A DNA stretch of 64,000 bases from a candidate division FCPU426 bacterium (GTDB lineage: Bacteria > Oederibacteriota > Muellerivitia > Muellerivitales > Muellerivitaceae). Below are positions 1 through 64,000 of the stretch, piece by piece. Position 1 is the first letter of the stretch, and each line of letters starts with the position of its first letter. The translations under genes were made by a program, and so were the position numbers. The notes beneath the pieces were generated by a model. It did no database searches, had not been told where the DNA came from, and saw nothing but the letters and a program-made list of their open reading frames with translations. Where the stretch lies: NCBI GenBank assembly GCA_963796105.1, contig CAWCKJ010000003.1:416001-480000 (forward strand), given 5' to 3'.

Positions 1-1287
1 TTCTAAAACGACATTCGATGATTGAAGTTCCCCAGCAAGATTCCCCCCCGTGATCAAAGAACTTATGTCATTGTCAACTATCGCGGAGGGCGAAAAAGTA
101 ACTGTATTAGCCCCGGGATCAATTTGAGACCAACTTAGAAAGTTATCTCCACCAATTTCCGTGATGACAAGCGGATTGGGTCCTGTGCCATTAATCATAA
201 TTTGTTGCGCAACAGGGTTAAAAGTTGCAGTAACGTTTTGTATAGCGTCAATTTGAGCAATGATAGAATTAATTGAATCAACCGCGGGATTATAGGCAAC
301 GACCGTTCCATTAATAGTAAAGGAACCGCCTGTAGGAGCCACAGTAAACAACCCGGCTTGGCTGGCTAGGGTTGCCGCCGCATTGATCTTATTCGGTGCT
401 GGCAGTAAAGGATTATTAATCGGGCCCCCACCCGCGGCGGTGACCCAAGTCGTAAGCGATCCATAAGGTGTCCCATTAGCCAAAGTAAGCGTCACAGAAA
501 CCAAATTCGGGTTATGCTGGTTATCAATGGAAGTTTGCAAAGTCGTAGCGCCCCCGGAATCAAGCAAGGCAACCCCGCCCAAATACACACTGACGGTTCC
601 GTTGTTCCCAATAACAACCTGATTATTAATTAACATCGAGAGTAGGTCTAATGCGTAATCGCGGGCATCTAGAAGACTGTTTTGATTGGAGCCTTGTGTA
701 GTGTTCAGCTGTTGATTAATCGAGGACAATTGTTGAAGTAGTTGATTGATTTGAGTCACCGTTGAATTAATCTGACCATTTATATTCAATTGATCGTTCT
801 GCAAAGCCTCATATTGGGAATTTGCCAACTGAGCAAAAGTTACGCCATCATCAATAACATCGGTTCGCAAACCGTTATTTAATGGATTCGCGGATAAATT
901 CGTCCAATCTTGAGCGAAAGTTGACAACGCCCCGCTTAAGGTTGCGTTCCCATTGACGATGCTATTAATATTAGCGAGCGTCTGGTTTAAAATTTCGGCC
1001 TTGCCCAAAACCGAACTTTCCTGCTGAATTTGTTGGTCCAAATATAAGTTTCTTAATCGTGTAATGCTTTCCACGTAAGGACCGCTTCCAACATATTGAA
1101 TTCCAGTGCCTGAATAAAATGGCGTTGATATTCCATCGCTTACATTAACTCGTTCAAGACTATTCATCAAATAACCTTGCGAGTCTAAAGATGGCTGTGC
1201 CAAATTAGAGGCCGTAACATCTTGTTCCAATTGTTGGAGAAGCAAAGCGCTTGTTATCGTATTAAGACTTTGAAAACTATTAATCAT
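1..1287 (-). CDS. flgK: Flagellar hook-associated protein FlgK (partial, runs off left edge)
   Basis: Not in the ORF track; translated by hand from ATG at 1287 (RBS GGGAG upstream): MINSFQSLNTITSALLLQQLEQDVTASNLAQ...GSGPYVESITRLRNLYLDQQIQQE...NSLLDARDYALDLLSMLIN. These are FlgK-type motifs and the gene follows flgM-flgN. Confidence 0.85.
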   Translation of the reverse strand, partial: MINSFQSLNTITSALLLQQLEQDVTASNLAQPSLDSQGYLMNSLERVNVSDGISTPFYSGTGIQYVGSGPYVESITRLRNLYLDQQIQQESSVLGKAEILNQTLANINSIVNGNATLSGALSTFAQDWTNLSANPLNNGLRTDVIDDGVTFAQLANSQYEALQNDQLNINGQINSTVTQINQLLQQLSSINQQLNTTQGSNQNSLLDARDYALDLLSMLINNQVVIGNNGTVSVYLGGVALLDSGGATTLQTSIDNQHNPNLVSVTLTLANGTPYGSLTTWVTAAGGGPINNPLLPAPNKINAAATLASQAGLFTVAPTGGSFTINGTVVAYNPAVDSINSIIAQIDAIQNVTATFNPVAQQIMINGTGPNPLVITEIGGDNFLSWSQIDPGANTVTFSPSAIVDNDISSLITGGNLAGELQSSNVVLE

Positions 1288-1296
1288 TTTTTCTCC

Positions 1297-1782
1297 CTAA
1301 ACCGTACGATTCACAAAAGAGCGTCTATTCATTTCCGGATCGTGTCCTGGATAAAAAGATTTCTTTACTCCGCCGTCTGCAACTATTTTCAAAGTAAAAT
1401 TTACATAAGAAAGAGCATTGTTTAATAACTTTTCGTTCCGCTGATTAAATTCTTCGAGTTTTTTGGCAGCCTGAGTTAACTCCAATAAGGATTTTTTTAA
1501 TTCCTCAACAACCTCCAAGGGGCATCTCACTATTAATTCCGTTAGTGAAACTTTCTGAAGCTTGTAAATTTGAGCTAGTTTTTTCAACACATCATTCCTT
1601 CGTCCTGAAAGCGGGCCAAGAGCAAACACTTCTTTCTCTTCCAGCCTCACGTTATCAGGAAGAGTTTCAACTTTTCCAGACATCAATAGCTCCCTTTGCA
1701 AACCAGCAAGATGTAATAAACTTCTGTAATGTTCAGTTTCTTTTTTCAAACAATCAATTAAAGTTTGAAATAATTCATTCAT
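1297..1782 (-). CDS. flgN: Flagellar export chaperone FlgN
   Basis: Helical 161-aa protein with the NxxNxxLL motif (FNQRNEKLLNNAL), lying between flgM and flgK. Confidence 0.8.
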   Translation of the reverse strand: MNELFQTLIDCLKKETEHYRSLLHLAGLQRELLMSGKVETLPDNVRLEEKEVFALGPLSGRRNDVLKKLAQIYKLQKVSLTELIVRCPLEVVEELKKSLLELTQAAKKLEEFNQRNEKLLNNALSYVNFTLKIVADGGVKKSFYPGHDPEMNRRSFVNRTV

Positions 1783-1790
1783 TCTTAGGC

Positions 1791-2075
1791 CTAGAGATCG
1801 ATAATTTTCATATCAATGAGACGGGCCGCAAGCTTGTTTGCATCAATTGCAAATTTCCCCGTTTGGACTAATTGTGACAATTGTTCCACCTTCGCGTTTT
1901 GTGCCGCTTCCTGTTTTAATACTTCTCTATGAATCGACTGGAAAACTTCTGCAAACGAACTAAATGAAACAGATGATGACTGAGAATTTGAAGGCTCAGG
2001 TAGGATACTTTTTGATTTATCCGATTTAAAAGTTTGGAGAACAGCAGGAATACTTTGAAAGCCATCGATCCTCAT
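1791..2075 (-). CDS. flgM: Anti-sigma-28 factor FlgM
   Basis: MRI start, SVSFS, and KVEQLSQLVQTGKFAIDANKLAARLI (FlgM C-terminal signature). RBS AAGGAG precedes ATG 2075. Confidence 0.85.
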   Translation of the reverse strand: MRIDGFQSIPAVLQTFKSDKSKSILPEPSNSQSSSVSFSSFAEVFQSIHREVLKQEAAQNAKVEQLSQLVQTGKFAIDANKLAARLIDMKIIDL

Positions 2076-2104
2076 AGGCAACTCCTTATGTTTTCTTAAG
2101 TTAC

Positions 2105-2131
2105 CTAACGGGTTTTAATTCAAAAACTTTA
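2105..2131 (-). promoter_or_regulatory. Sigma-28 (FliA)-type promoter for flgM-flgN-flgK
   Basis: Minus strand TAAA-N15-CCCGTTAG versus consensus TAAA-N15-GCCGATAA, about 30 nt upstream of flgM. Confidence 0.6.
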
Positions 2132-2381
2132 GTAAATTAATTAAATATTGAATTTTTATTATTTTTTAGGTTGAATTTTAAAAGATTTTAAAATCAATAA
2201 ATATAACTCGACAAATATATTGACTCATCAATTTTTGGTTTCTTATTTTTGGGGGAATTGTTCAATAAAATCAAATTTGATATCAGCTAAACGAGGAATT
2301 GTTATTTACGTTATCTAATTAATCAAAAAACTATGTCTTTATAGGGGTTATAACGATAAAACTTATGAATCAAGATATAAA

Positions 2382-2810
2382 TCAATTTGAATGAATGTTT
2401 TTATATCTCTTTGGTTTTGTAACCTTTTGATTAATAAAATTTTCGTCTTTTAAAGTTTTTTGATTTTTAAATTTGTCTATATCATTTTTCAGTTCTTCCG
2501 AAAGGGTTTTTATGCATTTCTCGCACATCTTTCCTTGGGAAATGGGAATTCCACAGCTTTCACAGTACAACCCTGTATCAACCTTTACAAGCCTAAGACG
2601 ATTTTCACGAACATATCTAAATATTTCTTTTATATCAATACCTGTTTCCTGAGAAATTTCTTGTGCGGTTGCACTTGGGCGGGTCGACAAAAAATGGAAA
2701 ATTTTCGTGTAATTGTTTTCTTCTTCTTTAATACAAATAAGACAAATATCCCTTCCGCCAGGAACTTGATTAAATACTTTGCCACATTTTGTACAATTTG
2801 CCCAACTCAT
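2382..2810 (-). CDS. YvyF-like flagellar operon protein (two CxxC zinc-ribbon pairs flanking an HTH)
   Basis: NCTKCGKVF...ICLIC, ATAQEISQETGI...YVRENRL, and CESCGIPISQGKMCEKC. It lies upstream of flgM, as in Firmicutes. Confidence 0.75.
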   Translation of the reverse strand: MSWANCTKCGKVFNQVPGGRDICLICIKEEENNYTKIFHFLSTRPSATAQEISQETGIDIKEIFRYVRENRLRLVKVDTGLYCESCGIPISQGKMCEKCIKTLSEELKNDIDKFKNQKTLKDENFINQKVTKPKRYKNIHSN

Positions 2811-3292
2811 GAAAAGATTTTCTGATGGATTTCAGTTGCTCCCTTTAATCTTTCATAAAGCATATGACTAATACCAATACCACCAACGGAGGCCAACTGG
2901 GTACTTAGTTGTTCATCATGCATAGACTCAAAAAAACCATACGCCTGCGAATTCCCCAATAAACCGGATTTTTGTACGGAATTTCTCATTTCTTTTAAGA
3001 GCATTTGAAGGAATAACGACTCAAAATCTTTTGAAACCTTTTGAATTTCAGAATCGGAATGGAGATGAACCCCAGATACTGGATTTATGTGGTTCAATGG
3101 ACTTAAAGATTGGGTCGAAGGGCTAGAAGGCAAATGAGAAATATAAGTATTGTTAATAATAGCATCCCCAGCCATTTGTGAAGTTATATTTGATTTTGAA
3201 GTTTGATTCGGTTGAAGTGAATTTCGATAATTAAAATCGGTTCTGTTTTGAAGGGGTAACAAGGGTTCTATGGGTTGAGAATATAAATTCAT
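2807..3292 (-). CDS. flgJ: FlgJ rod-binding domain protein (no muramidase domain)
   Basis: KDFESLFLQMLLKEMRNSV...FESMHDEQLSTQLA..GGIGISHMLYERL; follows flgI. Confidence 0.85.
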   Translation of the reverse strand: MNLYSQPIEPLLPLQNRTDFNYRNSLQPNQTSKSNITSQMAGDAIINNTYISHLPSSPSTQSLSPLNHINPVSGVHLHSDSEIQKVSKDFESLFLQMLLKEMRNSVQKSGLLGNSQAYGFFESMHDEQLSTQLASVGGIGISHMLYERLKGATEIHQKIFS

Positions 3293-3310
3293 GTAATCAA
3301 TCTCCGAATA

Positions 3311-4432
3311 TTATATGATTTCAAGCTCCGCATGTAAGGCGCCAGCTGCTTTAATGGCTTGAAGAATTGAAATCAAATCCCTTGGGGTAGCTCCTACAGC
3401 GTTAATCGCCGAAACCACATCAATTAAAGATGCGCCCTCAGGCAAAACAATTAAATTGCCCTGTTTACCAGTATCCTCAGCGCTTAATGTAGTTGTGTGA
3501 GTTAATTCATCATGACCAAAAACAGCGTCATGGGAAATTTGTGTGGTCTTTTTAACTACTAAATGTAAATTTCCATGAGCAATTGCAACCGCTTCAATCC
3601 GAACATCTTGCCCTAGTACTACTGTTCCTGTACGCTCATTAACAACAACACGGTTTTCAGAAGAATCAGTCAAAACAGGGGTGTCTTCAACCGCTGCTAT
3701 GAAATCAACGACATTATCTTTGTAATTGTTCGGGATTTTCACTTCAATTTGTCCGCCATCAGTTGCCTTTGCAACTTGTTCTCCAAATTGCTGGTTTATA
3801 GCTTGCGTGGCTAAAGAAGCCTGCCCGAAATCAGGATGATTTAATAATATTGCGATTGTGTCATTATCAATAAAAGTGGAAGGAACTTCTCGCTCCACCA
3901 AAGCACCATTTGGAACTCTCCCAGTTGATGTACTATCAACTTGAACCAATGGAAATTCACCAGTGTTGTCAGAAAATCCACCAACCGCAAGCGGACCTTG
4001 AGCAACAGCATAAACCTGTCCATCAGGCCCTTGTAGAGGGGTCATCAAAAGAACACCCCCTTGCAAACTTCTAGCGTCCCCTACTGAAGAAACGATAACA
4101 TCAATTTTATCTCCTGATTTTAACAATGGGGACAATTGTGCAGTCGCCATAATAGCAGCAACATTTTGAGTTCTAATTTGATCCGGACCAATTTTAATTC
4201 CAAATTGATACAACATATTGGTAATGCTTTGTAACGTTGATACGACTCTCTGCGTATCACCAGTTCTTTGTAATCCAACAACCAGACCATATCCAATCAG
4301 CTGATTTTCGCGAACTCCCTTTACCTTCCCAATAGTTTTCAATCTCACCTGAGCGGCATTTAATGGCAAAAATATAAAGCATAATAAAAATACGCTTAAT
4401 ACAAACTTTATCCAATTTAATGATTTGTTCAT
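3311..4432 (-). CDS. flgI: Flagellar P-ring protein FlgI
   Basis: GVRENQLIGYGLVVGL.TGD, SLQGGVLLMTPL, and ILQAIKAAGALHAEL. ATG 4432 has a GAGGA RBS. Confidence 0.95.
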   Translation of the reverse strand: MNKSLNWIKFVLSVFLLCFIFLPLNAAQVRLKTIGKVKGVRENQLIGYGLVVGLQRTGDTQRVVSTLQSITNMLYQFGIKIGPDQIRTQNVAAIMATAQLSPLLKSGDKIDVIVSSVGDARSLQGGVLLMTPLQGPDGQVYAVAQGPLAVGGFSDNTGEFPLVQVDSTSTGRVPNGALVEREVPSTFIDNDTIAILLNHPDFGQASLATQAINQQFGEQVAKATDGGQIEVKIPNNYKDNVVDFIAAVEDTPVLTDSSENRVVVNERTGTVVLGQDVRIEAVAIAHGNLHLVVKKTTQISHDAVFGHDELTHTTTLSAEDTGKQGNLIVLPEGASLIDVVSAINAVGATPRDLISILQAIKAAGALHAELEII

Positions 4433-4452
4433 TCTCAGCTCCTCACTAAAAA

Positions 4453-5067
4453 CTAAAATAAACCAAGCCAACTCATTATCCTTGTCAAAATTCCAGGTTT
4501 CGCAGATTCCGATGCAGGCCCGGTGCCCGTTATTTTTATTTTCGCATTGGCGACCCTAGAAGATAAAACCATGTTATCACGAGTAATATCATCAGGCCGG
4601 ATTTCACCGGTAACTTCGATTGTTTGCTTATCGTCATTTACTTCGACATATCTATTTCCATCAATTAAATAGTTACCATTCGGAAGAACCGAAATAATTT
4701 TTGCAGTCATTTCACCCGTAATAGTTGTGCTTCTACTTGAAGTACCCTGTCCCTGATGAGCCGAACTGGCGCCGACTCCAATTTGATTATTTGTATTTAA
4801 AACATTTGCCCCGTATACGCCTGCACCCATATACCCTGTTCCAGCGCCTATAGCTAAACTGGAAGTTTTTTGGTTTTGACTACTAGCGGCCTGTGTTGCC
4901 TGTGTATCCTCTTGTATCATAACAGTTATTACATCGCCCACTCTTCTTGCTCTTTTTTCGTTATAAATTGAACTTGTTCCTTCTAAAGGGTAAAGAGAAT
5001 CTGCCATCAACTTTTGAATCAAAGGCATTATTAGAATCACTATAAAAAAGAAAATCACTTTACGCAT
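4453..5067 (-). CDS. flgH: Flagellar L-ring protein FlgH
   Basis: RARRVGDVITVMIQE, VLPNGNYLIDG, GEIRPDDI..DNMVLSSRVANAKI. Confidence 0.93.
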   Translation of the reverse strand: MRKVIFFFIVILIMPLIQKLMADSLYPLEGTSSIYNEKRARRVGDVITVMIQEDTQATQAASSQNQKTSSLAIGAGTGYMGAGVYGANVLNTNNQIGVGASSAHQGQGTSSRSTTITGEMTAKIISVLPNGNYLIDGNRYVEVNDDKQTIEVTGEIRPDDITRDNMVLSSRVANAKIKITGTGPASESAKPGILTRIMSWLGLF

Positions 5068-5086
5068 GATCAACCCCTATCCCGAA

Positions 5087-6061
5087 CTACTGTTTTTCAT
5101 CAATTAAAACAGTTTTTTCGTCTAAAACCTTCCCATGTAATACTTTACCAGAATCCGTATTTAATACCTGAATATTATCCCCCGCTTTTCCATCAAAAAG
5201 AGCTTTTGCTTGAATGCTTAATTCTATATTTCCCTTATGGACAATCGCCTGTATCAATTGGGCTCTTTTTATAACAGGTGGATCGTTTAGTTCACTAAGT
5301 CGAATTATTGAACCTATTGGCAATGAGTAAGCTGCTGTTCTTCCCAAAACATTTTCTGCTTTTTGTAAAAAACCCGGAAGAATTTTTGAACTTTGCATTC
5401 TAACCAATCCAACATTAGAAGCTTTAAATTTTTCCCCTTTTTCGACCATTTTTGTTGTTGTCACAACTGATCGGTATATTTCCGAATCGACTCGCAAAGG
5501 CAATACGCGCACAATGCGACCATCCACAGATAATTCAGTCGTTAGTAATACTGAACCCTCATACTTTCCTGAAAAAGAAGGACGAAAACTTGCAGTTACG
5601 TTGCCGGCCGGTAAAACTATTTTCTTGTTCCCGCCCAATACTTTTACTTCAACATTTGCCGGCTGGTCTTGAATTTGCTTCAAAATAAAATTTTTTATTC
5701 CAGGCAATAAACTTTGAGGTGAAAACTCTTGCCCTCGAGTCATTACTTGAACCAATTCAGGGCCCTGAAATGCAAAATCTTCAATATTACAACCTTCTCG
5801 CCGAAGAACAATCCTAACGTATCCCTTTGTTATCTTAATAACATTACCAGCCGGCGCAGTCCTTCCGATTTTAATTTTGCTTAACTTATCAATAACCGTT
5901 TTATTGTTTCCTATTAAGTCCGCGACATCACCTAAAGTAATATCAGGCCCAACTACATTCGTTTTTTCAACGAATTTAATTATTAATTGCCCATTTGCGG
6001 CCAGAAGCAAATTAGTAAAAGAAAAAAACACAAAAAACAAAACGGTTACTATTTTATTCAT
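5087..6061 (-). CDS. flgA: Flagellar P-ring chaperone FlgA
   Basis: Signal peptide, ITLGDVA, a SAF-like region, and C-terminal KALFDGKAGDNIQVLNTDSGKVLHGKV. Confidence 0.88.
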   Translation of the reverse strand: MNKIVTVLFFVFFSFTNLLLAANGQLIIKFVEKTNVVGPDITLGDVADLIGNNKTVIDKLSKIKIGRTAPAGNVIKITKGYVRIVLRREGCNIEDFAFQGPELVQVMTRGQEFSPQSLLPGIKNFILKQIQDQPANVEVKVLGGNKKIVLPAGNVTASFRPSFSGKYEGSVLLTTELSVDGRIVRVLPLRVDSEIYRSVVTTTKMVEKGEKFKASNVGLVRMQSSKILPGFLQKAENVLGRTAAYSLPIGSIIRLSELNDPPVIKRAQLIQAIVHKGNIELSIQAKALFDGKAGDNIQVLNTDSGKVLHGKVLDEKTVLIDEKQ

Positions 6062-6076
6062 GCCGCTAAATCAATA

Positions 6077-6874
6077 TCATGGAAATTGCTTCATAGTTGA
6101 AATGTCATACAGCATTGAATCGGAAGTTGAAACAGCCTTGGAATTTAACTCATATGCCCTTTGTGCGACTATCAAATTAACCATTTCACTCACCACATCA
6201 ACATTGGATGCCTCTAATTCACCCTGTTGAACTTGTGGAAAACCTACTGAACCAGGGGTGCCTTGAATCGGCGACCCGGAAGCGGGTGTCTCTTGATAAA
6301 GATTATTTCCTAATGCCTCTAACCCCGCAGGATTAACAAAGCGAGTTAATTCAAGCTGTCCAACTTGTGCCTGTTGGGTTCCACCAGCGGTTTGGATCAT
6401 AATCTGACCCGTTGCGGTTATCTGAATCTGCGAGGTATCAGCTGGAAGTTGAACAGGGGGATCTAAAAAATACCCATTTGCAGTAACCAGATTTCCATTA
6501 GCATCCTGGGTAAATGAACCATCCCTCGTATATGCAGTAGTTCCATTAGGAAGAGTTACCTGAAAAAAACTATTATCTCCCGCAATCAACAGATCAAGAG
6601 GATTATTCGTGTTTTGGATAGGGCCTTCAGTGAAAATCCTCTGCGTGGAAACCGGCTTGACACCTTCTCCTACTTGAAGACCTACAGGTGTGTTCGTGTC
6701 CGGAGACGTCGGATTACCAGCAGGCTTAAGATCCCGATATAAAAGATCCTGGAAATCAACTCTTTGCTTTTTAAAACCCGTTGTACTGACATTGGCAAGG
6801 TTGTTTGAAATTGTATCAATATTTAACTGTTGCGCAGCCATACCAGTTGCTGCTGTGTACAGTGACTGCATCAT
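6077..6874 (-). CDS. flgG: Flagellar distal rod protein FlgG
   Basis: SLYTAATGMAAQQLNIDTISNNLANVSTTGFKK, YTRDGSF, LEASNVDVVSEMVNLIVAQRAYELNSK. Confidence 0.95.
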   Translation of the reverse strand: MMQSLYTAATGMAAQQLNIDTISNNLANVSTTGFKKQRVDFQDLLYRDLKPAGNPTSPDTNTPVGLQVGEGVKPVSTQRIFTEGPIQNTNNPLDLLIAGDNSFFQVTLPNGTTAYTRDGSFTQDANGNLVTANGYFLDPPVQLPADTSQIQITATGQIMIQTAGGTQQAQVGQLELTRFVNPAGLEALGNNLYQETPASGSPIQGTPGSVGFPQVQQGELEASNVDVVSEMVNLIVAQRAYELNSKAVSTSDSMLYDISTMKQFP

Positions 6875-7024
6875 AAAAGCCTCCTAAAGTTCATCGCTCT
6901 GGGAATAAACAAAATAACCAGAACTCTGATTTTTTTCACCGTATCAATCGATCCACGGTGAGAACGGTCTCCGCTTTGCAGTCCAACCGTTTTAAAACCC
7001 AAAATCAAATGATCGACAAACTTA

Positions 7025-7810
7025 TTAAACCCTTAAGGTCCCAATTTCAGTTGCAGCTTCATTTAAAACATGGTCATAAGTAGAAATAACCCTTGAATTC
7101 AACTCATAATTTCTATAAGTATCAATCATGTTTACCATTTCCATCATTGAATTAACGTTTGATTGCTCTAAATAACCTTGCTGAACTTGAATTCCATCCG
7201 GTGAACTATCTATTTTGTTTTGTGTTTTAACCTCGAATAAAGAATGTCCAACTTTATTGAGTTGATTTTCATTTTGAACTTTAACAATTAACAATTGATC
7301 CAAGGCTTTCCCGTCAACCATCAAATTCCCTTGTTGATCAGAAGTAACCTCAGTTCCATCAATATAAATTTCGCCATTATGTCCCAAGACCGGTAAACCA
7401 TCCTTTGTTACCAGTCGCCCATTTGAATCTAAGCTAAAGTTACCATCTCGAGTTAACCAAGTTTTTCCATCTGGTCCTAAAACCGAGAAAAAACCGGAAC
7501 CATTGAGTGCAAAATCAAGGGGACTTTTAGTCTCAAGGTGTGACCCTTGTGAATAATCAGTGGTTATCGTTTGTGGTATTACTCCTCCTCCCATAACTCC
7601 AATATTTGGCCTCAACTCAGCAGTACCATCCATCACATTAATTCGTTGATCATGAATTCTGGCAATTAAATAAGTTGGAAAAGCTACATCCACAGACCGG
7701 TTTTGCTTAAATCCAATAGTGCTGACGTTAGCCAAGTTGTTAGCAATAACGTCTTGTCGCGCAAGTGTAGAGTTCAAGCCAGATGCAGCAATGTATAGTC
7801 CGCTCGGCAC
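7025..7810 (-). CDS. flgF: Flagellar rod protein FlgF (FlgF/FlgG family)
   Basis: GLYIAASGL...IANNLANVSTIGFK, TRDGNF, QGYLEQSNVN; immediately upstream of flgG. Confidence 0.88.
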   Translation of the reverse strand: MPSGLYIAASGLNSTLARQDVIANNLANVSTIGFKQNRSVDVAFPTYLIARIHDQRINVMDGTAELRPNIGVMGGGVIPQTITTDYSQGSHLETKSPLDFALNGSGFFSVLGPDGKTWLTRDGNFSLDSNGRLVTKDGLPVLGHNGEIYIDGTEVTSDQQGNLMVDGKALDQLLIVKVQNENQLNKVGHSLFEVKTQNKIDSSPDGIQVQQGYLEQSNVNSMMEMVNMIDTYRNYELNSRVISTYDHVLNEAATEIGTLRV

Positions 7811-7844
7811 TTTATAAACTCCTTAATGATTTATACTTTAAATA

Positions 7845-9419
7845 TCAACGGCTATGCACTGGCACAGCAGTTCCAGCTGCTTGAATAACGGTACTATAGG
7901 GTAATGCAACAGCACTTATTTCTTTGGATCTTGAACTTTCTGTTCCATCGTTTCCAACTGTCGTTAAAGAAAAGAAATATCTTTGTCCGACTTTTAACTT
8001 CCGAACCAGATAGGTTGGAACATTACTAATGGGCTGAGCATTTACTTTTTCAAACCGCCCACCTGAAACTTCTGAAATGTAAATATTATACCCTTTTGCA
8101 CTGATCTTTCCCGGATCAGCCAACCCCGCTATTCCGGCTTGCTTAGCAATATCAATGACACCCTCATTTTGAAGCTCGCTTTGAACCACAACCGGTGCGC
8201 CAGGAGCAGATGTCGTGCCAGCTATTATCTCTCTTGAATATTGACTTTCAACTGGAGGTACAGTATTGGTTATTGAACTTACCACAAAATAATAATGAGT
8301 ATTTTTCTCTAATCCACGTAGCGAATAATAATTTGCCTTTACCGGTTTTTGGTTGATTTTTACATAACCTCCACCAGAAGTTTTAGTGAAATAAACGTTA
8401 TATCCAGCCAAGGAAAGGGACGGTGAATTTACCCACCTAAGGGTAATAATATCGCCATCCACTGATGCATTTAAACCTTCCGGAATAAAACTTTTCACTT
8501 TCCCCAAGAAAGACTCGCCAAACCGCCAATTGGCAGAGATCCGATGCGTTGCTCCTAGAAATTCAGCATGACCCATATAAGCATAATCAATTCCCCAAGA
8601 TTTTGAACGATAACTGATCCCAGCAGTAAACTGTCCAGGAAGTGTCATAAAATCACTATACCCGGTTCTGATTCCAAGTTGGTCCTCAAAAAACCAGCCT
8701 TCAATACCTGCGTGCAACAGTGTATGATCCCCTACTGTTTGGTCACTAATGCTTTCAAATTCCCAAGCTGTAACTAAATCGTCAGTAAACTCATAACTAA
8801 ATCCACCCCTGACACTCAATGCAACCGGATCAACGTTTCCACCCTGCCAACGAATAGTTGTGTCCACATCTTGAGCGCATAAACCAATATTTATTTGTTT
8901 TCCATATCGAGGATTCAAAATTGGCATATGATATAGAAAACCCAGATCAAGGCCCCAACCAGTAGCTTGAAGTCCTGGTTGATTTGACGAATCCGCACCA
9001 TAAAGTTTTAAATTCAGCCCGCAAGAAATAGACTTATCAATCGCTAATGGCGCTGCAAAAGACCCATAATAAATCCGTTCATTCAAGGAGCCGTCAGTAA
9101 AAAAATGTTGTTGAGTGGCAATTGCCCACGCCATTTGATCGCCAAAAGGCTGCACATACACGCCTTCAAAATCATCCTCTTTTCCGTTTAAAAGAATTGC
9201 GGCCATTCCTGATATTTCAGGGCGTAAAACTTGAACAAGACCAGCAGGATTGAAAAAAACCGCATCACCAGAATCCGCTACTGTTGTAAATGCCCCACCC
9301 ATTCCCAAAGGTCGAGCACCAATACCCGTAACGCCGCCTTTAGCAAAAGTCTGTGCTTTCACAGAAGTTATCGGCAGCAAAAGCAATAATAGGATGGCAG
9401 CTAAATTCCTAATAACCAT
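7845..9419 (-). CDS. PorV/UPF0164-like outer-membrane beta-barrel protein with two C-terminal fibronectin type III-like domains
   Basis: Signal peptide (SVKA-Q). GIGARPLGMGGAFTTVADSGDAVFFNPAGL is the PorV/FadL-like N-terminal motif. Amphipathic strands end at THRISANWRFG. FN3 motifs: ITLRW..GYNVY..LRGLEKNTHYYFVVSS and GYNIY..LKVGQRYFFSLTTVGNDGTES. Confidence 0.75.
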   Translation of the reverse strand: MVIRNLAAILLLLLLPITSVKAQTFAKGGVTGIGARPLGMGGAFTTVADSGDAVFFNPAGLVQVLRPEISGMAAILLNGKEDDFEGVYVQPFGDQMAWAIATQQHFFTDGSLNERIYYGSFAAPLAIDKSISCGLNLKLYGADSSNQPGLQATGWGLDLGFLYHMPILNPRYGKQINIGLCAQDVDTTIRWQGGNVDPVALSVRGGFSYEFTDDLVTAWEFESISDQTVGDHTLLHAGIEGWFFEDQLGIRTGYSDFMTLPGQFTAGISYRSKSWGIDYAYMGHAEFLGATHRISANWRFGESFLGKVKSFIPEGLNASVDGDIITLRWVNSPSLSLAGYNVYFTKTSGGGYVKINQKPVKANYYSLRGLEKNTHYYFVVSSITNTVPPVESQYSREIIAGTTSAPGAPVVVQSELQNEGVIDIAKQAGIAGLADPGKISAKGYNIYISEVSGGRFEKVNAQPISNVPTYLVRKLKVGQRYFFSLTTVGNDGTESSRSKEISAVALPYSTVIQAAGTAVPVHSR

Positions 9420-11589
9420 TCGGGCCTACCTTCTCACCATTTATATGGATGTCCGAAAGCTGCAAAAACTGTAACTGATTTATTTTCCCAACAGCAAAAT
9501 TAGCAGCCACTTGGGTTGGAGTAATTATAACCAATTCATTTTTTCCATAATATACACGAGTTGATATCTCTTTTAAACCTGTTCCTACTGAATTCACACC
9601 CGTTTTTACCACTTCTCCCGCTTCTTGGAATATATAAGGGACATATGTCAAATGGGAACGATAATTTATAATAATAATAGCGTCCCCATTAAGGTTTTTA
9701 TCAAAATGAGCATTTAGCACTTGATCTGGGTTCAAATGGTTAAATCCCATTACCGGAACATTACCAGCTTCCGGATAACCCGTATTATTGGCAGAATCAG
9801 TCGGGTTAACATTTTTCTGCTGAGCATTAGCGGTATTGGATACTAATTCCATGGATTCAAGCATTTTCTTGAGATTTTCCTGAGCCAAAGTTGTAAGTTT
9901 TTTCCGTTCTTGCTCAAGTAATGATTGTTGTTGTCGGCGAATGTTGATAAGTTTAGCCGAGTCTTTAATTGATCCCTCATTTACAGAGGATAATATTTCA
10001 ATTGTTTGAACGGGGGTTGAACCAATATGTTCTAATTGATCTTGGACTTGAAAAGCCCAAGTATAAACACCCGGCGGTAAGGGTTGATACTCATCATCTT
10101 CACCACTCCAAAGCAATTTAGTTGTAGGTGATCCAACCCCTCTTAAACCCCTCACCAAATGGTTGTTTTTATCATAAATTAATACGCTCCAACGATTAAC
10201 TGTAACATCCTCAGTTGTATCTAAATGAAATTCCGCTTTTTCACCTTGAGCAGGAAAAAATGAGGCCGGTTGAACATAAGCTCCTACTTTAGGTGGCGGC
10301 AACTCCTCTCCTCCGCCAAAGCGATAAGCCATTCCAATATAAAAATTCTCAAAATTTATACCACCCGTGTCATATGAACCAATAGCTGATCCCGCTGTTA
10401 CACTCGCAGAAGGAGAAACTGGCAAAAGATAAGCCGCATCTGTTTGAAAATCTCCGTTGAAAGCTCTTAAGCTTAATCCTAATGAAAAAATTCCGGGACG
10501 ACTTAAAGGCGTTGAATAACCCCCACGTACGGCCATAACGTCCCTAAAAAACCAGAATTCTGTTCCGAAACGAAGATATTTATTATCGGAATCCGAAAAT
10601 CTCGGATCAGAAATTTGGTCAAAATCAATTGCAGTAATATTTCGTATTTTAAATAAGTAAGCATTTTTATACGCAAATCCTAATGTGATTTCTGGCGGAA
10701 TGTTAGCTTGATATCCTGGTCCCACATTAAAAGTAATGGGGGTAGCACCAGGAGGAATGTACAAGATATTAGAACCCGCAGTTAGGCCATTTGGATATTG
10801 CGCCAAACCCACTAAATCGTTCAAAGCTAAACCAATTCTAAATTCCTCTGAATATTTAGTTATTGGAATTCTATAAAGGATACCAACATCCACTCCAAAT
10901 CCGGTAACTTGAGTCGCATTATTAAGTGCCTTTGCCAAACTAGGGTCATTTCCAAAATATCGTATGTAATAAGGATCGTTTGTAATTCTTTTTATATTAA
11001 CTCCAACCGAAAAATTCCTAACAGCAGAAAAACGAGCCGCATAAGAAAGAAGAATTTCACTTTGTTGAAAACTCGGATTTTGAAGATAACTAAATTGCGA
11101 CGATGTCGGTTGATCTAAAAAATTATTTCCAATATATAAATTGCGTTGATCGTGAAAGGGCCGGAAAAGAGATATCCCTAATGTATTTTCTTTTGCAAGT
11201 GGAGCAATAAATTGGAAGGAAGCGTACCATGGAAATCCAAATCCAGGCTTTCCATTAACCTTGTCCATGAAATAATCGGGAGCACTTGAGATTGATAATT
11301 CGTAAGATGAAAGCTGAGCCAAACCAGCAACATTCCAATAAGCTGCTGATGCATCATCCGAAATTGCGACAAATGCCCCACCCATTCCAATAGCCCTGGG
11401 ACCAATTCCTGAGGTTTCCTTCCATCCGAAAATAGGGTTGATCGTTTGAGAATAAGCAACATTTGCAAATAAAATAATAAATAAAAAACCAATTAATAAA
11501 TTAAGATTTCGTTTATGCGCATTCGAGTACCGAATAATTCTTTTATTTAATTTTTGCACCTTTATCATCACCCTTCTTGTTTTACCCAA
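9409..11589 (-). CDS. PorV/UPF0164-like outer-membrane beta-barrel protein with FlgD-Ig-like domain, coiled coil and unknown C-terminal domain
   Basis: GIGPRAIGMGGAFVAISDDASAAYWNVAGL; barrel ends at FYIGMAYRFGG. Then WSVLIYDKNNHLVRGL...WSGEDDEYQPLPPGVYTW (FlgD-Ig-like) and a QQQSLLEQERKK coil. The true start may be a few codons downstream. Confidence 0.72.
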   Translation of the reverse strand: MGKTRRVMIKVQKLNKRIIRYSNAHKRNLNLLIGFLFIILFANVAYSQTINPIFGWKETSGIGPRAIGMGGAFVAISDDASAAYWNVAGLAQLSSYELSISSAPDYFMDKVNGKPGFGFPWYASFQFIAPLAKENTLGISLFRPFHDQRNLYIGNNFLDQPTSSQFSYLQNPSFQQSEILLSYAARFSAVRNFSVGVNIKRITNDPYYIRYFGNDPSLAKALNNATQVTGFGVDVGILYRIPITKYSEEFRIGLALNDLVGLAQYPNGLTAGSNILYIPPGATPITFNVGPGYQANIPPEITLGFAYKNAYLFKIRNITAIDFDQISDPRFSDSDNKYLRFGTEFWFFRDVMAVRGGYSTPLSRPGIFSLGLSLRAFNGDFQTDAAYLLPVSPSASVTAGSAIGSYDTGGINFENFYIGMAYRFGGGEELPPPKVGAYVQPASFFPAQGEKAEFHLDTTEDVTVNRWSVLIYDKNNHLVRGLRGVGSPTTKLLWSGEDDEYQPLPPGVYTWAFQVQDQLEHIGSTPVQTIEILSSVNEGSIKDSAKLINIRRQQQSLLEQERKKLTTLAQENLKKMLESMELVSNTANAQQKNVNPTDSANNTGYPEAGNVPVMGFNHLNPDQVLNAHFDKNLNGDAIIIINYRSHLTYVPYIFQEAGEVVKTGVNSVGTGLKEISTRVYYGKNELVIITPTQVAANFAVGKINQLQFLQLSDIHINGEKVGPNGY

Positions 11590-11620
11590 ATCATATTGAA
11601 TAAAACGATTATTTTATATT

Positions 11621-11920
11621 TTATTTCACTTTTTCGCCAGTATCTGTTTTGTAAATCGCCACCAAAATTTCCGCAACAATTTGATATAGGTTAGATGGTA
11701 TATCTTGGTTTATGTTTAGTTTATCGAGCATATCGACAAGTAACCTGTCTTCTAAAACAGGAACTCCATTTTTTTTTGCGATATTTATTAATCTTTCCGC
11801 AATCATCCCTTTCCCTTTTGCAATAATGCGTGGTGCAGGCATTGTTTTCTTATCATACCTAAGTGCGATAGCAGTTTTACGAAGAATTCTCTTTCGCGGC
11901 AAAGATTCCGGAGGGCTCAA
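11621..11920 (-). CDS. FlhB C-terminal-domain-like protein (EscU/YscU/HrcU family, YlqH/FlhX-like)
   Basis: AIALRYD..APRIIAKGKGMIAERLINIAKKNGVPV.ED..L...IPSNLYQIVAEIL. Confidence 0.88.
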   Translation of the reverse strand: MSPPESLPRKRILRKTAIALRYDKKTMPAPRIIAKGKGMIAERLINIAKKNGVPVLEDRLLVDMLDKLNINQDIPSNLYQIVAEILVAIYKTDTGEKVK

Positions 11921-12075
11921 ACCTCATCCAATCCATTTCAGTAGTGGCCCTACAGGGACACTTATTCCCGCTTCAAAACAATGGTTATACTCATAAATTA
12001 AAAAACAGTTTATCTTATAAATTTTACTCTAAACGCATTTTATATCTCATTGTTTAACCCTTTTCCATTTTAGAA

Positions 12076-12240
12076 GTGAAACATCTCCACGGGCGTAAAG
12101 GTCGGGGCTTCGGGCCGTGGTGGGATCTAAAAACAAGAGCAAATCAAAGTTCCTCACCTGCGGACCGCCTAAACCCGTCAGCCCTCCGAGCTGCCATTCA
12201 TCCCTAGGTTTAAAAGCCTGGGGATTAACTGGCGATTTTT
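12076..12240 (-). mobile_element. Putative non-autonomous IS200/IS605-family miniature element (both ends, no transposase or TnpB)
   Basis: GC-rich island in an AT-rich spacer. Left-end-like hairpin ATCCCCAGGCTT-TT-AAACCTAGGGAT followed by GAATGGC (12193-12233). Right-end-like GAAGCCCCGACCTTTACGCCCGTGGAGATGTTTCAC ending in TCAC at 12076. Confidence 0.55.
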
Positions 12241-12293
12241 AATAGACTAACTTTATTTATCATGAATTGACAAAATAAGGTTTTACTTTAAGC

Positions 12294-12911
12294 TCAATTC
12301 GGCGTTGTAAAATTTCTTCCCCTTAAATTTAAAATCAGTTGTATCTCCGCCAAACTCAATTTTGTTATTTTCGCAATTTCGTTTAATTCGTAATCATCAT
12401 CAACCAAACGATAAATTTCTTTTACAATTGATGAAGAAAAACTTACCATTTCCTCGCCTTGTATGAATTGCGGTTTTTTAAAACCTTTTTTCGGTACATT
12501 TATAATTTCATTTGTCCCACGGGTATTTTTTTTAATACCATTGTCCGTATTATTCGATCCTTTAAACATCGCAGTATTATCAGGCAATAGACATTTTAAA
12601 TCATTAGTTGATTTATTAATTTTGGAGTGCAAAATTTTCATATTGTGAATATTTATTTCTAGTTCTTCTTTTTTTTTATCCGCAGATTCAACTTGAGCTC
12701 GAACTTCATCTGTAACTTTTTTTCCAACTTCTTTCATAATTAATAATAATTCTTGAAGATTATTTTTCATTTCTTGGATCTGAATATCATTAATCAAATC
12801 AATATCCTCTTTTTTGCGAGAGATTAAACTAGTGGAATAATGAAACAAAAAAAGAATAGAAAACAGTAAAACTGTGTCAAATAAAACTTGAGTAATTATA
12901 AAAATTACCAC
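12294..12911 (-). CDS. Membrane-anchored coiled-coil protein with C-terminal HTH-like motif (DUF2802/SwrB-like position)
   Basis: N-terminal TM, a coiled coil, and C-terminal IYRLVDDDYELNEIAKITKLSLAEIQLILNL. It closes the fliA-fapA block. Confidence 0.55.
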   Translation of the reverse strand: MVIFIITQVLFDTVLLFSILFLFHYSTSLISRKKEDIDLINDIQIQEMKNNLQELLLIMKEVGKKVTDEVRAQVESADKKKEELEINIHNMKILHSKINKSTNDLKCLLPDNTAMFKGSNNTDNGIKKNTRGTNEIINVPKKGFKKPQFIQGEEMVSFSSSIVKEIYRLVDDDYELNEIAKITKLSLAEIQLILNLRGRNFTTPN

Positions 12912-12912
12912 T

Positions 12913-13233
12913 TTAAACCTTTATGTCGATGTGGTTTTTACTACTTTTTACAAAATTCGATTCCTCATTCTTAATGTTCTTATCCCCTTCGTAATAACCT
13001 TCTTCGCCATTAAATTGTTGATGACTCGATTGATCTTCGTCCTGAATCAGACTCAGATGGTTTGAATTTGATTTTTCCGATTCTTGAACTTGTTCCCTTA
13101 TTTTTCTTAAGTGCTCCATCGATTCCAATTGCGTTAAAATTTGTTTTCTGTTTTGTTCCGATTGAAAAACCACCTGCATTTTAGCTAGCGCATCCCCCTG
13201 CATTTTTAAATAATTACCATCTAAACCGTACAT
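12913..13233 (-). CDS. Hypothetical protein (flagellar operon)
   Basis: 106-aa ORF tightly packed between fapA and the next gene, with RBS GAGGG; ends in HIDIKV. Confidence 0.6.
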   Translation of the reverse strand: MYGLDGNYLKMQGDALAKMQVVFQSEQNRKQILTQLESMEHLRKIREQVQESEKSNSNHLSLIQDEDQSSHQQFNGEEGYYEGDKNIKNEESNFVKSSKNHIDIKV

Positions 13234-13240
13234 TTTTCCC

Positions 13241-14932
13241 TCAATTTCCTCTAAAAGGCCCGACTTTTATTTCCCCATCTGATTCAGTAAGTGTGCAATA
13301 TTTCAACTCCTCCGTTATTTGACGAGAAGATCTATTGATCGTAATTTTAACACCCGTATGAATTATTCCCATGCAAGTCACTTTTGCTCTTTTTCTTCTA
13401 TCTTCAGCCGCATCCTGATCACGTTTTTCCAATTCTTGTTTTTTTTCTGTTAGAGTTTTAGTATCAGCAATTAATTTAAATTGAGCCCTCGTCAATTTTG
13501 TAAAAAGTTCCTTTTTATCCGGGGGCAAATTACCGCCCATTTTATTTTGTAAATCTTTTAAAAACTGGACACCTTTTCGGGTCTTATCAAGATTTTCTAT
13601 GGAGTTTTTTAATTCAGTCTCGATTTTATGCAATTCATCTCTCAATCCAATTGCTTCACCAACAATAACTTCTGTTGGGGTTGCGAAATTGGATCCCATT
13701 GATGCTGCGTTAACCTCGTATCCAGCAATTACCTGTCCACCGACAATAACGCCTTTTCTTCCAGCCACGGTTATTTTCCCGCCTACGGTTATTTTGCTGT
13801 GCATAATAGCTTGAGAGCAATTGAGGTTACCAGCAGCCTCAACTGTTGCATTACGAATGTATTTAATAATCGCATCACCCTGACAAGTTATTTTCGCCTT
13901 GTCATTTCCACTTACACCACCAGCAATTGTCAATTTTCCACCGCTTTTAATTTCCGCACCTTCTACTACACCATTAACAATTACATCTTCTCCCGCATAA
14001 AGTTTAAATCCATCTTTCACATCACCACGAACAATAACAGTTCCTATAAAATCGATGTTACCAGTAGACAAATTGATGTCTCCCGGAATTTCAAACAACG
14101 CCATTACTGATATTTTATTGTCTTTAACTATTACCTGCCCATCTGCATCAGCAATAAACTCATCTTTGTTTTCAGGGTTTAGAACAACACCCTTAGCGGC
14201 AATTATTTCTATATCTTTGCCATCTTTAGCCTCTATTGGCTTCCCAGTTACAGTCATTCCGTGAGTACCTTTAGTAGGTGGGATTTTACGAGCCAATAAA
14301 GTACCTTTAGTTATATTATCGATCTTATGAACTGCACGATAATCCACTCTTCCGTCTTCAGTCTCCTCAAGAACAGGAACTTGGGTTTCCTCTTCCACCT
14401 TCTTTTTGTAAAGATATTCAACTCGAGCATCTTCCCCATTGTTCACGGGTGTACCAAAAGCAATTTCCATTTCTACTGGTTCAATAAAATTTTTCAATTC
14501 AGCTAATTTTATTAATTTTTCAGATAATTCACTCACACGAGTTTCATCAAGGCCATAAATAACATTTCTGTTCTTCAAAGTTTCACGGACTTCTTCTATA
14601 GTTGAAAAATGTCCATTTTCACCTTGTGGCGGAACTATTGTTACCTTAGCAAGCATTTCATCATCACTGATCTCAACAAAAATCTGTTCCTGACCGTCGA
14701 TTAACGCGAATTTATTTTGGGCGATTTTTTGAGCGCGACCCGCCGCTTGAGAAATAATTTGATTTAATAAATTTGGGTTGTTAATTTCCACTTTGAATTT
14801 TGCCAATTCTTTTTTGACATCCTCTAGAACAACCCTATTTCCTTTTCCAGTGGGAGGAAACACCGTCAAATAAATACCATCGTTTTCTTTGGTAACAGTT
14901 ATGTAGCCATTTATATCTTTAGTTCCGACCAT
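13241..14932 (-). CDS. fapA: FapA family (DUF342) flagellar assembly protein
   Basis: GRVDYR, GTLLARKIPPTKGTHGMTVTG, GDINLSTGNIDFIGTVIVRGDV, GVIVGG. Confidence 0.88.
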   Translation of the reverse strand: MVGTKDINGYITVTKENDGIYLTVFPPTGKGNRVVLEDVKKELAKFKVEINNPNLLNQIISQAAGRAQKIAQNKFALIDGQEQIFVEISDDEMLAKVTIVPPQGENGHFSTIEEVRETLKNRNVIYGLDETRVSELSEKLIKLAELKNFIEPVEMEIAFGTPVNNGEDARVEYLYKKKVEEETQVPVLEETEDGRVDYRAVHKIDNITKGTLLARKIPPTKGTHGMTVTGKPIEAKDGKDIEIIAAKGVVLNPENKDEFIADADGQVIVKDNKISVMALFEIPGDINLSTGNIDFIGTVIVRGDVKDGFKLYAGEDVIVNGVVEGAEIKSGGKLTIAGGVSGNDKAKITCQGDAIIKYIRNATVEAAGNLNCSQAIMHSKITVGGKITVAGRKGVIVGGQVIAGYEVNAASMGSNFATPTEVIVGEAIGLRDELHKIETELKNSIENLDKTRKGVQFLKDLQNKMGGNLPPDKKELFTKLTRAQFKLIADTKTLTEKKQELEKRDQDAAEDRRKRAKVTCMGIIHTGVKITINRSSRQITEELKYCTLTESDGEIKVGPFRGN

Positions 14933-15725
14933 GTTTCCTCCTCTCACCCACTAATTCCTGTAACCGATAAACAGCCATATTATGAATCTGGCAAATACGA
15001 GATTCACTAACTTTCAAAATCTTTCCAATTTGCTTAAAAGTTAAATTTTCAACATAATATAAATGTAAAACATTTTGTTCAGACTCTTTAAGCAGAAGTA
15101 AAGCTTTCGCAACTCGATCAATTTTCTCTTGTTTTTCAACTTTATCAAGAGGATTTTCAACCCCATTATCCGACAATAAATCGGCTAAAGTATCACCTTC
15201 TAGACCATTTTCAACATACGCTACGTCCAACGAAAGAAGGTTAAGCATATTGATTTCTGCAATCCAATCATAAAGATCTCCAAGACAAATTCCTAAATAT
15301 TTAGCAATTTCTTCTTCACGGGGTAATCTTCCAAATTTACCTTGTAATTTTTTTTCAGCTTCCTTTATTGCCCTTCCTTGCTTTCGTAAATTCCTTCTTG
15401 CAAAATCAAGGTTCCGTAGTTCATCTATCATTTGGCCCCGAATACGATATCGAGCATATGATTCAAAAGCAATTTCCGGATTTAACACTTTTTCTTTAGG
15501 CGGAATAAAACGATCAATAGCCTGCAAAAGACCAATTACACCAGCAGAAACTAAATCTTCTTTCTTTTCTAAGTAAGCATTCAATGGTAACCTTGATAAT
15601 AATCTTCTGCTTTCGCCATCAACTAAAAAATAATACTCCAATGCTATTTTGTCACGAACAGCTAAATCCTTCTTGTTTTTTAAAAATCTTAGCCACAGTG
15701 AATGTGATTTCCCTCCAGTGTTCAT
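14919..15725 (-). CDS. fliA: RNA polymerase sigma-28 factor FliA/WhiG
   Basis: DLVSAGVIGLLQAIDRF, FESYARYRIRGQMIDELRNLD, LTFKQIGKILKVSESRICQIH. Confidence 0.93.
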   Translation of the reverse strand: MNTGGKSHSLWLRFLKNKKDLAVRDKIALEYYFLVDGESRRLLSRLPLNAYLEKKEDLVSAGVIGLLQAIDRFIPPKEKVLNPEIAFESYARYRIRGQMIDELRNLDFARRNLRKQGRAIKEAEKKLQGKFGRLPREEEIAKYLGICLGDLYDWIAEINMLNLLSLDVAYVENGLEGDTLADLLSDNGVENPLDKVEKQEKIDRVAKALLLLKESEQNVLHLYYVENLTFKQIGKILKVSESRICQIHNMAVYRLQELVGERRKHGRN

Positions 15726-15740
15726 TTACCTTAACGGTGT

Positions 15741-16148
15741 TTACTTATCAGGGGAAAATTCAGGGAAAGTAAAATCAATTGTTTTACCTTTATCATTATT
15801 GTCGTCAGAAGTATTTTCTTGACCTGATCTAGTTTCTTGCTGTTCCGTTTTGAACCTCATATCAATTGAAACATCCTTTAACAAGTTTTCACGATTTAAT
15901 AAATTTATAAAATAACGAAGAAAAAACCATAATATAACCACTCCCAAAAGAAAACCCGCAAAAGAAGCGCCTAAAAATGCTAATACTAAACTATCCATAG
16001 GCACCCCCTGGTAAGCTCCAATCATTGTTATAATTAAAAAACCAAATGCCGAACCAATTGAACCAGAAACCATATACATTCTAACTAAACTGGATGGTTT
16101 CTCTTTGGTGATTTCATAGTATTGTTTATTTTTGGGCCTGTCAGACAT
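15741..16148 (-). CDS. Hypothetical two-TM membrane protein
   Basis: Two hydrophobic helices and an acidic tail ending KGKTIDFTFPEFSPDK; RBS AGAGGAG. Confidence 0.65.
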   Translation of the reverse strand: MSDRPKNKQYYEITKEKPSSLVRMYMVSGSIGSAFGFLIITMIGAYQGVPMDSLVLAFLGASFAGFLLGVVILWFFLRYFINLLNRENLLKDVSIDMRFKTEQQETRSGQENTSDDNNDKGKTIDFTFPEFSPDK

Positions 16149-16397
16149 AACAACTCCTCTAATTCATTTTTTAAACATTTTTATTTTTTTCAACATCAAT
16201 TATCAAACTTGCTTTGACTCACTTTTTGTTATACCCATTTTCATCATACCAGTTAAGTGAATTTTAAGGCATGAAGAAAATCTTTATAATCGTTAAAAAA
16301 TAAATAAATTAAAATATAAAATAAATTTCACAAGATTCACTCCAATAAACCAATCCGAAACTTCTCAGGAACCGCCAGAAATAAATCACTTTAGAAT

Positions 16398-17597
16398 TTA
16401 ACTTAATAGTGACCTTACAATCCTTTCTGATAATGTATTTACTTCAGCAATCTCAAGATCATCAGGAACGTTTTGTCCTGTTGCGTAATAAGACAATGGA
16501 ATTTGAAAATTATTCATCAAATTCAAAAAAGCTCCATAATATCGCGTTTCGTCCAATTTCGTAAAAATCATTCTATTGATTGGGACTGCAAGACCAAAAC
16601 ATTCTATGATTCTTATCATGTCATAGTATTTAGTAGTTGAAGACAGAACAAGGTGAATTTCATCGGGCTGACTTTTTGTTATAAATAACTTTAATTCATC
16701 TAATTGTTCGTTATTGGAAGGACTACGCCCAGCAGTATCAAGCAAAACCAAATCCACACCTTTATGCCGTTCAATTATTCCCTCAATCTCGTCGGAAGAA
16801 TTCGCTACCTCAACAGGTATTCCCATAATCCTCCCATATGTTTTTAATTGTTCAGTTGCAGCAATTCTGTATGTATCTGAAGTAATTAAAGTAACTTTTT
16901 TCCTATTTACCAAACTAAATTTCGCCGCAAGTTTAGCTAAGGTGGTTGTTTTCCCAACGCCGGTGGGGCCAACAAAAGCAATAACTTTTTGAAACCCATT
17001 GAAAGTTAAAGGACTTGCCACCTTTATTAAATTTGATACAAATCGTTGCAACCAAAATTGAACTTCCTCATTTTTTTCAACATTAATTTTTTCATTTATC
17101 ATCCCACGAACAATTCTTTGAATTAGGAACTCCTCAATTTCTTGTTTTACCATTTTTTTCTTAAACCTTGCCAACCCTTCGGCGATTATTAGATTTGTAT
17201 CATTCGGGGTATATTCTTTCATTACAGTTGGCACGGTTGAAGTTTTCATTTCATTAAGTTCCCGCTGTAATGCTTTCACTTTAGTTCTATTCGGATCTAA
17301 ATTTTCTATTACTAGCGTAGAATCTCTACTCAGCATGTTATGTCTTGAAATTTGATGATCTTTTTTTTCAATAGGTATTTGAAGTGATAGAGAGGTATTT
17401 TTTCTCTTAGCAAAATCATCTAATAAATTCAAATCTAACCCGGCAGTTATTTCCGCCATATGTTTACCAAAAAGACCTAAAACACCCCCTTTGCGAAAAG
17501 TTTTAGTATATAAGATCACAGCTTCTGGGCCCAAGTCCTTTTTCACTTTCACTAAAGCTTCTTGAATAGTTGGCGCTTCATACCTTTTTATTCTCAT
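16398..17597 (-). CDS. flhF: SRP-family GTPase FlhF
   Basis: MRIKRYEAPTIQEALVKVKKDLGPEAVIL, GPTGVGKTTTLAKLAA, DTYRIAA, DTAGRS, TKLDE, GQNVPDDL. Confidence 0.95.
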   Translation of the reverse strand: MRIKRYEAPTIQEALVKVKKDLGPEAVILYTKTFRKGGVLGLFGKHMAEITAGLDLNLLDDFAKRKNTSLSLQIPIEKKDHQISRHNMLSRDSTLVIENLDPNRTKVKALQRELNEMKTSTVPTVMKEYTPNDTNLIIAEGLARFKKKMVKQEIEEFLIQRIVRGMINEKINVEKNEEVQFWLQRFVSNLIKVASPLTFNGFQKVIAFVGPTGVGKTTTLAKLAAKFSLVNRKKVTLITSDTYRIAATEQLKTYGRIMGIPVEVANSSDEIEGIIERHKGVDLVLLDTAGRSPSNNEQLDELKLFITKSQPDEIHLVLSSTTKYYDMIRIIECFGLAVPINRMIFTKLDETRYYGAFLNLMNNFQIPLSYYATGQNVPDDLEIAEVNTLSERIVRSLLS

Positions 17598-19675
17598 GCA
17601 CCAACCTCAATAGAACCAACAGATTGTATTTCCGTTCTCGGCAAAAGTTCGCTAAATGACAAAACTGTTAAATGAGGGATAAAACGCTCAATGATTTTTT
17701 TAAAATAGGGACGAACATTCGGTGAACACAAAACCAAAGGCTGCTGATTGTTTCCCGCCATTTTCTCAATCCCGTTTGATAGGCTCCTGAAAATCTGTTG
17801 TAAAAGCCTGGGATCTAATGCTGTAAACGAACCACTTTCAGCAGCTTGTATTGATTCTAATATTGTTTTTTCCAATTTTGGATCTAGAGTTAATGCATAA
17901 ATTTTCCCATCGTTTGACTGGTGAGATTTTGTAATTGAACGCGACAATGCTCTTCTTGCATATTCTGTCAATATTTGAGTATCTTTTGTTTCGCGTATAT
18001 GATCCGCAACAGCCTCTAATATTGTTTCCAAATCGCGTATTGGGATATGTTCCTTTAAAAGGTTTTGAAGGATTTTTTGCAAATCACCAACTAATAAATG
18101 CGATGGAACTGTTTCATCAATAACAGCAGGTGTATCTTTTTTAAAAGTTTCTAATAGTTTTGAAACACTTTGCCGAGTTAAAAACTCATGTGCCTGATTT
18201 CTTATAATTTCAGTTAAATGTGTTGAAATGACAGTCGAAGCATCTACAACTGAATATCCCGCCTGCTCAGCTATTAGCTTTTCATCATCCGTTATCCAAT
18301 ACGCAACCAAATTAAAAGTCGGCTCTTTTGTTTCAATCCCTTGAATTTTTACCAAGTTAGGACCAGTCGCCATTGCCAATAGATGTCCTGGCATAATCTT
18401 CCAACGTGATACTTCCACTCCTTTAATTTTAATAATATATTCAGATGGTTGTAATTGCATATTGTCGCGAATTCGAATTGGAGGAACAACTAAACCCAAG
18501 TCACTTGCCATTTGACGTCTAATACTCGTAATTCTTTCAAGCAAATCACCACCTTGAGCTTCATCAACCAAAGGTATCAAACTATAACCAATTTCGATTT
18601 CTAAATGGTCAACCTGTAATAACGATGAAACATTTTCAGGCTCCTTTTTCTTTTCAGGAATAAGTTGGTTTGCTTTTTCCACTTCTTCTTTTTCCCTTTT
18701 AACAACAGATCGAAGGTAGAATGCCAAAAAACCAGATAACAACGAAATGAAAATAAAAGCAACATGAGGCATTCTGGGAAAGAGTCCGAAAAAAAACATA
18801 ACGCCAGAGGTAATCCAAAGAGCCCTTGGTTGTGCAATAATTTGTTTGATAAGATCTGTTCCAAGATCGCTTTCCGAAGCTGCTCGAGTAACAACAATAC
18901 CTGTTGCGGTTGATAGCATAAGCGCAGGAATTTGAGTTGCTAAACCACCACCTATAGTTAATAGAGTATAACGTGTTAAAACTTCTGCCCAGCCTAACCC
19001 CCCTACATAAAACCCCATCGCAAATCCACCTAATATATTAATGATAGCGATAATAATAGCCGCAATCGCATCCCCACGAACAAACTTGCTGGCTCCGTCC
19101 ATTGCACCATAAAAATCAGCTTCTCTTTCAACCTCCTTGCGTCTTTTCCGAGCTTGATCATCGGTGATTAGACCTGAATTCAAATCCGCATCAATCGCCA
19201 TTTGTTTTCCTGGCATTGCATCTAAAGTAAACCGAGCTGCAACCTCCGCAACCCGTTGAGCACCATTGGTAATAACTATAAATTGAATGATAATTAGAAT
19301 CAGGAAAACAACAAACCCAACTATTGGGCTGCCTCCAATAACAAATTGCCCTATCGATTCAATAACTTTCCCAGCTGCATCTGAACCCTCGTTACCATGT
19401 AAAAGAATTAATCGTGTCGCAGAAACTTCTAATGCAAGGCGGAAAAGCGTTGTTATTAAAAGTAAAGTAGGAAAAATTGAAAATTGCAAAGGTTCAAGCG
19501 TATACATAGTTACCAAAACAACAACAAGAGCCAAAGTAATGTTAAATGAAATAAGAATATCCAAAACGATACTTGGCAATGGAATAAACAACATGAGAAT
19601 AACCATGACTAAGGCAAACGCAATAATAAGACCGCTTTTCTCTTGAATTGTTTTTATAGTGATCGCTTCAGGCAT
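17594..19675 (-). CDS. flhA: Flagellar export gate FlhA
   Basis: RVAEVAARFTLDAMPGKQMAIDADL, FYGAMDGASKFVRGDA, PPIRIRDN. Confidence 0.97.
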   Translation of the reverse strand: MPEAITIKTIQEKSGLIIAFALVMVILMLFIPLPSIVLDILISFNITLALVVVLVTMYTLEPLQFSIFPTLLLITTLFRLALEVSATRLILLHGNEGSDAAGKVIESIGQFVIGGSPIVGFVVFLILIIIQFIVITNGAQRVAEVAARFTLDAMPGKQMAIDADLNSGLITDDQARKRRKEVEREADFYGAMDGASKFVRGDAIAAIIIAIINILGGFAMGFYVGGLGWAEVLTRYTLLTIGGGLATQIPALMLSTATGIVVTRAASESDLGTDLIKQIIAQPRALWITSGVMFFFGLFPRMPHVAFIFISLLSGFLAFYLRSVVKREKEEVEKANQLIPEKKKEPENVSSLLQVDHLEIEIGYSLIPLVDEAQGGDLLERITSIRRQMASDLGLVVPPIRIRDNMQLQPSEYIIKIKGVEVSRWKIMPGHLLAMATGPNLVKIQGIETKEPTFNLVAYWITDDEKLIAEQAGYSVVDASTVISTHLTEIIRNQAHEFLTRQSVSKLLETFKKDTPAVIDETVPSHLLVGDLQKILQNLLKEHIPIRDLETILEAVADHIRETKDTQILTEYARRALSRSITKSHQSNDGKIYALTLDPKLEKTILESIQAAESGSFTALDPRLLQQIFRSLSNGIEKMAGNNQQPLVLCSPNVRPYFKKIIERFIPHLTVLSFSELLPRTEIQSVGSIEVGA

Positions 19676-19783
19676 TTTCCCCTCAAAAATCCGAGTTAAA
19701 AGAACTTCTGATTTAACCCTTTTAAAATTTTATAATTCATTTCATATTTTCCACAATTACCTTGAATTATCATCTCCCAATTC

Positions 19784-20860
19784 TTACATAGCTGTAGCAT
19801 ATGTTTTTTCTTCTTCTTTTTTGTTCATACGATAAACAAATGCAAGGATTTCAGCAACGGCTTCGAATAAATCCGGAGGAATCGGAGCGCCCACAGGACA
19901 AGATTTTAAAAGAGCTCGTGCCAGAGGTGGATTCTGTACTATTGGAATTTTACATTTATTCGCCATTTCCTTAATTCTTTCCGCAATAACTCTTTCGCCC
20001 TTAGCTAAAACAATTGGAGCTTGCATACCTTTCTTATATTCTAATGCAACTGCTATGTGAGTTGGATTTGTTATAACTACATCTGCATTGGGAATAGCGT
20101 CAAACATTCGCCTTCGAGCCATTTCTCTTTGTATTTGACGAATCCTCGCCTTAATCATTGGATCACCTTCAGATTGGCGGTATTCATCCCTAACCTCTTG
20201 TCTAGTCATTTTAAGGCCTTCTTCGTATTCCCATTTTTGATAAAAATAATCCAAAATTGCCAATATCACCAATATTAATATGATACTATTTAAAATTTTC
20301 ATAGTAAGGGATCCTATAAATTTTAAAGATTCAATACCTTGCATATCAATAGTTGGAATTAAATTGGGCATAGAATTCTTTACCCCTAAATAACCAATCC
20401 ATCCAATGATTAGTAATTTTAAAATGGCCTTTATAAACTCGACCAATGATCGTCTTGAAAATAAACGTTGAAATCCTGTCGCTGGATTAATGTTAGTTAT
20501 TTTAGGTGTTAGCGGTTTTAAACTAAAGAGAACACCAACCTGAAAGTAATTAACAGCAAAACCAGCTAATAAAACCACTCCCAGTATTGGTGCAAGAATT
20601 TTAAAAATTTGCCACATAAAAAAAATGCCAAAAGAGTAAATGTTTTCCAACCCTAAACTAATTCCCATATTCTGATAAGCAGTCACCATTAAAAGACCTA
20701 ATGAATTAATAATATAAGCGCCGGCATATCGAAAAGTCAGGATTGCCGCCAACAAAATTACAACTGAGTTAATCTCGATAGAACGCATGACTTGACCACG
20801 TTCACGCGCTTCTTGCTTTCTTTTTGGTGTTGCTTTTTCAGATCTTGCTGGATCAGCCAT
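19784..20860 (-). CDS. flhB: Flagellar export switch FlhB
   Basis: SEKATPKR, EGDPMIKARIR, and the VITNPTH autocleavage motif. Confidence 0.97.
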   Translation of the reverse strand: MADPARSEKATPKRKQEARERGQVMRSIEINSVVILLAAILTFRYAGAYIINSLGLLMVTAYQNMGISLGLENIYSFGIFFMWQIFKILAPILGVVLLAGFAVNYFQVGVLFSLKPLTPKITNINPATGFQRLFSRRSLVEFIKAILKLLIIGWIGYLGVKNSMPNLIPTIDMQGIESLKFIGSLTMKILNSIILILVILAILDYFYQKWEYEEGLKMTRQEVRDEYRQSEGDPMIKARIRQIQREMARRRMFDAIPNADVVITNPTHIAVALEYKKGMQAPIVLAKGERVIAERIKEMANKCKIPIVQNPPLARALLKSCPVGAPIPPDLFEAVAEILAFVYRMNKKEEEKTYATAM

Positions 20861-20884
20861 TTAAACCTCTAATTTTCCAGAAAA

Positions 20885-21670
20885 TCACCTAATGAATTGG
20901 ATTATTGAACTCAAATCACCTTTTAATCCTTTAAACATATCTTGTAAAATGTAAACGAAAAATGACATTGACATAGCCACAATTATTAAACCAACTGCCA
21001 TATTTAATGGCAATCCAACAATAAATACATTCATTTGTGGGACAGTGCGAGCAATTATTCCCAAAGCAAGATTGGTTATAAAAAGTGCTCCAATCACAGG
21101 AGCTCCTACACGAAATGATATGAAAAATACTTTTGAAAATAAATGCATCATTTCAGTTCCTAGTGATGGAGAAAAATGAGCTTGTCCTAAATTAATGGCA
21201 GTAAAACTATCGACAACAGCTCTCAATAGAATATGATGCCCATCTACAGCAAGAAAAACCAATGTTGCGACCAAATAATAATATTGCCCCATAACAGAAA
21301 TTTGAGTGCTCGTAACCGGGTCAATGATATTTACCATTCCGAGCCCCATTTGGATATCTACTATCTGCCCTGCCAACTGTATGCCGGTGAAAAGAAGAGT
21401 TGCACCCAAACCAATGCACAAACCGATTAATAATTCCCTGGAGACCGCCAAACCTAATTGCAAACCCGAAAAAGGTAACTTATCTGTGGTAATCGCAACT
21501 ATCGGAAAAACCAACAATGTTATAAGTAAAGTCCAAGAAGCTTTTAGCTGGACAGGAATGTTACGACTAGCAAAAACAGGTGCGGTAAAGAATATACCTG
21601 CAATTCTCATAAGAATTAAAACAAAAGCAACTACGTCTTTCGTTTGGAAAGCAAAAGGATTGGTTGGCAT
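20885..21670 (-). CDS. fliR: Flagellar export protein FliR
   Basis: AGQIVDIQMGLGM, ARTVPQMNVFIVGLPL. Confidence 0.95.
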   Translation of the reverse strand: MPTNPFAFQTKDVVAFVLILMRIAGIFFTAPVFASRNIPVQLKASWTLLITLLVFPIVAITTDKLPFSGLQLGLAVSRELLIGLCIGLGATLLFTGIQLAGQIVDIQMGLGMVNIIDPVTSTQISVMGQYYYLVATLVFLAVDGHHILLRAVVDSFTAINLGQAHFSPSLGTEMMHLFSKVFFISFRVGAPVIGALFITNLALGIIARTVPQMNVFIVGLPLNMAVGLIIVAMSMSFFVYILQDMFKGLKGDLSSIIQFIR

Positions 21671-21677
21671 CTATTTC

Positions 21678-21947
21678 TCACTTAAAGTAGTTTGGAAGAT
21701 TTATCCATAAATTTGAAGTGTAGTTTAAAAGAATAAGCATCATCCACTTTCCGAAAATTAATATAGCAAAAAAAATTGCAACAATTTTAGGGATAAAAGT
21801 TAAAGTCATTTCCTGAATTTGTGTAACCGCCTGAAATATCGAAACTGCCACACCCACGGCCAATCCGAGCCCTAGTATAGGAGCTGAAATTAACAAGGTT
21901 ATCCATAAAGCTCTATTTGCTAAATCCGCAATAAAATCAACACTCAT
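21678..21947 (-). CDS. fliQ: Flagellar export protein FliQ
   Basis: VSIFQAVTQIQEMTLTFIPKI; start taken at MSVDF. Confidence 0.95.
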   Translation of the reverse strand: MSVDFIADLANRALWITLLISAPILGLGLAVGVAVSIFQAVTQIQEMTLTFIPKIVAIFFAILIFGKWMMLILLNYTSNLWINLPNYFK

Positions 21948-21964
21948 TACTTTCCTCGCATTAA

Positions 21965-22717
21965 TTAAAAACTTAAAGCAATGGAACGCACAATCATATT
22001 CCAACCATCGACCATAATAAAAAGAAGAATTTTAAAAGGAAGGGATATTAATACTGGTGGCAACATCAGCATACCCATTGACATTAAAACTGAAGCAACC
22101 ACCATATCGATTATCAAAAAAGGAATAAATATAATAAAACCCATTTCAAAACCTCTTTTCAACTCACTTATAATGAAGGCTGGAATTAATACCCATGTGG
22201 ATATATCTTCCGGTGTTTTGGGTCTAGTTGATTTAGATAAAGCTACAAAGAGAGCCAAATCTTTTTCGCGAGTTTGCTTAAGCATAAATTGTCGAATGGG
22301 ACTTTCAGCATTTTTCAATGCTTCAACAGTTCCTATTTTATTTGAAAGAAAAGGAGTTATTGCCTCCTTATCAATTTTTGAAAACGTTGGTTGCATCGTA
22401 AAAAAAGTTAAAAACAACGCCAGGCCAACAAGGACCTGATTTGGGGGTACTTGTTGAGTCCCCAAAGCTTGTCTTAAAAAAGCTAAAATAACAACAATTC
22501 TTGTAAAAGAAGTCATCATTATCAATATCGCAGGAGCCAGGGATAATACTGTTAATACGAGAAGAATTTGAATGCTCATTGCAATATCTTGTGAATTTTT
22601 TGCCTGGTCTATACCAATTCTGATACTGGGAAAAGGAAAATCAGCAGCAAAATTCAAGGAAGGAATAAAAAAACAAAAAATAATAACCGAATATATGAAT
22701 TTATTCCCAGCCTTCAT
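21965..22717 (-). CDS. fliP: Flagellar export protein FliP
   Basis: MMTSFTRIVV, ALGTQQVPPNQVLVGLALFLT, MLPPVLISLPFK. Confidence 0.97.
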   Translation of the reverse strand: MKAGNKFIYSVIIFCFFIPSLNFAADFPFPSIRIGIDQAKNSQDIAMSIQILLVLTVLSLAPAILIMMTSFTRIVVILAFLRQALGTQQVPPNQVLVGLALFLTFFTMQPTFSKIDKEAITPFLSNKIGTVEALKNAESPIRQFMLKQTREKDLALFVALSKSTRPKTPEDISTWVLIPAFIISELKRGFEMGFIIFIPFLIIDMVVASVLMSMGMLMLPPVLISLPFKILLFIMVDGWNMIVRSIALSF

Positions 22718-23409
22718 TGTTCCTCCGATTTATCCACATTTTCTTTTCTAACCTTGATAATATTTTTTAAATTATTCAAATAACCACTTATGGCATCAGT
22801 ACTTTCGCGAATTGAATTTTCAGCTCCATTTTTTTTAAAATTGATATCTTGTTTTTGAAGTTCACGGTTAAATATATTTTGAAATGCTTTTGGCAAATTT
22901 GTTTTTAAAGCTTCAATCTCTTCTGGCAACGTAATTATATCTAAACAATTTATTTCCTCACGCCCCAAGCCAAGTATTAAAATTTTTCTTCCCACTTCAA
23001 CTAAAAAAATCGCCTTTTGTGGGGCCAAATAAAGAGAAGTTAATACTTTAACCGGTTTTCCTTCATTAAATTGCCTGGCCCAACCTCTTCTTTCCCAAAT
23101 AACCTTTAATCCCCAAAGAGTTAAATAAATTATCGTAATAATTAGAACCAGAGCAAAAAGAATTTTTCCCATTGTATAAAATATACTTGGTGATGGGGTT
23201 TGATTTTCTAAAGGCAGGTTTAAAGGAAGGAGCGTATTTTCTTGGTTGTTTTTTATAATTTGATCTGTTTGAAAAATCAAACTTTGGGAGTCAACGGCGA
23301 TTAATTTAGAAAGATTTAATACAAATATAAAAAAAACAAATAATGTCATCCGTCCAACCAATAAAAACAACTTTACAGAACGGTTAATATTAATCTTTAT
23401 TAAAACCAT
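22714..23409 (-). CDS. fliO: FliO/FliZ family protein
   Basis: TM helix followed by VKVLTSLYLAPQKAIFLVEVGRKILILG; upstream of fliP. Confidence 0.8.
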   Translation of the reverse strand: MVLIKININRSVKLFLLVGRMTLFVFFIFVLNLSKLIAVDSQSLIFQTDQIIKNNQENTLLPLNLPLENQTPSPSIFYTMGKILFALVLIITIIYLTLWGLKVIWERRGWARQFNEGKPVKVLTSLYLAPQKAIFLVEVGRKILILGLGREEINCLDIITLPEEIEALKTNLPKAFQNIFNRELQKQDINFKKNGAENSIRESTDAISGYLNNLKNIIKVRKENVDKSEEQ

Positions 23410-23435
23410 TGAAATTAGGCCACGCCTATTTGAAA

Positions 23436-24374
23436 TCAGGATTGAACCGCAGTTAACCGTTCCTCAGGATTCAGAATTTCCGTAATCCTAACACCAAAAT
23501 TCTCATCGATAACAACAACTTCACCCTTTGCTATCAATTTTTCATTTATTAATATATCAACAGCTTCTCCGGCTAATTTATCTAGTTCTACAACAGAACC
23601 AGGGGCCAATGCCAATATTTCCTTGACCAATTTTGTTGTTCTCCCCAATTCAACTGTCATTTTTAAGGGGACATCCAGTAAAAGTCCAATATTTCCCTCA
23701 AGTGGACGGTTTGTTACCACGCTATCATTATTTTCCAAAACTACACCTCCTGCGATCTTTTTTTTATTCTCAAGTATAAACTCATCATTTGTTCCACTCA
23801 AAACCTGAAGAGCTTCTGATTCTTTATTAATAAATAAAGAACTTGCGACAAGATCAGGAATACAAAACATAATTTCGCTTGATAATAGACCTTGAATAAA
23901 TATTCCGAATGTTATAACAATTAAATTGTTTTCTTTTAAAAACAAAGTGCTTTTCGACAAAGAGGAATCAAAAAGTGAAATATCAACCAATTCTAAAGAC
24001 TTGTTCGTTGTTGAATTTCTGATTCCATTATCCAGAGATTCAAGTAACTGTTGAACCACTTCTCGATACGCCGAAAAATGAAGTTCACTCATGATTTCAG
24101 CAGGTTGAGACCCGTCTTGCCCAATTAAAATGTCTGAAATTATAGTACAATCTCTCTCCTTCATTAAAAAAAGACCCGATGAATTCACTATACTAGAACT
24201 TTTAAATCTTGCGCAAACATATTTCCCACTTAAACTAAAAGATACGGAATTTAAGTCCTTATTAAATACATCAGAAAAGCTTACAGAAACATCCCTACCT
24301 AAAAGTTCAGTTAAAGAATGCGCCATGCCAGAGGCTACGGACTCAGCGATATTCCTTATCTTACTTGTAACCAT
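23436..24374 (-). CDS. fliY: C-ring switch protein FliY/FliN (CheC-like N-domain plus FliN SPOA domain)
   Basis: C-terminal [16 protein letters not shown]...[34 protein letters not shown], preceded by a degenerate CheC-like region. Confidence 0.8.
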
Positions 24375-24389
24375 AAACTATCCAAATGA

Positions 24390-25415
24390 TCATAATAATT
24401 CATCACGAAATACAACTCTTGAAATTTGAATCGCCTTTTTTTTCGAGGATATTCCTGGTCGACCCTTTAACTTAACTAAACCCTCTATTAACACATCTAT
24501 TTCATTATGTGGGCTCGAATTTAACCGAACGACATCAGATGTTTTTAACTTCAACAACTCTTGAACAGTAATTTGCGCTGAGCCAACTTGTACAACAAAC
24601 GGCACTTTCGTTTCTTTCATTACTTTTGTTAAATTATCAACAGTTTCCGTTGTTGATTCTTTTTTACCAACGGTAAACCATTTTTGTGCAGATAGATCTC
24701 CAATTACAGGTTCCAAAACAACATATGGAATACACATTGACATTTTCCCGGTCACTTCATTTACCTTCACTTCAAATTCAATTACCGCAGCAATTTCATT
24801 CGGCGCAACAATTTGAACGAATTGTGCTGTCGTTTCATAGCCACTTAGTTTAGGTTGAAAATGACCAACTTTTAGCCAAGCCTCTTGAAGATTTTCCATA
24901 CCCCTATTAATAATCTTCTCAATTACGGATTGTTCAATAAGGGTTAACTCTCGGGCAGCAGTTGGAGCCTTGCCAGGTCCACCCAAAATACGATCTATCA
25001 AAGTTAATACTAATTCGGGATTAATTTCCAATAAAAAAGATCCATCCAAAGGCTCCATTTTAACCACAAAAAGACAATCTGGCCTTGGCAAAGACATTGT
25101 GTATTCACGAAAAGGAAGTTGAGTCACTGAAATAACTTTTATTTCAGCAACGGTACGCAAATACGCAGCTACTGATGCAGTAAACCCCCTTGAAAATATC
25201 TCATGCAACATTTCCAAAGTTCTCATATGATCTTTCGAGAACCGATTTGGTCTATTAAAATCATATGTCTTTATCTTACGACCCTGATCATCAACAATTA
25301 CGCCTAATTCTGTAGTATTCGTCGCTAAGACCTCTTCGGCGCCAGAATTAGTTATACCAACATCTAATTCGGAAAGAAGTGCATTAACTTCTCCGTCGGA
25401 CAATAAGTCTTCCAT
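24390..25415 (-). CDS. fliM: C-ring switch protein FliM
   Basis: LLSDGEVNALL (CheY-binding peptide), YDFNRPNRFSKDHMRTL, IDRILGG.G. Confidence 0.95.
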   Translation of the reverse strand: MEDLLSDGEVNALLSELDVGITNSGAEEVLATNTTELGVIVDDQGRKIKTYDFNRPNRFSKDHMRTLEMLHEIFSRGFTASVAAYLRTVAEIKVISVTQLPFREYTMSLPRPDCLFVVKMEPLDGSFLLEINPELVLTLIDRILGGPGKAPTAARELTLIEQSVIEKIINRGMENLQEAWLKVGHFQPKLSGYETTAQFVQIVAPNEIAAVIEFEVKVNEVTGKMSMCIPYVVLEPVIGDLSAQKWFTVGKKESTTETVDNLTKVMKETKVPFVVQVGSAQITVQELLKLKTSDVVRLNSSPHNEIDVLIEGLVKLKGRPGISSKKKAIQISRVVFRDELL

Positions 25416-25452
25416 TTATTGCTTCCTCCCTCCAAAACTCAATTGTAAAAGC

Positions 25453-25929
25453 TTATTGAATTGCAAACTGAGTTAAAAATACATTGGTAATCGCCCCGAA
25501 TTTTAAAGCCTCGTTAATTTTTAACTGAAGTTCTCTTCGAAAGCGTTCTTTTCCTTCGGAGGTAGAGAGTTCTGATGCAATTCGATCATTTAAAAGCGTA
25601 TTGACCAAATCCTGAAATTGCGGAGCCCGATCTTTAACCTCCTTATCTAACTCCAAATTCACTTTGCTATATTCTAGCTGAATTTCCGCCCGAACATAAC
25701 GGGAAGCTTCTTCATCTGCCAAATTCACAATGAAAGTGCCCAGATCAAATATTTTTCCCGGTTCAGGTTTTATTTCAATGATCTTTTCTTCTTTTTGTTG
25801 ATTTGTCTTGGAAAAATAACCCATGAATCCAGCCGTTGCGAGGGCAATCATTCCAAGAGCTGTAACCGCGCTTAATAAAACCAAAAGGTTCAACACCCTC
25901 TTAGTTCCTCTATCTCCTTGATCAGCCAT
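25453..25929 (-). CDS. fliL: FliL
   Basis: N-terminal TM, FIVNLAD, EGKERFR, and VFLTQFAIQ. Confidence 0.9.
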   Translation of the reverse strand: MADQGDRGTKRVLNLLVLLSAVTALGMIALATAGFMGYFSKTNQQKEEKIIEIKPEPGKIFDLGTFIVNLADEEASRYVRAEIQLEYSKVNLELDKEVKDRAPQFQDLVNTLLNDRIASELSTSEGKERFRRELQLKINEALKFGAITNVFLTQFAIQ

Positions 25930-25947
25930 CTTTATCCCTCCTCTTTA

Positions 25948-26703
25948 TTAATCCAACTTCATGATTACAATGTCGACCCGACGGTTAATCCGTCGATTCG
26001 ATTCACTGATATTCGGCACCAAGGGTTGATATTCTGCATAACCTGCTGCAGAAAATCTGCTCGGATCCAAACCCTTTTCCATCACCAAATACTTAACAAC
26101 CGAAGTGGCACGTAAAGACGAAAGCTCCCAATTACTGATAATTTTGTTAGTGTTTATTGTTAAGTCATCAGTATGTCCTTCAACAGCAACTTGATTATGT
26201 GGGAACTTATTTAAAATTAATGCAACATTATTAAGAATCTCTTTCATTTCAGGTTTAATAAGGTAATCGCCTAAATCAAATAACACTTTATCCGTTAATA
26301 GGCTAATAACTAAACCCTTCGCTTCTTTTCTAATTGAAACTTTATTAGCACCAAGTGGTTTTATTAAATAATTTTTCGCGATTTTCCCAACGTCCTTTTT
26401 TTCATCACCCCCTGGCCCGCCTTCCTCAGGTTCGCCTGGTATGATTTTGTAATGATCGCCTGCGTTTGAACTTTGAGAAGGTAATATTGTCGTATTACCA
26501 GGAATAGGACCAAAAACCGAACGAAATTGAGCCATCATTTCCTGCAATACAACCTTATTTTGAGAAGAGGCAAGAGCGTACAATATAATAAAAAGCGCCA
26601 ATAACAAGGTAATCATGTCGGCGTAAGTTAGTAACCAACGCATCATACCGCCGGATTCAAGTTCCAGTCCGGCTTCCTTGGCACCACCACGACGTTTCGG
26701 CAT
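25948..26703 (-). CDS. motB: Stator protein MotB
   Basis: WLLTYADMITLLLALF (conserved Asp); OmpA-like VEGHTD, NWELSSLRA, NRRVDI. Confidence 0.95.
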   Translation of the reverse strand: MPKRRGGAKEAGLELESGGMMRWLLTYADMITLLLALFIILYALASSQNKVVLQEMMAQFRSVFGPIPGNTTILPSQSSNAGDHYKIIPGEPEEGGPGGDEKKDVGKIAKNYLIKPLGANKVSIRKEAKGLVISLLTDKVLFDLGDYLIKPEMKEILNNVALILNKFPHNQVAVEGHTDDLTINTNKIISNWELSSLRATSVVKYLVMEKGLDPSRFSAAGYAEYQPLVPNISESNRRINRRVDIVIMKLD

Positions 26704-26736
26704 TTCCCACTCCCATTAACGGTTTACAACATCAAA

Positions 26737-27555
26737 TTACTCTTCCCCTTTTGCTTCACCTTGAGCTTTTTGTGCCTCTAAATTGACTTTCAATTTCGGT
26801 GGCAAGAAAGCTTTTAACTTTTCCTCAACAATACGAGGATTATCACCAGCTGAAATCGCCAATATTCCCTCTAACATTACTTCTCTCAATAATACTTCTT
26901 GTTGACTATTTTGTTTCAGCTTGAAAGATATCGGCAAAAAAATGATATTCGCAAAAGAAATACCATAAAAAGTTGCGATAAATGCAGTCGCAATTGCACC
27001 TGCAATTTCTGTTCCGCTAGTTGAGGCACCACCTTCCCCCATCGAACCCAAAGCATGTATCAATCCCAGCACAGTTCCAATAATACCAAGTGTGGGAGAA
27101 AAGCCACCAAAAGTCCCAAATATACTTTCGCCTATTTTGTGCCGAGACTCGAGAAATGCAATGTCAGTTTCCATAATATTTCTTATCATTTCTATGTCCG
27201 TACCGTCAACAACAAGCTGCAAACCTTTTTTTAAGAATGGATCCGGAATAGCTTCCGCTTCTTCTTCCAAACCCAATAAACCTTCACGTCGCGCTTTAGT
27301 TGCGAAACCAACCAATTGATTAACAATGGCGCCAGGATCCAATTCCTGCTTTTGAAATGCTTTTCTTAAAACCGGAAAAAACTCTCGAATGCTATCGGAA
27401 GGAAAACTCATTATTGTTGCACCCGCCGAACCAAAACCTACTATTAAAAAAGCCGAAGGTTTTAATAAAATTGATAATCTTACGCCTTCAAGTAAAGCAC
27501 CTCCTACCACTCCAAGAAGGCCTAAAAATAAACCTATAATCGTTGCTAGATCCAC
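26737..27555 (-). CDS. motA: Stator protein MotA
   Basis: ARREGLLGLE, PTLGIIGTVLGLI, AFIATFYG, GDNPR. Confidence 0.95.
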   Translation of the reverse strand: MDLATIIGLFLGLLGVVGGALLEGVRLSILLKPSAFLIVGFGSAGATIMSFPSDSIREFFPVLRKAFQKQELDPGAIVNQLVGFATKARREGLLGLEEEAEAIPDPFLKKGLQLVVDGTDIEMIRNIMETDIAFLESRHKIGESIFGTFGGFSPTLGIIGTVLGLIHALGSMGEGGASTSGTEIAGAIATAFIATFYGISFANIIFLPISFKLKQNSQQEVLLREVMLEGILAISAGDNPRIVEEKLKAFLPPKLKVNLEAQKAQGEAKGEE

Positions 27556-27646
27556 GAAATCACCTCCAAAAATTTCCTCATTGTTTATTTCAAATCATAA
27601 AACAACATTGTTGGAAATAAAAACAGAACTAAAATTTCCTCCAAGC

Positions 27647-28138
27647 TTAAATGGTAACTGCAAGAACAGATTCCCTAGCTTTTTCAACTCGGTCCCGACG
27701 AATAAACGAGATTGAAGAAATTTCATCTAAAAATCTTCGTTCCTCGGTATAAATTTCATTATTATTTAAAAGTAATTTTTTTTCTCGCAGATTTTCAAGA
27801 ACTTTCTTTTCACGTGACGCTTTAACTAAGATTTTTTGGCGTTTTTCCACCTCTTGAATCAAATCATTCTCCACGACACGATAATCTTTTTCACGATAAG
27901 TAAGCCACTCTTTATACTCACAAAAAGCGATTATTTCACCAGAATTGTAGTTTATGTTTTTTTCAAACTCAGAAAATTCGTTCAAAAAAATAATTTCTTT
28001 TTCCATGTGTTCATTTAATTCTTCTTGGATTTTTAAAAGTTTTCCTTTTGCATGAGATAATTCACGAACTCGAATATTTTCGATATCTTTACGCAACTTA
28101 AGAACTTTTTCCAATCTAAAGTAAAACCTTTTGGCCAT
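27647..28138 (-). CDS. fliJ: Flagellar export chaperone FliJ
   Basis: KRFYFRLEKVLKLR...ASREKKVLENLREK...ERRFLDE; follows fliI. Confidence 0.88.
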   Translation of the reverse strand: MAKRFYFRLEKVLKLRKDIENIRVRELSHAKGKLLKIQEELNEHMEKEIIFLNEFSEFEKNINYNSGEIIAFCEYKEWLTYREKDYRVVENDLIQEVEKRQKILVKASREKKVLENLREKKLLLNNNEIYTEERRFLDEISSISFIRRDRVEKARESVLAVTI

Positions 28139-28144
28139 AAAACC

Positions 28145-29500
28145 TCAATTTAAAAATACTTTTGATTTTTGAAGAGTTTCACTCCATTTTGTTTCTTCCT
28201 CACGAGTTTGTCTTAAAAACGCTTGAACACTGTCCAGTTTTTGAATCGCCACATCAACCTTGTGATTAGTTCCCTTCACATAAGCGCCTATCGCGATTAA
28301 ATCTTCTACACTTTTATAGGTTGCCAAAATTGACCGAATATTTTCTGCGGCTTCGAGTTGTTCTTTGGTGACAATATCCCTCATAACTCTTGAAACGCTA
28401 TTTAAAACATCAATTGCAGGATAATGATTTTGCGATGCCAACTCCCTTGATAAAACTATATGCCCATCCAAAATGGCGCGACAAGTGTCAGAGATCGGAT
28501 CATTCATATCGTCCGCTTCTACTAAAATTGTGTACAAACCCGTGATACTTCCTTGATGAGATGTAGTTCCCGCTCTTTCTAATACTTTGGGTAAAAGGGC
28601 AAATACCGATGGTGTATATCCCTTCGTCGTAGGTGGTTCCCCTATTGCCAATCCCACTTCTCTTTGTGCCATTGCAAACCTTGTAACTGAATCCATCATC
28701 AGCATTACTTTATTTCCTTTATCACGAAAATACTCTGCAATTGTAGTAGCCACCAGAGCCGCTTGAATTCGAATGAGTGAAGGTTGATCGGAGGTTGCTA
28801 CAACGACCACACTACGAGACAATCCTTTTTTTCCAAGGTCTCTTTCCAAGAAATCTCTTACTTCTCTTCCTCTTTCCCCGACTAATGCGATCACATTAAT
28901 ATCTGCTTCAGTCTGTTTAGCAATCATTCCCAATAATGTGCTTTTACCAACTCCAGAACCAGAAAATATTCCAAGTCGTTGACCCTCACCCAATGTTAAT
29001 AACGAATCAATAGCGCGTACGCCAGTTGCAACATGAGTGTTTATTCTTCTACGGTCCATAGCAGGAGGGGGGTCCCGATGAATCGGGTATTTTTCATCCA
29101 ACGGAAAAATTGGACCATTACCATCTATAGATTTTCCCATAGCATCTATGACTCGTCCTAAGAGCCCATTTCCAACAGAAATCTTAAATGGAGCGCCAGT
29201 TTTAACAACCTCACTTCCAGGCCCTAATCCTCTCATCTCGCCTAAGGGCATCAACAATACGTGATGTTGTCTAAATCCAACCACTTCCGCCAATAAAGGC
29301 GATCCTTTCCCATCCGCTGGAGTTATCCAGCAAGCTTCCCCTACGGAAGCAATAGGCCCAGATGACTCAATAACTAAACCAACGACTTGTTCAACTTTTC
29401 CGTTTATTTTCGTTAATTCTGTTTGATTAATACAATCTTTAAGAACGCTTAATGGAGGTAGAATTTCATTTAACAAAGAGTTCAATTCATACCTCCTCAA
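28145..29500 (-). CDS. fliI: Flagellar export ATPase FliI
   Basis: GSGVGKST, GERGREV, DSVTRFAMAQRE, DGHIVLSR. The start is probably TTG at 29485, after GAGGAGG. Confidence 0.96.
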   Translation of the reverse strand: MRRYELNSLLNEILPPLSVLKDCINQTELTKINGKVEQVVGLVIESSGPIASVGEACWITPADGKGSPLLAEVVGFRQHHVLLMPLGEMRGLGPGSEVVKTGAPFKISVGNGLLGRVIDAMGKSIDGNGPIFPLDEKYPIHRDPPPAMDRRRINTHVATGVRAIDSLLTLGEGQRLGIFSGSGVGKSTLLGMIAKQTEADINVIALVGERGREVRDFLERDLGKKGLSRSVVVVATSDQPSLIRIQAALVATTIAEYFRDKGNKVMLMMDSVTRFAMAQREVGLAIGEPPTTKGYTPSVFALLPKVLERAGTTSHQGSITGLYTILVEADDMNDPISDTCRAILDGHIVLSRELASQNHYPAIDVLNSVSRVMRDIVTKEQLEAAENIRSILATYKSVEDLIAIGAYVKGTNHKVDVAIQKLDSVQAFLRQTREEETKWSETLQKSKVFLN

Positions 29501-29504
29501 GGTC

Positions 29505-30416
29505 TTAACGTATTAATTCACTTTCTAAATTTTGTTTAATCTGATCGGCAACCGTCGTTAAACGAGAATCAATCGTTCCCGCTTCAGTCTCTAGCAAGCA
29601 TCCACCAACTTCAATTCTGGAGTCCGGAATAATTTCAAGTTGCTTAGCCCCCACAGACAATGCTAAAAATTCTTTGTTTTTCTCAACTTCCAAAAAATCA
29701 TTAGGGTTAACATGCAACTTAAAATTAATCCTATCCTGCGCTTTCTTTAAGACTATTTCAGCAAAACCTATGACCAAATTTTTGTAATTTTTAGAAATTT
29801 CACTTAAACAAAGTCGTAAAGATTCATCAACAAGTTCTATAAGAATAGGCTTTAATTCAAATAAAAGTTTTTTTCTTTGTCCTAATAAGTCTTCGCCTAT
29901 TTTAACCCAATTTTTTATGAGTTCCTGATATGTTTCTTTTCCCTCTTGTTTTCCTCTTTCAAAACCATCGATATGTCCACTCTTGAATCCTTCTTCATAT
30001 CCTTCTTTAGTTCTTTCAGTTTTTAAATTCAAAATATCTTTTTCAGCTTCTTCCTTCAGTTTTTCAATAAGATCATTCCCATCCCAACGAGCCTTCTCCA
30101 AAAACTCAAATGCATTCTTTTTCGCAATCTGTTCAATTTTCAAAGCCTCTTGTACAGCATCCTCTTTAGCCTTAATTATTATTTCATCAGGAGACTCTAA
30201 ATCTTTTGTCAATGAACTGTTTTTTAAAACCTTGTCATTAAAATCCGAAAAATCGAAAGATTGTACAGGTAATGTGTTTTTATCAATTACCCACATTTCA
30301 CCAGGCGTTTTTTGTTTCAACCTTTTTTTTATTTCTTTTTGCCAATCCAAATTATCAAGCAAAAAATTAACATCAGATATTTGATATTGATCATTCCCCA
30401 AAACTTCACGACCCAT
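29505..30416 (-). CDS. fliH: FliH
   Basis: GxxxG repeats (EGYEEGFKSGHIDGFERG), LHVNPND, GGCLLETEAGTIDSR. Confidence 0.9.
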   Translation of the reverse strand: MGREVLGNDQYQISDVNFLLDNLDWQKEIKKRLKQKTPGEMWVIDKNTLPVQSFDFSDFNDKVLKNSSLTKDLESPDEIIIKAKEDAVQEALKIEQIAKKNAFEFLEKARWDGNDLIEKLKEEAEKDILNLKTERTKEGYEEGFKSGHIDGFERGKQEGKETYQELIKNWVKIGEDLLGQRKKLLFELKPILIELVDESLRLCLSEISKNYKNLVIGFAEIVLKKAQDRINFKLHVNPNDFLEVEKNKEFLALSVGAKQLEIIPDSRIEVGGCLLETEAGTIDSRLTTVADQIKQNLESELIR

Positions 30417-30444
30417 TTTTTCCCATTCTCGAAAGAAATTTCTT

Positions 30445-31464
30445 CTAAATCATTACTTCTTCTTCGCCGCCACGCGCAACAACAATTTCCCCCATTTCTT
30501 CCAGTTGTCTGACAACATTAACGATTTTTTGCTGCGCTTCCTCCGCGTGTTTCAGTCGAACAGGTCCCATTACTTCCATATCTTCCAAAATCATTGCCTT
30601 AGCTCTGCTTGACATGTTTTTCAGTAAGAGCTCCTTCACTTCTTCTTTGGCGCCCTTAAGTGCTAATGCTAAATCTTTCGCGTCTACTTCGCGTAACACT
30701 TGTTGAATAGTACGGTTATCCAAATTTATAAGGTCGTCAAAAACAAACATCAGACGTTTTACTTCCTCAGCTAACTCTGGATTTGATTCTTCAAGTTTTT
30801 CCATGATAGCTTTTTCAGTAGAACGATCAGCACGATTTAAAACCTCAGCCAAAGAACGAACCCCACCTGCAGCAGTAAACTCCTGTGTGAATATCGAAGA
30901 TATGCGACGCTCTAAAACTCTTTCAATTTCCATAACAACATCTGGAGCCGCACGGTCTAACACAGCAATTCGGGTCGCAACATCAACTTGGACATCACCT
31001 GATAAATGTCCAAGAATTGTAGCCGCATGATCGGGAGTCAAATGAGCCAATATCAACGCAATAGTTTGGGGGTGTTCTGACTGAATAAAATTTAACAACT
31101 GTTGAGGGTCTGTCCTTTTAATATAATCAAAAGGCGTCATCTGCAAGGAGCCCTGCAACCGATTAATAATCTCCATTGCCTTATTGGCGCCCAGTGCTCT
31201 TTCTAATATTTCATGGGCATACTCAACCCCGCCTTGAGAAATGTACTCTTGAGCAGCGGCAATATTCAATACTTCCTGCATCACAGAATCTTTTTCATCA
31301 GGTGTGATTTTTCTTAAATTCGCAATTTGAAGAGTTACCTGTTCAACCGTTTCTTCTTTCAAATGTTGGTATATTTTCGAAGCCAAATCCGGCCCCAATG
31401 AAATAAGAAGAGCCGCAGCCTTTTGTTCACCTGATAAAATTGTTTTTTTCTTGGTTTCCGCCAT
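30445..31464 (-). CDS. fliG: Rotor protein FliG
   Basis: QKAAALLISLG, GGVEYA, EHPQTIALIL, MFVFDDL, NMSSRA. Confidence 0.97.
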   Translation of the reverse strand: MAETKKKTILSGEQKAAALLISLGPDLASKIYQHLKEETVEQVTLQIANLRKITPDEKDSVMQEVLNIAAAQEYISQGGVEYAHEILERALGANKAMEIINRLQGSLQMTPFDYIKRTDPQQLLNFIQSEHPQTIALILAHLTPDHAATILGHLSGDVQVDVATRIAVLDRAAPDVVMEIERVLERRISSIFTQEFTAAGGVRSLAEVLNRADRSTEKAIMEKLEESNPELAEEVKRLMFVFDDLINLDNRTIQQVLREVDAKDLALALKGAKEEVKELLLKNMSSRAKAMILEDMEVMGPVRLKHAEEAQQKIVNVVRQLEEMGEIVVARGGEEEVMI

Positions 31465-31470
31465 GGAAAG

Positions 31471-33126
31471 CTACTCCTCAGAAAGCCATTTCTTTATAAT
31501 TTGTGCAACATTTTCAGGATTCTTATTCGCCATTTCAAATACTTCTTTTCTTACCGCTTCACGCTTCTTTGCATCACGTGCAGCCTCAGCCCTCGCTAAG
31601 TCTTCTGCTGTCACATCGGTTGTAATGATATCTTCAACTTGAGGCGTCATTATGGGTTCCTCAAGTTCCAAATCATCTAAATTTTCCACAAACTTTTTTT
31701 CTTTCTTTGGTTTCAACATAGATCTTAAGAAAAGAAGCACCCCCAAAGCCATTAATACCAGAAGTCCTATTTTCCCAAGCGTTAAATAAAAGTTTTGTTG
31801 GGTTTCCATTCGATTCTCCTTCAAACTTGCCACTTCTTGGGAATTATCAAACGGCATATTTTCCACAGCTACCTGATCACCACGGTTTAAATCCATACCA
31901 GCTGCAGCAATAACAGCTGTCTTAATCGCCTCAACTTGTTGAGGTTGCAAATTATCAACAAACACACCAACCGATATCCGTTTAGGTGATCCCGGAGCTA
32001 CAACATTATGTTTAACAGTACGATTAACTTCATAGTTAGTAGTATTTTCTTCTTTCGAATACTGTGCATTGCTACCAGCAACAGCTTGATAGCCCGGAAT
32101 ATTAGAATCGGTACCAGGGACACCCCCGACAAAAGTTGAGGGAAAACCACCATCACCAACATATTGCTCTTTTTTAACTTGGCTTGAACGCGCAATTCCC
32201 TGCCCATCAACAACGGGTTCAAATATTTCAGAATCATTTTCTGTTTTATCAAAATTAAGTTCAGCAGAAACAGATACAGCGATTCGATTATTTCCGCCCA
32301 TAACTTTCGTCAACATGGAAGTGATTTTTCGTTCTAAATCTTTTTCAAAATTTTGTTGTACTTCCAACTGATGAAGAGTAAGTTTCGCCTGTTGAGTAAG
32401 CGTACCGCCATTATTTAGGTTATCCGAATTATTGTCAGCAGCCTCTTCTTGTAAAAAGCTTGAGAGAATGTTTCCCTTGCTATCAATAACCTCTACATTT
32501 TCTGTTTTTAAACCTTCAACGCTCGCAGCCACTAAATGAACAATTCCACGAACTTGTTCTTTTTTCAATATGGCATCTTGCTTAAGTTGCAACACAACCG
32601 AGGCTGTTGTCGGTTTTTCTTTCTCTGTAAACAACTCCGGTTCTGGAATAACTATACTAACCCGGGCATTTTCAATTTGCTGCAAATTACCAATTGTTCT
32701 CTGTAATTCGCCTTCCAATGCTCTTTTATAATTCACTTTCTGGGTGAAATCAGTTGTTCCCCATTTAGGTTGATCGAAAATCTCATAACCAACACCACTA
32801 CCACGGGGCAAACCTTGACCCGCCAAATTTAAACGCGTATCGTATACTTTTTCCGAAGGCACCAATACTAAAACATAACTATCTTTACTCCCCAATCGAT
32901 AGGGAATGTTTTCCTTTTTCAATTCAGCTGTTACTTCTGCGGCATCTTTCTGGTCTAAATGAGAATACAAAACCTCATAATGCGAACGAGTTGAGATAAA
33001 AATAAAAATAATTAGTGAAAAAAACAATAAAACGGGAATAACGATCAGTAAAGTCTTTTGCAACCTATTAAACTTCCCCCACACTTCTTTAAACTGCTGG
33101 ATTAATTGTTGTAAAAAATTATTCAA
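31471..33126 (-). CDS. fliF: MS-ring protein FliF
   Basis: GYEIFD, YKRALEGELQRTI, PTASVVL, LVAASVEGL, NYEVNR, RGDQV, IIKKWL. Confidence 0.95.
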   Translation of the reverse strand: MNNFLQQLIQQFKEVWGKFNRLQKTLLIVIPVLLFFSLIIFIFISTRSHYEVLYSHLDQKDAAEVTAELKKENIPYRLGSKDSYVLVLVPSEKVYDTRLNLAGQGLPRGSGVGYEIFDQPKWGTTDFTQKVNYKRALEGELQRTIGNLQQIENARVSIVIPEPELFTEKEKPTTASVVLQLKQDAILKKEQVRGIVHLVAASVEGLKTENVEVIDSKGNILSSFLQEEAADNNSDNLNNGGTLTQQAKLTLHQLEVQQNFEKDLERKITSMLTKVMGGNNRIAVSVSAELNFDKTENDSEIFEPVVDGQGIARSSQVKKEQYVGDGGFPSTFVGGVPGTDSNIPGYQAVAGSNAQYSKEENTTNYEVNRTVKHNVVAPGSPKRISVGVFVDNLQPQQVEAIKTAVIAAAGMDLNRGDQVAVENMPFDNSQEVASLKENRMETQQNFYLTLGKIGLLVLMALGVLLFLRSMLKPKKEKKFVENLDDLELEEPIMTPQVEDIITTDVTAEDLARAEAARDAKKREAVRKEVFEMANKNPENVAQIIKKWLSEE

Positions 33127-33185
33127 TTTTCATCATCCTTAAATTACTAGTTGTATCCGCCGAATCGCACCTTAATGATAATAAA

Positions 33186-33512
33186 TTAAATTTGCATTTG
33201 AATAACAGATTGATACGCCTCTAACATTTTATTACGTATTTGTATTGCATATTGCAAAGAAATGCTAGCTTTTTCCATTGATATAATTACATCATGAAGA
33301 TTATCAGTACCACCGCTTGCTATATTTTTTATTGAATCATTGGCACCAACTTGACTAGCATTTAAATCATTTAAAGCTTTCTTCAATAAATCTTTAAAAT
33401 TAGCAGGAGAAACCTCCGCAACATTGTTCAAATTTGATTCAGTAAGAGGATTTGTAAAAGAAGGTAAAACTTGTGTTAATGATATCGGCATTTGAATTGG
33501 TTGAATTTCCAT
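33186..33512 (-). CDS. fliE: FliE
   Basis: FKDLLKKAL...NLHDVIISMEKASISLQYAIQIRNKMLEAYQSVIQMQI. Confidence 0.93.
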   Translation of the reverse strand: MEIQPIQMPISLTQVLPSFTNPLTESNLNNVAEVSPANFKDLLKKALNDLNASQVGANDSIKNIASGGTDNLHDVIISMEKASISLQYAIQIRNKMLEAYQSVIQMQI

Positions 33513-33538
33513 TATCAAACCTTAAAAAGTATTCTAAC

Positions 33539-33994
33539 TTACTTCCCTATTCCTAATGCTTGAAGTGCCATGGACTTTGTGGCATTAAAAGCTGTGATAT
33601 TGGCCTCATATGCTCTTGTTGCTGAAATAAGATCTACCATTTCATTTACCACATTAACATTTGGATAAGCCACGTAACCTTCCGCATTCGCGTCAGGATG
33701 ACCAGGATCAAAAACCATACGTGGCGGAGACGGATCTTTTTGAATGCCTGTAACTCTAACTCCAGCAGGTAATCCATCTGTAGTCATCATGGATTCTAAA
33801 GGGGAAAATATTGGAGAAGCATCAAATCTCGGTGCAAAAACAACTCGTTGACGTATATATGGACCACCATCCATGGTCCGTGTTGTATTTGCGTTGGCAA
33901 TGTTATTTGAGATAACATCCATCCTCAAACGTTCTGCTGTTAAAGCAGAAGCTGAAATTGCAAAAGGAGCAAAAACCCCGGACAATGCACCCAT
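33539..33994 (-). CDS. flgC: Rod protein FlgC
   Basis: SASALTAERLRMDVISNNIANANTT, PGHPDA, YPNVNVVNEMVDLISATRAYEAN. Confidence 0.96.
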   Translation of the reverse strand: MGALSGVFAPFAISASALTAERLRMDVISNNIANANTTRTMDGGPYIRQRVVFAPRFDASPIFSPLESMMTTDGLPAGVRVTGIQKDPSPPRMVFDPGHPDANAEGYVAYPNVNVVNEMVDLISATRAYEANITAFNATKSMALQALGIGK

Positions 33995-33996
33995 GG

Positions 33997-34419
33997 TTAT
34001 TGCCTCCCTTCAGTAATTGAGTGTTTGATATTAGCCAAATACCTACCAGTCACATCTGCCAAGCTGTTATATATCAAGTTATTCTGTGCCAATAAACCTG
34101 ATTCCATCTCTAAATCCACGTTGTTTCCGTCATTGCGACCTATTGTTTCATTAACAGTATGAATATCAGGTTTAAAATCATCTAAAGAAATTTTTTGTGG
34201 AATAGGAAAATGCATCGGATTTGTGCACCAAAGAGGAGAATCTTGATTTTCGTTAAGAGCCATTTTCAACTTATCTTGAAAGGAAACTATTGAACGTTTA
34301 AATAACGGGGTATCTATATTAGCTAAATTGTTCGCAATGACTTGATGTTGGATGGAAATTGCATCAAGACTTTTTTGTAAAACAGTTAAAGGATCAATAA
34401 AAGCAACTGGGCTTATCAC
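33997..34419 (-). CDS. flgB: Rod protein FlgB
   Basis: HQVIANNLANIDTP.FKR, RNDGNNVDLEME. GTG start after GGGAG (ORF track extends to 34425). Confidence 0.94.
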   Translation of the reverse strand: MISPVAFIDPLTVLQKSLDAISIQHQVIANNLANIDTPLFKRSIVSFQDKLKMALNENQDSPLWCTNPMHFPIPQKISLDDFKPDIHTVNETIGRNDGNNVDLEMESGLLAQNNLIYNSLADVTGRYLANIKHSITEGRQ

Positions 34420-34524
34420 GCTCACTCCCGAGGAACAATAATAGATTAAAAAACGCCGTTAAATTCAAGCGCAATATCTCTAAAAAAAACTAAATCGAAT
34501 TCCTAATTAAGCAACTTAAAATTA

Positions 34525-34557
34525 TTGTCATTATGACAAAGGTTTTATGACTGTCAA
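34525..34557 (-). promoter_or_regulatory. Sigma-70-like promoter of the flgB operon overlapped by a perfect palindrome
   Basis: Minus strand TTGACA (34557-34552)-N16-CATAAT (34535-34530) with an extended TGn. Palindrome TTGTCAT-T-ATGACAA spans 34525-34539. Confidence 0.5.
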
Positions 34558-34640
34558 GAACTATGCAAGCAATAACCCCTGATTAATAAGGCTATTAAAC
34601 ACATTTTCCTTTTAAGGAATTAATACAAGCTTAAAAAGTT

Positions 34641-34901
34641 TTAATGTCGATAACCTACCACAACTAATTTTGTTTTATTGTTTTTCTCCTGGGCAAGGAG
34701 GGCTTTTATTCCCCGAAGATTTATCCCCTGTTCAGAAAAAAAAACAATTTTTTTGCACAGAAGAAAATCTTTTTTATTATAAACTCGTGTTCGATTTGCG
34801 CCAAAACGGGAGATCTTTATGAGACCAAGTCTTTCCCAATTTCTGAGGGTTTGCTCATGAACCCCAAGCCTAGATGCAATCTCAGTAATGGTTTGAAACA
34901 T
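34641..34901 (-). CDS. Small MerR-family HTH regulator (HspR-like)
   Basis: TITEIASRLGVHEQTLRNWERLGLI...RVYN...EQGINLRGIKALL. Confidence 0.85.
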   Translation of the reverse strand: MFQTITEIASRLGVHEQTLRNWERLGLIKISRFGANRTRVYNKKDFLLCKKIVFFSEQGINLRGIKALLAQEKNNKTKLVVVGYRH

Positions 34902-35027
34902 CGAAACCCTTTTTGTTGATAAATGCAATACTCAACAAGTTGATAACGGTATTGTAAATAGTCATTAGTTGCTTAAAAGCTTTAAGGATAAAGAAGCGTC
35001 TGTAAAATTAGATTTTCACTCCAAGCC

Positions 35028-35073
35028 ACACCATATATTGTGGGGTTATATTTTCAACTACTATATATTGTTT
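35028..35073. promoter_or_regulatory. Tandem NrdR-box-like sites
   Basis: ACACCATATATTGTGG (35028-35043) and CTACTATATATTGTTT (35058-35073) match the NrdR consensus acaCwATATATwGtgt; 30-bp period. Confidence 0.45.
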
Positions 35074-35086
35074 TTAACGACTTAAT

Positions 35087-37207
35087 TCAATTTCCCTTAT
35101 ATTTTTTGAAGCAGTTTCTACCATTTTTCTTTGCATCATATAGAGCAATATCCGCATTCATAATTAGTGTTTTCTGTTCTGAGGCGTCAAAAGGATAAGA
35201 AGCAATACCTAATGATATAGTCACATTATATGAAGTTTTCCCATTTCCCACAAATTCACATTTTTCAATCTTTTTTCTTATTCTTTCGGCCATTTCCATG
35301 GCACTATTTCCATCAATTTCAGGAAATATAATTGCGAATTCTTCCCCACCATATCTTGATAATGTATCTATTTTATTCCTAATTGTTGACTGGATTAATT
35401 CTGTAACTATTTTCAGTACTTTATCGCCTTCTTGATGTCCAAAAGTATCATTAAATTTTTTAAAGTGATCAACATCTAATAAAATAAGGCTTAAATCTTT
35501 GTTGTATCTTTCTGCTTTTACAATTTCCTCATAAAGTTTCTCTTGAAAATATCGATGATTATAAACACCAGTTAAACCGTCTTTAATCGCCATCTCTTGA
35601 ATTTGTTTAATCATCATTGCATTTTCTAATGCCATTGCCGTTTGATTAGCAAGTGTCGTTATAACATCTTTGTCATACTCTTGATAAGCGTTTGATTTAA
35701 TACTATTGAGTCTAATAATTCCGAGCATATTCTCGCCTGATAATAGCGGTATCATTAAAAACGACTTTATCGTTCCTAACATTCCTTCTTTTTTAGTGAA
35801 ATTTTGGGGTGTATTTTCTTTTTTCCCATCTGTGTAAAGAATAGGTTTTTTGTTCCCAATAATCCACGAAGTTAATTCATCTTCCAAACGAATTGATCTT
35901 CCCTTTTCTTGATCCGGACCCACCCAAGCGCAAATATCAAATCCCTTGTCGTCGCTCCGAATTAATGCAATTAAGGCAGAATCACTATTTGTCATTCGTA
36001 GAGCAGTTTTTAAAGACGTTTGCAAAACTTTATCAATATCAATGATATTTTTATTGAAAGAATTTGATAACTCATTTAGCTCTTGGAGATTTTTCGTCTT
36101 AACACTTGAAAAATGAAGAACACGAGAACCTTGTATAGTTTCAGCTAATGTTTTCACAAAGGAATCAATCAAATCTAATTGCAGTTCTGAAAACACATCT
36201 TGTTTTAAATGGTCCAATACTAAGACACCAACAAGCTCTTTTTCCTCTGTCAAATTCAATTCCGTATTTGAGCCAGTTATATAAATGGGTTGAATAATTA
36301 AAGATTTAATAGGTTGAGGCTTTAAATAATAAGGAAGCGCTGACGCACTTTCCGAAGTAATGGGGTCAAGGATTATTTTTCTTTTTTCCTTTGCAGTCAA
36401 GCCAATCAATGTTTCACCAATTAATATAGTTACATCTTGGGCTATTGATTCAGAATCAGTTGAAAACGCCCGAAGTCGCAAAACATTTTTATCGCCGATT
36501 GTTGTCACCAAAAAACAAGCCACCGTATAGGCTTGAATAGGTTTTTGAAATATTTTTAATTTTCTATTTAATGATTCCTCTAATTCCATAACAGTTCCGA
36601 CTCTTGCTGAAAATTTTTTCTCCTCACGTAAAAGATTATCTTTTTGCAAATTAAAAGAAGACGGTTCTGCTAATGTTGCTAAATTTTCCGCCTCTTCCTT
36701 GAGGAAATTCAAACGCAAATTAAGTTTTTCTTTTTCTTTTCTTGTTTTAACGATTTGGTTGAAAAATAATGCGGTAACTAGATAACCTGCCCAATGGAGG
36801 AAAAGAGGGAGATCTTCAGGAAGATTTTCATGATGAAATGAAATGGCTTCCAAAAAACCAAAAATTAACCCGGCAATAAAGCCATATACTGATTTGCCTT
36901 CCCATGCAACTACACCAATGAATAAGAAAGCAAAATAAATTAAAGGGGATTGATCACCACCTGTTCTTTGGATTAATAATTCAAATAAACTGATACTTCC
37001 TAAAACAATATAAAGCTTTAGTGGATTTATTAGTAATTTAAAGTGGATTAATAAAAATAACCACATACAGGCAAAACCCCAACAAACAAGTAAAGTTAAA
37101 GAATTCACTTGCAGTTGAGGTTTTATTAATAATCCACTAAGGGACAATAAAATAATCGAAGAAACAATTACAAATAAAGCGACTTTAAGAATCTTAAAAT
37201 TCTTCAA
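35087..37207 (-). CDS. Membrane-bound diguanylate cyclase (TM region, two GAF domains, GGEEF)
   Basis: Several N-terminal TM helices, two GAF-like repeats, DGLTGVYNHRYF, DVDHFKKFNDTFGHQEGD, RYGGEEF, ADIALYDAKKNGRN. Confidence 0.93.
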   Translation of the reverse strand: MKNFKILKVALFVIVSSIILLSLSGLLIKPQLQVNSLTLLVCWGFACMWLFLLIHFKLLINPLKLYIVLGSISLFELLIQRTGGDQSPLIYFAFLFIGVVAWEGKSVYGFIAGLIFGFLEAISFHHENLPEDLPLFLHWAGYLVTALFFNQIVKTRKEKEKLNLRLNFLKEEAENLATLAEPSSFNLQKDNLLREEKKFSARVGTVMELEESLNRKLKIFQKPIQAYTVACFLVTTIGDKNVLRLRAFSTDSESIAQDVTILIGETLIGLTAKEKRKIILDPITSESASALPYYLKPQPIKSLIIQPIYITGSNTELNLTEEKELVGVLVLDHLKQDVFSELQLDLIDSFVKTLAETIQGSRVLHFSSVKTKNLQELNELSNSFNKNIIDIDKVLQTSLKTALRMTNSDSALIALIRSDDKGFDICAWVGPDQEKGRSIRLEDELTSWIIGNKKPILYTDGKKENTPQNFTKKEGMLGTIKSFLMIPLLSGENMLGIIRLNSIKSNAYQEYDKDVITTLANQTAMALENAMMIKQIQEMAIKDGLTGVYNHRYFQEKLYEEIVKAERYNKDLSLILLDVDHFKKFNDTFGHQEGDKVLKIVTELIQSTIRNKIDTLSRYGGEEFAIIFPEIDGNSAMEMAERIRKKIEKCEFVGNGKTSYNVTISLGIASYPFDASEQKTLIMNADIALYDAKKNGRNCFKKYKGN

Positions 37208-37236
37208 TCTTAAACCTGTCTTAACAGAAAGATTTT

Positions 37237-37341
37237 TTAAAGTCGCCCTTGCCTTCTTAATAAAGCACGCATTTTACGTCGGTGTTTTTTCCTTTTATGC
37301 GTCTTAATTTTTTGGCGATGCCGTTTTTTTCCACAAGGCAT
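37237..37341 (-). CDS. Small basic protein of the bS22/AURKAIP1-COX24 (mS38) ribosomal family
   Basis: Hand translation: MPCGKKRHRQKIKTHKRKKHRRKMRALLRRQGRL* (34 aa), with a GGGAGG RBS. Matches the MPxGKKR...THKRKK pattern. Confidence 0.75.
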   Translation of the reverse strand: MPCGKKRHRQKIKTHKRKKHRRKMRALLRRQGRL

Positions 37342-37504
37342 TCAATTCCCTCCCGAGAAAATTCATTTTAATTTTCATACTTATTTTAATTTTCTAAATA
37401 AAGTTTAGTAATATTTAAGTTAAATAATTAATTTAATGTTTCAACATTTCTCAATAGTTTAACAGAGAAATATCAATGAAGTAAAATTGTTCATTAACAT
37501 GTTC

Positions 37505-38548
37505 TCAACAATTACTCTTCAAAGTTTTTTCAAACGGAGGTCGGCAAATGCCTTTCTCCAAAACAATCGCAGTAATTAATAATCCGGGTGTAATGTCAAA
37601 TGAAGGATTATAAGCGGGATATTCTTGTTTAGTTATTGGAAACCCTAACGGTTGTGTTACTTCGCTTGAATTTCGTTCCTCTATTTTAATATTACTCCCG
37701 TTTTTTCTGTTCAAGTCAAGGGTAGTAGATGGTGCAATTACATAAAACGGTATTTTATGTTCCTTTGCTAAAACCGCCAAACTATAAGTACCTATCTTAT
37801 TTGCGGTATCTCCATTTGCCGCAATTCTATCTGCGCCGACTATGACCGCATCAACTTTATTCTGTTTCATAATAAAAGCAGCCATATTATCAGTAATCAA
37901 ATGAAAATTAATCTTTGCCCGGTCCATTTCAAATGCAGTTAATCGTGCACCTTGCAAATAGGGTCTTGTTTCATCCACCCAAACATGAAGGTTTTTATTT
38001 TTTTTTGCAGCTTCTGTTATCACGGCTATAGCTGTTCCAATACCGCCAGTCGCCAACGCCCCTGCATTGCAATGGGTTAAAACATTCTTGCATTTTTTTA
38101 GCAATATTGAACCATGTCGTGCTAACTTCAAACACAACTGCTTATCTTCTTCGTGTATTTGTAACGCTTCCTTTTCTAATTTTAAAATTTGATTCGAAAT
38201 GGATTCGTTAACCCAAAATTTTAGAGTTTTTCGCATTCGTTCAAGCGACCAAAAAAGATTTACAGCGGTTGGACGTGTCTTCCATAATCTCTCAATCGCT
38301 TTTTCTATATTCTTTTGAAAAGACTTATTATTAACATTTTTGTTTTTATAAGCCGCTAACACAACACCATAACTAGAAGTCACACCGATAGCAGGAGCCC
38401 CTCTAACCGTCATGTTTTCTATCGCACGCGCCACCTTTTCTGAAGTATCGCATTTGATCCAAACCTCTTTAAATGGTAACTTTCTTTGGTCAAGTAAAAA
38501 TAAAGTATTATTGTTCCAGTAAATTGGGCTTAAGGGATTTTTCATCAT
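37505..38548 (-). CDS. mtnA: S-methyl-5-thioribose-1-phosphate isomerase
   Basis: LDQRKLP, VRGAPAIG, TRPTAVNL, THCNAGALAT, ETRPYLQGARLT, GADRIAANGDTANKIGTY. Confidence 0.95.
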   Translation of the reverse strand: MMKNPLSPIYWNNNTLFLLDQRKLPFKEVWIKCDTSEKVARAIENMTVRGAPAIGVTSSYGVVLAAYKNKNVNNKSFQKNIEKAIERLWKTRPTAVNLFWSLERMRKTLKFWVNESISNQILKLEKEALQIHEEDKQLCLKLARHGSILLKKCKNVLTHCNAGALATGGIGTAIAVITEAAKKNKNLHVWVDETRPYLQGARLTAFEMDRAKINFHLITDNMAAFIMKQNKVDAVIVGADRIAANGDTANKIGTYSLAVLAKEHKIPFYVIAPSTTLDLNRKNGSNIKIEERNSSEVTQPLGFPITKQEYPAYNPSFDITPGLLITAIVLEKGICRPPFEKTLKSNC

Positions 38549-38558
38549 TTTCCAATAA

Positions 38559-39386
38559 TTATTTATTTTCTAGAGAAAAAATAACTTCCTGCATTAACTC
38601 GGTCAATTTCGGTTCCGCTTCTTGAGAATATCTAATTATTTTTTTAATATCAGCGGGTTCAAGAATATCCGGAATACATTGATCAGTAACCACTGAAATG
38701 CCAAGAACTTTTAACCCACAATGAACAGCAACAATTACTTCAGGTACCGTTGACATTCCTACAACATCCGCCAAACTTGAAAGCCAACGGTACTCTGCAC
38801 GAGTTTCCAAATTTGGGCCCGTCACTGCAACATAGATGCCCTTATGTATTGGTATTCTTTTTTCCCAGGCGATTTTTTCCGCCAAGAGGATCAATTCCCT
38901 CGAATATGGTTCAGACATATCTGGCCATCGTGGACCTAGCTTGTCATCGTTTTTACCTATTAAAGGATTGTCCCCCATCATATTAATATGATCCTCAATT
39001 ATCATTAAGTCTCCAGGCTGAAAAGTCCTGTTCATTCCACCACAAGCGTTTGATACAAGAAGATATTCGATTCCAAGAGCTTTCATAACCCTTACCGGAA
39101 ATGTGACTTGCTCAAGTGAATAACCTTCGTATCGGTGAAAACGTCCCTTCATAGCAATTACTTGTGTATTTCCCATTTTCCCCAATACTAATTCACCGGC
39201 ATGTGATTCGACTGTCGAAAGTGGAAAATTAGGTATGTTTTTATACGATATTCGTATTGGTTCCTTAATTTCTGATGAAAGCGCCCCTAATCCAGTCCCC
39301 AAAATAATTCCTACTTTTGGTTTTTTTTTGGTATATTTCAAAATTATTGAAGTTGATTCGTTAATTTTCTCTAATAAATCATTCAT
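38559..39386 (-). CDS. punA: Purine nucleoside phosphorylase (trimeric PunA type)
   Basis: IILGTGLG, GRFHRYEGY, SNACGG, GPNLETRAE, VGMSTVPE. Confidence 0.92.
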   Translation of the reverse strand: MNDLLEKINESTSIILKYTKKKPKVGIILGTGLGALSSEIKEPIRISYKNIPNFPLSTVESHAGELVLGKMGNTQVIAMKGRFHRYEGYSLEQVTFPVRVMKALGIEYLLVSNACGGMNRTFQPGDLMIIEDHINMMGDNPLIGKNDDKLGPRWPDMSEPYSRELILLAEKIAWEKRIPIHKGIYVAVTGPNLETRAEYRWLSSLADVVGMSTVPEVIVAVHCGLKVLGISVVTDQCIPDILEPADIKKIIRYSQEAEPKLTELMQEVIFSLENK

Positions 39387-39684
39387 TTTGGTTCCCAACT
39401 CTCCCTCTCGGTTTTTCTAATCAATGACCTAATTTCATCAGAATTGAATCCGTAAAAATTAATTATTTTTTTTGTGATGTTATACCTTTCGTAATTTTCA
39501 AAAATCTTTTTTTCAAATCTAGTTTTCCAGCTCTTAATTAAATATTCTCTTTATTCGCATTTACTTCTACAGGCGCAGAGTGACATTTTATCTTTAAATA
39601 ACCATCCTCCACACTGACAATTTCATTCCTAGACGCTCGTTGTAATGACTTTAAATGAGACGCTACAATATCCCTCATGGTCAT
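39383..39684 (-). pseudogene. yggU: DUF167 (YggU/UPF0235) pseudogene
   Basis: Hand translation from ATG 39684: ...QRASRNEIVSVEDGYLKIKCHSAPVEVNANKENI*LRAGKLDLKKRFLKITKGITSQKK. In-frame TAA at 39538-39540 and a frameshift in the A8 run at 39466-39473. The shifted frame ends at TGA 39383, overlapping the punA ATG. Syntenic with yggT. Confidence 0.75.
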
Positions 39685-39714
39685 AGATAATTATTTCTTA
39701 TAAATTCGAGTTCT

Positions 39715-40014
39715 TTAACCTCTCAGTGTGTAGCAAATTAGCAATATCCAAGAAAAACCCAAGTGGGCCATAAATAATAGTAATATCAATAAGATTAATC
39801 CACGGCTATCAAATGATTTCCATTTAATCTGAAGAATATCAAACCCAGCACTTAATAAGGGTCGAATACTTAAAAATATTATTCTCCTCAAATAATTCAA
39901 CTTAGAATTTGGGAGCAAATGGAATATGAAATCTAAGAATAAAGCTAATGCGAGTAAGTCGCTGCTTATGACAATAAAATAACCAACTATTAAACCTAAT
40001 GAACCCATTAACAC
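39715..40014 (-). CDS. Divergent YggT-family membrane protein
   Basis: Small hydrophobic protein in yggS-proC-[yggT]-yggU synteny, with a weak match to the YggT pattern (SIRPLL...FDSRGLILLILL). Confidence 0.55.
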   Translation of the reverse strand: MLMGSLGLIVGYFIVISSDLLALALFLDFIFHLLPNSKLNYLRRIIFLSIRPLLSAGFDILQIKWKSFDSRGLILLILLLFMAHLGFSWILLICYTLRG

Positions 40015-40024
40015 TAATCCTTAT

Positions 40025-40843
40025 TTACTTACGCAAGTCCTTACTACGTTGAACCGCCGCAGCAATAGCAGAATACATTACTTCAGCAAAATGCAAATTA
40101 TCCATTTCAAGTAATGCTGCTTGAGTGGTGCCTCCCGGAGATGTAACTTGCATTGTCAGTTCTTCTGGTTTTTTCCCAGAGTTTAATATCATTTTCGCTG
40201 CCCCATAAATTGTTTGTGAAACCAGGTAAAAAGCAGTTGTTGAATTTAACCCGTGTTTTTTACCTGCCGTTGTTAAAATCTCTACTAAACGAAAAAAATA
40301 TGCAGGCCCACTTCCGGAAAGGGCTGTGACTATGTCCATTTGGTTTTCTTTGACAACAATAGTTTTTCCTACTGAGGAAAATAACGATAATACCAACTTC
40401 AATTGTGCTCTATTTGCCCTTCTTCCTGGAGATATTGCCGACATTCCCGCGCCTAATAGTGCCGGGGTGTTTGGCATGACACGAATGACAGGACATCCTT
40501 GCGGAAGAGCTTTTTCCAATTGATTTGTAGAAATACCAGCGGCAATAGATACAACCAATGCTTTTTTAGGGAAAAGGGGTCCTACCGTTGATAATAACTT
40601 TTCCATTTGTTGAGGTTTTACCGAAATAAGAATTAATTTTGTTCCCTTGAGTACAGAAACAGGATTATTGGTAGTTTTTATCCTTAAAGTTCTAGGTTGA
40701 TATTTAAATTTTTTCAAATCAATATCAACGGCTGTAATTCTGTCTCTTTTAATTATTTTTGTAGAAACCCAACCGGAAGCTAATGCTTTCCCCATTGCTC
40801 CAAATCCAAGAATCGTCGTTTTACCCAGGAATTTCACTCTCAT
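40025..40843 (-). CDS. proC: Pyrroline-5-carboxylate reductase
   Basis: GFGAMG, VKPQ, SIAAGI, RVMPNTP, ALSGSGPAY, VTSPGGTT. Confidence 0.96.
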   Translation of the reverse strand: MRVKFLGKTTILGFGAMGKALASGWVSTKIIKRDRITAVDIDLKKFKYQPRTLRIKTTNNPVSVLKGTKLILISVKPQQMEKLLSTVGPLFPKKALVVSIAAGISTNQLEKALPQGCPVIRVMPNTPALLGAGMSAISPGRRANRAQLKLVLSLFSSVGKTIVVKENQMDIVTALSGSGPAYFFRLVEILTTAGKKHGLNSTTAFYLVSQTIYGAAKMILNSGKKPEELTMQVTSPGGTTQAALLEMDNLHFAEVMYSAIAAAVQRSKDLRK

Positions 40844-40910
40844 CCTTTTAAATTATATAAATTTTGAAAAACACTTGAAATTAATAATTTTAACTCTTTA
40901 AGGATAAAGT

Positions 40911-41594
40911 TTAATTAAACCTATTTCCAAATAAAGCAGTCCCCAGTCTCACTAATGTGGAACCTTCTTCAATGGCTACTTCAAAATCGGAACTCATCCC
41001 CATAGAAAGAATATCAAAGCATTCTTTATTAATAGTAAGTGCCCTTACTTGATCATATATTTCTTTCAACCTTTTAAAGGAATTCCTTTGTTTATCAATG
41101 TCATTTGTTAATGGTCCAATTGTCATAAGACCTCTTAATTTCAAGAACGGCAAGTCAGTGATCATTTTAATAATCTCTAATACTTTTGAAACTTCCACGC
41201 CTGCTTTAGAGTTTTCTCCAGAAATATTTACTTCTAATAATATTTCCTGATTTCGTCCATCAAGTCGCTTTTCCAGGGCTAAGGCCAACTCTGTTGAGTC
41301 AATGGATTGAATTAATACAAATTTATTCTTGATTTTATTTATTTTATTCGTTTGTAGTCGTCCAAGTAAATGCCATCGAATGTCAGCGGGCAGCAACTCT
41401 ATTTTTTTTAACGCTTCTTGTATCTTATTTTCTCCAAATTCCTTCAAACCATAACCATATGCTATTTTTATAATTTCTACTGGCCAAGTCTTGGTTACCG
41501 CCAATAATTTTATATCCTCGGGTTTTCGCTTCGATCGCAATGCGGCAGAAGCTATCCTGTTTTTCACTTCATGAAATCGCGACTGGAAATCCAT
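40911..41594 (-). CDS. yggS: PLP homeostasis protein YggS/PROSC
   Basis: LLAVTKT, FGENKIQE, WHLLGRLQTNK, GLMTI, LSMGMSSDFEVAIEEGSTLVRLGTALFG. Confidence 0.95.
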   Translation of the reverse strand: MDFQSRFHEVKNRIASAALRSKRKPEDIKLLAVTKTWPVEIIKIAYGYGLKEFGENKIQEALKKIELLPADIRWHLLGRLQTNKINKIKNKFVLIQSIDSTELALALEKRLDGRNQEILLEVNISGENSKAGVEVSKVLEIIKMITDLPFLKLRGLMTIGPLTNDIDKQRNSFKRLKEIYDQVRALTINKECFDILSMGMSSDFEVAIEEGSTLVRLGTALFGNRFN

Positions 41595-41654
41595 CGATCA
41601 ATAGTTTCCCTTTATTTCGAGTGAATTATGGAAATAAGTTGATAAAAGAAGAGA

Positions 41655-42596
41655 CTAGATTTTTTCTTGGTTATTTTTAGGATTGGATAGAAGATGCCAC
41701 TCAACTAGAATCGGACTCGCGACAAAAACAGACGAATATGTACCTACAATAACACCCGCCTGAAGGGTCCAAGCAAAATCTTTTAAAGTGTCGCCTCCTA
41801 TGAGGCAAAGAGGTAATAGGGTTAAAAAAACAGTCAAACTAGTATTAATTGTTCTGCTCAATGTTTCATTAACGCTTAAATTAACTAAACCAGTGAAAGT
41901 TTCATCTTTTAATAGAAGTTTCAAATTTTCCCGGATTCTGTCAAAATTAACGACAGTATCATTCAAGGAATAACCAGCAAGAGTTAAAAGTGCCGTCACC
42001 TGAAGTAGGTTAAATTCTTTTCCAGTCAATATTATAAAAGCCATGACTACAAGAATATCATGAAATGTACAAATAATAGCTGCCACACCAAATCGAAAAT
42101 CAAATCTCCAAGCAATGTAAATCAAAATCCCAATCATGGCGATCATGAAAGCTTTTGTAGCGTCATCCCTCAGTTTTTGGGAAACCGCGGGACCAACTTC
42201 ATCACTTCCATCTAAAGAAAAATGGTCATTAGAAAATGATTTGTTAAATAAATCTAATATTTCCGCCCCGATACTACCAACTGCTTTTGTGGGATCATGT
42301 TTTATTTTTATAATGAAACGAAAAATTTTCGAATCGTTATCATTTACTTGCTGTATTTGGGCTTCTTGAAATCCGTCAACTTTCAAAACTTGACGAATTT
42401 TATCAATCCCAACATTAGTTGATGATGACATCCGGAGAAGAACACCAGCTCCAAAATCGGTTCCGAGATTGGCTTTTCCTTGTGACAACAAGTAACAAGC
42501 ATAAATACCAGCTAAACAAGCAAAAGCTGAAAGTGACATGAAAATTCGTCTTGGTTTCATAAAGTTGATTTTAGGTTCATTAAACCATTGGATCAT
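41655..42596 (-). CDS. secF: Protein translocase subunit SecF
   Basis: LGTDF.G, EVGPAVS, GYSLNDTVVNFDRIREN, TLSRTINTS, GTYSSVFVA. Confidence 0.95.
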   Translation of the reverse strand: MIQWFNEPKINFMKPRRIFMSLSAFACLAGIYACYLLSQGKANLGTDFGAGVLLRMSSSTNVGIDKIRQVLKVDGFQEAQIQQVNDNDSKIFRFIIKIKHDPTKAVGSIGAEILDLFNKSFSNDHFSLDGSDEVGPAVSQKLRDDATKAFMIAMIGILIYIAWRFDFRFGVAAIICTFHDILVVMAFIILTGKEFNLLQVTALLTLAGYSLNDTVVNFDRIRENLKLLLKDETFTGLVNLSVNETLSRTINTSLTVFLTLLPLCLIGGDTLKDFAWTLQAGVIVGTYSSVFVASPILVEWHLLSNPKNNQEKI

Positions 42597-42663
42597 GTAA
42601 AGCCTTCCAAACATTGAGATGTATCAAAACGTCCTAATAAACATTTAAAAACTAAAAATGAAA

Positions 42664-43965
42664 TTAGATACTCAACACGTGATATTCTTTTCGAGCGTCA
42701 AAAATCATTTTTGTGATGACAACTGCAGTAAACAAACTTAATGCCACACCAAGACTTAATGTAACCGCAAAACCCTTTATCGGGCCAGTTCCAAATTGGA
42801 ATAATACTGCTGCCGATATTAATGTTGTCACATGCGTATCGATAATTGCAACTAGTGCTCTTTTATATCCTGCTTCAATAGCTGCTCGTATCGTTTTACC
42901 AGCTTTTAACTCCTCACGAATCCTTTCAAATATTAAGACATTTGAATCTACCGACAACCCGAGAGTTAAAATTATGCCAGCAATGCCTGGCAATGTAAGG
43001 GTAGCTTTTAAATATGAAAGCGCACCCACCAAATAAACCATGTTTACAATTAAACCCATGTTCGCTATAAAACCAGAAACCCGGTAATAAATGGCCATAA
43101 AAAACAAAACTAATAGGAGACCATACAATGCAGCTAATGTGCCCTTTTTAACCGAATCAGACCCTAAAGTTGGACCGACCTGAAATTGACCCGTCACTTT
43201 TAATGGCGCTGGTAAGGTACCAGCCCTAAGAACTAGAGCCAGATCCCTTGATTCCTCGTCGGTAAAACTCCCTGTAATAATTCCTTTTCCACCAGGTATG
43301 CGGGTTTGTATTTCAGGAGCAGAATAAACAATTCCATCAAGAATTATGGCGAGTTGGCGATGAATATTATCACCGGTTATAATGCCAAATTTATGCCCAC
43401 CTTCTGCATTCAAGGTAAAAGCAATATAGGGACGGCCATAAGTATCTGTTTGAACCTGAGCATCCACCAATGATTCCCCGGTGAGTAGAACTTCTTCACA
43501 CAGGTATTCACGATTTTCTTTCCCTGGAAAATAGGTAATGCCTTTGGGAAGTTTTTCTTTTTCCACTTTACCATCTTTATCTAAAAAATCCGATTCGCGA
43601 AGTTTTGAGACTAAGCGAAATTCTAATTGCGCAGTTGAAAGAATAATGTCTCTTGCCCTTTTAATATCCGATAAGCCCGGGAGTTGAATAACAATATCAG
43701 AAATTCCTTCTCTTTCTAAAACCGGTTCGCTTACTCCTAAACCGTCTATCCGATTACGAAGAATTTCCAAAGCCCGATCGGCAGCATCGGATATTTCCTG
43801 ATCGGTCTTTCCCTGAATTTTGTCCCTGTCAACCTCCAGGTTTAAATGCAATCCCCCACGAATATCTAAACCCAATTTGAGTTTTTGTGAAGGAGGATAG
43901 GTCCCATAAACACAAACCCCAATAAGGGCAATTACTATTAATGCCATCCATTTTTGAAAATTCAC
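42664..43965 (-). CDS. secD: Protein translocase subunit SecD
   Basis: LKLGLDIRGG, RIDGLGVSEP, VGPTLG, TLPGIAGIILTLGLSVDSNVLIFERIREE. Confidence 0.96.
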   Translation of the reverse strand: MNFQKWMALIVIALIGVCVYGTYPPSQKLKLGLDIRGGLHLNLEVDRDKIQGKTDQEISDAADRALEILRNRIDGLGVSEPVLEREGISDIVIQLPGLSDIKRARDIILSTAQLEFRLVSKLRESDFLDKDGKVEKEKLPKGITYFPGKENREYLCEEVLLTGESLVDAQVQTDTYGRPYIAFTLNAEGGHKFGIITGDNIHRQLAIILDGIVYSAPEIQTRIPGGKGIITGSFTDEESRDLALVLRAGTLPAPLKVTGQFQVGPTLGSDSVKKGTLAALYGLLLVLFFMAIYYRVSGFIANMGLIVNMVYLVGALSYLKATLTLPGIAGIILTLGLSVDSNVLIFERIREELKAGKTIRAAIEAGYKRALVAIIDTHVTTLISAAVLFQFGTGPIKGFAVTLSLGVALSLFTAVVITKMIFDARKEYHVLSI

Positions 43966-44059
43966 AAACTACCTTTCGATCATAATATTAAATACAAGCC
44001 ACCGTTTTTGCCGAATCGGCGAAAGTGAATAAATTTAAGAGAATTATTAAAACCGACGC

Positions 44060-44088
44060 AGTATAAAGAAAAAATCAACTTCCTGCAA
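44060..44088 (-). promoter_or_regulatory. Sigma-70-like promoter for secDF
   Basis: Minus strand TTGCAG-N17-TATACT, about 95 nt upstream of secD. Confidence 0.45.
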
Positions 44089-44121
44089 CGATTTACTAAT
44101 TCAGTAAGTTAATATCATTAA

Positions 44122-44451
44122 TCAGATGTTAAGAATTTCTTGAATTTCTTCGACTAGTTTAGTCTTTGGGTGGGCCCCAACAAGCTGTTTAACCATTTGT
44201 CCGTTTTTAAAAAACAATAATGTTGGAATACTTCTAATATGAAAATCAATTGAGACTTGCTGATTTTCATCCACATTTACTTTAGCAATTTTAATTTTTC
44301 CTTCATACTCCTTTGCCAACTCATCCAGCAAAGGTGAGACCAACCTGCATGGGCCACACCATTCCGCCCAAAAATCAACCAGAACTGGTATTTTAGAATC
44401 CATTACATCATTTTTAAAATTTGCATCAGTTGTGTGAACGGTGTTTCCCAT
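44122..44451 (-). CDS. trxA: Thioredoxin
   Basis: VDFWAEWCGPC, IRSIPTL. ATG 44451 has a GGAGG RBS. Confidence 0.96.
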   Translation of the reverse strand: MGNTVHTTDANFKNDVMDSKIPVLVDFWAEWCGPCRLVSPLLDELAKEYEGKIKIAKVNVDENQQVSIDFHIRSIPTLLFFKNGQMVKQLVGAHPKTKLVEEIQEILNI

Positions 44452-44506
44452 AACTTCCTCCGCCTTTTCGAATTCCATATCAGTTATATTAAAATTATCA
44501 ATCAAA

Positions 44507-44535
44507 AGTCTAAGTTTCGCTCCATTGAGTGTCAA
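44507..44535 (-). promoter_or_regulatory. Sigma-70-like promoter for trxA
   Basis: Minus strand TTGACA-N17-TAGACT. Confidence 0.5.
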
Positions 44536-44760
44536 GGACAGATAATTGTTTGTTGATATAAAATTTAAGCATTATCCCTTTGGATGTAATATTCTCGAGA
44601 CCCTAGCTTCATAATATTAAACAAAAATTTTACTAAACCTTTAATCGTTTTCGGATTTCAATATTTTGTTGGATTTGATCAAGAAAAAACGCCAACTCAC
44701 AAGAACCAGCAATTCGAAAAATAAATATCACAGCACAATTATGTTTAGAAATATTATTTT

Positions 44761-47700
44761 TCAGGGCAAGGCTAATAATTTGTAAATCTTTTGAATTTTT
44801 CTATTGGTAGCACTTATTTCTATTCTAAGATAGTATAATCCTCCAGCCACTTTTCCGCCGTCACGATCATGAAAATCCCAATATATAAAAGAATTTCCAT
44901 TTGAAAGACCACCTCCCCATGCAATTTTCCTGAAAGCAGTCGTAAAAACAGACCATTCGACGGTATAGGAATCAGAATAATAAATTTTTACGGTTACTGG
45001 TCTTGTTCCATCACCAGGATTTGGATAGGGTCGCGAAATTGAAATAGACTCGGATTTTGGCGTGAGGATTAATGTAGGCGTATTGGTCAATGTAATTGCA
45101 AAAGTTTTTGTTGCAGTATATGTCGGTGTATTTGTATAGGTATCAACATAAGTGTTTGTTGAGGTAAATGTAGTTGAAGGAGTTTGAGAGGGTGCAAAAG
45201 TGAAGGTATAAGTCGGAGAATAAGTCATTGTACTTGTTGAATTACCTGTCGGGGTATTGGTGGATTTAGGCGTTGATGTTAGTGTCGGTGTAATGGTGGG
45301 GGTGGAAGTCGGAGTGCTGGTGGAAGTAGAGGTGTTGGTTAAGGTAAGGGTTGGTGTCATCGTAGAAGTCGGCGTGGATATATTCGTTGGCGTAAAGGTG
45401 TGTGTAGAAGTCGATGAAGGCGTAAGAGTTATTGTTAGCATCGGTGTCGGAGTATTGGTGGATGTGTTGGTCTGAGTATTCGTGGAAGTGGACGTGAAAG
45501 TCATAGTTGGGGTACTGGTGGTCGTATTCGTGGGCGCCTGAGTCTCTGTAGGTGTATTCGTAAGGGTAGGCGTAATGGACGAGGTGGGGGTATTGGTGGG
45601 CGTAGAAGTCGGGGTATTGGTTGGGGTAGAAGTAGGAGTATTCGTCGGTGTTGGGGTGGAGGTTACCGTAGGAGAAGGAGTTGGTATGGGTGTTGGAGTC
45701 CCACTAGGAGTGGAAGTCGGCATCGGTGTGGGAGTTTTAGTGGATGTGGGTATTGGGGTATTACTGGATGTGGATGTCGGAGTATTCGTGGGCGAGGGTG
45801 TGGGGGTCACGGTTGGTGTGTCAGTAGGTGTCGATGTCAGGGTCTTGGTCGGGGTGATAGTGGGCGTATTGGTGGGCGACTGGGTTCCGGTCGGCGTATT
45901 CGTGGCTGTGAGAATAATGGTAGGTGTGGGTGTCATAGTGGGTGTGGGAGTAGTCGTTGGCGTTGGAGTCGGCGTTCTCGTTAGGGAAAGGGTTGGCGTA
46001 TTCGTAGGTGTTGGAGTTGGTGTAGTTGTTTGAGTGGGGGTCGGAGTATTCGTAGGCGTGGAGGTACTGGTAGGTGTCGAGGTTGATGTTATCGTAGGAG
46101 TATTGGTCGGAGTCGGTGTGGAAGTCCTAGTCGGTGTGGTAGTTGGCGTATTGGTTGTTGTGGGCGTATGCGTTGGAGTCGGGGTAGTCGTTAGAGTGGG
46201 AGTCGTAGTATTCGTAGGCGTAGAGGTAATGGTAGGTGTCGGGGTTGAGGTCATCGTAGGAGTATTAGTCGGAGTTGGTGTGGAAGTCCTGGTCGAGGTG
46301 GGGGTCGGTGTGGTAGTTGGCGTATTGGTTGGGGTGGGCGAATGTGTTGGCGTATTCGTAGGTGTTGGAGTTGGTGTGGTTGTTGAAGTGAGAGTCGGAG
46401 TATTCGTAGGTGTAGAGGTAATGGTAGGTGTCGGGGTTGAGGTCATCGTAGGAGTATTAGTCGGAGTTGGTGTGGGAGTCCTGGTCGAGGTGGGGGTCGG
46501 TGTGGTAGTTGGCGTATTGGTTGGGGTGGGCGAATGTGTTGGTGTATTCGTAGGTGTTGGAGTTGGTGTGGTTGTTGAAGTGAGAGTCGGAGTATTCGTT
46601 GGCGTGGGGGTAATGGTAGGTGTCGGGGTTGGGGTCCTCGTAGAAGTATTGGTCGGAGTCGGCGTGGGAGTCCTGGTCGGGGTGGTAGTTGGCGTATTGG
46701 TTGGGGTGAGCGAATGCGTTGGCGTATTCGAAGGTGTTGGAGTTGGTGTGGTTGTTTGAGTGGGAGTCGGAGTATTGGTCGGGGTCGAAGTTGGAGTATT
46801 GGTATAGGTAAGGGAAGGCGTCGTCGTAGGAGTGGGCGTGGATGTATTCGACGGCGTCTTGGTTGACGTGGAAGTGGGCGTCGGTGTGGGAGTTTTAGTG
46901 GGCGTGGGTGTTGGGGTATTGCTGGATGTGGACGTCGGAGTATTCGTAGGCGTGAGGGTAATGGTAGGTGTCAAGGTTGGGGTTGTCGTAGAAATATTGG
47001 TCGGAGTCGGCGTGGGAGTCCTGGTCGGGGTGGCGGTCGGGGTGTTCGTAGGGGTCGATGTAGAAGTCCTGGTGGGGGTAGGTGTTGGTGTCGTGGTAGA
47101 CGTCGGGGTTCTTGTGGCAGTTAGTGTTAGTGTGGGAGTAGATGTTCGCGTATAAGTGTTTGTCGCTGAACTCGTTATTGTATTGGTTAGAGTTCGGGTG
47201 GCCGTGAAAGTGTTGCTAGAGGTGATAGTCGGAGTACTTGTGAATGTTCGGGTTGGTGTTATCGTTGTGGTACGGGTTGCTGTGGAAGTAAAAGTAGATG
47301 TTGAAGGGCAGTTTAAAATAGCCGTTCGAGTGGGACTAAGTGTAATAATAGGTGTACAGGTCGCGTTTCCACATGGCGAATTGATATCATAAGCGTGCTT
47401 TACAGCCCAAATGGTATTAGCTCGCATATAATAGGGCGCACGAATATTGGTCAACCCAGTCATCCAAGCTTCTGGGGTTCGAAACCACATTTGCCCAGTA
47501 TTCCAAATGCTGTTGTATAGACTGTTCCCGATGGAAACAGCCTGGGTGAACATTCCTTCCTGAATCATCCCAGCCACTGCTCCCCAGGTCGTACCTACCC
47601 AGACTTCCTCACCCTGCGAGGTGCTGGTGTCAGCTGTTCCGCTGGTGGTCATGACGTTGACAGCGCCATGCGCTCCCGAATCGAATTTGGCCCAATTGTT

Positions 47701-49704
47701 ATCATGCACAACCTGCCAGGCACTGACAGCGTGCGCGGCAGGCACGACATCCCCAAGCCCACAAGCTTTGGCGTACCATTCCCCGCATAACTGATCAGTC
47801 ATGATTCTCGCAACCCCGGTGACCCCTCCTGCACCGCTTCCAGTGTCGATGTTGTAATAATTACCGGTCGAATTCCAGAGGTTCGTTTCAAAGTCGGATT
47901 GGCCGAGTGTAAGCCAGGATTGGTAAGTGTTGGTCAGACTGGTGTTCCCTTCTGAAATTGCGATTTGCAGGGCCGCCTCGCAGGCCGCCAAATAAAGGCT
48001 TCCGCAATAGGCGGTTTCTCCTGTCAGGCCCAGGTTGTCGTAGGTTTGGTCGATGCCATTTGATATGGGAAGGTTATAGGTAACACCGCTCGAAATGCAT
48101 TGGCTATGCACCTTATTCATGGATACCTGAATAGCGGGCCAGCAGTAATTCAAAAAGGTCGAATCGCTTTTGCCAGTGATTTCCCAGGCCCTGTATGCCA
48201 TTAAAACCAATTTTGAGTTTAAATCTTTCCAAGTGGTGGAATCCCGGTAAGTATAGTCATTCCACGCTGTAAAGACGTCGTTCAAGCCCCCTATATCGTG
48301 AGCGCAAGTGCCGATAGCCGCGGGCCTTGGCAGTGCCTGAGCACCTGCCACCTGGGTAACGCTGTCGCAAAACTGTTCGATTTCTTGTTTGTCAATATTG
48401 GGCCAGTTCATTGCCAAGGCCCAGGAGCTGTAAAAACGCACATCCGAAGTTCCATAGGTGGAATAGGCATAACATTCCAGGCTGCTGAACATGTCCGGGC
48501 CGCTGTCATACATGGCGGAACCGTACTGACCAGCCTCCCAGAGCGTTCCAGCAACGACATAGTAATAAAGCTCGTTGAATAGCATCTGCTTATACCAATC
48601 TGGATAAGGCCCTGAAAGAATACCGCTTTGCCATGAATCTATAGAAGATTCCCAGGTCGTATAATTATTCAGGGCGTCATTGGCGATGGAGAAGGAATTC
48701 AGGCCTGTTTTTCCGTAAGGGCGAGTGTACTCCCGATACCATTGGGCGCCCGTTCCTGGCTTGGCCAGAGGAATATCCCAAGCCAAGACGATGGGAATTT
48801 TAACTGATTGTCCAGGCGATAGGGTGACCTTGATTGCAATTCCACCGATGGTATTGGAACCCACTGAATCGTTCAGGAGGCCAGCTGATCCGAATGCTGT
48901 TTCAAGGGTGCTTACCGCCGTAGCGGATTCATAGGTCACAGTTACACCCGTTGAGGACTGTGTAGCTAGAGCAAATTCACCCTGGGTAGAAGTAGTAGCA
49001 TTCCCGTTATTTCTAGTCAGGATCAAACCTGTATTGTTTCCAGATGTAGTCACTGCCGCATTGGTACCTCCAAAGGTATTATCCCAAGTCAACATGATTG
49101 CCACGTCTGTTGATGTGCAAGTGTTATTGGAAATATCCCATTCATAAATACCTTCTGGAAAACTGCTTCTTGTGTAATCGCCCGGAATGAGCGGTGAAAA
49201 TTGTGTAACTCTTGCTTTGCAGGGAAAATCAGAACCGGCGTAGTCAACCCAAGACTTTGGATATAAGGAATAATAGGTGGCCTGTCCAGTACCCAGGGCT
49301 GTGCCATTTAGACGATAGGTAACCGCAGATTGTCCTGAAGGTTTTTGGTACATATAAAAATGGCAATTACTGTCAACCGAATAGGGAGCGTTATTAGTCC
49401 ATGTTGTGGGTGCGTTAGCAACATTTAGACGTTGTAGGTAAAAATCACCTGTAAAATTCCACGTATAAGAGCCTGCCCCAAATCCGCCTGCAGGAGACCC
49501 GTCAAGATAACCACCAGCGTTAATATCACGACTCCAAGCTTGAGAAGGAATATTTGTTGCTGAAAAACCAGGAATATAAATTAAATAAAAAAGCAGAACC
49601 ACTAATAACCTAAATGGTATTGGCAAATAAGAATTTCGAAAATTAAAAATAAGATTGAGAAACATCAAAGCATAACCACTCCAATTTGAAATAGCCGAAA
49701 GCAA
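44761..49704 (-). CDS. Secreted GH116-family glycosidase with Thr/Pro stalk and C-terminal YPNP/FlgD-Ig (T9SS-CTD-like) domain
   Basis: GH116 motifs: [76 protein letters not shown]. About 750 aa of TPT repeats. CTD PYPNP...[11 protein letters not shown]...[20 protein letters not shown]. Confidence 0.85.
45060..47300 (-). repeat. Thr-Pro/Thr-x low-complexity coding repeat (stalk of the GH116 protein), including a near-perfect 192-bp tandem duplication at ~46208-46591
   Basis: (TP/TN/TS)n translation; near-identical DNA blocks start at 46211 and 46403. Confidence 0.9.
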
Positions 49705-49853
49705 TCGTTTATCTAAAATTTACCACAAAAAGGTGTTTTGAGTGGATTATCGTTGTGATGAAACCGGTTTTATTGGCTGAAAGAAGTTATTAAACCTAAC
49801 TAACACCTTAAACAGCTTTTTAGCACCATGATTTAAGCAAAATATTTTTCTAA

Positions 49854-52800
49854 TTATTGTTCGACAAGAATCTTTAACGTTTGCTTGGCGATGATTTTCC
49901 CGGTGAGATCCTTCTGTTCCACCTTGGCGATGTAGAGCCCGCTTGAGATTCCTGCGGCATTCCAGGTCACCCTGCTTGTTCCTCCCGCGCCTTTCAGCTC
50001 CGTCACCAGCTCTCCCGCCAGGTCATAGATCCTCACCGTCAGGTTGATCCCAAGATTTGAGGCCTGGAACTCCACTTGGCTGAATCCGGAAGTTAAGGGG
50101 TTCGGATAGGCCCAGACTTTCGGTACCGTCTGTTTCGGATTGTTCAACACCATCACCGATGTCACGATCACCGTCTCCCCGCCTTTTCCGTCGGTGGAGT
50201 GCACCTCGATGAAGTATTTCCCGTTCGGCACCACCGCCCCGCTTGAGGAATATCCCGTCCAAGTGGCCGTCACGCCGTTATTGGTCGTAATGATCAGGTT
50301 CCCATCCGTCGGTGATCCCGGCTCCAAAACCGTCCCTGACAGCTTCACCCCTGTGATCACCGTCCCTTGTGGGTCCTCCACCACGCTGTAGAGCGTGTCC
50401 ACGATCTCTCCAGCCTCGTTGTAGATGTCGATCGTCACCTTCTCCAACGACCTGCTCACCACCACGTTCAATACCACGCTCTTATCCACCCCGAAGGAAT
50501 CGACATTGTCCACTTTCACGTAATAATCACCATTGGGCACCGGGTTCCCGTTCTGGTCCGTCCCGTTCCACACCGTGATCTGGGTATTCTGGTCATATAT
50601 CAGGATGGGGTCATTCAGCCCATTAATCAGGTCCCCGTTCTTCAACTGCAGGTCCACCAAGGGCTGGGAATATTGGGTTACCAACAGTGTCTTTACCAGT
50701 TCTCCTGCCTCGTTATATACCCCGATCTTCACCGTGTAGCTCCCTGTCACCATTAATGTGGCGCAGGAACTCAATGGTGAGATTCCCGGATAGTTTAAGA
50801 CCGCGCAGTTCACAATGGGTCCCGCGGGCGTGAAGCTGTTAATCGACACCGTATAGGTCAGTTGGTAGTTCCCTGGGGTAAGAGTGGGCAATGTCCAGTT
50901 CATCATGGTCACCCCGCCTGAAACGGTGGTTACGGCCGATGTTCCTGCTGGTGAGACCCCGAAGGCCGTGAAAGTGCAGTTGGGAGGCAGTTGGTCCTGC
51001 ACCACTACCCCGGGAGCGTTGGCGTTGGAGACATTCACATTCAAGGTATAGGTCACCATATCCCCCGAGGAACCTGTTGATTCTGACTCCTGTTTTTGCA
51101 AGGCCAATACCGCGGCAGGCGTGGGGGTGGGAGTAAAGGTCGCCGTGGGGGTAGGTGTCAGGGTATTAGTATTAGTGGGTGTATTCGTGGCTGTAAGCGT
51201 ATTCGTGGGAGTGGAAGTGTTAGTAGGCGTCCTGGTGGAAGTAGGAGTAGGCGTATTGGTAGGAGTATTGGTGTTAGTCGGGGTGTTGGTATTGGTGGGG
51301 GTATTGGTGGCCGTATAGGTGTTGGTAGGAGTAGAGGTGTTGGTAGCGGTGGGAGTATTAGTGGGCGTATTGGTGTTGGTCAGGGTATTGGTGGGAGTAG
51401 GGGTCGGGGTATTAGTTGGCGTGTTAGTGGGGCTATAGGTATTCGTGGGTGTGGAAGTCTCCGTTGGAGTGTTGGTGTTGGTGGGAGTGTTAGTGGATGT
51501 TGGAGTGGGGGTATTAGTCGGCGTGTTCGTGGGTGTGTTGGTGTTAGTGGGGGTGGAAGTGTCGGTAGGGGTATTGGTGTTTGTAAAGGTGAAAAGAGGC
51601 GTGTCAGTGGAGGTATCGGTTGGCGTAGGAGTGGGTGTTTGTGTGGGAGTAGATGTGTAAGTGGAGGTGGGAGTAATTGTAGGGGTATTAGTAGCTGTAG
51701 GTGTTGGGGTGGAAGTGGGTGTGGAAGTCGGGGTATTGGACGGAGTTGATGTCGGTGTGGGGGTTGGGGTTGGTGTCGGTGTATTCGTGGGGGTATTAGT
51801 CGGGGTGGGTGAAGACGTCAGGGTCGGAGTGACTGTAAAGGTGTTCGTGGGGGATGTTGTCCCAGTCGAGGTGTTGGTTGGGGTTGGTGTAACGGTTGGC
51901 GTGGGTGTCGGAGTGTTCGAGTGTGTACTCGTGGGGGTATTGGTAGGTGTCGGCGAGGGTGTCAGCGTTGGGGTGGGTGTCGGGGTATTTGTGGGCGTAG
52001 AGGTAGGTGTATTAGTGGGTGTAGGGGTGGATGTGGTCGTAGGAGTAGGGGTCGGGGTATTCGTCGGAGTCCTTGTGGGTGTAGAAGTCGGCGTCGGCGT
52101 GGGAGTCGTGGTAGGTGTTGGCGTCGGCGTATTGGTAGGCGTGTTCGTTGGGGTATTCGTGGACGTTGGAGTAGGTGTCACAGTCGGAGTGGGTGTAGGA
52201 GTAGACGTCGGGGTCTTGGTCGGGGTGATGGTAGGAGTATTCGTGGGAGACTGAGTTCCTGTAGGCGTATTGGTTGGAGTCGGTGTGATGGTTGGCGTGT
52301 TGGTGGGGGTCGGAGTCGGGGTTGTGGTGGGTGTAGGGGTATTCGTGGAGGTAGGAGTGGGTGTTGGTGTCCTAGTCGGAGTAGGTGTCGGGGTGGTCGT
52401 GGGGGTGGGTGTAGGCGTATTCGTAGGGGTAGGCGTCGGGGTTCTCGTTGGAGTAGGGCTCGGGGTAGTTGTAGGAGTGAGTGTAGGAGTATTCGTAGGG
52501 GTAGGGGTTGGGGTATTGGTGGGTGTAGGGGTCGGGGTGGTCGTTGGAGTGGGAGTGGGCGTCCTCGTGGGGGTTGGGGTGGGCGTATTAGTGGGTGTAG
52601 GAGTTGGTGTCGTTGTTGGAGTGGGTGTTGTCGTATTGGTAGGTGTTGGTGTCGGAGTCCTCGTAGGAGTGGATGTCGGCGTCGTGGTTGGAGTAGGCGT
52701 GGGCGTATTGGTCGGGGTGGGTGTCGGGGTATTCGTCGGCGTGGGCGTGGGAGTCGTCGTCGGGGTTGGAGTCGGGGTAGGCGTTGGCGTCCGAGTCGGT

Positions 52801-55800
52801 GTATTGGTCGGCGTGGGTGTGGGTGTAATAGTAGGTGTAGGAGTTGGAGTAGGTGTCGGTGTCCGAGTCGGAGTTATGGTTGGAGTGTTCGTGGGCGACT
52901 GGGTCCCGGTTGGAGTATTCGTGGGCGTCGGGGTAATAGTTGGCGTGTTGGTGGGGGTTGGAGTCGGGGTTGTGGTCGGTGTGGGAGTCGGGGTAGGGGT
53001 GGGCGTTCTTGTGGGCGTATTGGTAGGAGTGGGTGTCGGAGTGGTTGTCGGTGTTGGTGTCGGGGTGTTAGTAGGGGTAGGTGTGGGAGTTCTCGTCGGG
53101 GTAGGCGTTGGAGTTGTCGTGGGTGTGGGCGTCGGCGTATTTGTGGGTGTATTGGTGGGTGTCAGGGTAGGAGTATTCGTCGGGGTTCGGGTCGGGGTTG
53201 GAGTCGGCGTGTTAGTAGGTGTCGGAGTGGGTGTATTGGTCGGAGTCGGGGTGGGAGTGGTTGTCGGTGTCGGAGTAGGCGTTCTTGTCGGGGTCGGCGT
53301 GGGAGTATTCGTGGGGGTGGGTGTCGGGGTTGTGGTCGGAGTGGGTGTCGGAGTGTTAGTAGGCGTGGGAGTAGGAGTCCTGGTTGGGGTCGGTGTTGGC
53401 GTCGTAGTGGGGGTTGGAGTCGGGGTGTTCGTGGGAGTGGGAGTTGGAGTATTCGTTGGTGTTGGGGTCGGGGTCCTGGTTGGAGTGGGAGTAGGCGTTA
53501 CAGTCGGAGTGGGGGTAGGTGTGTTAGTGGGAGTCGACGTGGGAGTAGTTGTGGGTGTGGGTGTTGGAGTCCTAGTCGGGGTTGGGGTGAGCGATGGTGT
53601 CGGGGTGGGGGTAGGAGTATTCGTAGGAGTTGGTGTCGGGGTGTTGGTGGGGGTAGGGGTCCTGGTTGGCGTGGGTGTCGGGGAAACGGTGGGTGTCGGG
53701 GTCGGCGTGGAGGTATTCGTGGGGGTGGGTGTTGGTGTCCTTGTTGGGGTTGGAGTAGGTGAGAGGGTCGGGGTGGGTGTCGGGGTAGGGGATGGTGTGG
53801 GAGTCGGGGTATTCGTGGGAGTAGGAGTTGGGGTTCTGGTCGGGGTGTTAGTCGGTGTCGGGGTAGGGGTATTCGTTGGGGTCGGGGTGGGTGTACGAGT
53901 GGGGGTTGGGGTGGGTGAAGGTGTCGGAGTGAGGGTTGGGGTATTTGTTGGTGTGGGTGTCGGGGTCGGAGTCCTAGTTGGAGTTGGGGATGGAGTAGGT
54001 GTTGGAGTATTAGTAGGAGTCGGCGAGGGTGTCCGAGTGGGCGTATTGGTCGAGGTTGGAGTGTTAGTTGGAGTATTAGTACGGGTTGGAGTGGGAGATA
54101 CCGTTGGGGTATTAGTTACTGTAAATGTATTAGTATAGGTATTCGTATACGTAAAAGTTGGAGTAGAACACTGAAGAATGGCGGTAACGGAATTAGACGT
54201 CACAGCAGCCATTCCATTTGCCGTGATTGAGGATGCATTCACAAACGTTTGAGAAGAACTTCCCCCGCAAGCAACTGTTCCCCACCATGTAATTGCGCCA
54301 GATAAATCATAGACTGTTGCGGGAAAAGCCCAAGAAAGTGTGGAACCGTTCGTGAAATTTATGCCGGCCACACCGCCGGCAGCAGTGGATTCCCCGCCAT
54401 AAGTAATTCCGGTAGGCACAGGGTCTTTCAGGACTGTGTTCACAACTGCGTCAGCCTTGAAAAGGCTTAAATTTGAATAGTAATTGGTACCCGCAGTTCC
54501 GTCACCTTGCCAGCCATATGACGTTGACATGGAACAAATACAACTATCAACAGCCGTATCGGTCCAGTTTAGCGAAGCAACTGCCGAGGGATCCCCTTTG
54601 GGCCAAATGCTGACACTAAAGACCATTTGGCCCCCTACATCCTGCACGCTGACATTCATGGTGTACCAAACCCCTGCAGTAAAAGCAAAAGGTGTCCCAT
54701 TAAAGGTAATTCCCATTCCGGTACCGGGTAATGCGCCGTCTTTCTGGATAAATAAATTCGCAGGATTGGGATCCAACGACATTCCTATGGTATAAGCAAC
54801 CGTGGTGGCCCCACAAATTCCATAAGCAACAACCATATGGGCGTCAGCTTGGGGCGATGCACCCGCAACTCCAGAAGCGGTAGCAGGAACCTGTAAATCG
54901 CCCTGGATGATGTAGGGTTGCCCACTGCAAAGACTAATGGGACTGTTTCGAAGCATCATGGGATAAGGCCCGCAAGACTGTCCGCCGACTGTAGAATCAG
55001 TAAAAACATCAAGGTAATGATTTCCTTTGGAATCGGTATTCACAGTCCAAGTCCCAGCTCCCTGGCATGTCCCATTCGTTCCTACCAAGGTATAATTAGT
55101 AGTACCGTCATAACCTAGTCCCGAACCGGTCGTTGAACCGGTTCCGATATTGTCGTATGAATCATAAAATTGCAAACTGGCTTGCTGGATATGGTAAAAA
55201 AGAGTGTAAGTTTCCGTTTGGCCATTTGACAAATTAGAAAGAGACTGGCTTTTCATTAAAGTAAATCCCGCCGAGGTAGAATTGGCCGATACCGTATTGG
55301 TATTTACCGTTCCTGAGGAGTTTTTATAACCCGCGGTGTTTGAAATAGCTCCGGTAGTTGTGGCCCTCACCAACATCCACACCTCGCCCTTAGCATCCGC
55401 CCCTGAATCAGCAGGTAGAGTCCAGGAAACGGAAGACCCAGCTGCGGTCCCCGCGTCTCCACCGTCAGGGCTCAAAGAAACCAGAGTTGTACCGGCAGGA
55501 ACAGTATCCGTTATAACGTAACTGGAAGAATCGTTTACATAATCATAGTCAATAGCAAAAAGGAGAAGGTCCCCAACTGCGGCTTGCGTTCCTTGGACTG
55601 ATTTTATCGCAGTTGAGTTAAATGCCGGGATGGGTACGGTTACTGTGGCAAACCCATATATTCCTCCTGCCGTTACAGGTTGTCCACAGGTGTAATAGCT
55701 GGTTTTCCCTTCGACCACAACATCATAGGTTCCCCCGTAGGCTGCGTTTGGAATGGTTTCCACAAAAGTCAGTGGACCGCATGGATGAGCTTGGTCGTGC

Positions 55801-56282
55801 ATATCCCAGCTCGCTTGAGTTCCGCCAGTAAATGCCCCAAATGCTTGGTCTTGTTGCTGGGTTCCATTTCCATCAATCCACAGATAGCTTCCATTCACCG
55901 GGATTGAACATTGAGTAATAGTCGTTGGGCTTGGAACAGTCGCGTTGTTGTTTACTTGCATTACCAATTGAGTGTCATTGTATGGATCTGGGCAATAATT
56001 GATAACAACCGTAACCGGTTCTGTAGGGCTGTTTAAGCTGGGATCCAATATGGTAACAATAGGATTAGCCCCATTTTGAGTTTGCGCATAGGCATTAGAA
56101 GAAAATAAAAAAGAAAAGAGAAAAAGCGTTACCAAAAAAATATAAAAATAACACTTAAAATAAGATTTCTGAATAAAGTTGTCATTTCTCCGATTCAAGG
56201 TATTCCTTTCAATATATTTATAATAATGCAATTTTCTTGCCATTACAAAGTCACGTAAAGCCTTTAAGTAATAACATTTCAC
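49854..56282 (-). CDS. Giant secreted protein: DUF11-like and lectin-like head, ~1000-aa Thr/Pro stalk, DUF11, tandem FlgD-Ig domains and T9SS-type-A-like CTD
   Basis: Signal peptide ending SNAYA-Q. DUF11-like [23 protein letters not shown] and [11 protein letters not shown]. FlgD-Ig-like [32 protein letters not shown] and [17 protein letters not shown]...IYDLAGELV...SSGLYIAKV...KILVEQ. The start may be ATG 56243. Confidence 0.75.
51117..54165 (-). repeat. Thr-Pro low-complexity coding repeat (~1000 aa)
   Basis: Almost pure (TP)n with N/R/S/T interruptions. Confidence 0.9.
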
Positions 56283-56375
56283 GCTAAATAAAAGAATTTT
56301 AGGATCATTTGAATCAGAAAGTCATTTGTTCGACTTTATGTCAAATTAACAACAGCTGATTTTATTTATTCATAA

Positions 56376-56414
56376 AAAAACCGGTGAAAACCATATCGGA
56401 TTTCACCGGTTTTT
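56376..56414. terminator. Intrinsic (possibly bidirectional) terminator
   Basis: AAAAACCGGTGAAA-N11-TTTCACCGGTTTTT perfect 14-bp inverted repeat with A/T tails, ~40 nt downstream of the 56453 stop. Confidence 0.8.
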
Positions 56415-56452
56415 AAATTAGTATCTGTACGAAGGATTTAAAAAAAGTTTTT

Positions 56453-59400
56453 TTATTTTAATACCAGAATTTTGTATACCTTATCCATTGTTTGAAGCCC
56501 ATACATTTCAACTCGAAGGTAGTATAAACCATCCGCCACTTGCTTACCGTATTGGTCTTTTAAGTCCCAAACAATCAAACCAGTATTCGTTATTGTTATT
56601 TCGCCACCCACAATCTTTCTCAAGGCCAAGCTAAATACGGACCATTTCACCACAGTCGTTCCCGGCACTGAAATCTGCAATGATACCGGCCCGTTCACCA
56701 CAGGGTTGGGATATGGCGGAATACAAGTAGGCTTTGCCACAAGAGTCGGAGTTAACGTAACTGTCGGTGTAAAGGTTTGTGTTGGCGCTGCCACATCGAC
56801 AACAGCTCCTGCGACCGGTAATCCGTTCACTCGCACCGTTTGACCGTTTGTTCCGGTGGCTCCCGTCGCGCTGACAATGTAAGTCCCTGACGCCGAGGAC
56901 GAGAAGCTGGTTACAACCATGTAGGTGTTTCCATTCGATCCCAATGTATTGTTAATGGTAAAGGTGGCCGCTCCAGAACCCAATATTCCTGTGGCGATCG
57001 GCACCCCGTTTTCCAATAGTGTTACAGGTCCCATATCCGCAGGGTTTCCGGTTCCCGTCACCGTTAGCGTTAGGCTGGTTAGGGTAACCGTGCTGGAGCT
57101 TGGATTAGTGAATTGGACTTGGAGAACCGTCACTCCCGTCGCTCCGGGTATCTGGGTCGTCGGAGACGATGAAACTTGATTAGCCTGGACTGTGACCACT
57201 GTACTCGTGCTTGTGGGCGTAATGGTTGGCGTCGAGGAAAACGTACAGGTCGCTGTTGATGTCCATGTGGTGGTGGATGTGAAAGTCATCGTTGGGGTAG
57301 TCGTGGGTGTGTTTGTCAAAGTGTGGGTGAAAGTATTCGTTGGGGTAAAGGTGAATGTGTTCGTAGCTGTGGAGGTATTTGTTAAAGTCGGAGTCGCTGT
57401 GTATGTCGGTGTAACTGTAGGGGTATTCGTCGGCGATTGCGTCCCAGTCGGAGTGTTGGTAGGCGTATAGGTAATGGTTGGTGTATTGGTCCAGGTGGAT
57501 GTGAAAGTCTCAGTCGGGGTGTTGGTTGGCGTGGAGGTGGGTGTCCAAGTGGGCGAAAACGTATTTGTCGGGGTTAGAGTCGATGTAAGGGTAGGTGTAT
57601 AAGTTAGGGTCAAAGTAGAAGTAAAAGTAGGAGTGGATGTTGGAGTGGGCGTATTAGTGAATGTTGGTGTCAAACTCTTAGTTGGGGTAATAGTGGGTGT
57701 ACTTGTAGGCGACTGCGTTCCAGTAGGAGTGTTTGTGGGGGTATTGGTGATGGTCGGTGTATTTGTTTGGGTCGGGGTAAAGGTCGATGTCGGGCTGTTT
57801 GTGGGTGTTGAAGTCAATGTGTGTGTGGGGGTATTGGTGCTTGTGTATGTATTAGTAGGCGAGTTGGTGGATGTATAAGTCGGTGTATTGGTTCTGGTGT
57901 TCGTAGGAGTACCAGTCAGCGTGTTTGTGGGTGTGCTTGTAAACGTTGAAGTAGAAGTAACTGTATGTGTACTCGTTAAAGTTGGTGTGGAAGTATGTGT
58001 TGGTGTATTGGTTGCCGTATTCGTTGGGGTAGCTGTATTGGTCATAGTTATCGTGTTTGTTGAAGTCGGCGTCGATGTATATGTCGAAGTGATGGTTGGC
58101 GTATTGGTGGGTGACTGAGTACCTGTTTGAGTATTTGTGGGGGTTAAAGTAATTGTCGGCGTATTTGTTCTCGTTAATGTTGGCGTCAGTGTAGCGGAAT
58201 AAGTAGGTGTTCCCGTTGGTGTGTTTGATGGGGTTGATGTCGATGTTTTAGTAGGCGTTAAGGTGTTGGTTAAAGTATTCGTCGAAGTTGAAGTCGGCGT
58301 ATTCGTCAGTGTCGAGGTGGAGGTTCGCGTTGGAGTTATGGTAGGCGTATTCGTCGGTGAAGTCGTGCCTGTTGTGGTGTTGGTTGATGTCGGTGTAACA
58401 GTAGGTGTAGCCGTATTCGTTGGGGTGTTTGTCCTTGTTAATGTCGGCGTCGGCGTCCCGCTATAAGTGGGCGTTCCCGTAGGGGTGTTCGTAACTGTAT
58501 TTGTTTGGGTGTTAGAAGGTGTAGAAGTAAATGTCCTAGTTGGCGTAAGGGTGCTGGTAGAAGTATTCGTCGAAGTCGAAGTAGCCGTTGATGTCGGTGT
58601 ATTTGTCAGTGTCAGGGTCGAGGTTCGCGTTGGTGTTATGGTAGGCGTATTCGTCGGTGAAGTCGTGCCTGTTGTGGTGTTGGTTGCTGTCGGTGTAACA
58701 GTAGGTGTAGCCGTATTCGTTGGGGTGTTTGTCCTCGTTAATGTCGGCGTCGGCGTTCCGCTATAAGTGGGCGTTCCCGTTGGTGTGTTTGATGGGGTTG
58801 ATGTCGATGTTCTAGTGGGCGTTAAGGTGTTGGTTAAAGTATTCGTCAAAGTTGAAGTCGGCGTATTCGTCAGTGTCGGAGTGGAGGTTCGCGTTGGAGT
58901 TATGGTTGGTGTATTTGTCGGTGAAGTCGTGCCCGTTGTAGTGTTGGTTGCAGTCGGTGTAACAGTAGGTGTAGCCGTATTCGTTGGCGTATTGGTTCGT
59001 GTTAATGTCGGCGTCGGCGTTCCTGTGGGCGTATTTGTAGCGGTATTTGTTTGGGTGTTAGAAGGTGTAGAAGTAAATGTCCTAGTTGGCGTAAAGGTGC
59101 TGGTAGAAGTATTCGTCGAAGTCGAAGTAGCCGTTGATGTCGGCGTATTTGTCAGTGTCGGGGTCGAGGTTCTCGTTGGTGTTATGGTAGGCGTATTTGT
59201 CGGTGAAGTCGTGCCTGTTGTGGTGTTGGTTGCTGTCGGCGTAACAGTAGGTGTAGCCGTATTCGTTGGCGTATTGGTTCGTGTTAATGTAGGAGTCGGC
59301 GTTCCTGTAGGCGTATTTGTAGCGGTATTTGTTTGGGTGTTAGAAGGTGTAGAAGTAAATGTCCTAGTTGGCGTAAGGGTGCTGGTAGAAGTATTCGTCA

Positions 59401-62400
59401 AGGTTGGAGTCGCCGTCAATGTCGGCGTATTTGTCAGTGTCGGGGTCGAGGTTCTCGTTGGAGTTATGGTAGGCGTATTTGTCGGTGAAGTCGTGCCCGT
59501 GTTGGTATAAGTAACGGTATTAGTTACTGTTGGAGTATTAGTTGAAGTGGCGGTATTAGTGGGTGTGTTAGTTCTCGTCAGTGTTGGGGTAAGGGTAAAT
59601 GTATTTGTCGGCGAAGAGGTTGCTGTGTTGGTTTGTGTGTTTGTCCTTGTTGGTGTTTGGGTTTGCGTCGCTGTATTTGAAGGCGTAATTGTTTGAGTGT
59701 TTGTCGGTGAAGAGGTCGCTGTGCTGGTCTGCGTGTTTGTCCTTGTTGGTGTCTGGGTTTGCGTCGCTGTATTCGTAGGCGTAATTGTTTGAGTGTTTGT
59801 CGGCGAAGAGGTCGCTGTGCTGGTCTGAGTGTTTGTCCTTGTTGGCGTCTGGGTTAAAGTCGCGGTATTCGTGCTTGTATTAGTTTGAGTATTTGTCCTT
59901 GTTGGTGTTTGGGTTTGCGTCGCTGTATTCGTAGGCGTAATTGTTTGAGTGTTTGTCGGCGAAGAGGTCGCTGTGCTGGTCTGAGTGTTTGTCCTTGTTG
60001 GCGTCTGGGTTTGTGTCGCGGTATTCGTAGCTGTATTAGTCTGGGTATTTGTCCTTGTTGGTGTTTGGGTTTGCGTCGCTGTATTCGTAGGCGTAATTGT
60101 TTGAGTGTTTGTCGGCGAAGAGGTCGCTGTGCTGGTCTGAGTGTTTGTCCTTGTTGGCGTCTGAGTTTGTGTCGCGGTATTCGTAGCTGTATTAATCTGA
60201 GTATTTGTCCTTGTTGGTGTTTGGGTTTGCGTCGCTGTATTTGTAGGCGTAATTGTTTGAGTGTTTGTCGGAGAAGGGGTTGCTGTGTTGGTCTGAGTAT
60301 TGGTTCTTGTTGGCGTCTGGGTCTGTGTCGCGGTATTCGTAGTTGTATTAGTCTGAGTATTTGTTCGTGTTGGGGTTTGGGTTTGCGTCGCTGTATTCGT
60401 AGGCGTAATTGTTTGAGTGTTTGTTTGAGTACTCGTTGGCGTAATAGTTAAAGTCGGGGTCTTTGTATAGGTTGCTGTATTGGCGGGCGGAATAGTGGCG
60501 GTATAGGTAGGAGTACCTGTCGGAGGATTATTCGTTAAAATACAAACCTCATCTACCCAGAAAGTCACCGAAGCGGTGTTGTTAGACTCGGATTCCCACA
60601 TGAGACCCGTAACTTGAGTTAAAGCCTGCGCCAAAGTCGGCGGGTTGGTCATCGACCCCCAAGATTCCCGGGTTATGCTTGAAAGCGGAACGGTATAAAG
60701 CGTCCACGCTGTGCTTGGAGAATCAATGCTATACCCATAGTCGTCACTGTCTCCCGCATCAATTGTGGGATTTTTCACCTCAAAACGGAAGGTTGTAGCG
60801 CTAGATGAAGCTTTAAAATAGAAACTAAATCCATTACAGAAATATGCCAAATTCTCGTTCGTACCTGAATTCGGTATCAATCCTTCAAGTGCAAATCCAT
60901 CCGTGCTTGAATTAGGGGACGTTCCATATTCCATAGCACAATAATTTGTTCCATTGGCACCAGGGGTTTGTAATGAAGCCGTTCCATTCGTTCCGTTTCC
61001 CCAATGCGTGGTGCTCATCAAGCCACCGAAAGTATCGTATAAAGTTTGTTGTTCGTTATTATCGAAAACATAGCATTGCTGGGTAGGAGTGATCGTAGCT
61101 GTAGGGCCGCCAGTATTTGTTTTAGTTGGAGTTTGTGTAGCCGTCGGACAGGTTCCAATAAATTGAAGATCATTGAAATAAAGAGTCGCGGTAGAACCCG
61201 CAGTAGCGAAATTGACTTCCACGTCAATTTCCCAAATATTAGATTGCGTGACACCTGTGAAGGAAAATGACGACAAGGGAATACTTACAGCCGTCCAACT
61301 ATTTGTCAGCGACGTGGCAAAGGTCACAGCACTGCTTTTGTTGTTGCTTGAATCGACCAAGTAAACATAAGCCGCAGAAATCCCAGGACTTGCCGTCGAG
61401 CTTTCAATCGCAAAGTCCAGGCAGCTTTGATTGGCAACATTGATATAACATTTGGAATTGCCAGTAAAAGACCCCGCCCAGTTGTAGCCCACCTCAGCCC
61501 AGTTCGCTGTTCCAGTCGAAGCCATGCTCATGACCAAACCTGTCGTGGCTCCGCTGGCGGCATATGCCGCCGCAGTGGACTGGGTGATATTAGTGGAAGT
61601 TGAAACAGGGGATCCCCACGTTGAAGCAGCCACTCCATCGTAAGTTACGCTTCCGTTATAGAGCGTGGTCCCGCAACCACTGCACGGCGCAGGAGTATTC
61701 GTATATGTGGGTGTATTGCCGATTGTATTCGTACGAGTAGGGGTTGAAGTGGCCGAGCAGGTCCCTACGAAGGTTATATCGTTCATATAGAGAGTTGCCG
61801 CAGTTCCAGCAGTTGAATACAGTGCTTCCACATCAAGTTCCCAGGTATTGCTCGTGACGAATGTAGAAGGGTATGTAAATGAAGACATCTGGACGTTTAC
61901 GGATGTCCAACTATTGGTGATGGTTGTGGATAAGGTCACTGGATTGGATTTTGTGTTATTAGAATCCACCAAGAAAATGACCACAGCGGCGATTCCTGGG
62001 CTGGCAGTTGAACTCTCAATAGCGAAATCCAAACATGTTTGAGCGGCGGCATTGATATAGGCCTTGGAATTACCCGTATAAGAGCCGGCCCAGTTATAAC
62101 CTACCTCGGCCCAGTTCCCAGTTCCCGTCGAAGCCATACTCATAACCAAACCTGTTGTCGCTCCGCTCGCGGCATAAGCCGCCGCTGTGGACTGGGTAAT
62201 ATTTGTTGAAGTCGAAACCGGCGAGCCCCAAGTCGAAGCAGCTACCCCGTCATAAGTCTCACTTCCGTTGTAAATTGTCGTCGCACAGCCGCTGCAAGGA
62301 GGAAGTGTAGGTGTTATGGTAGGAGTACTGGTTTTAGTTGGAGTAAATGTAGGTGTCGCTGTAGGACCATTCGTAAAAGTCCGGGTAGGAGTGTTCGTGT

Positions 62401-63394
62401 TCACAGGCGTAGAATTGCATCCCGGTACCTGTCCGCTCGTCGAAGGGTTTCCAGGAGGCGCCGCTTCACTCGGAGAATAACTTCCGCCGTTCAACCCAAT
62501 TGTGACTGGAGTGTTTGATTCCCAGCTAGTGATTTGAAAATATTCCGTCCCCGAGTAGGCGCTGCTGCCGTACCAAAAATTCGGAAGACTGCTGCCAGTA
62601 TCCCGGGTGATGGACGTGAAAGGGCCAGAAGAACTTGAGCCATAAGCCACTGATTTGATTGGAATAATCGTATCCAGGAACATAAGCGGGTTCCATCCGC
62701 TTGACGCACTGTTAGCCCATTCATAGGCGATGTTTCCAGTCGTGTTATCAAAGGTAACTGCGGCTTGTCCAGTCAAGGGGCATTGAACAAAATACCACTC
62801 AACAGTCGAATTATCACGTCCGGATTGATCGGTGTTACTTGGAAAGCTTGCGTTATTTGATAAATAATTATAAGCGGTTAGAGAAATGTCCAAGTGGTAT
62901 GACCCGTTCCAACAGTTATTTAGGTTAACTCCTCCCACCGGGCATTCATCCACAATCATGACGGTACAAGCCCTGGCATTCGAAGTGTTCGTTAATGCCG
63001 CACAGGCGCCACATACAACCCCTCCTTCGCCACCACCGTTTCCACCAGACGCTGATGTATCCCCAAAGTCATAACTGTCAATGGCGGCAAAATAGTTCGG
63101 ATCATAAGTACCAGTGGGGTAACCACAAGCTGTTAAAGTAGGAGCTGTGTAATAGGTCGGCTGGTTCTCTTGGTATATCTGCTGTGTGTCTCCGGGGCAA
63201 AACTGAGGAGTCGCTATAAGGGTAGGAATGGCTACCGCGGAAGTGGACGCAGTGTGGATTGTTTGCGCAGACAAAAATGTTACGTTATTCACCCAAAATA
63301 TAACAGCTAATAGGGTGAAAACCCCAAAATGAAGATCAAATTTTCTTTGGAAAACCGGTTTCATAACGCCAACTTCTTTTATATTGTTTTTCAA
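56453..63394 (-). CDS. Giant secreted expansin-like protein with duplicated CBM-like modules, a CIA30/CBM11-like module, a Thr-rich stalk, an Ig-like domain and a YPNP/FlgD-Ig CTD
   Basis: DPBB/expansin motifs [26 protein letters not shown], followed by an aromatic CBM63-like domain. Two near-identical ~180-aa beta-sandwich modules. [76 protein letters not shown]. Confidence 0.78.
57205..60520 (-). repeat. Thr-rich coding repeat with higher-order units (five copies of a 156-bp unit; five copies of a 264-300-bp unit)
   Basis: GCGTCGCTGTATT recurs at 59761, 59917, 60073, 60229 and 60385. AGGTTC(G/T)CGTTGG recurs at 58321, 58621, 58885, 59167 and 59449. Confidence 0.9.
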
Positions 63395-63706
63395 TTTTTC
63401 TGTCCCTCAAACCTTAAAATGATTTCCTCAAACTTTTAAAAAGCTCAAAATCATTAAACAAGCTTCACTGAAATATTACCGCAATTTTGGTAAAAAACCA
63501 AAGTTTTCAAAGAATTTATCTCTCTTTAGTGAACCGTGTTTTAACGGTAAATCCTTTTTCGTTATTTTTTACTGAAACACACAACATTTAATGGTTTTTC
63601 CCTGTTTTTATCCACAATATATAGACGGAGTTGCTTGTCTTTTATTCCCAATTATAAAATTATTCCTTCTTTTGGATAATTTCTTAAAAAGGATTTTAAG
63701 AATAAC

Positions 63707-64000
63707 ATGTTAAAAAATAAAAAAAGTTTTACCTCCTTTTTCCTAATGATAACTCTGATATCCACTTCGATTGCTTACATAGGTGGTTGTGGCAACTCCG
63801 GTCAAGTACAGCAAGTTGACAAGCCCGGCGGTTTAACCCTTGGGGATAAAGCGGCTGATTTTAGCTTAATGGATGAAAATGGGCATTTGTTCAAATCATC
63901 CGAGGTCCAACCCGGATGGTTCCTCATCCTTATTTTTTACCGCGGTTACTGGTGTGGCGATTGCAAGAATCAGCTTTGGAATCTCAAGCAGGATTACTCC
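63707..64000 (+). CDS. AhpC/TSA (peroxiredoxin-like redoxin) lipoprotein, partial
   Basis: Hand translation: MLKNKK...IAYIGGC (lipobox-like)...LGDKAADFSLMDENG...LIFYRGYWCGDC. Runs off the right edge. Confidence 0.8.
   Translation, partial: MLKNKKSFTSFFLMITLISTSIAYIGGCGNSGQVQQVDKPGGLTLGDKAADFSLMDENGHLFKSSEVQPGWFLILIFYRGYWCGDCKNQLWNLKQDYS

Follow-up and report, generated by a model that had tools for sequence, protein, structure and literature searches.

The adjacent genes porA and porB, located in a flagellar gene cluster in the 64,000-nucleotide stretch of DNA analysed here (the window), belong to a flagellin-less type of flagellar cluster, and their products probably form an anchor or collar in the outer membrane for a motor that is predicted to turn a long, FlgK-capped hook without a filament. 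The observed basis of this reading comprises gene order, single copy, co-distribution, profile searches that returned no filament genes, long FliK, FlgE and FlgK, and intact MotAB. Since the pair goes with the gene set of a motor and a hook without detectable flagellin, an outer-membrane anchor is its likely role. An earlier note on the window had placed the two barrels among rod and ring genes; what this analysis adds is the cluster type to which they belong. Flagellin is usually counted as a core flagellar gene, and a phylum-wide clade here keeps the stator, hook, and late regulation without detectable flagellin.

Domains and predicted folds of PorA and PorB

The porA and porB open reading frames overlap by 11 bp on the minus strand, with flgF (7810) 34 bp downstream and an FlhB-like gene (11621) 31 bp upstream of the pair, and these coordinates agree with those of the earlier note (Table 1). 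The overlap of 11 bp was also found in most relatives of the family. The porA frame (9409-11589) encodes 726 aa from the first TTG, but a start near 11568-11559 is likelier, and the database call is 716 aa. Signal peptides of both proteins were called by eye on alignments. The GxGxRxxGMGGAFxxxxDxxxAxxxNxAGL motif that the earlier note had reported in both genes was located at 11409-11320 (porA) and 9326-9237 (porB).

The predicted PorA model contains 14 long strands within residues 89-417, and its best structural match was chain F of 6h3i, a T9SS translocon entry (Z 29.1, rmsd 3.1, 290 aligned), which we take to be PorV. PorA is a 14-strand PorV/FadL barrel by this predicted fold. NCBIfam NF033709 (PorV/PorQ family, cut-off 90) matched PorA with an E-value of 7e-25 (88.2 bits, or 90.6 summed in frame) and PorB with an E-value of 1e-15 (57.8 bits, under the cut-off), and the PorV equivalog NF033710 (cut-off 250) gave only 26.5 bits for PorA and no match for PorB. 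Profile comparison of PorB with PorA reached a probability of 100, and by sequence PorB is a barrel paralogous to PorA with FN3 tails. The barrel fold proposed in the earlier note therefore stands for PorA by its model and for PorB by its likeness to the PorA profile, and one of the two proposed FN3 domains of PorB was recovered by Pfam (E 2e-9), the second being visible in the alignment only. The FlgD-Ig-like domain, coiled coil, and unknown domain of the earlier note have counterparts in the PorA model, an Ig domain (residues 422-528), a helix (537-571), and a folded domain (about 605-719), although FlgD_ig was weak by sequence (Pfam E 0.0096). Complex prediction of PorA (42-530) with PorB (23-510) scored 0.00 (controls not folded). 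Neither protein matched the FlgO, FlgP, FlgT, or FapH families in Pfam and NCBIfam (E 0.01).

In the genome of the window, some non-flagellar paralogues have barrel-plus-Ig or barrel-plus-FN3 tails as well; thus, the tails are not specific to the flagellum, and only the C-terminal part of PorA is. This part was present in only 30 clusters out of 1.84 billion, yielded no usable family among PDB sequences or the Atlas, and is a clean marker of the system.

Table 1. Positions in the window of porA, porB, their domains, and the other genes and sites of the flagellar cluster
Feature	Position	Strand	Remarks
porA	9409..11568	-	signal peptide, 14-strand PorV/FadL-type barrel (predicted), Ig/FlgD-like domain, long helix, phylum-specific C-terminal domain
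porA, barrel	about 10309-11445	-	
porA, Ig/FlgD-like domain	9985-10305	-	
porA, long helix	9856-9960	-	
porA, C-terminal domain	9412-9756	-	phylum-specific
porB	7845..9419	-	524 aa; signal peptide, PorV-like barrel (predicted), FN3-type domains
porB, PorV-like barrel	about 8517-9353	-	
porB, two FN3-type domains	8214-8492 and 7899-8207	-	
flgF, distal rod	7025..7810	-	after porB in nearly all orthologous loci
flgG, distal rod	6077..6874	-	named by sequence likeness and position
flgA, P-ring chaperone	5087..6061	-	long form
flgH, L ring	4453..5073	-	window copy without cysteine for lipid anchor
flgI, P ring	3311..4471	-	
flgJ	2807..3292	-	rod-binding domain only
yvyF-like flagellar region protein	2382..2810	-	TIGR03826, below cut-off
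sigma-28-type promoter-like site	2104..2133	-	before flgM-flgN-flgK
flgM, anti-sigma-28	1791..2081	-	
flgN, chaperone	1297..1782	-	
flgK, 5' part	1..1287	-	full 865 aa, continues to C3:414690; three FliD-like inserted repeats
FlhB-like gene (TIGR00789-like)	11621..11920	-	upstream of porA; kept in nearer families only
fliA/WhiG-type sigma-28	14919..15725	-	
motB and motA	25948..27555	-	intact stator
flhF, flhA, flhB, fliR/Q/P/O, fliN-Y, fliM, fliL, fliJ/I/H/G/F/E, flgC, flgB	16398..34425	-	rest of cluster; flhA, flhF, and fliP/Q/R named from sequence and position

Gene order and distribution of the cluster

The linkage of the pair to flgF-G-A-H-I-J, which the earlier note had proposed to survey, is conserved: flgF followed porB in 22 of 23 informative loci of relatives and at 38 of 41 orthologous loci from a GTDB scan (the other three stop at a contig edge), the two sets overlapping and the kin not being independent. 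A distant paralogue (L091) was left out of the orthologue count. Because of these frequencies, the position of porAB is not due to chance. In genome G029 (one contig, 96% complete), the pair lies about 265 kb away from the flagellar cluster; the linkage is therefore not obligatory.

Ninety-nine genomes of the phylum, all metagenome assemblies of 1.3-5 Mb, were surveyed. PorA was encoded in 64 of these, in a single copy each, and FlgI in 61 of the 64. Neither FliD nor a flagellin match was found in 59 porA genomes (one of them with a stray FlgL fragment), whereas the remaining five each harbored FliC, FliD, and two FlgI genes, indicating a second, ordinary flagellar cluster. The porA gene was absent from all seven genomes with an ordinary flagellum only, and 26 of the 35 porA-less genomes contained neither FlgI nor FliD. 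FliD occurred in 12 and flagellin-family matches in 13 of the 99 genomes; a PF00669 match in G047 was rejected as a flagellin: the fragment resembles FlgL, no flagellar genes neighbour it on its 6.7-kb contig, and the genome has no FliD. No match over the cut-off to PF00669 or PF00700 was found in the genome of the window (controls positive), profiles built from the phylum's own FliC, FlgL, FliS, and FliW matched nothing there, and the FliD profile of the phylum matched only the inserts of two long FlgK proteins (E 6e-14 and 7e-12). In a tree of FlgI and FlgG, 28 porAB-linked and five ordinary clusters were separated by one branch (support 100). Because the porAB cluster is one inherited clade, the co-distribution represents one evolutionary event rather than many. 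In the available part of PMC13277936, the FliC, FliD, FliS, and FlgL cells of Table S1 are empty for its one Goldbacteria genome, and only some 2-5% of flagellated genomes lack flagellin.

Of the parts of a canonical flagellum, the export gate, MS and C rings, rod, L and P rings, hook, stator, and FlgM/sigma-28 are present. On the other hand, flhG and one neighbouring gene are absent from the genome of the window though relatives keep both, which was counted against the anchor reading. The genes motA and motB are intact in the window and in eight further porAB clusters; a search for the MotA/ExbB family matched 99 of 99 genomes and was uninformative. CheA was found in 52 of the 64 porA genomes, but not in G029, and also in 14 of the 26 genomes without any cluster, and does not track the porAB cluster. 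Downstream of flgK lie fliK (1019 aa), flgD, a TIGR02530 gene, and flgE, with no flgL or fliC there. The promoter-like site before flgM is conserved, with a fixed spacing, in 15 loci of relatives and is the sole such site above control in the genome. A phylum-specific sigma-28 matrix returned five sites versus seven in the reversed control, and only the flgM site beat all controls; a generic sigma-28 pattern was uninformative, and a scan for sigma-70 promoters and terminators remained at chance level. No RNA runs were found listed for positions 1-10000 of the window.

Several proteins of porAB clusters are enlarged relative to those of ordinary clusters. FliK measured 669-1079 aa versus 383-476 aa in four ordinary clusters (L182, a wrong ORF, was left out), FlgE 489-678 aa versus 407-413 aa, and FlgA 313-353 aa versus about 209-237 aa. 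FlgK of porAB clusters has 700-900 aa with FliD-like inserted domains; its model folds as FlgK (Z 27.1 to 9go6), and the inserts resemble FliD D2-D3 (Z 8.4, middling). Codon bias was raised for flgE in 14 of 15 porAB clusters, although with a median of about 0.7 versus 0.4 in ordinary clusters the excess is modest, whereas flgK showed no such rise (8 of 19). The ordinary clusters of the phylum likewise encode an FlgH without a lipobox; therefore, the absent lipid anchor, considered as a reason for the barrels, does not explain them.

Possible roles of the barrels

In the favoured reading of an anchor or collar, the barrels would have been recruited from the large set of T9SS-like, cargo-linked barrels in the phylum, and their Ig, FN3, and C-terminal domains would hang into the periplasm, in contact with either the cell wall or the L/P rings, a placement modelled on a paralogue ending in an OmpA-like domain. 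The hook set by the ruler may be very roughly 110-200 nm long; the export gate would then switch, sigma-28 would activate flgM-flgN-flgK, and the hook tip would be closed by FlgK, which carries FliD-like outer domains. The short appendage may rotate to make contact with surfaces, whether for probing, attachment, or stirring at particles, rather than to swim; such a use would put a load on an outer-membrane bushing, which the barrels would bear. Of the two alternatives in the earlier note, a basal-body accessory in the outer membrane fares better, but its likening to FlgT, FlgO, and FlgP does not hold, since the cluster has no flagellin, FlgL, or FliD and the barrels are thus not accessories of an ordinary swimming flagellum. 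A wider proposal, that across the whole phylum two recruited T9SS barrels link the filament-less motor and its long hook with an FlgK-FliD-like cap either to the outer membrane or to adhesins that the cell secretes, serving surface motility or substrate handling and neither swimming nor gliding as in Bacteroidota, is offered tentatively.

It is doubtful that PorA and PorB remained T9SS-type proteins that take CTD cargo (an adhesin or appendage protein) from an SprA-like translocon and keep it on the cell surface next to the motor, which would move or present this secreted filament substitute. PorV is the closest fold of PorA, and the genome of the window contained SprA/Sov (TIGR04189, 207.6 bits, cut-off 200, 2017-aa ORF), 18-19 PorV-family matches, and 109 ORFs ending in a CTD-like domain. 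Ten other barrels lie directly behind CTD cargo genes, and type B cargo genes and PorP/SprF are likewise paired in Bacteroidota according to the available part of PMC10202324. GldM, GldN, and peptidase C25 (PorU-type) were not found in the genome of the window, but no control genome exceeded the cut-off either. However, no CTD cargo gene is conserved beside porAB, which is flanked by the FlhB-like gene and flgF. A CTD was found on none of the flagellar proteins, and the genes after flgK/flgE vary by lineage, eight that were scanned there coming from different families. SprA-like translocon matches occurred in 92 of the 99 genomes, irrespective of the type or presence of flagella; since these include flagella-free genomes, the T9SS-like system does not need the porAB motor, and the motor was rejected as a required T9SS power source. 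The other alternative of the earlier note, in which the pair would be T9SS shuttles sharing only their regulation with motility, loses ground, as SprA is found regardless while porA follows one cluster type. The giant CTD proteins of the window, which the earlier note had proposed to model with the pair, are connected to it only in that they account for three of the 109 ORFs.

A flagellum-derived secretion nozzle, comparable to a proposal for Buchnera, in which the hook and FlgK make up a conduit that is sealed or positioned in the outer membrane by the barrels, with rotation incidental, is unlikely. The absence of filament genes, the long ruler and hook, which suit a needle-like conduit, and the lack of CheA in 12 of 64 porA genomes would fit it, as would a second flgK and flgD beside small Ser/Thr-rich and glycosyltransferase-like genes elsewhere in the genome. 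However, MotA, MotB, FliL, and FliG/M/N are conserved, whereas Buchnera lost motA and motB (PMC8109811, available part), and the sigma-28 scan showed no late substrates besides flgM-flgN-flgK.

Very unlikely is a long filament of polymerised FlgK or of a too-diverged flagellin, with the barrels generally reinforcing a motor for swimming. In its favour, FlgK has retained both D0 helices, has flagellin-IN-type outer domains in 10 of 44 members, ranks with the most variable proteins of the cluster (36-47% identity), and has a second long copy in some genomes, and FlgM/sigma-28 is retained. In contrast, the codon signal is clear for the true flagellins of the phylum in five of five clusters but not for long flgK (median -0.10), which argues against FlgK as a filament protein, and FliD, FliS, FliW, and flagellin were not found in the genome of the window by the profiles described above. 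That porAB is an unrelated T9SS-like pair hitch-hiking in the operon, as its unlinked position in G029 and the many paralogues in every genome might suggest, is hardly credible, given that it keeps its position from family to family, at 22-38% identity, while upstream genes change in distant families, and that porA occurs in 0 of 26 cluster-less and 0 of 7 ordinary-only genomes, though nearly all keep SprA and other barrels.

If the anchor reading is true, these would be, as far as the literature search reaches, the first described integral barrels as motor parts and the first described powered hook-only organelle in free-living bacteria. The system would be a living model of a pre-filament or post-filament stage in flagellar evolution, and would join two secretion systems thought to be separate. 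The search, with subscription journals mostly outside it, returned no paper describing flagellar operons with PorV-like barrels or a lack of flagellin in this phylum. Such organisms get scored as swimmers from gene lists, which calls for caution.

Comparison with known systems

PorA resembles PorV of the T9SS in its predicted 14-strand FadL-type barrel and N-terminal motif, and in a genome that has an SprA/Sov-like translocon and CTD-like cargo. It differs in that PorA and PorB have extra C-terminal domains, score far below the PorV equivalog cut-off, and are tied to a flagellar operon; unlike PorP/SprF-type cognate barrels, the pair is not clustered with a CTD-bearing cargo gene. Among outer-membrane motor accessories, FlgO, FlgP, and FlgT are lipoproteins or periplasmic proteins. 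Such accessories include the Vibrio H ring (FlgO/FlgP/FlgT) and the Helicobacter ring of FapH, itself a lipoprotein (PMC11756786 and 10.1101/358820, available parts). Like these rings, the porAB products are likely an extra structure where the rod crosses the outer membrane and are encoded with motor genes, whereas they are predicted integral barrels, share no sequence match with the ring proteins, and would serve a motor without filament genes.

The hook-basal-body complex of Buchnera kept the export gate, rod, rings, and flgD/E/K and lost fliC, according to the part of PMC8109811 available. Unlike this reduced endosymbiont, which lost motA/motB, porAB clusters keep the stator, switch, and FlgM/sigma-28, have enlarged FliK, FlgE, and FlgK, and occur phylum-wide in genomes of 1.3-5 Mb. 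In common with the canonical flagellum, including the second clusters of the phylum, the porAB cluster contains all parts from the C ring to FlgK. In contrast to it, the cluster lacks FlgL, FliC, and FliD, its FliK is about twice as long, its FlgK carries FliD-like inserts, and porAB heads the rod and ring genes.

The barrel pair and its genomic setting

The barrel pair is real, conserved, and less usual than was first taken. Re-reading of the sequence bore out the earlier note on both ORFs, on their overlap of 11 bp and the flanking gaps of 34 and 31 bp, and on the motif. A PorV/FadL-like 14-strand barrel, as had been expected, was borne out for porA by an AlphaFold2 model (alignment of 21 rows, mean pLDDT 74.6) and Foldseek, and is predicted for porB from its profile likeness to porA (probability 100). 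In the porA model the 14-strand barrel is followed by an Ig domain and a helix of 35 residues, after which a disordered linker leads to an alpha/beta domain. Foldseek placed the T9SS entries 8gl6_F and 6h3i_F on top, with FadL next; a wide structure search gave Z 29.1 for 6h3i_F and Z 26 for FadL/TodX, and matched the Ig domain to PorU residues 1054-1158 (Z 12.9). Both proteins matched NCBIfam NF033709 with scores at or under the cut-off. The C-terminal part of porA serves as a narrow marker (30 clusters among 1.84 billion) and, split contigs aside, single-copy per genome.

Linkage of the pair to flagellar genes was conserved. Thirty loci from relatives included 23 with DNA past porB, and flgF came next in 22 of these; the sole exception was G029, a single contig in which porB was not continued by flgF. 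A scan with one genome per species yielded 42 loci, 41 of them orthologous, with flgF after porB in 38 and a contig edge in three. The order porA-porB-flgF-flgG-flgA-flgH-flgI-flgJ was constant across families, while the genes upstream of porA varied. The flgF-flgG gap was of similar length in relatives. In one locus, porB with flgF and flgA with flgH each formed one ORF, by fusion or sequence error.

Coordinates of features in the window and elsewhere (G000, own genome; C, contig; L, extracted locus)
Feature	Coordinates	Strand	Details
AT-rich region	window 1-44000		GC 32-41% (genome ~50%); flagellar cluster and housekeeping genes to secD
flgF-flgG gap	window 6875-7024		150 bp
porB	window 7845-9419	minus	524 aa
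porA	window 9409-11568	minus	719 aa, counted from the ATG adopted here
Non-coding stretch	window 11921-12293		inverted-repeat ends
Interval lacking flhG	window 16148-16398
Three giant secreted proteins	window 44761-63394		1647, 2142, 2313 aa; CTD-like ends
SprA/Sov-like translocon	G000:C3:212289-218342 (L162:790-6843)		2017 aa
Repeat protein after flgE	G000:C3:404953-408108 (L097:6954-10109)		1051 aa
Second long flgK and second flgD	G000:C7:14118-20358 (L163)		flgK 748 aa
porB and flgF as one ORF	L075:2736-5000
flgA and flgH as one ORF	L075:6014-7972

The own genome (4.98 Mb, 96.8% complete) was compared within a sample of 99 genomes of the phylum. Named records bearing orthologues were deposited as Ca. 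Goldbacteria/Goldiibacteriota, Firestonebacteria, Coatesbacteria, Spirochaetia, or unclassified; these depositor labels are unreliable, and the lineage is by inference the Goldbacteria/FCPU426 group. Judged from its genes, the genome encodes a predicted T9SS-like system. The SprA/Sov-like translocon exceeded the TIGR04189 cut-off, and SprA-like matches occurred in 92 of the 99 genomes of this phylum, which lies outside Bacteroidota. Furthermore, the own genome contained 18-19 PorV-family matches, and 109 of its ORFs ended in a CTD-like domain according to a profile built from ten ORFs chosen by eye upstream of other barrels. PorV-like barrels are therefore commonplace in this lineage, and the question is what sets this pair apart. 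GldM, GldN, and PorU were unmatched in the own genome by profile searches in which control genomes likewise fell below the cut-off; a T9SS-like system in which no known motor is recognised would merit separate study. The window's three giants are among the 109, and the first is a GH116 glycosidase.

Flagellar clusters and filament genes across the phylum

porA was detected in 64 of the 99 genomes, FlgI in 69, and both in 61. Three genomes with porA but without FlgI, and two with FlgI but without porA or flagellin, were fragmented assemblies; the G026 assembly ends after flgG. Flagellin/FlgL (PF00669) was matched in 13 genomes and FliD in 12, all among the 13 (control genomes were positive); the thirteenth, G047, held an isolated FlgL-like fragment. 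Seven FliD genomes lacked porA and carried ordinary clusters with flgK of ~470 aa, flgL, fliW, fliC, and fliD (three read). The other five (G037, G072, G096, G097, and G098) carried porA plus a second FlgI in its own ordinary cluster (two read), which was complete there; this co-occurrence suggests that the two cluster types have different jobs. Neither FliC nor FliD was detected by profile searches in 59 of the 64 porA genomes, all genomes being metagenome assemblies in which absence means undetected by the profiles used. Phylum-derived profiles of FliC (7 rows), FlgL (5), FliS (3, two doubtful), and FliW (4) found no match in the own genome among ORFs of at least 80 aa. In a FastTree phylogeny of FlgI and FlgG, 28 porAB-linked clusters separated from five ordinary clusters with support 100; the porAB clusters form one clade, so the genome counts are not independent events. 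The pair marks a flagellar machine that lacks flagellin and spans the phylum, and it is likely one of that machine's components.

Independent support for the lack of filament genes comes from one row of Table S1 in the preprint PMC13277936, for a Goldbacteria genome 98.9% complete: in its flagellar row, the part compared, with columns counted by hand, FlgK, FlgE, FlgM, FliA, and MotAB were filled and FliC, FliD, FliS, and FlgL empty. For FCPU426, the portion of that paper's text considered gives just a high loss rate, and the portion of PMC7031533 considered lists Goldbacteria flagellar genes and passes over flagellin.

The window's own cluster is AT-rich (33-41% GC, against about 50%) and is missing both flhG and a gene of 215 aa present in relatives. 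The only other genome of the genus has no such cluster but keeps the second flgK. In the own genome the cluster may be under relaxed selection. In every family relative read, flhG sits between flhF and a 135-aa gene; it is missing from the tabulated interval and was found nowhere else in the own genome. Relatives have a gene of 200-240 aa before the FlhB-like gene, where the window is non-coding; the inverted-repeat ends of this stretch may resemble those of IS200/IS605, and a 78-bp part is repeated on contig C13.

The predicted appendage

Proteins distal to the rod are enlarged in porAB clusters: FlgK is 697-865 aa (~470 aa in ordinary clusters), FliK 669-1079 aa (383-476 aa in four ordinary clusters), and FlgE 489-678 aa (407-413 aa). 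A relative's FlgK, modeled from 44 rows (pLDDT 84.6), was a true FlgK (Z 27.1 to 9go6), and its inserted domains were closest to FliD D2-D3 at a middling Z of 8.4; a FliD sequence profile matched the same inserts. A sigma-28-type site before flgM was conserved in 15 loci and alone exceeded the control in the own genome, so that the late class seems to comprise flgM-flgN-flgK and the genes after. As a copy-number proxy, codons ending in C for Phe, Tyr, Ile, and Asn were scored against neighbor genes. Ordinary fliC lay 0.6-1.8 log units over its neighbors in 5/5 clusters, whereas the long flgK was not raised (above neighbors in 8/19). flgE was raised in 14 of 15 porAB clusters (median 0.75), and in eight further ones its signal was somewhat higher than in five ordinary clusters (~0.7 vs. 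0.4). According to the portion of PMC6972891 considered, Salmonella FliK (405 aa) measures a 35 nm rod and a 55 nm hook; linear scaling would very roughly give a hook of ~110-200 nm here. The motor retains intact MotAB, FliL, and the C ring, and the appendage on it would be a long hook shut by FlgK bearing cap-like domains.

The second flgK and flgD have as neighbors a gene bearing a CTD, three genes that resemble glycosyltransferases, and an ORF of 143 aa rich in Ser/Thr, and this island recurs in G001, a genome without the main cluster. The Pro/Gln/Asn-rich repeat protein, found in few relatives, has no signal peptide and a hydrophobic D-I-V-type tail like those of FliK and a 106-aa ORF; it is a possible export substrate.

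Role of the barrels

The most economical reading, taken with moderate confidence, is a putative structural role of porA and porB at the outer-membrane bushing, because the pair is confined to the flagellin-less cluster type and heads the genes for the distal rod and the P and L rings, the structures that pass through the wall and outer membrane. The Ig, FN3, and C-terminal tails would face the periplasm, since barrel topology puts such tails there and paralogue C2:7380 combines a barrel and three Ig domains with an OmpA-like end (labeled by eye). Against this role, non-flagellar paralogues carry similar tails, G029 has the pair unlinked to the flagellar cluster, FlgH lacks a lipobox in both cluster types, and CheA does not track the system (52/64 porA genomes, 14/26 cluster-free genomes). 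The main rival, that the barrels stay cargo receptors holding a T9SS-secreted protein at the motor, would follow the analogy with PorP/SprF (PMC10202324, in the portion considered), but no cargo gene is linked to the pair, and we consider it unlikely. A secretion-only nozzle agrees with the filament loss and is less probable still, as the stator is retained here, whereas Buchnera has lost it (PMC8109811, in the portion considered). The two worst-fitting readings are a hidden filament, which is very improbable, and hitch-hiking of the barrel pair, which is scarcely credible.

The proposal in the earlier note of an outer-membrane basal-body accessory would hold as a likeness in working, and not as membership of known families: porA and porB are not PorV shuttles in the strict sense and fall outside the H-ring families; the structural bushing role would make them an outer-membrane motor accessory.
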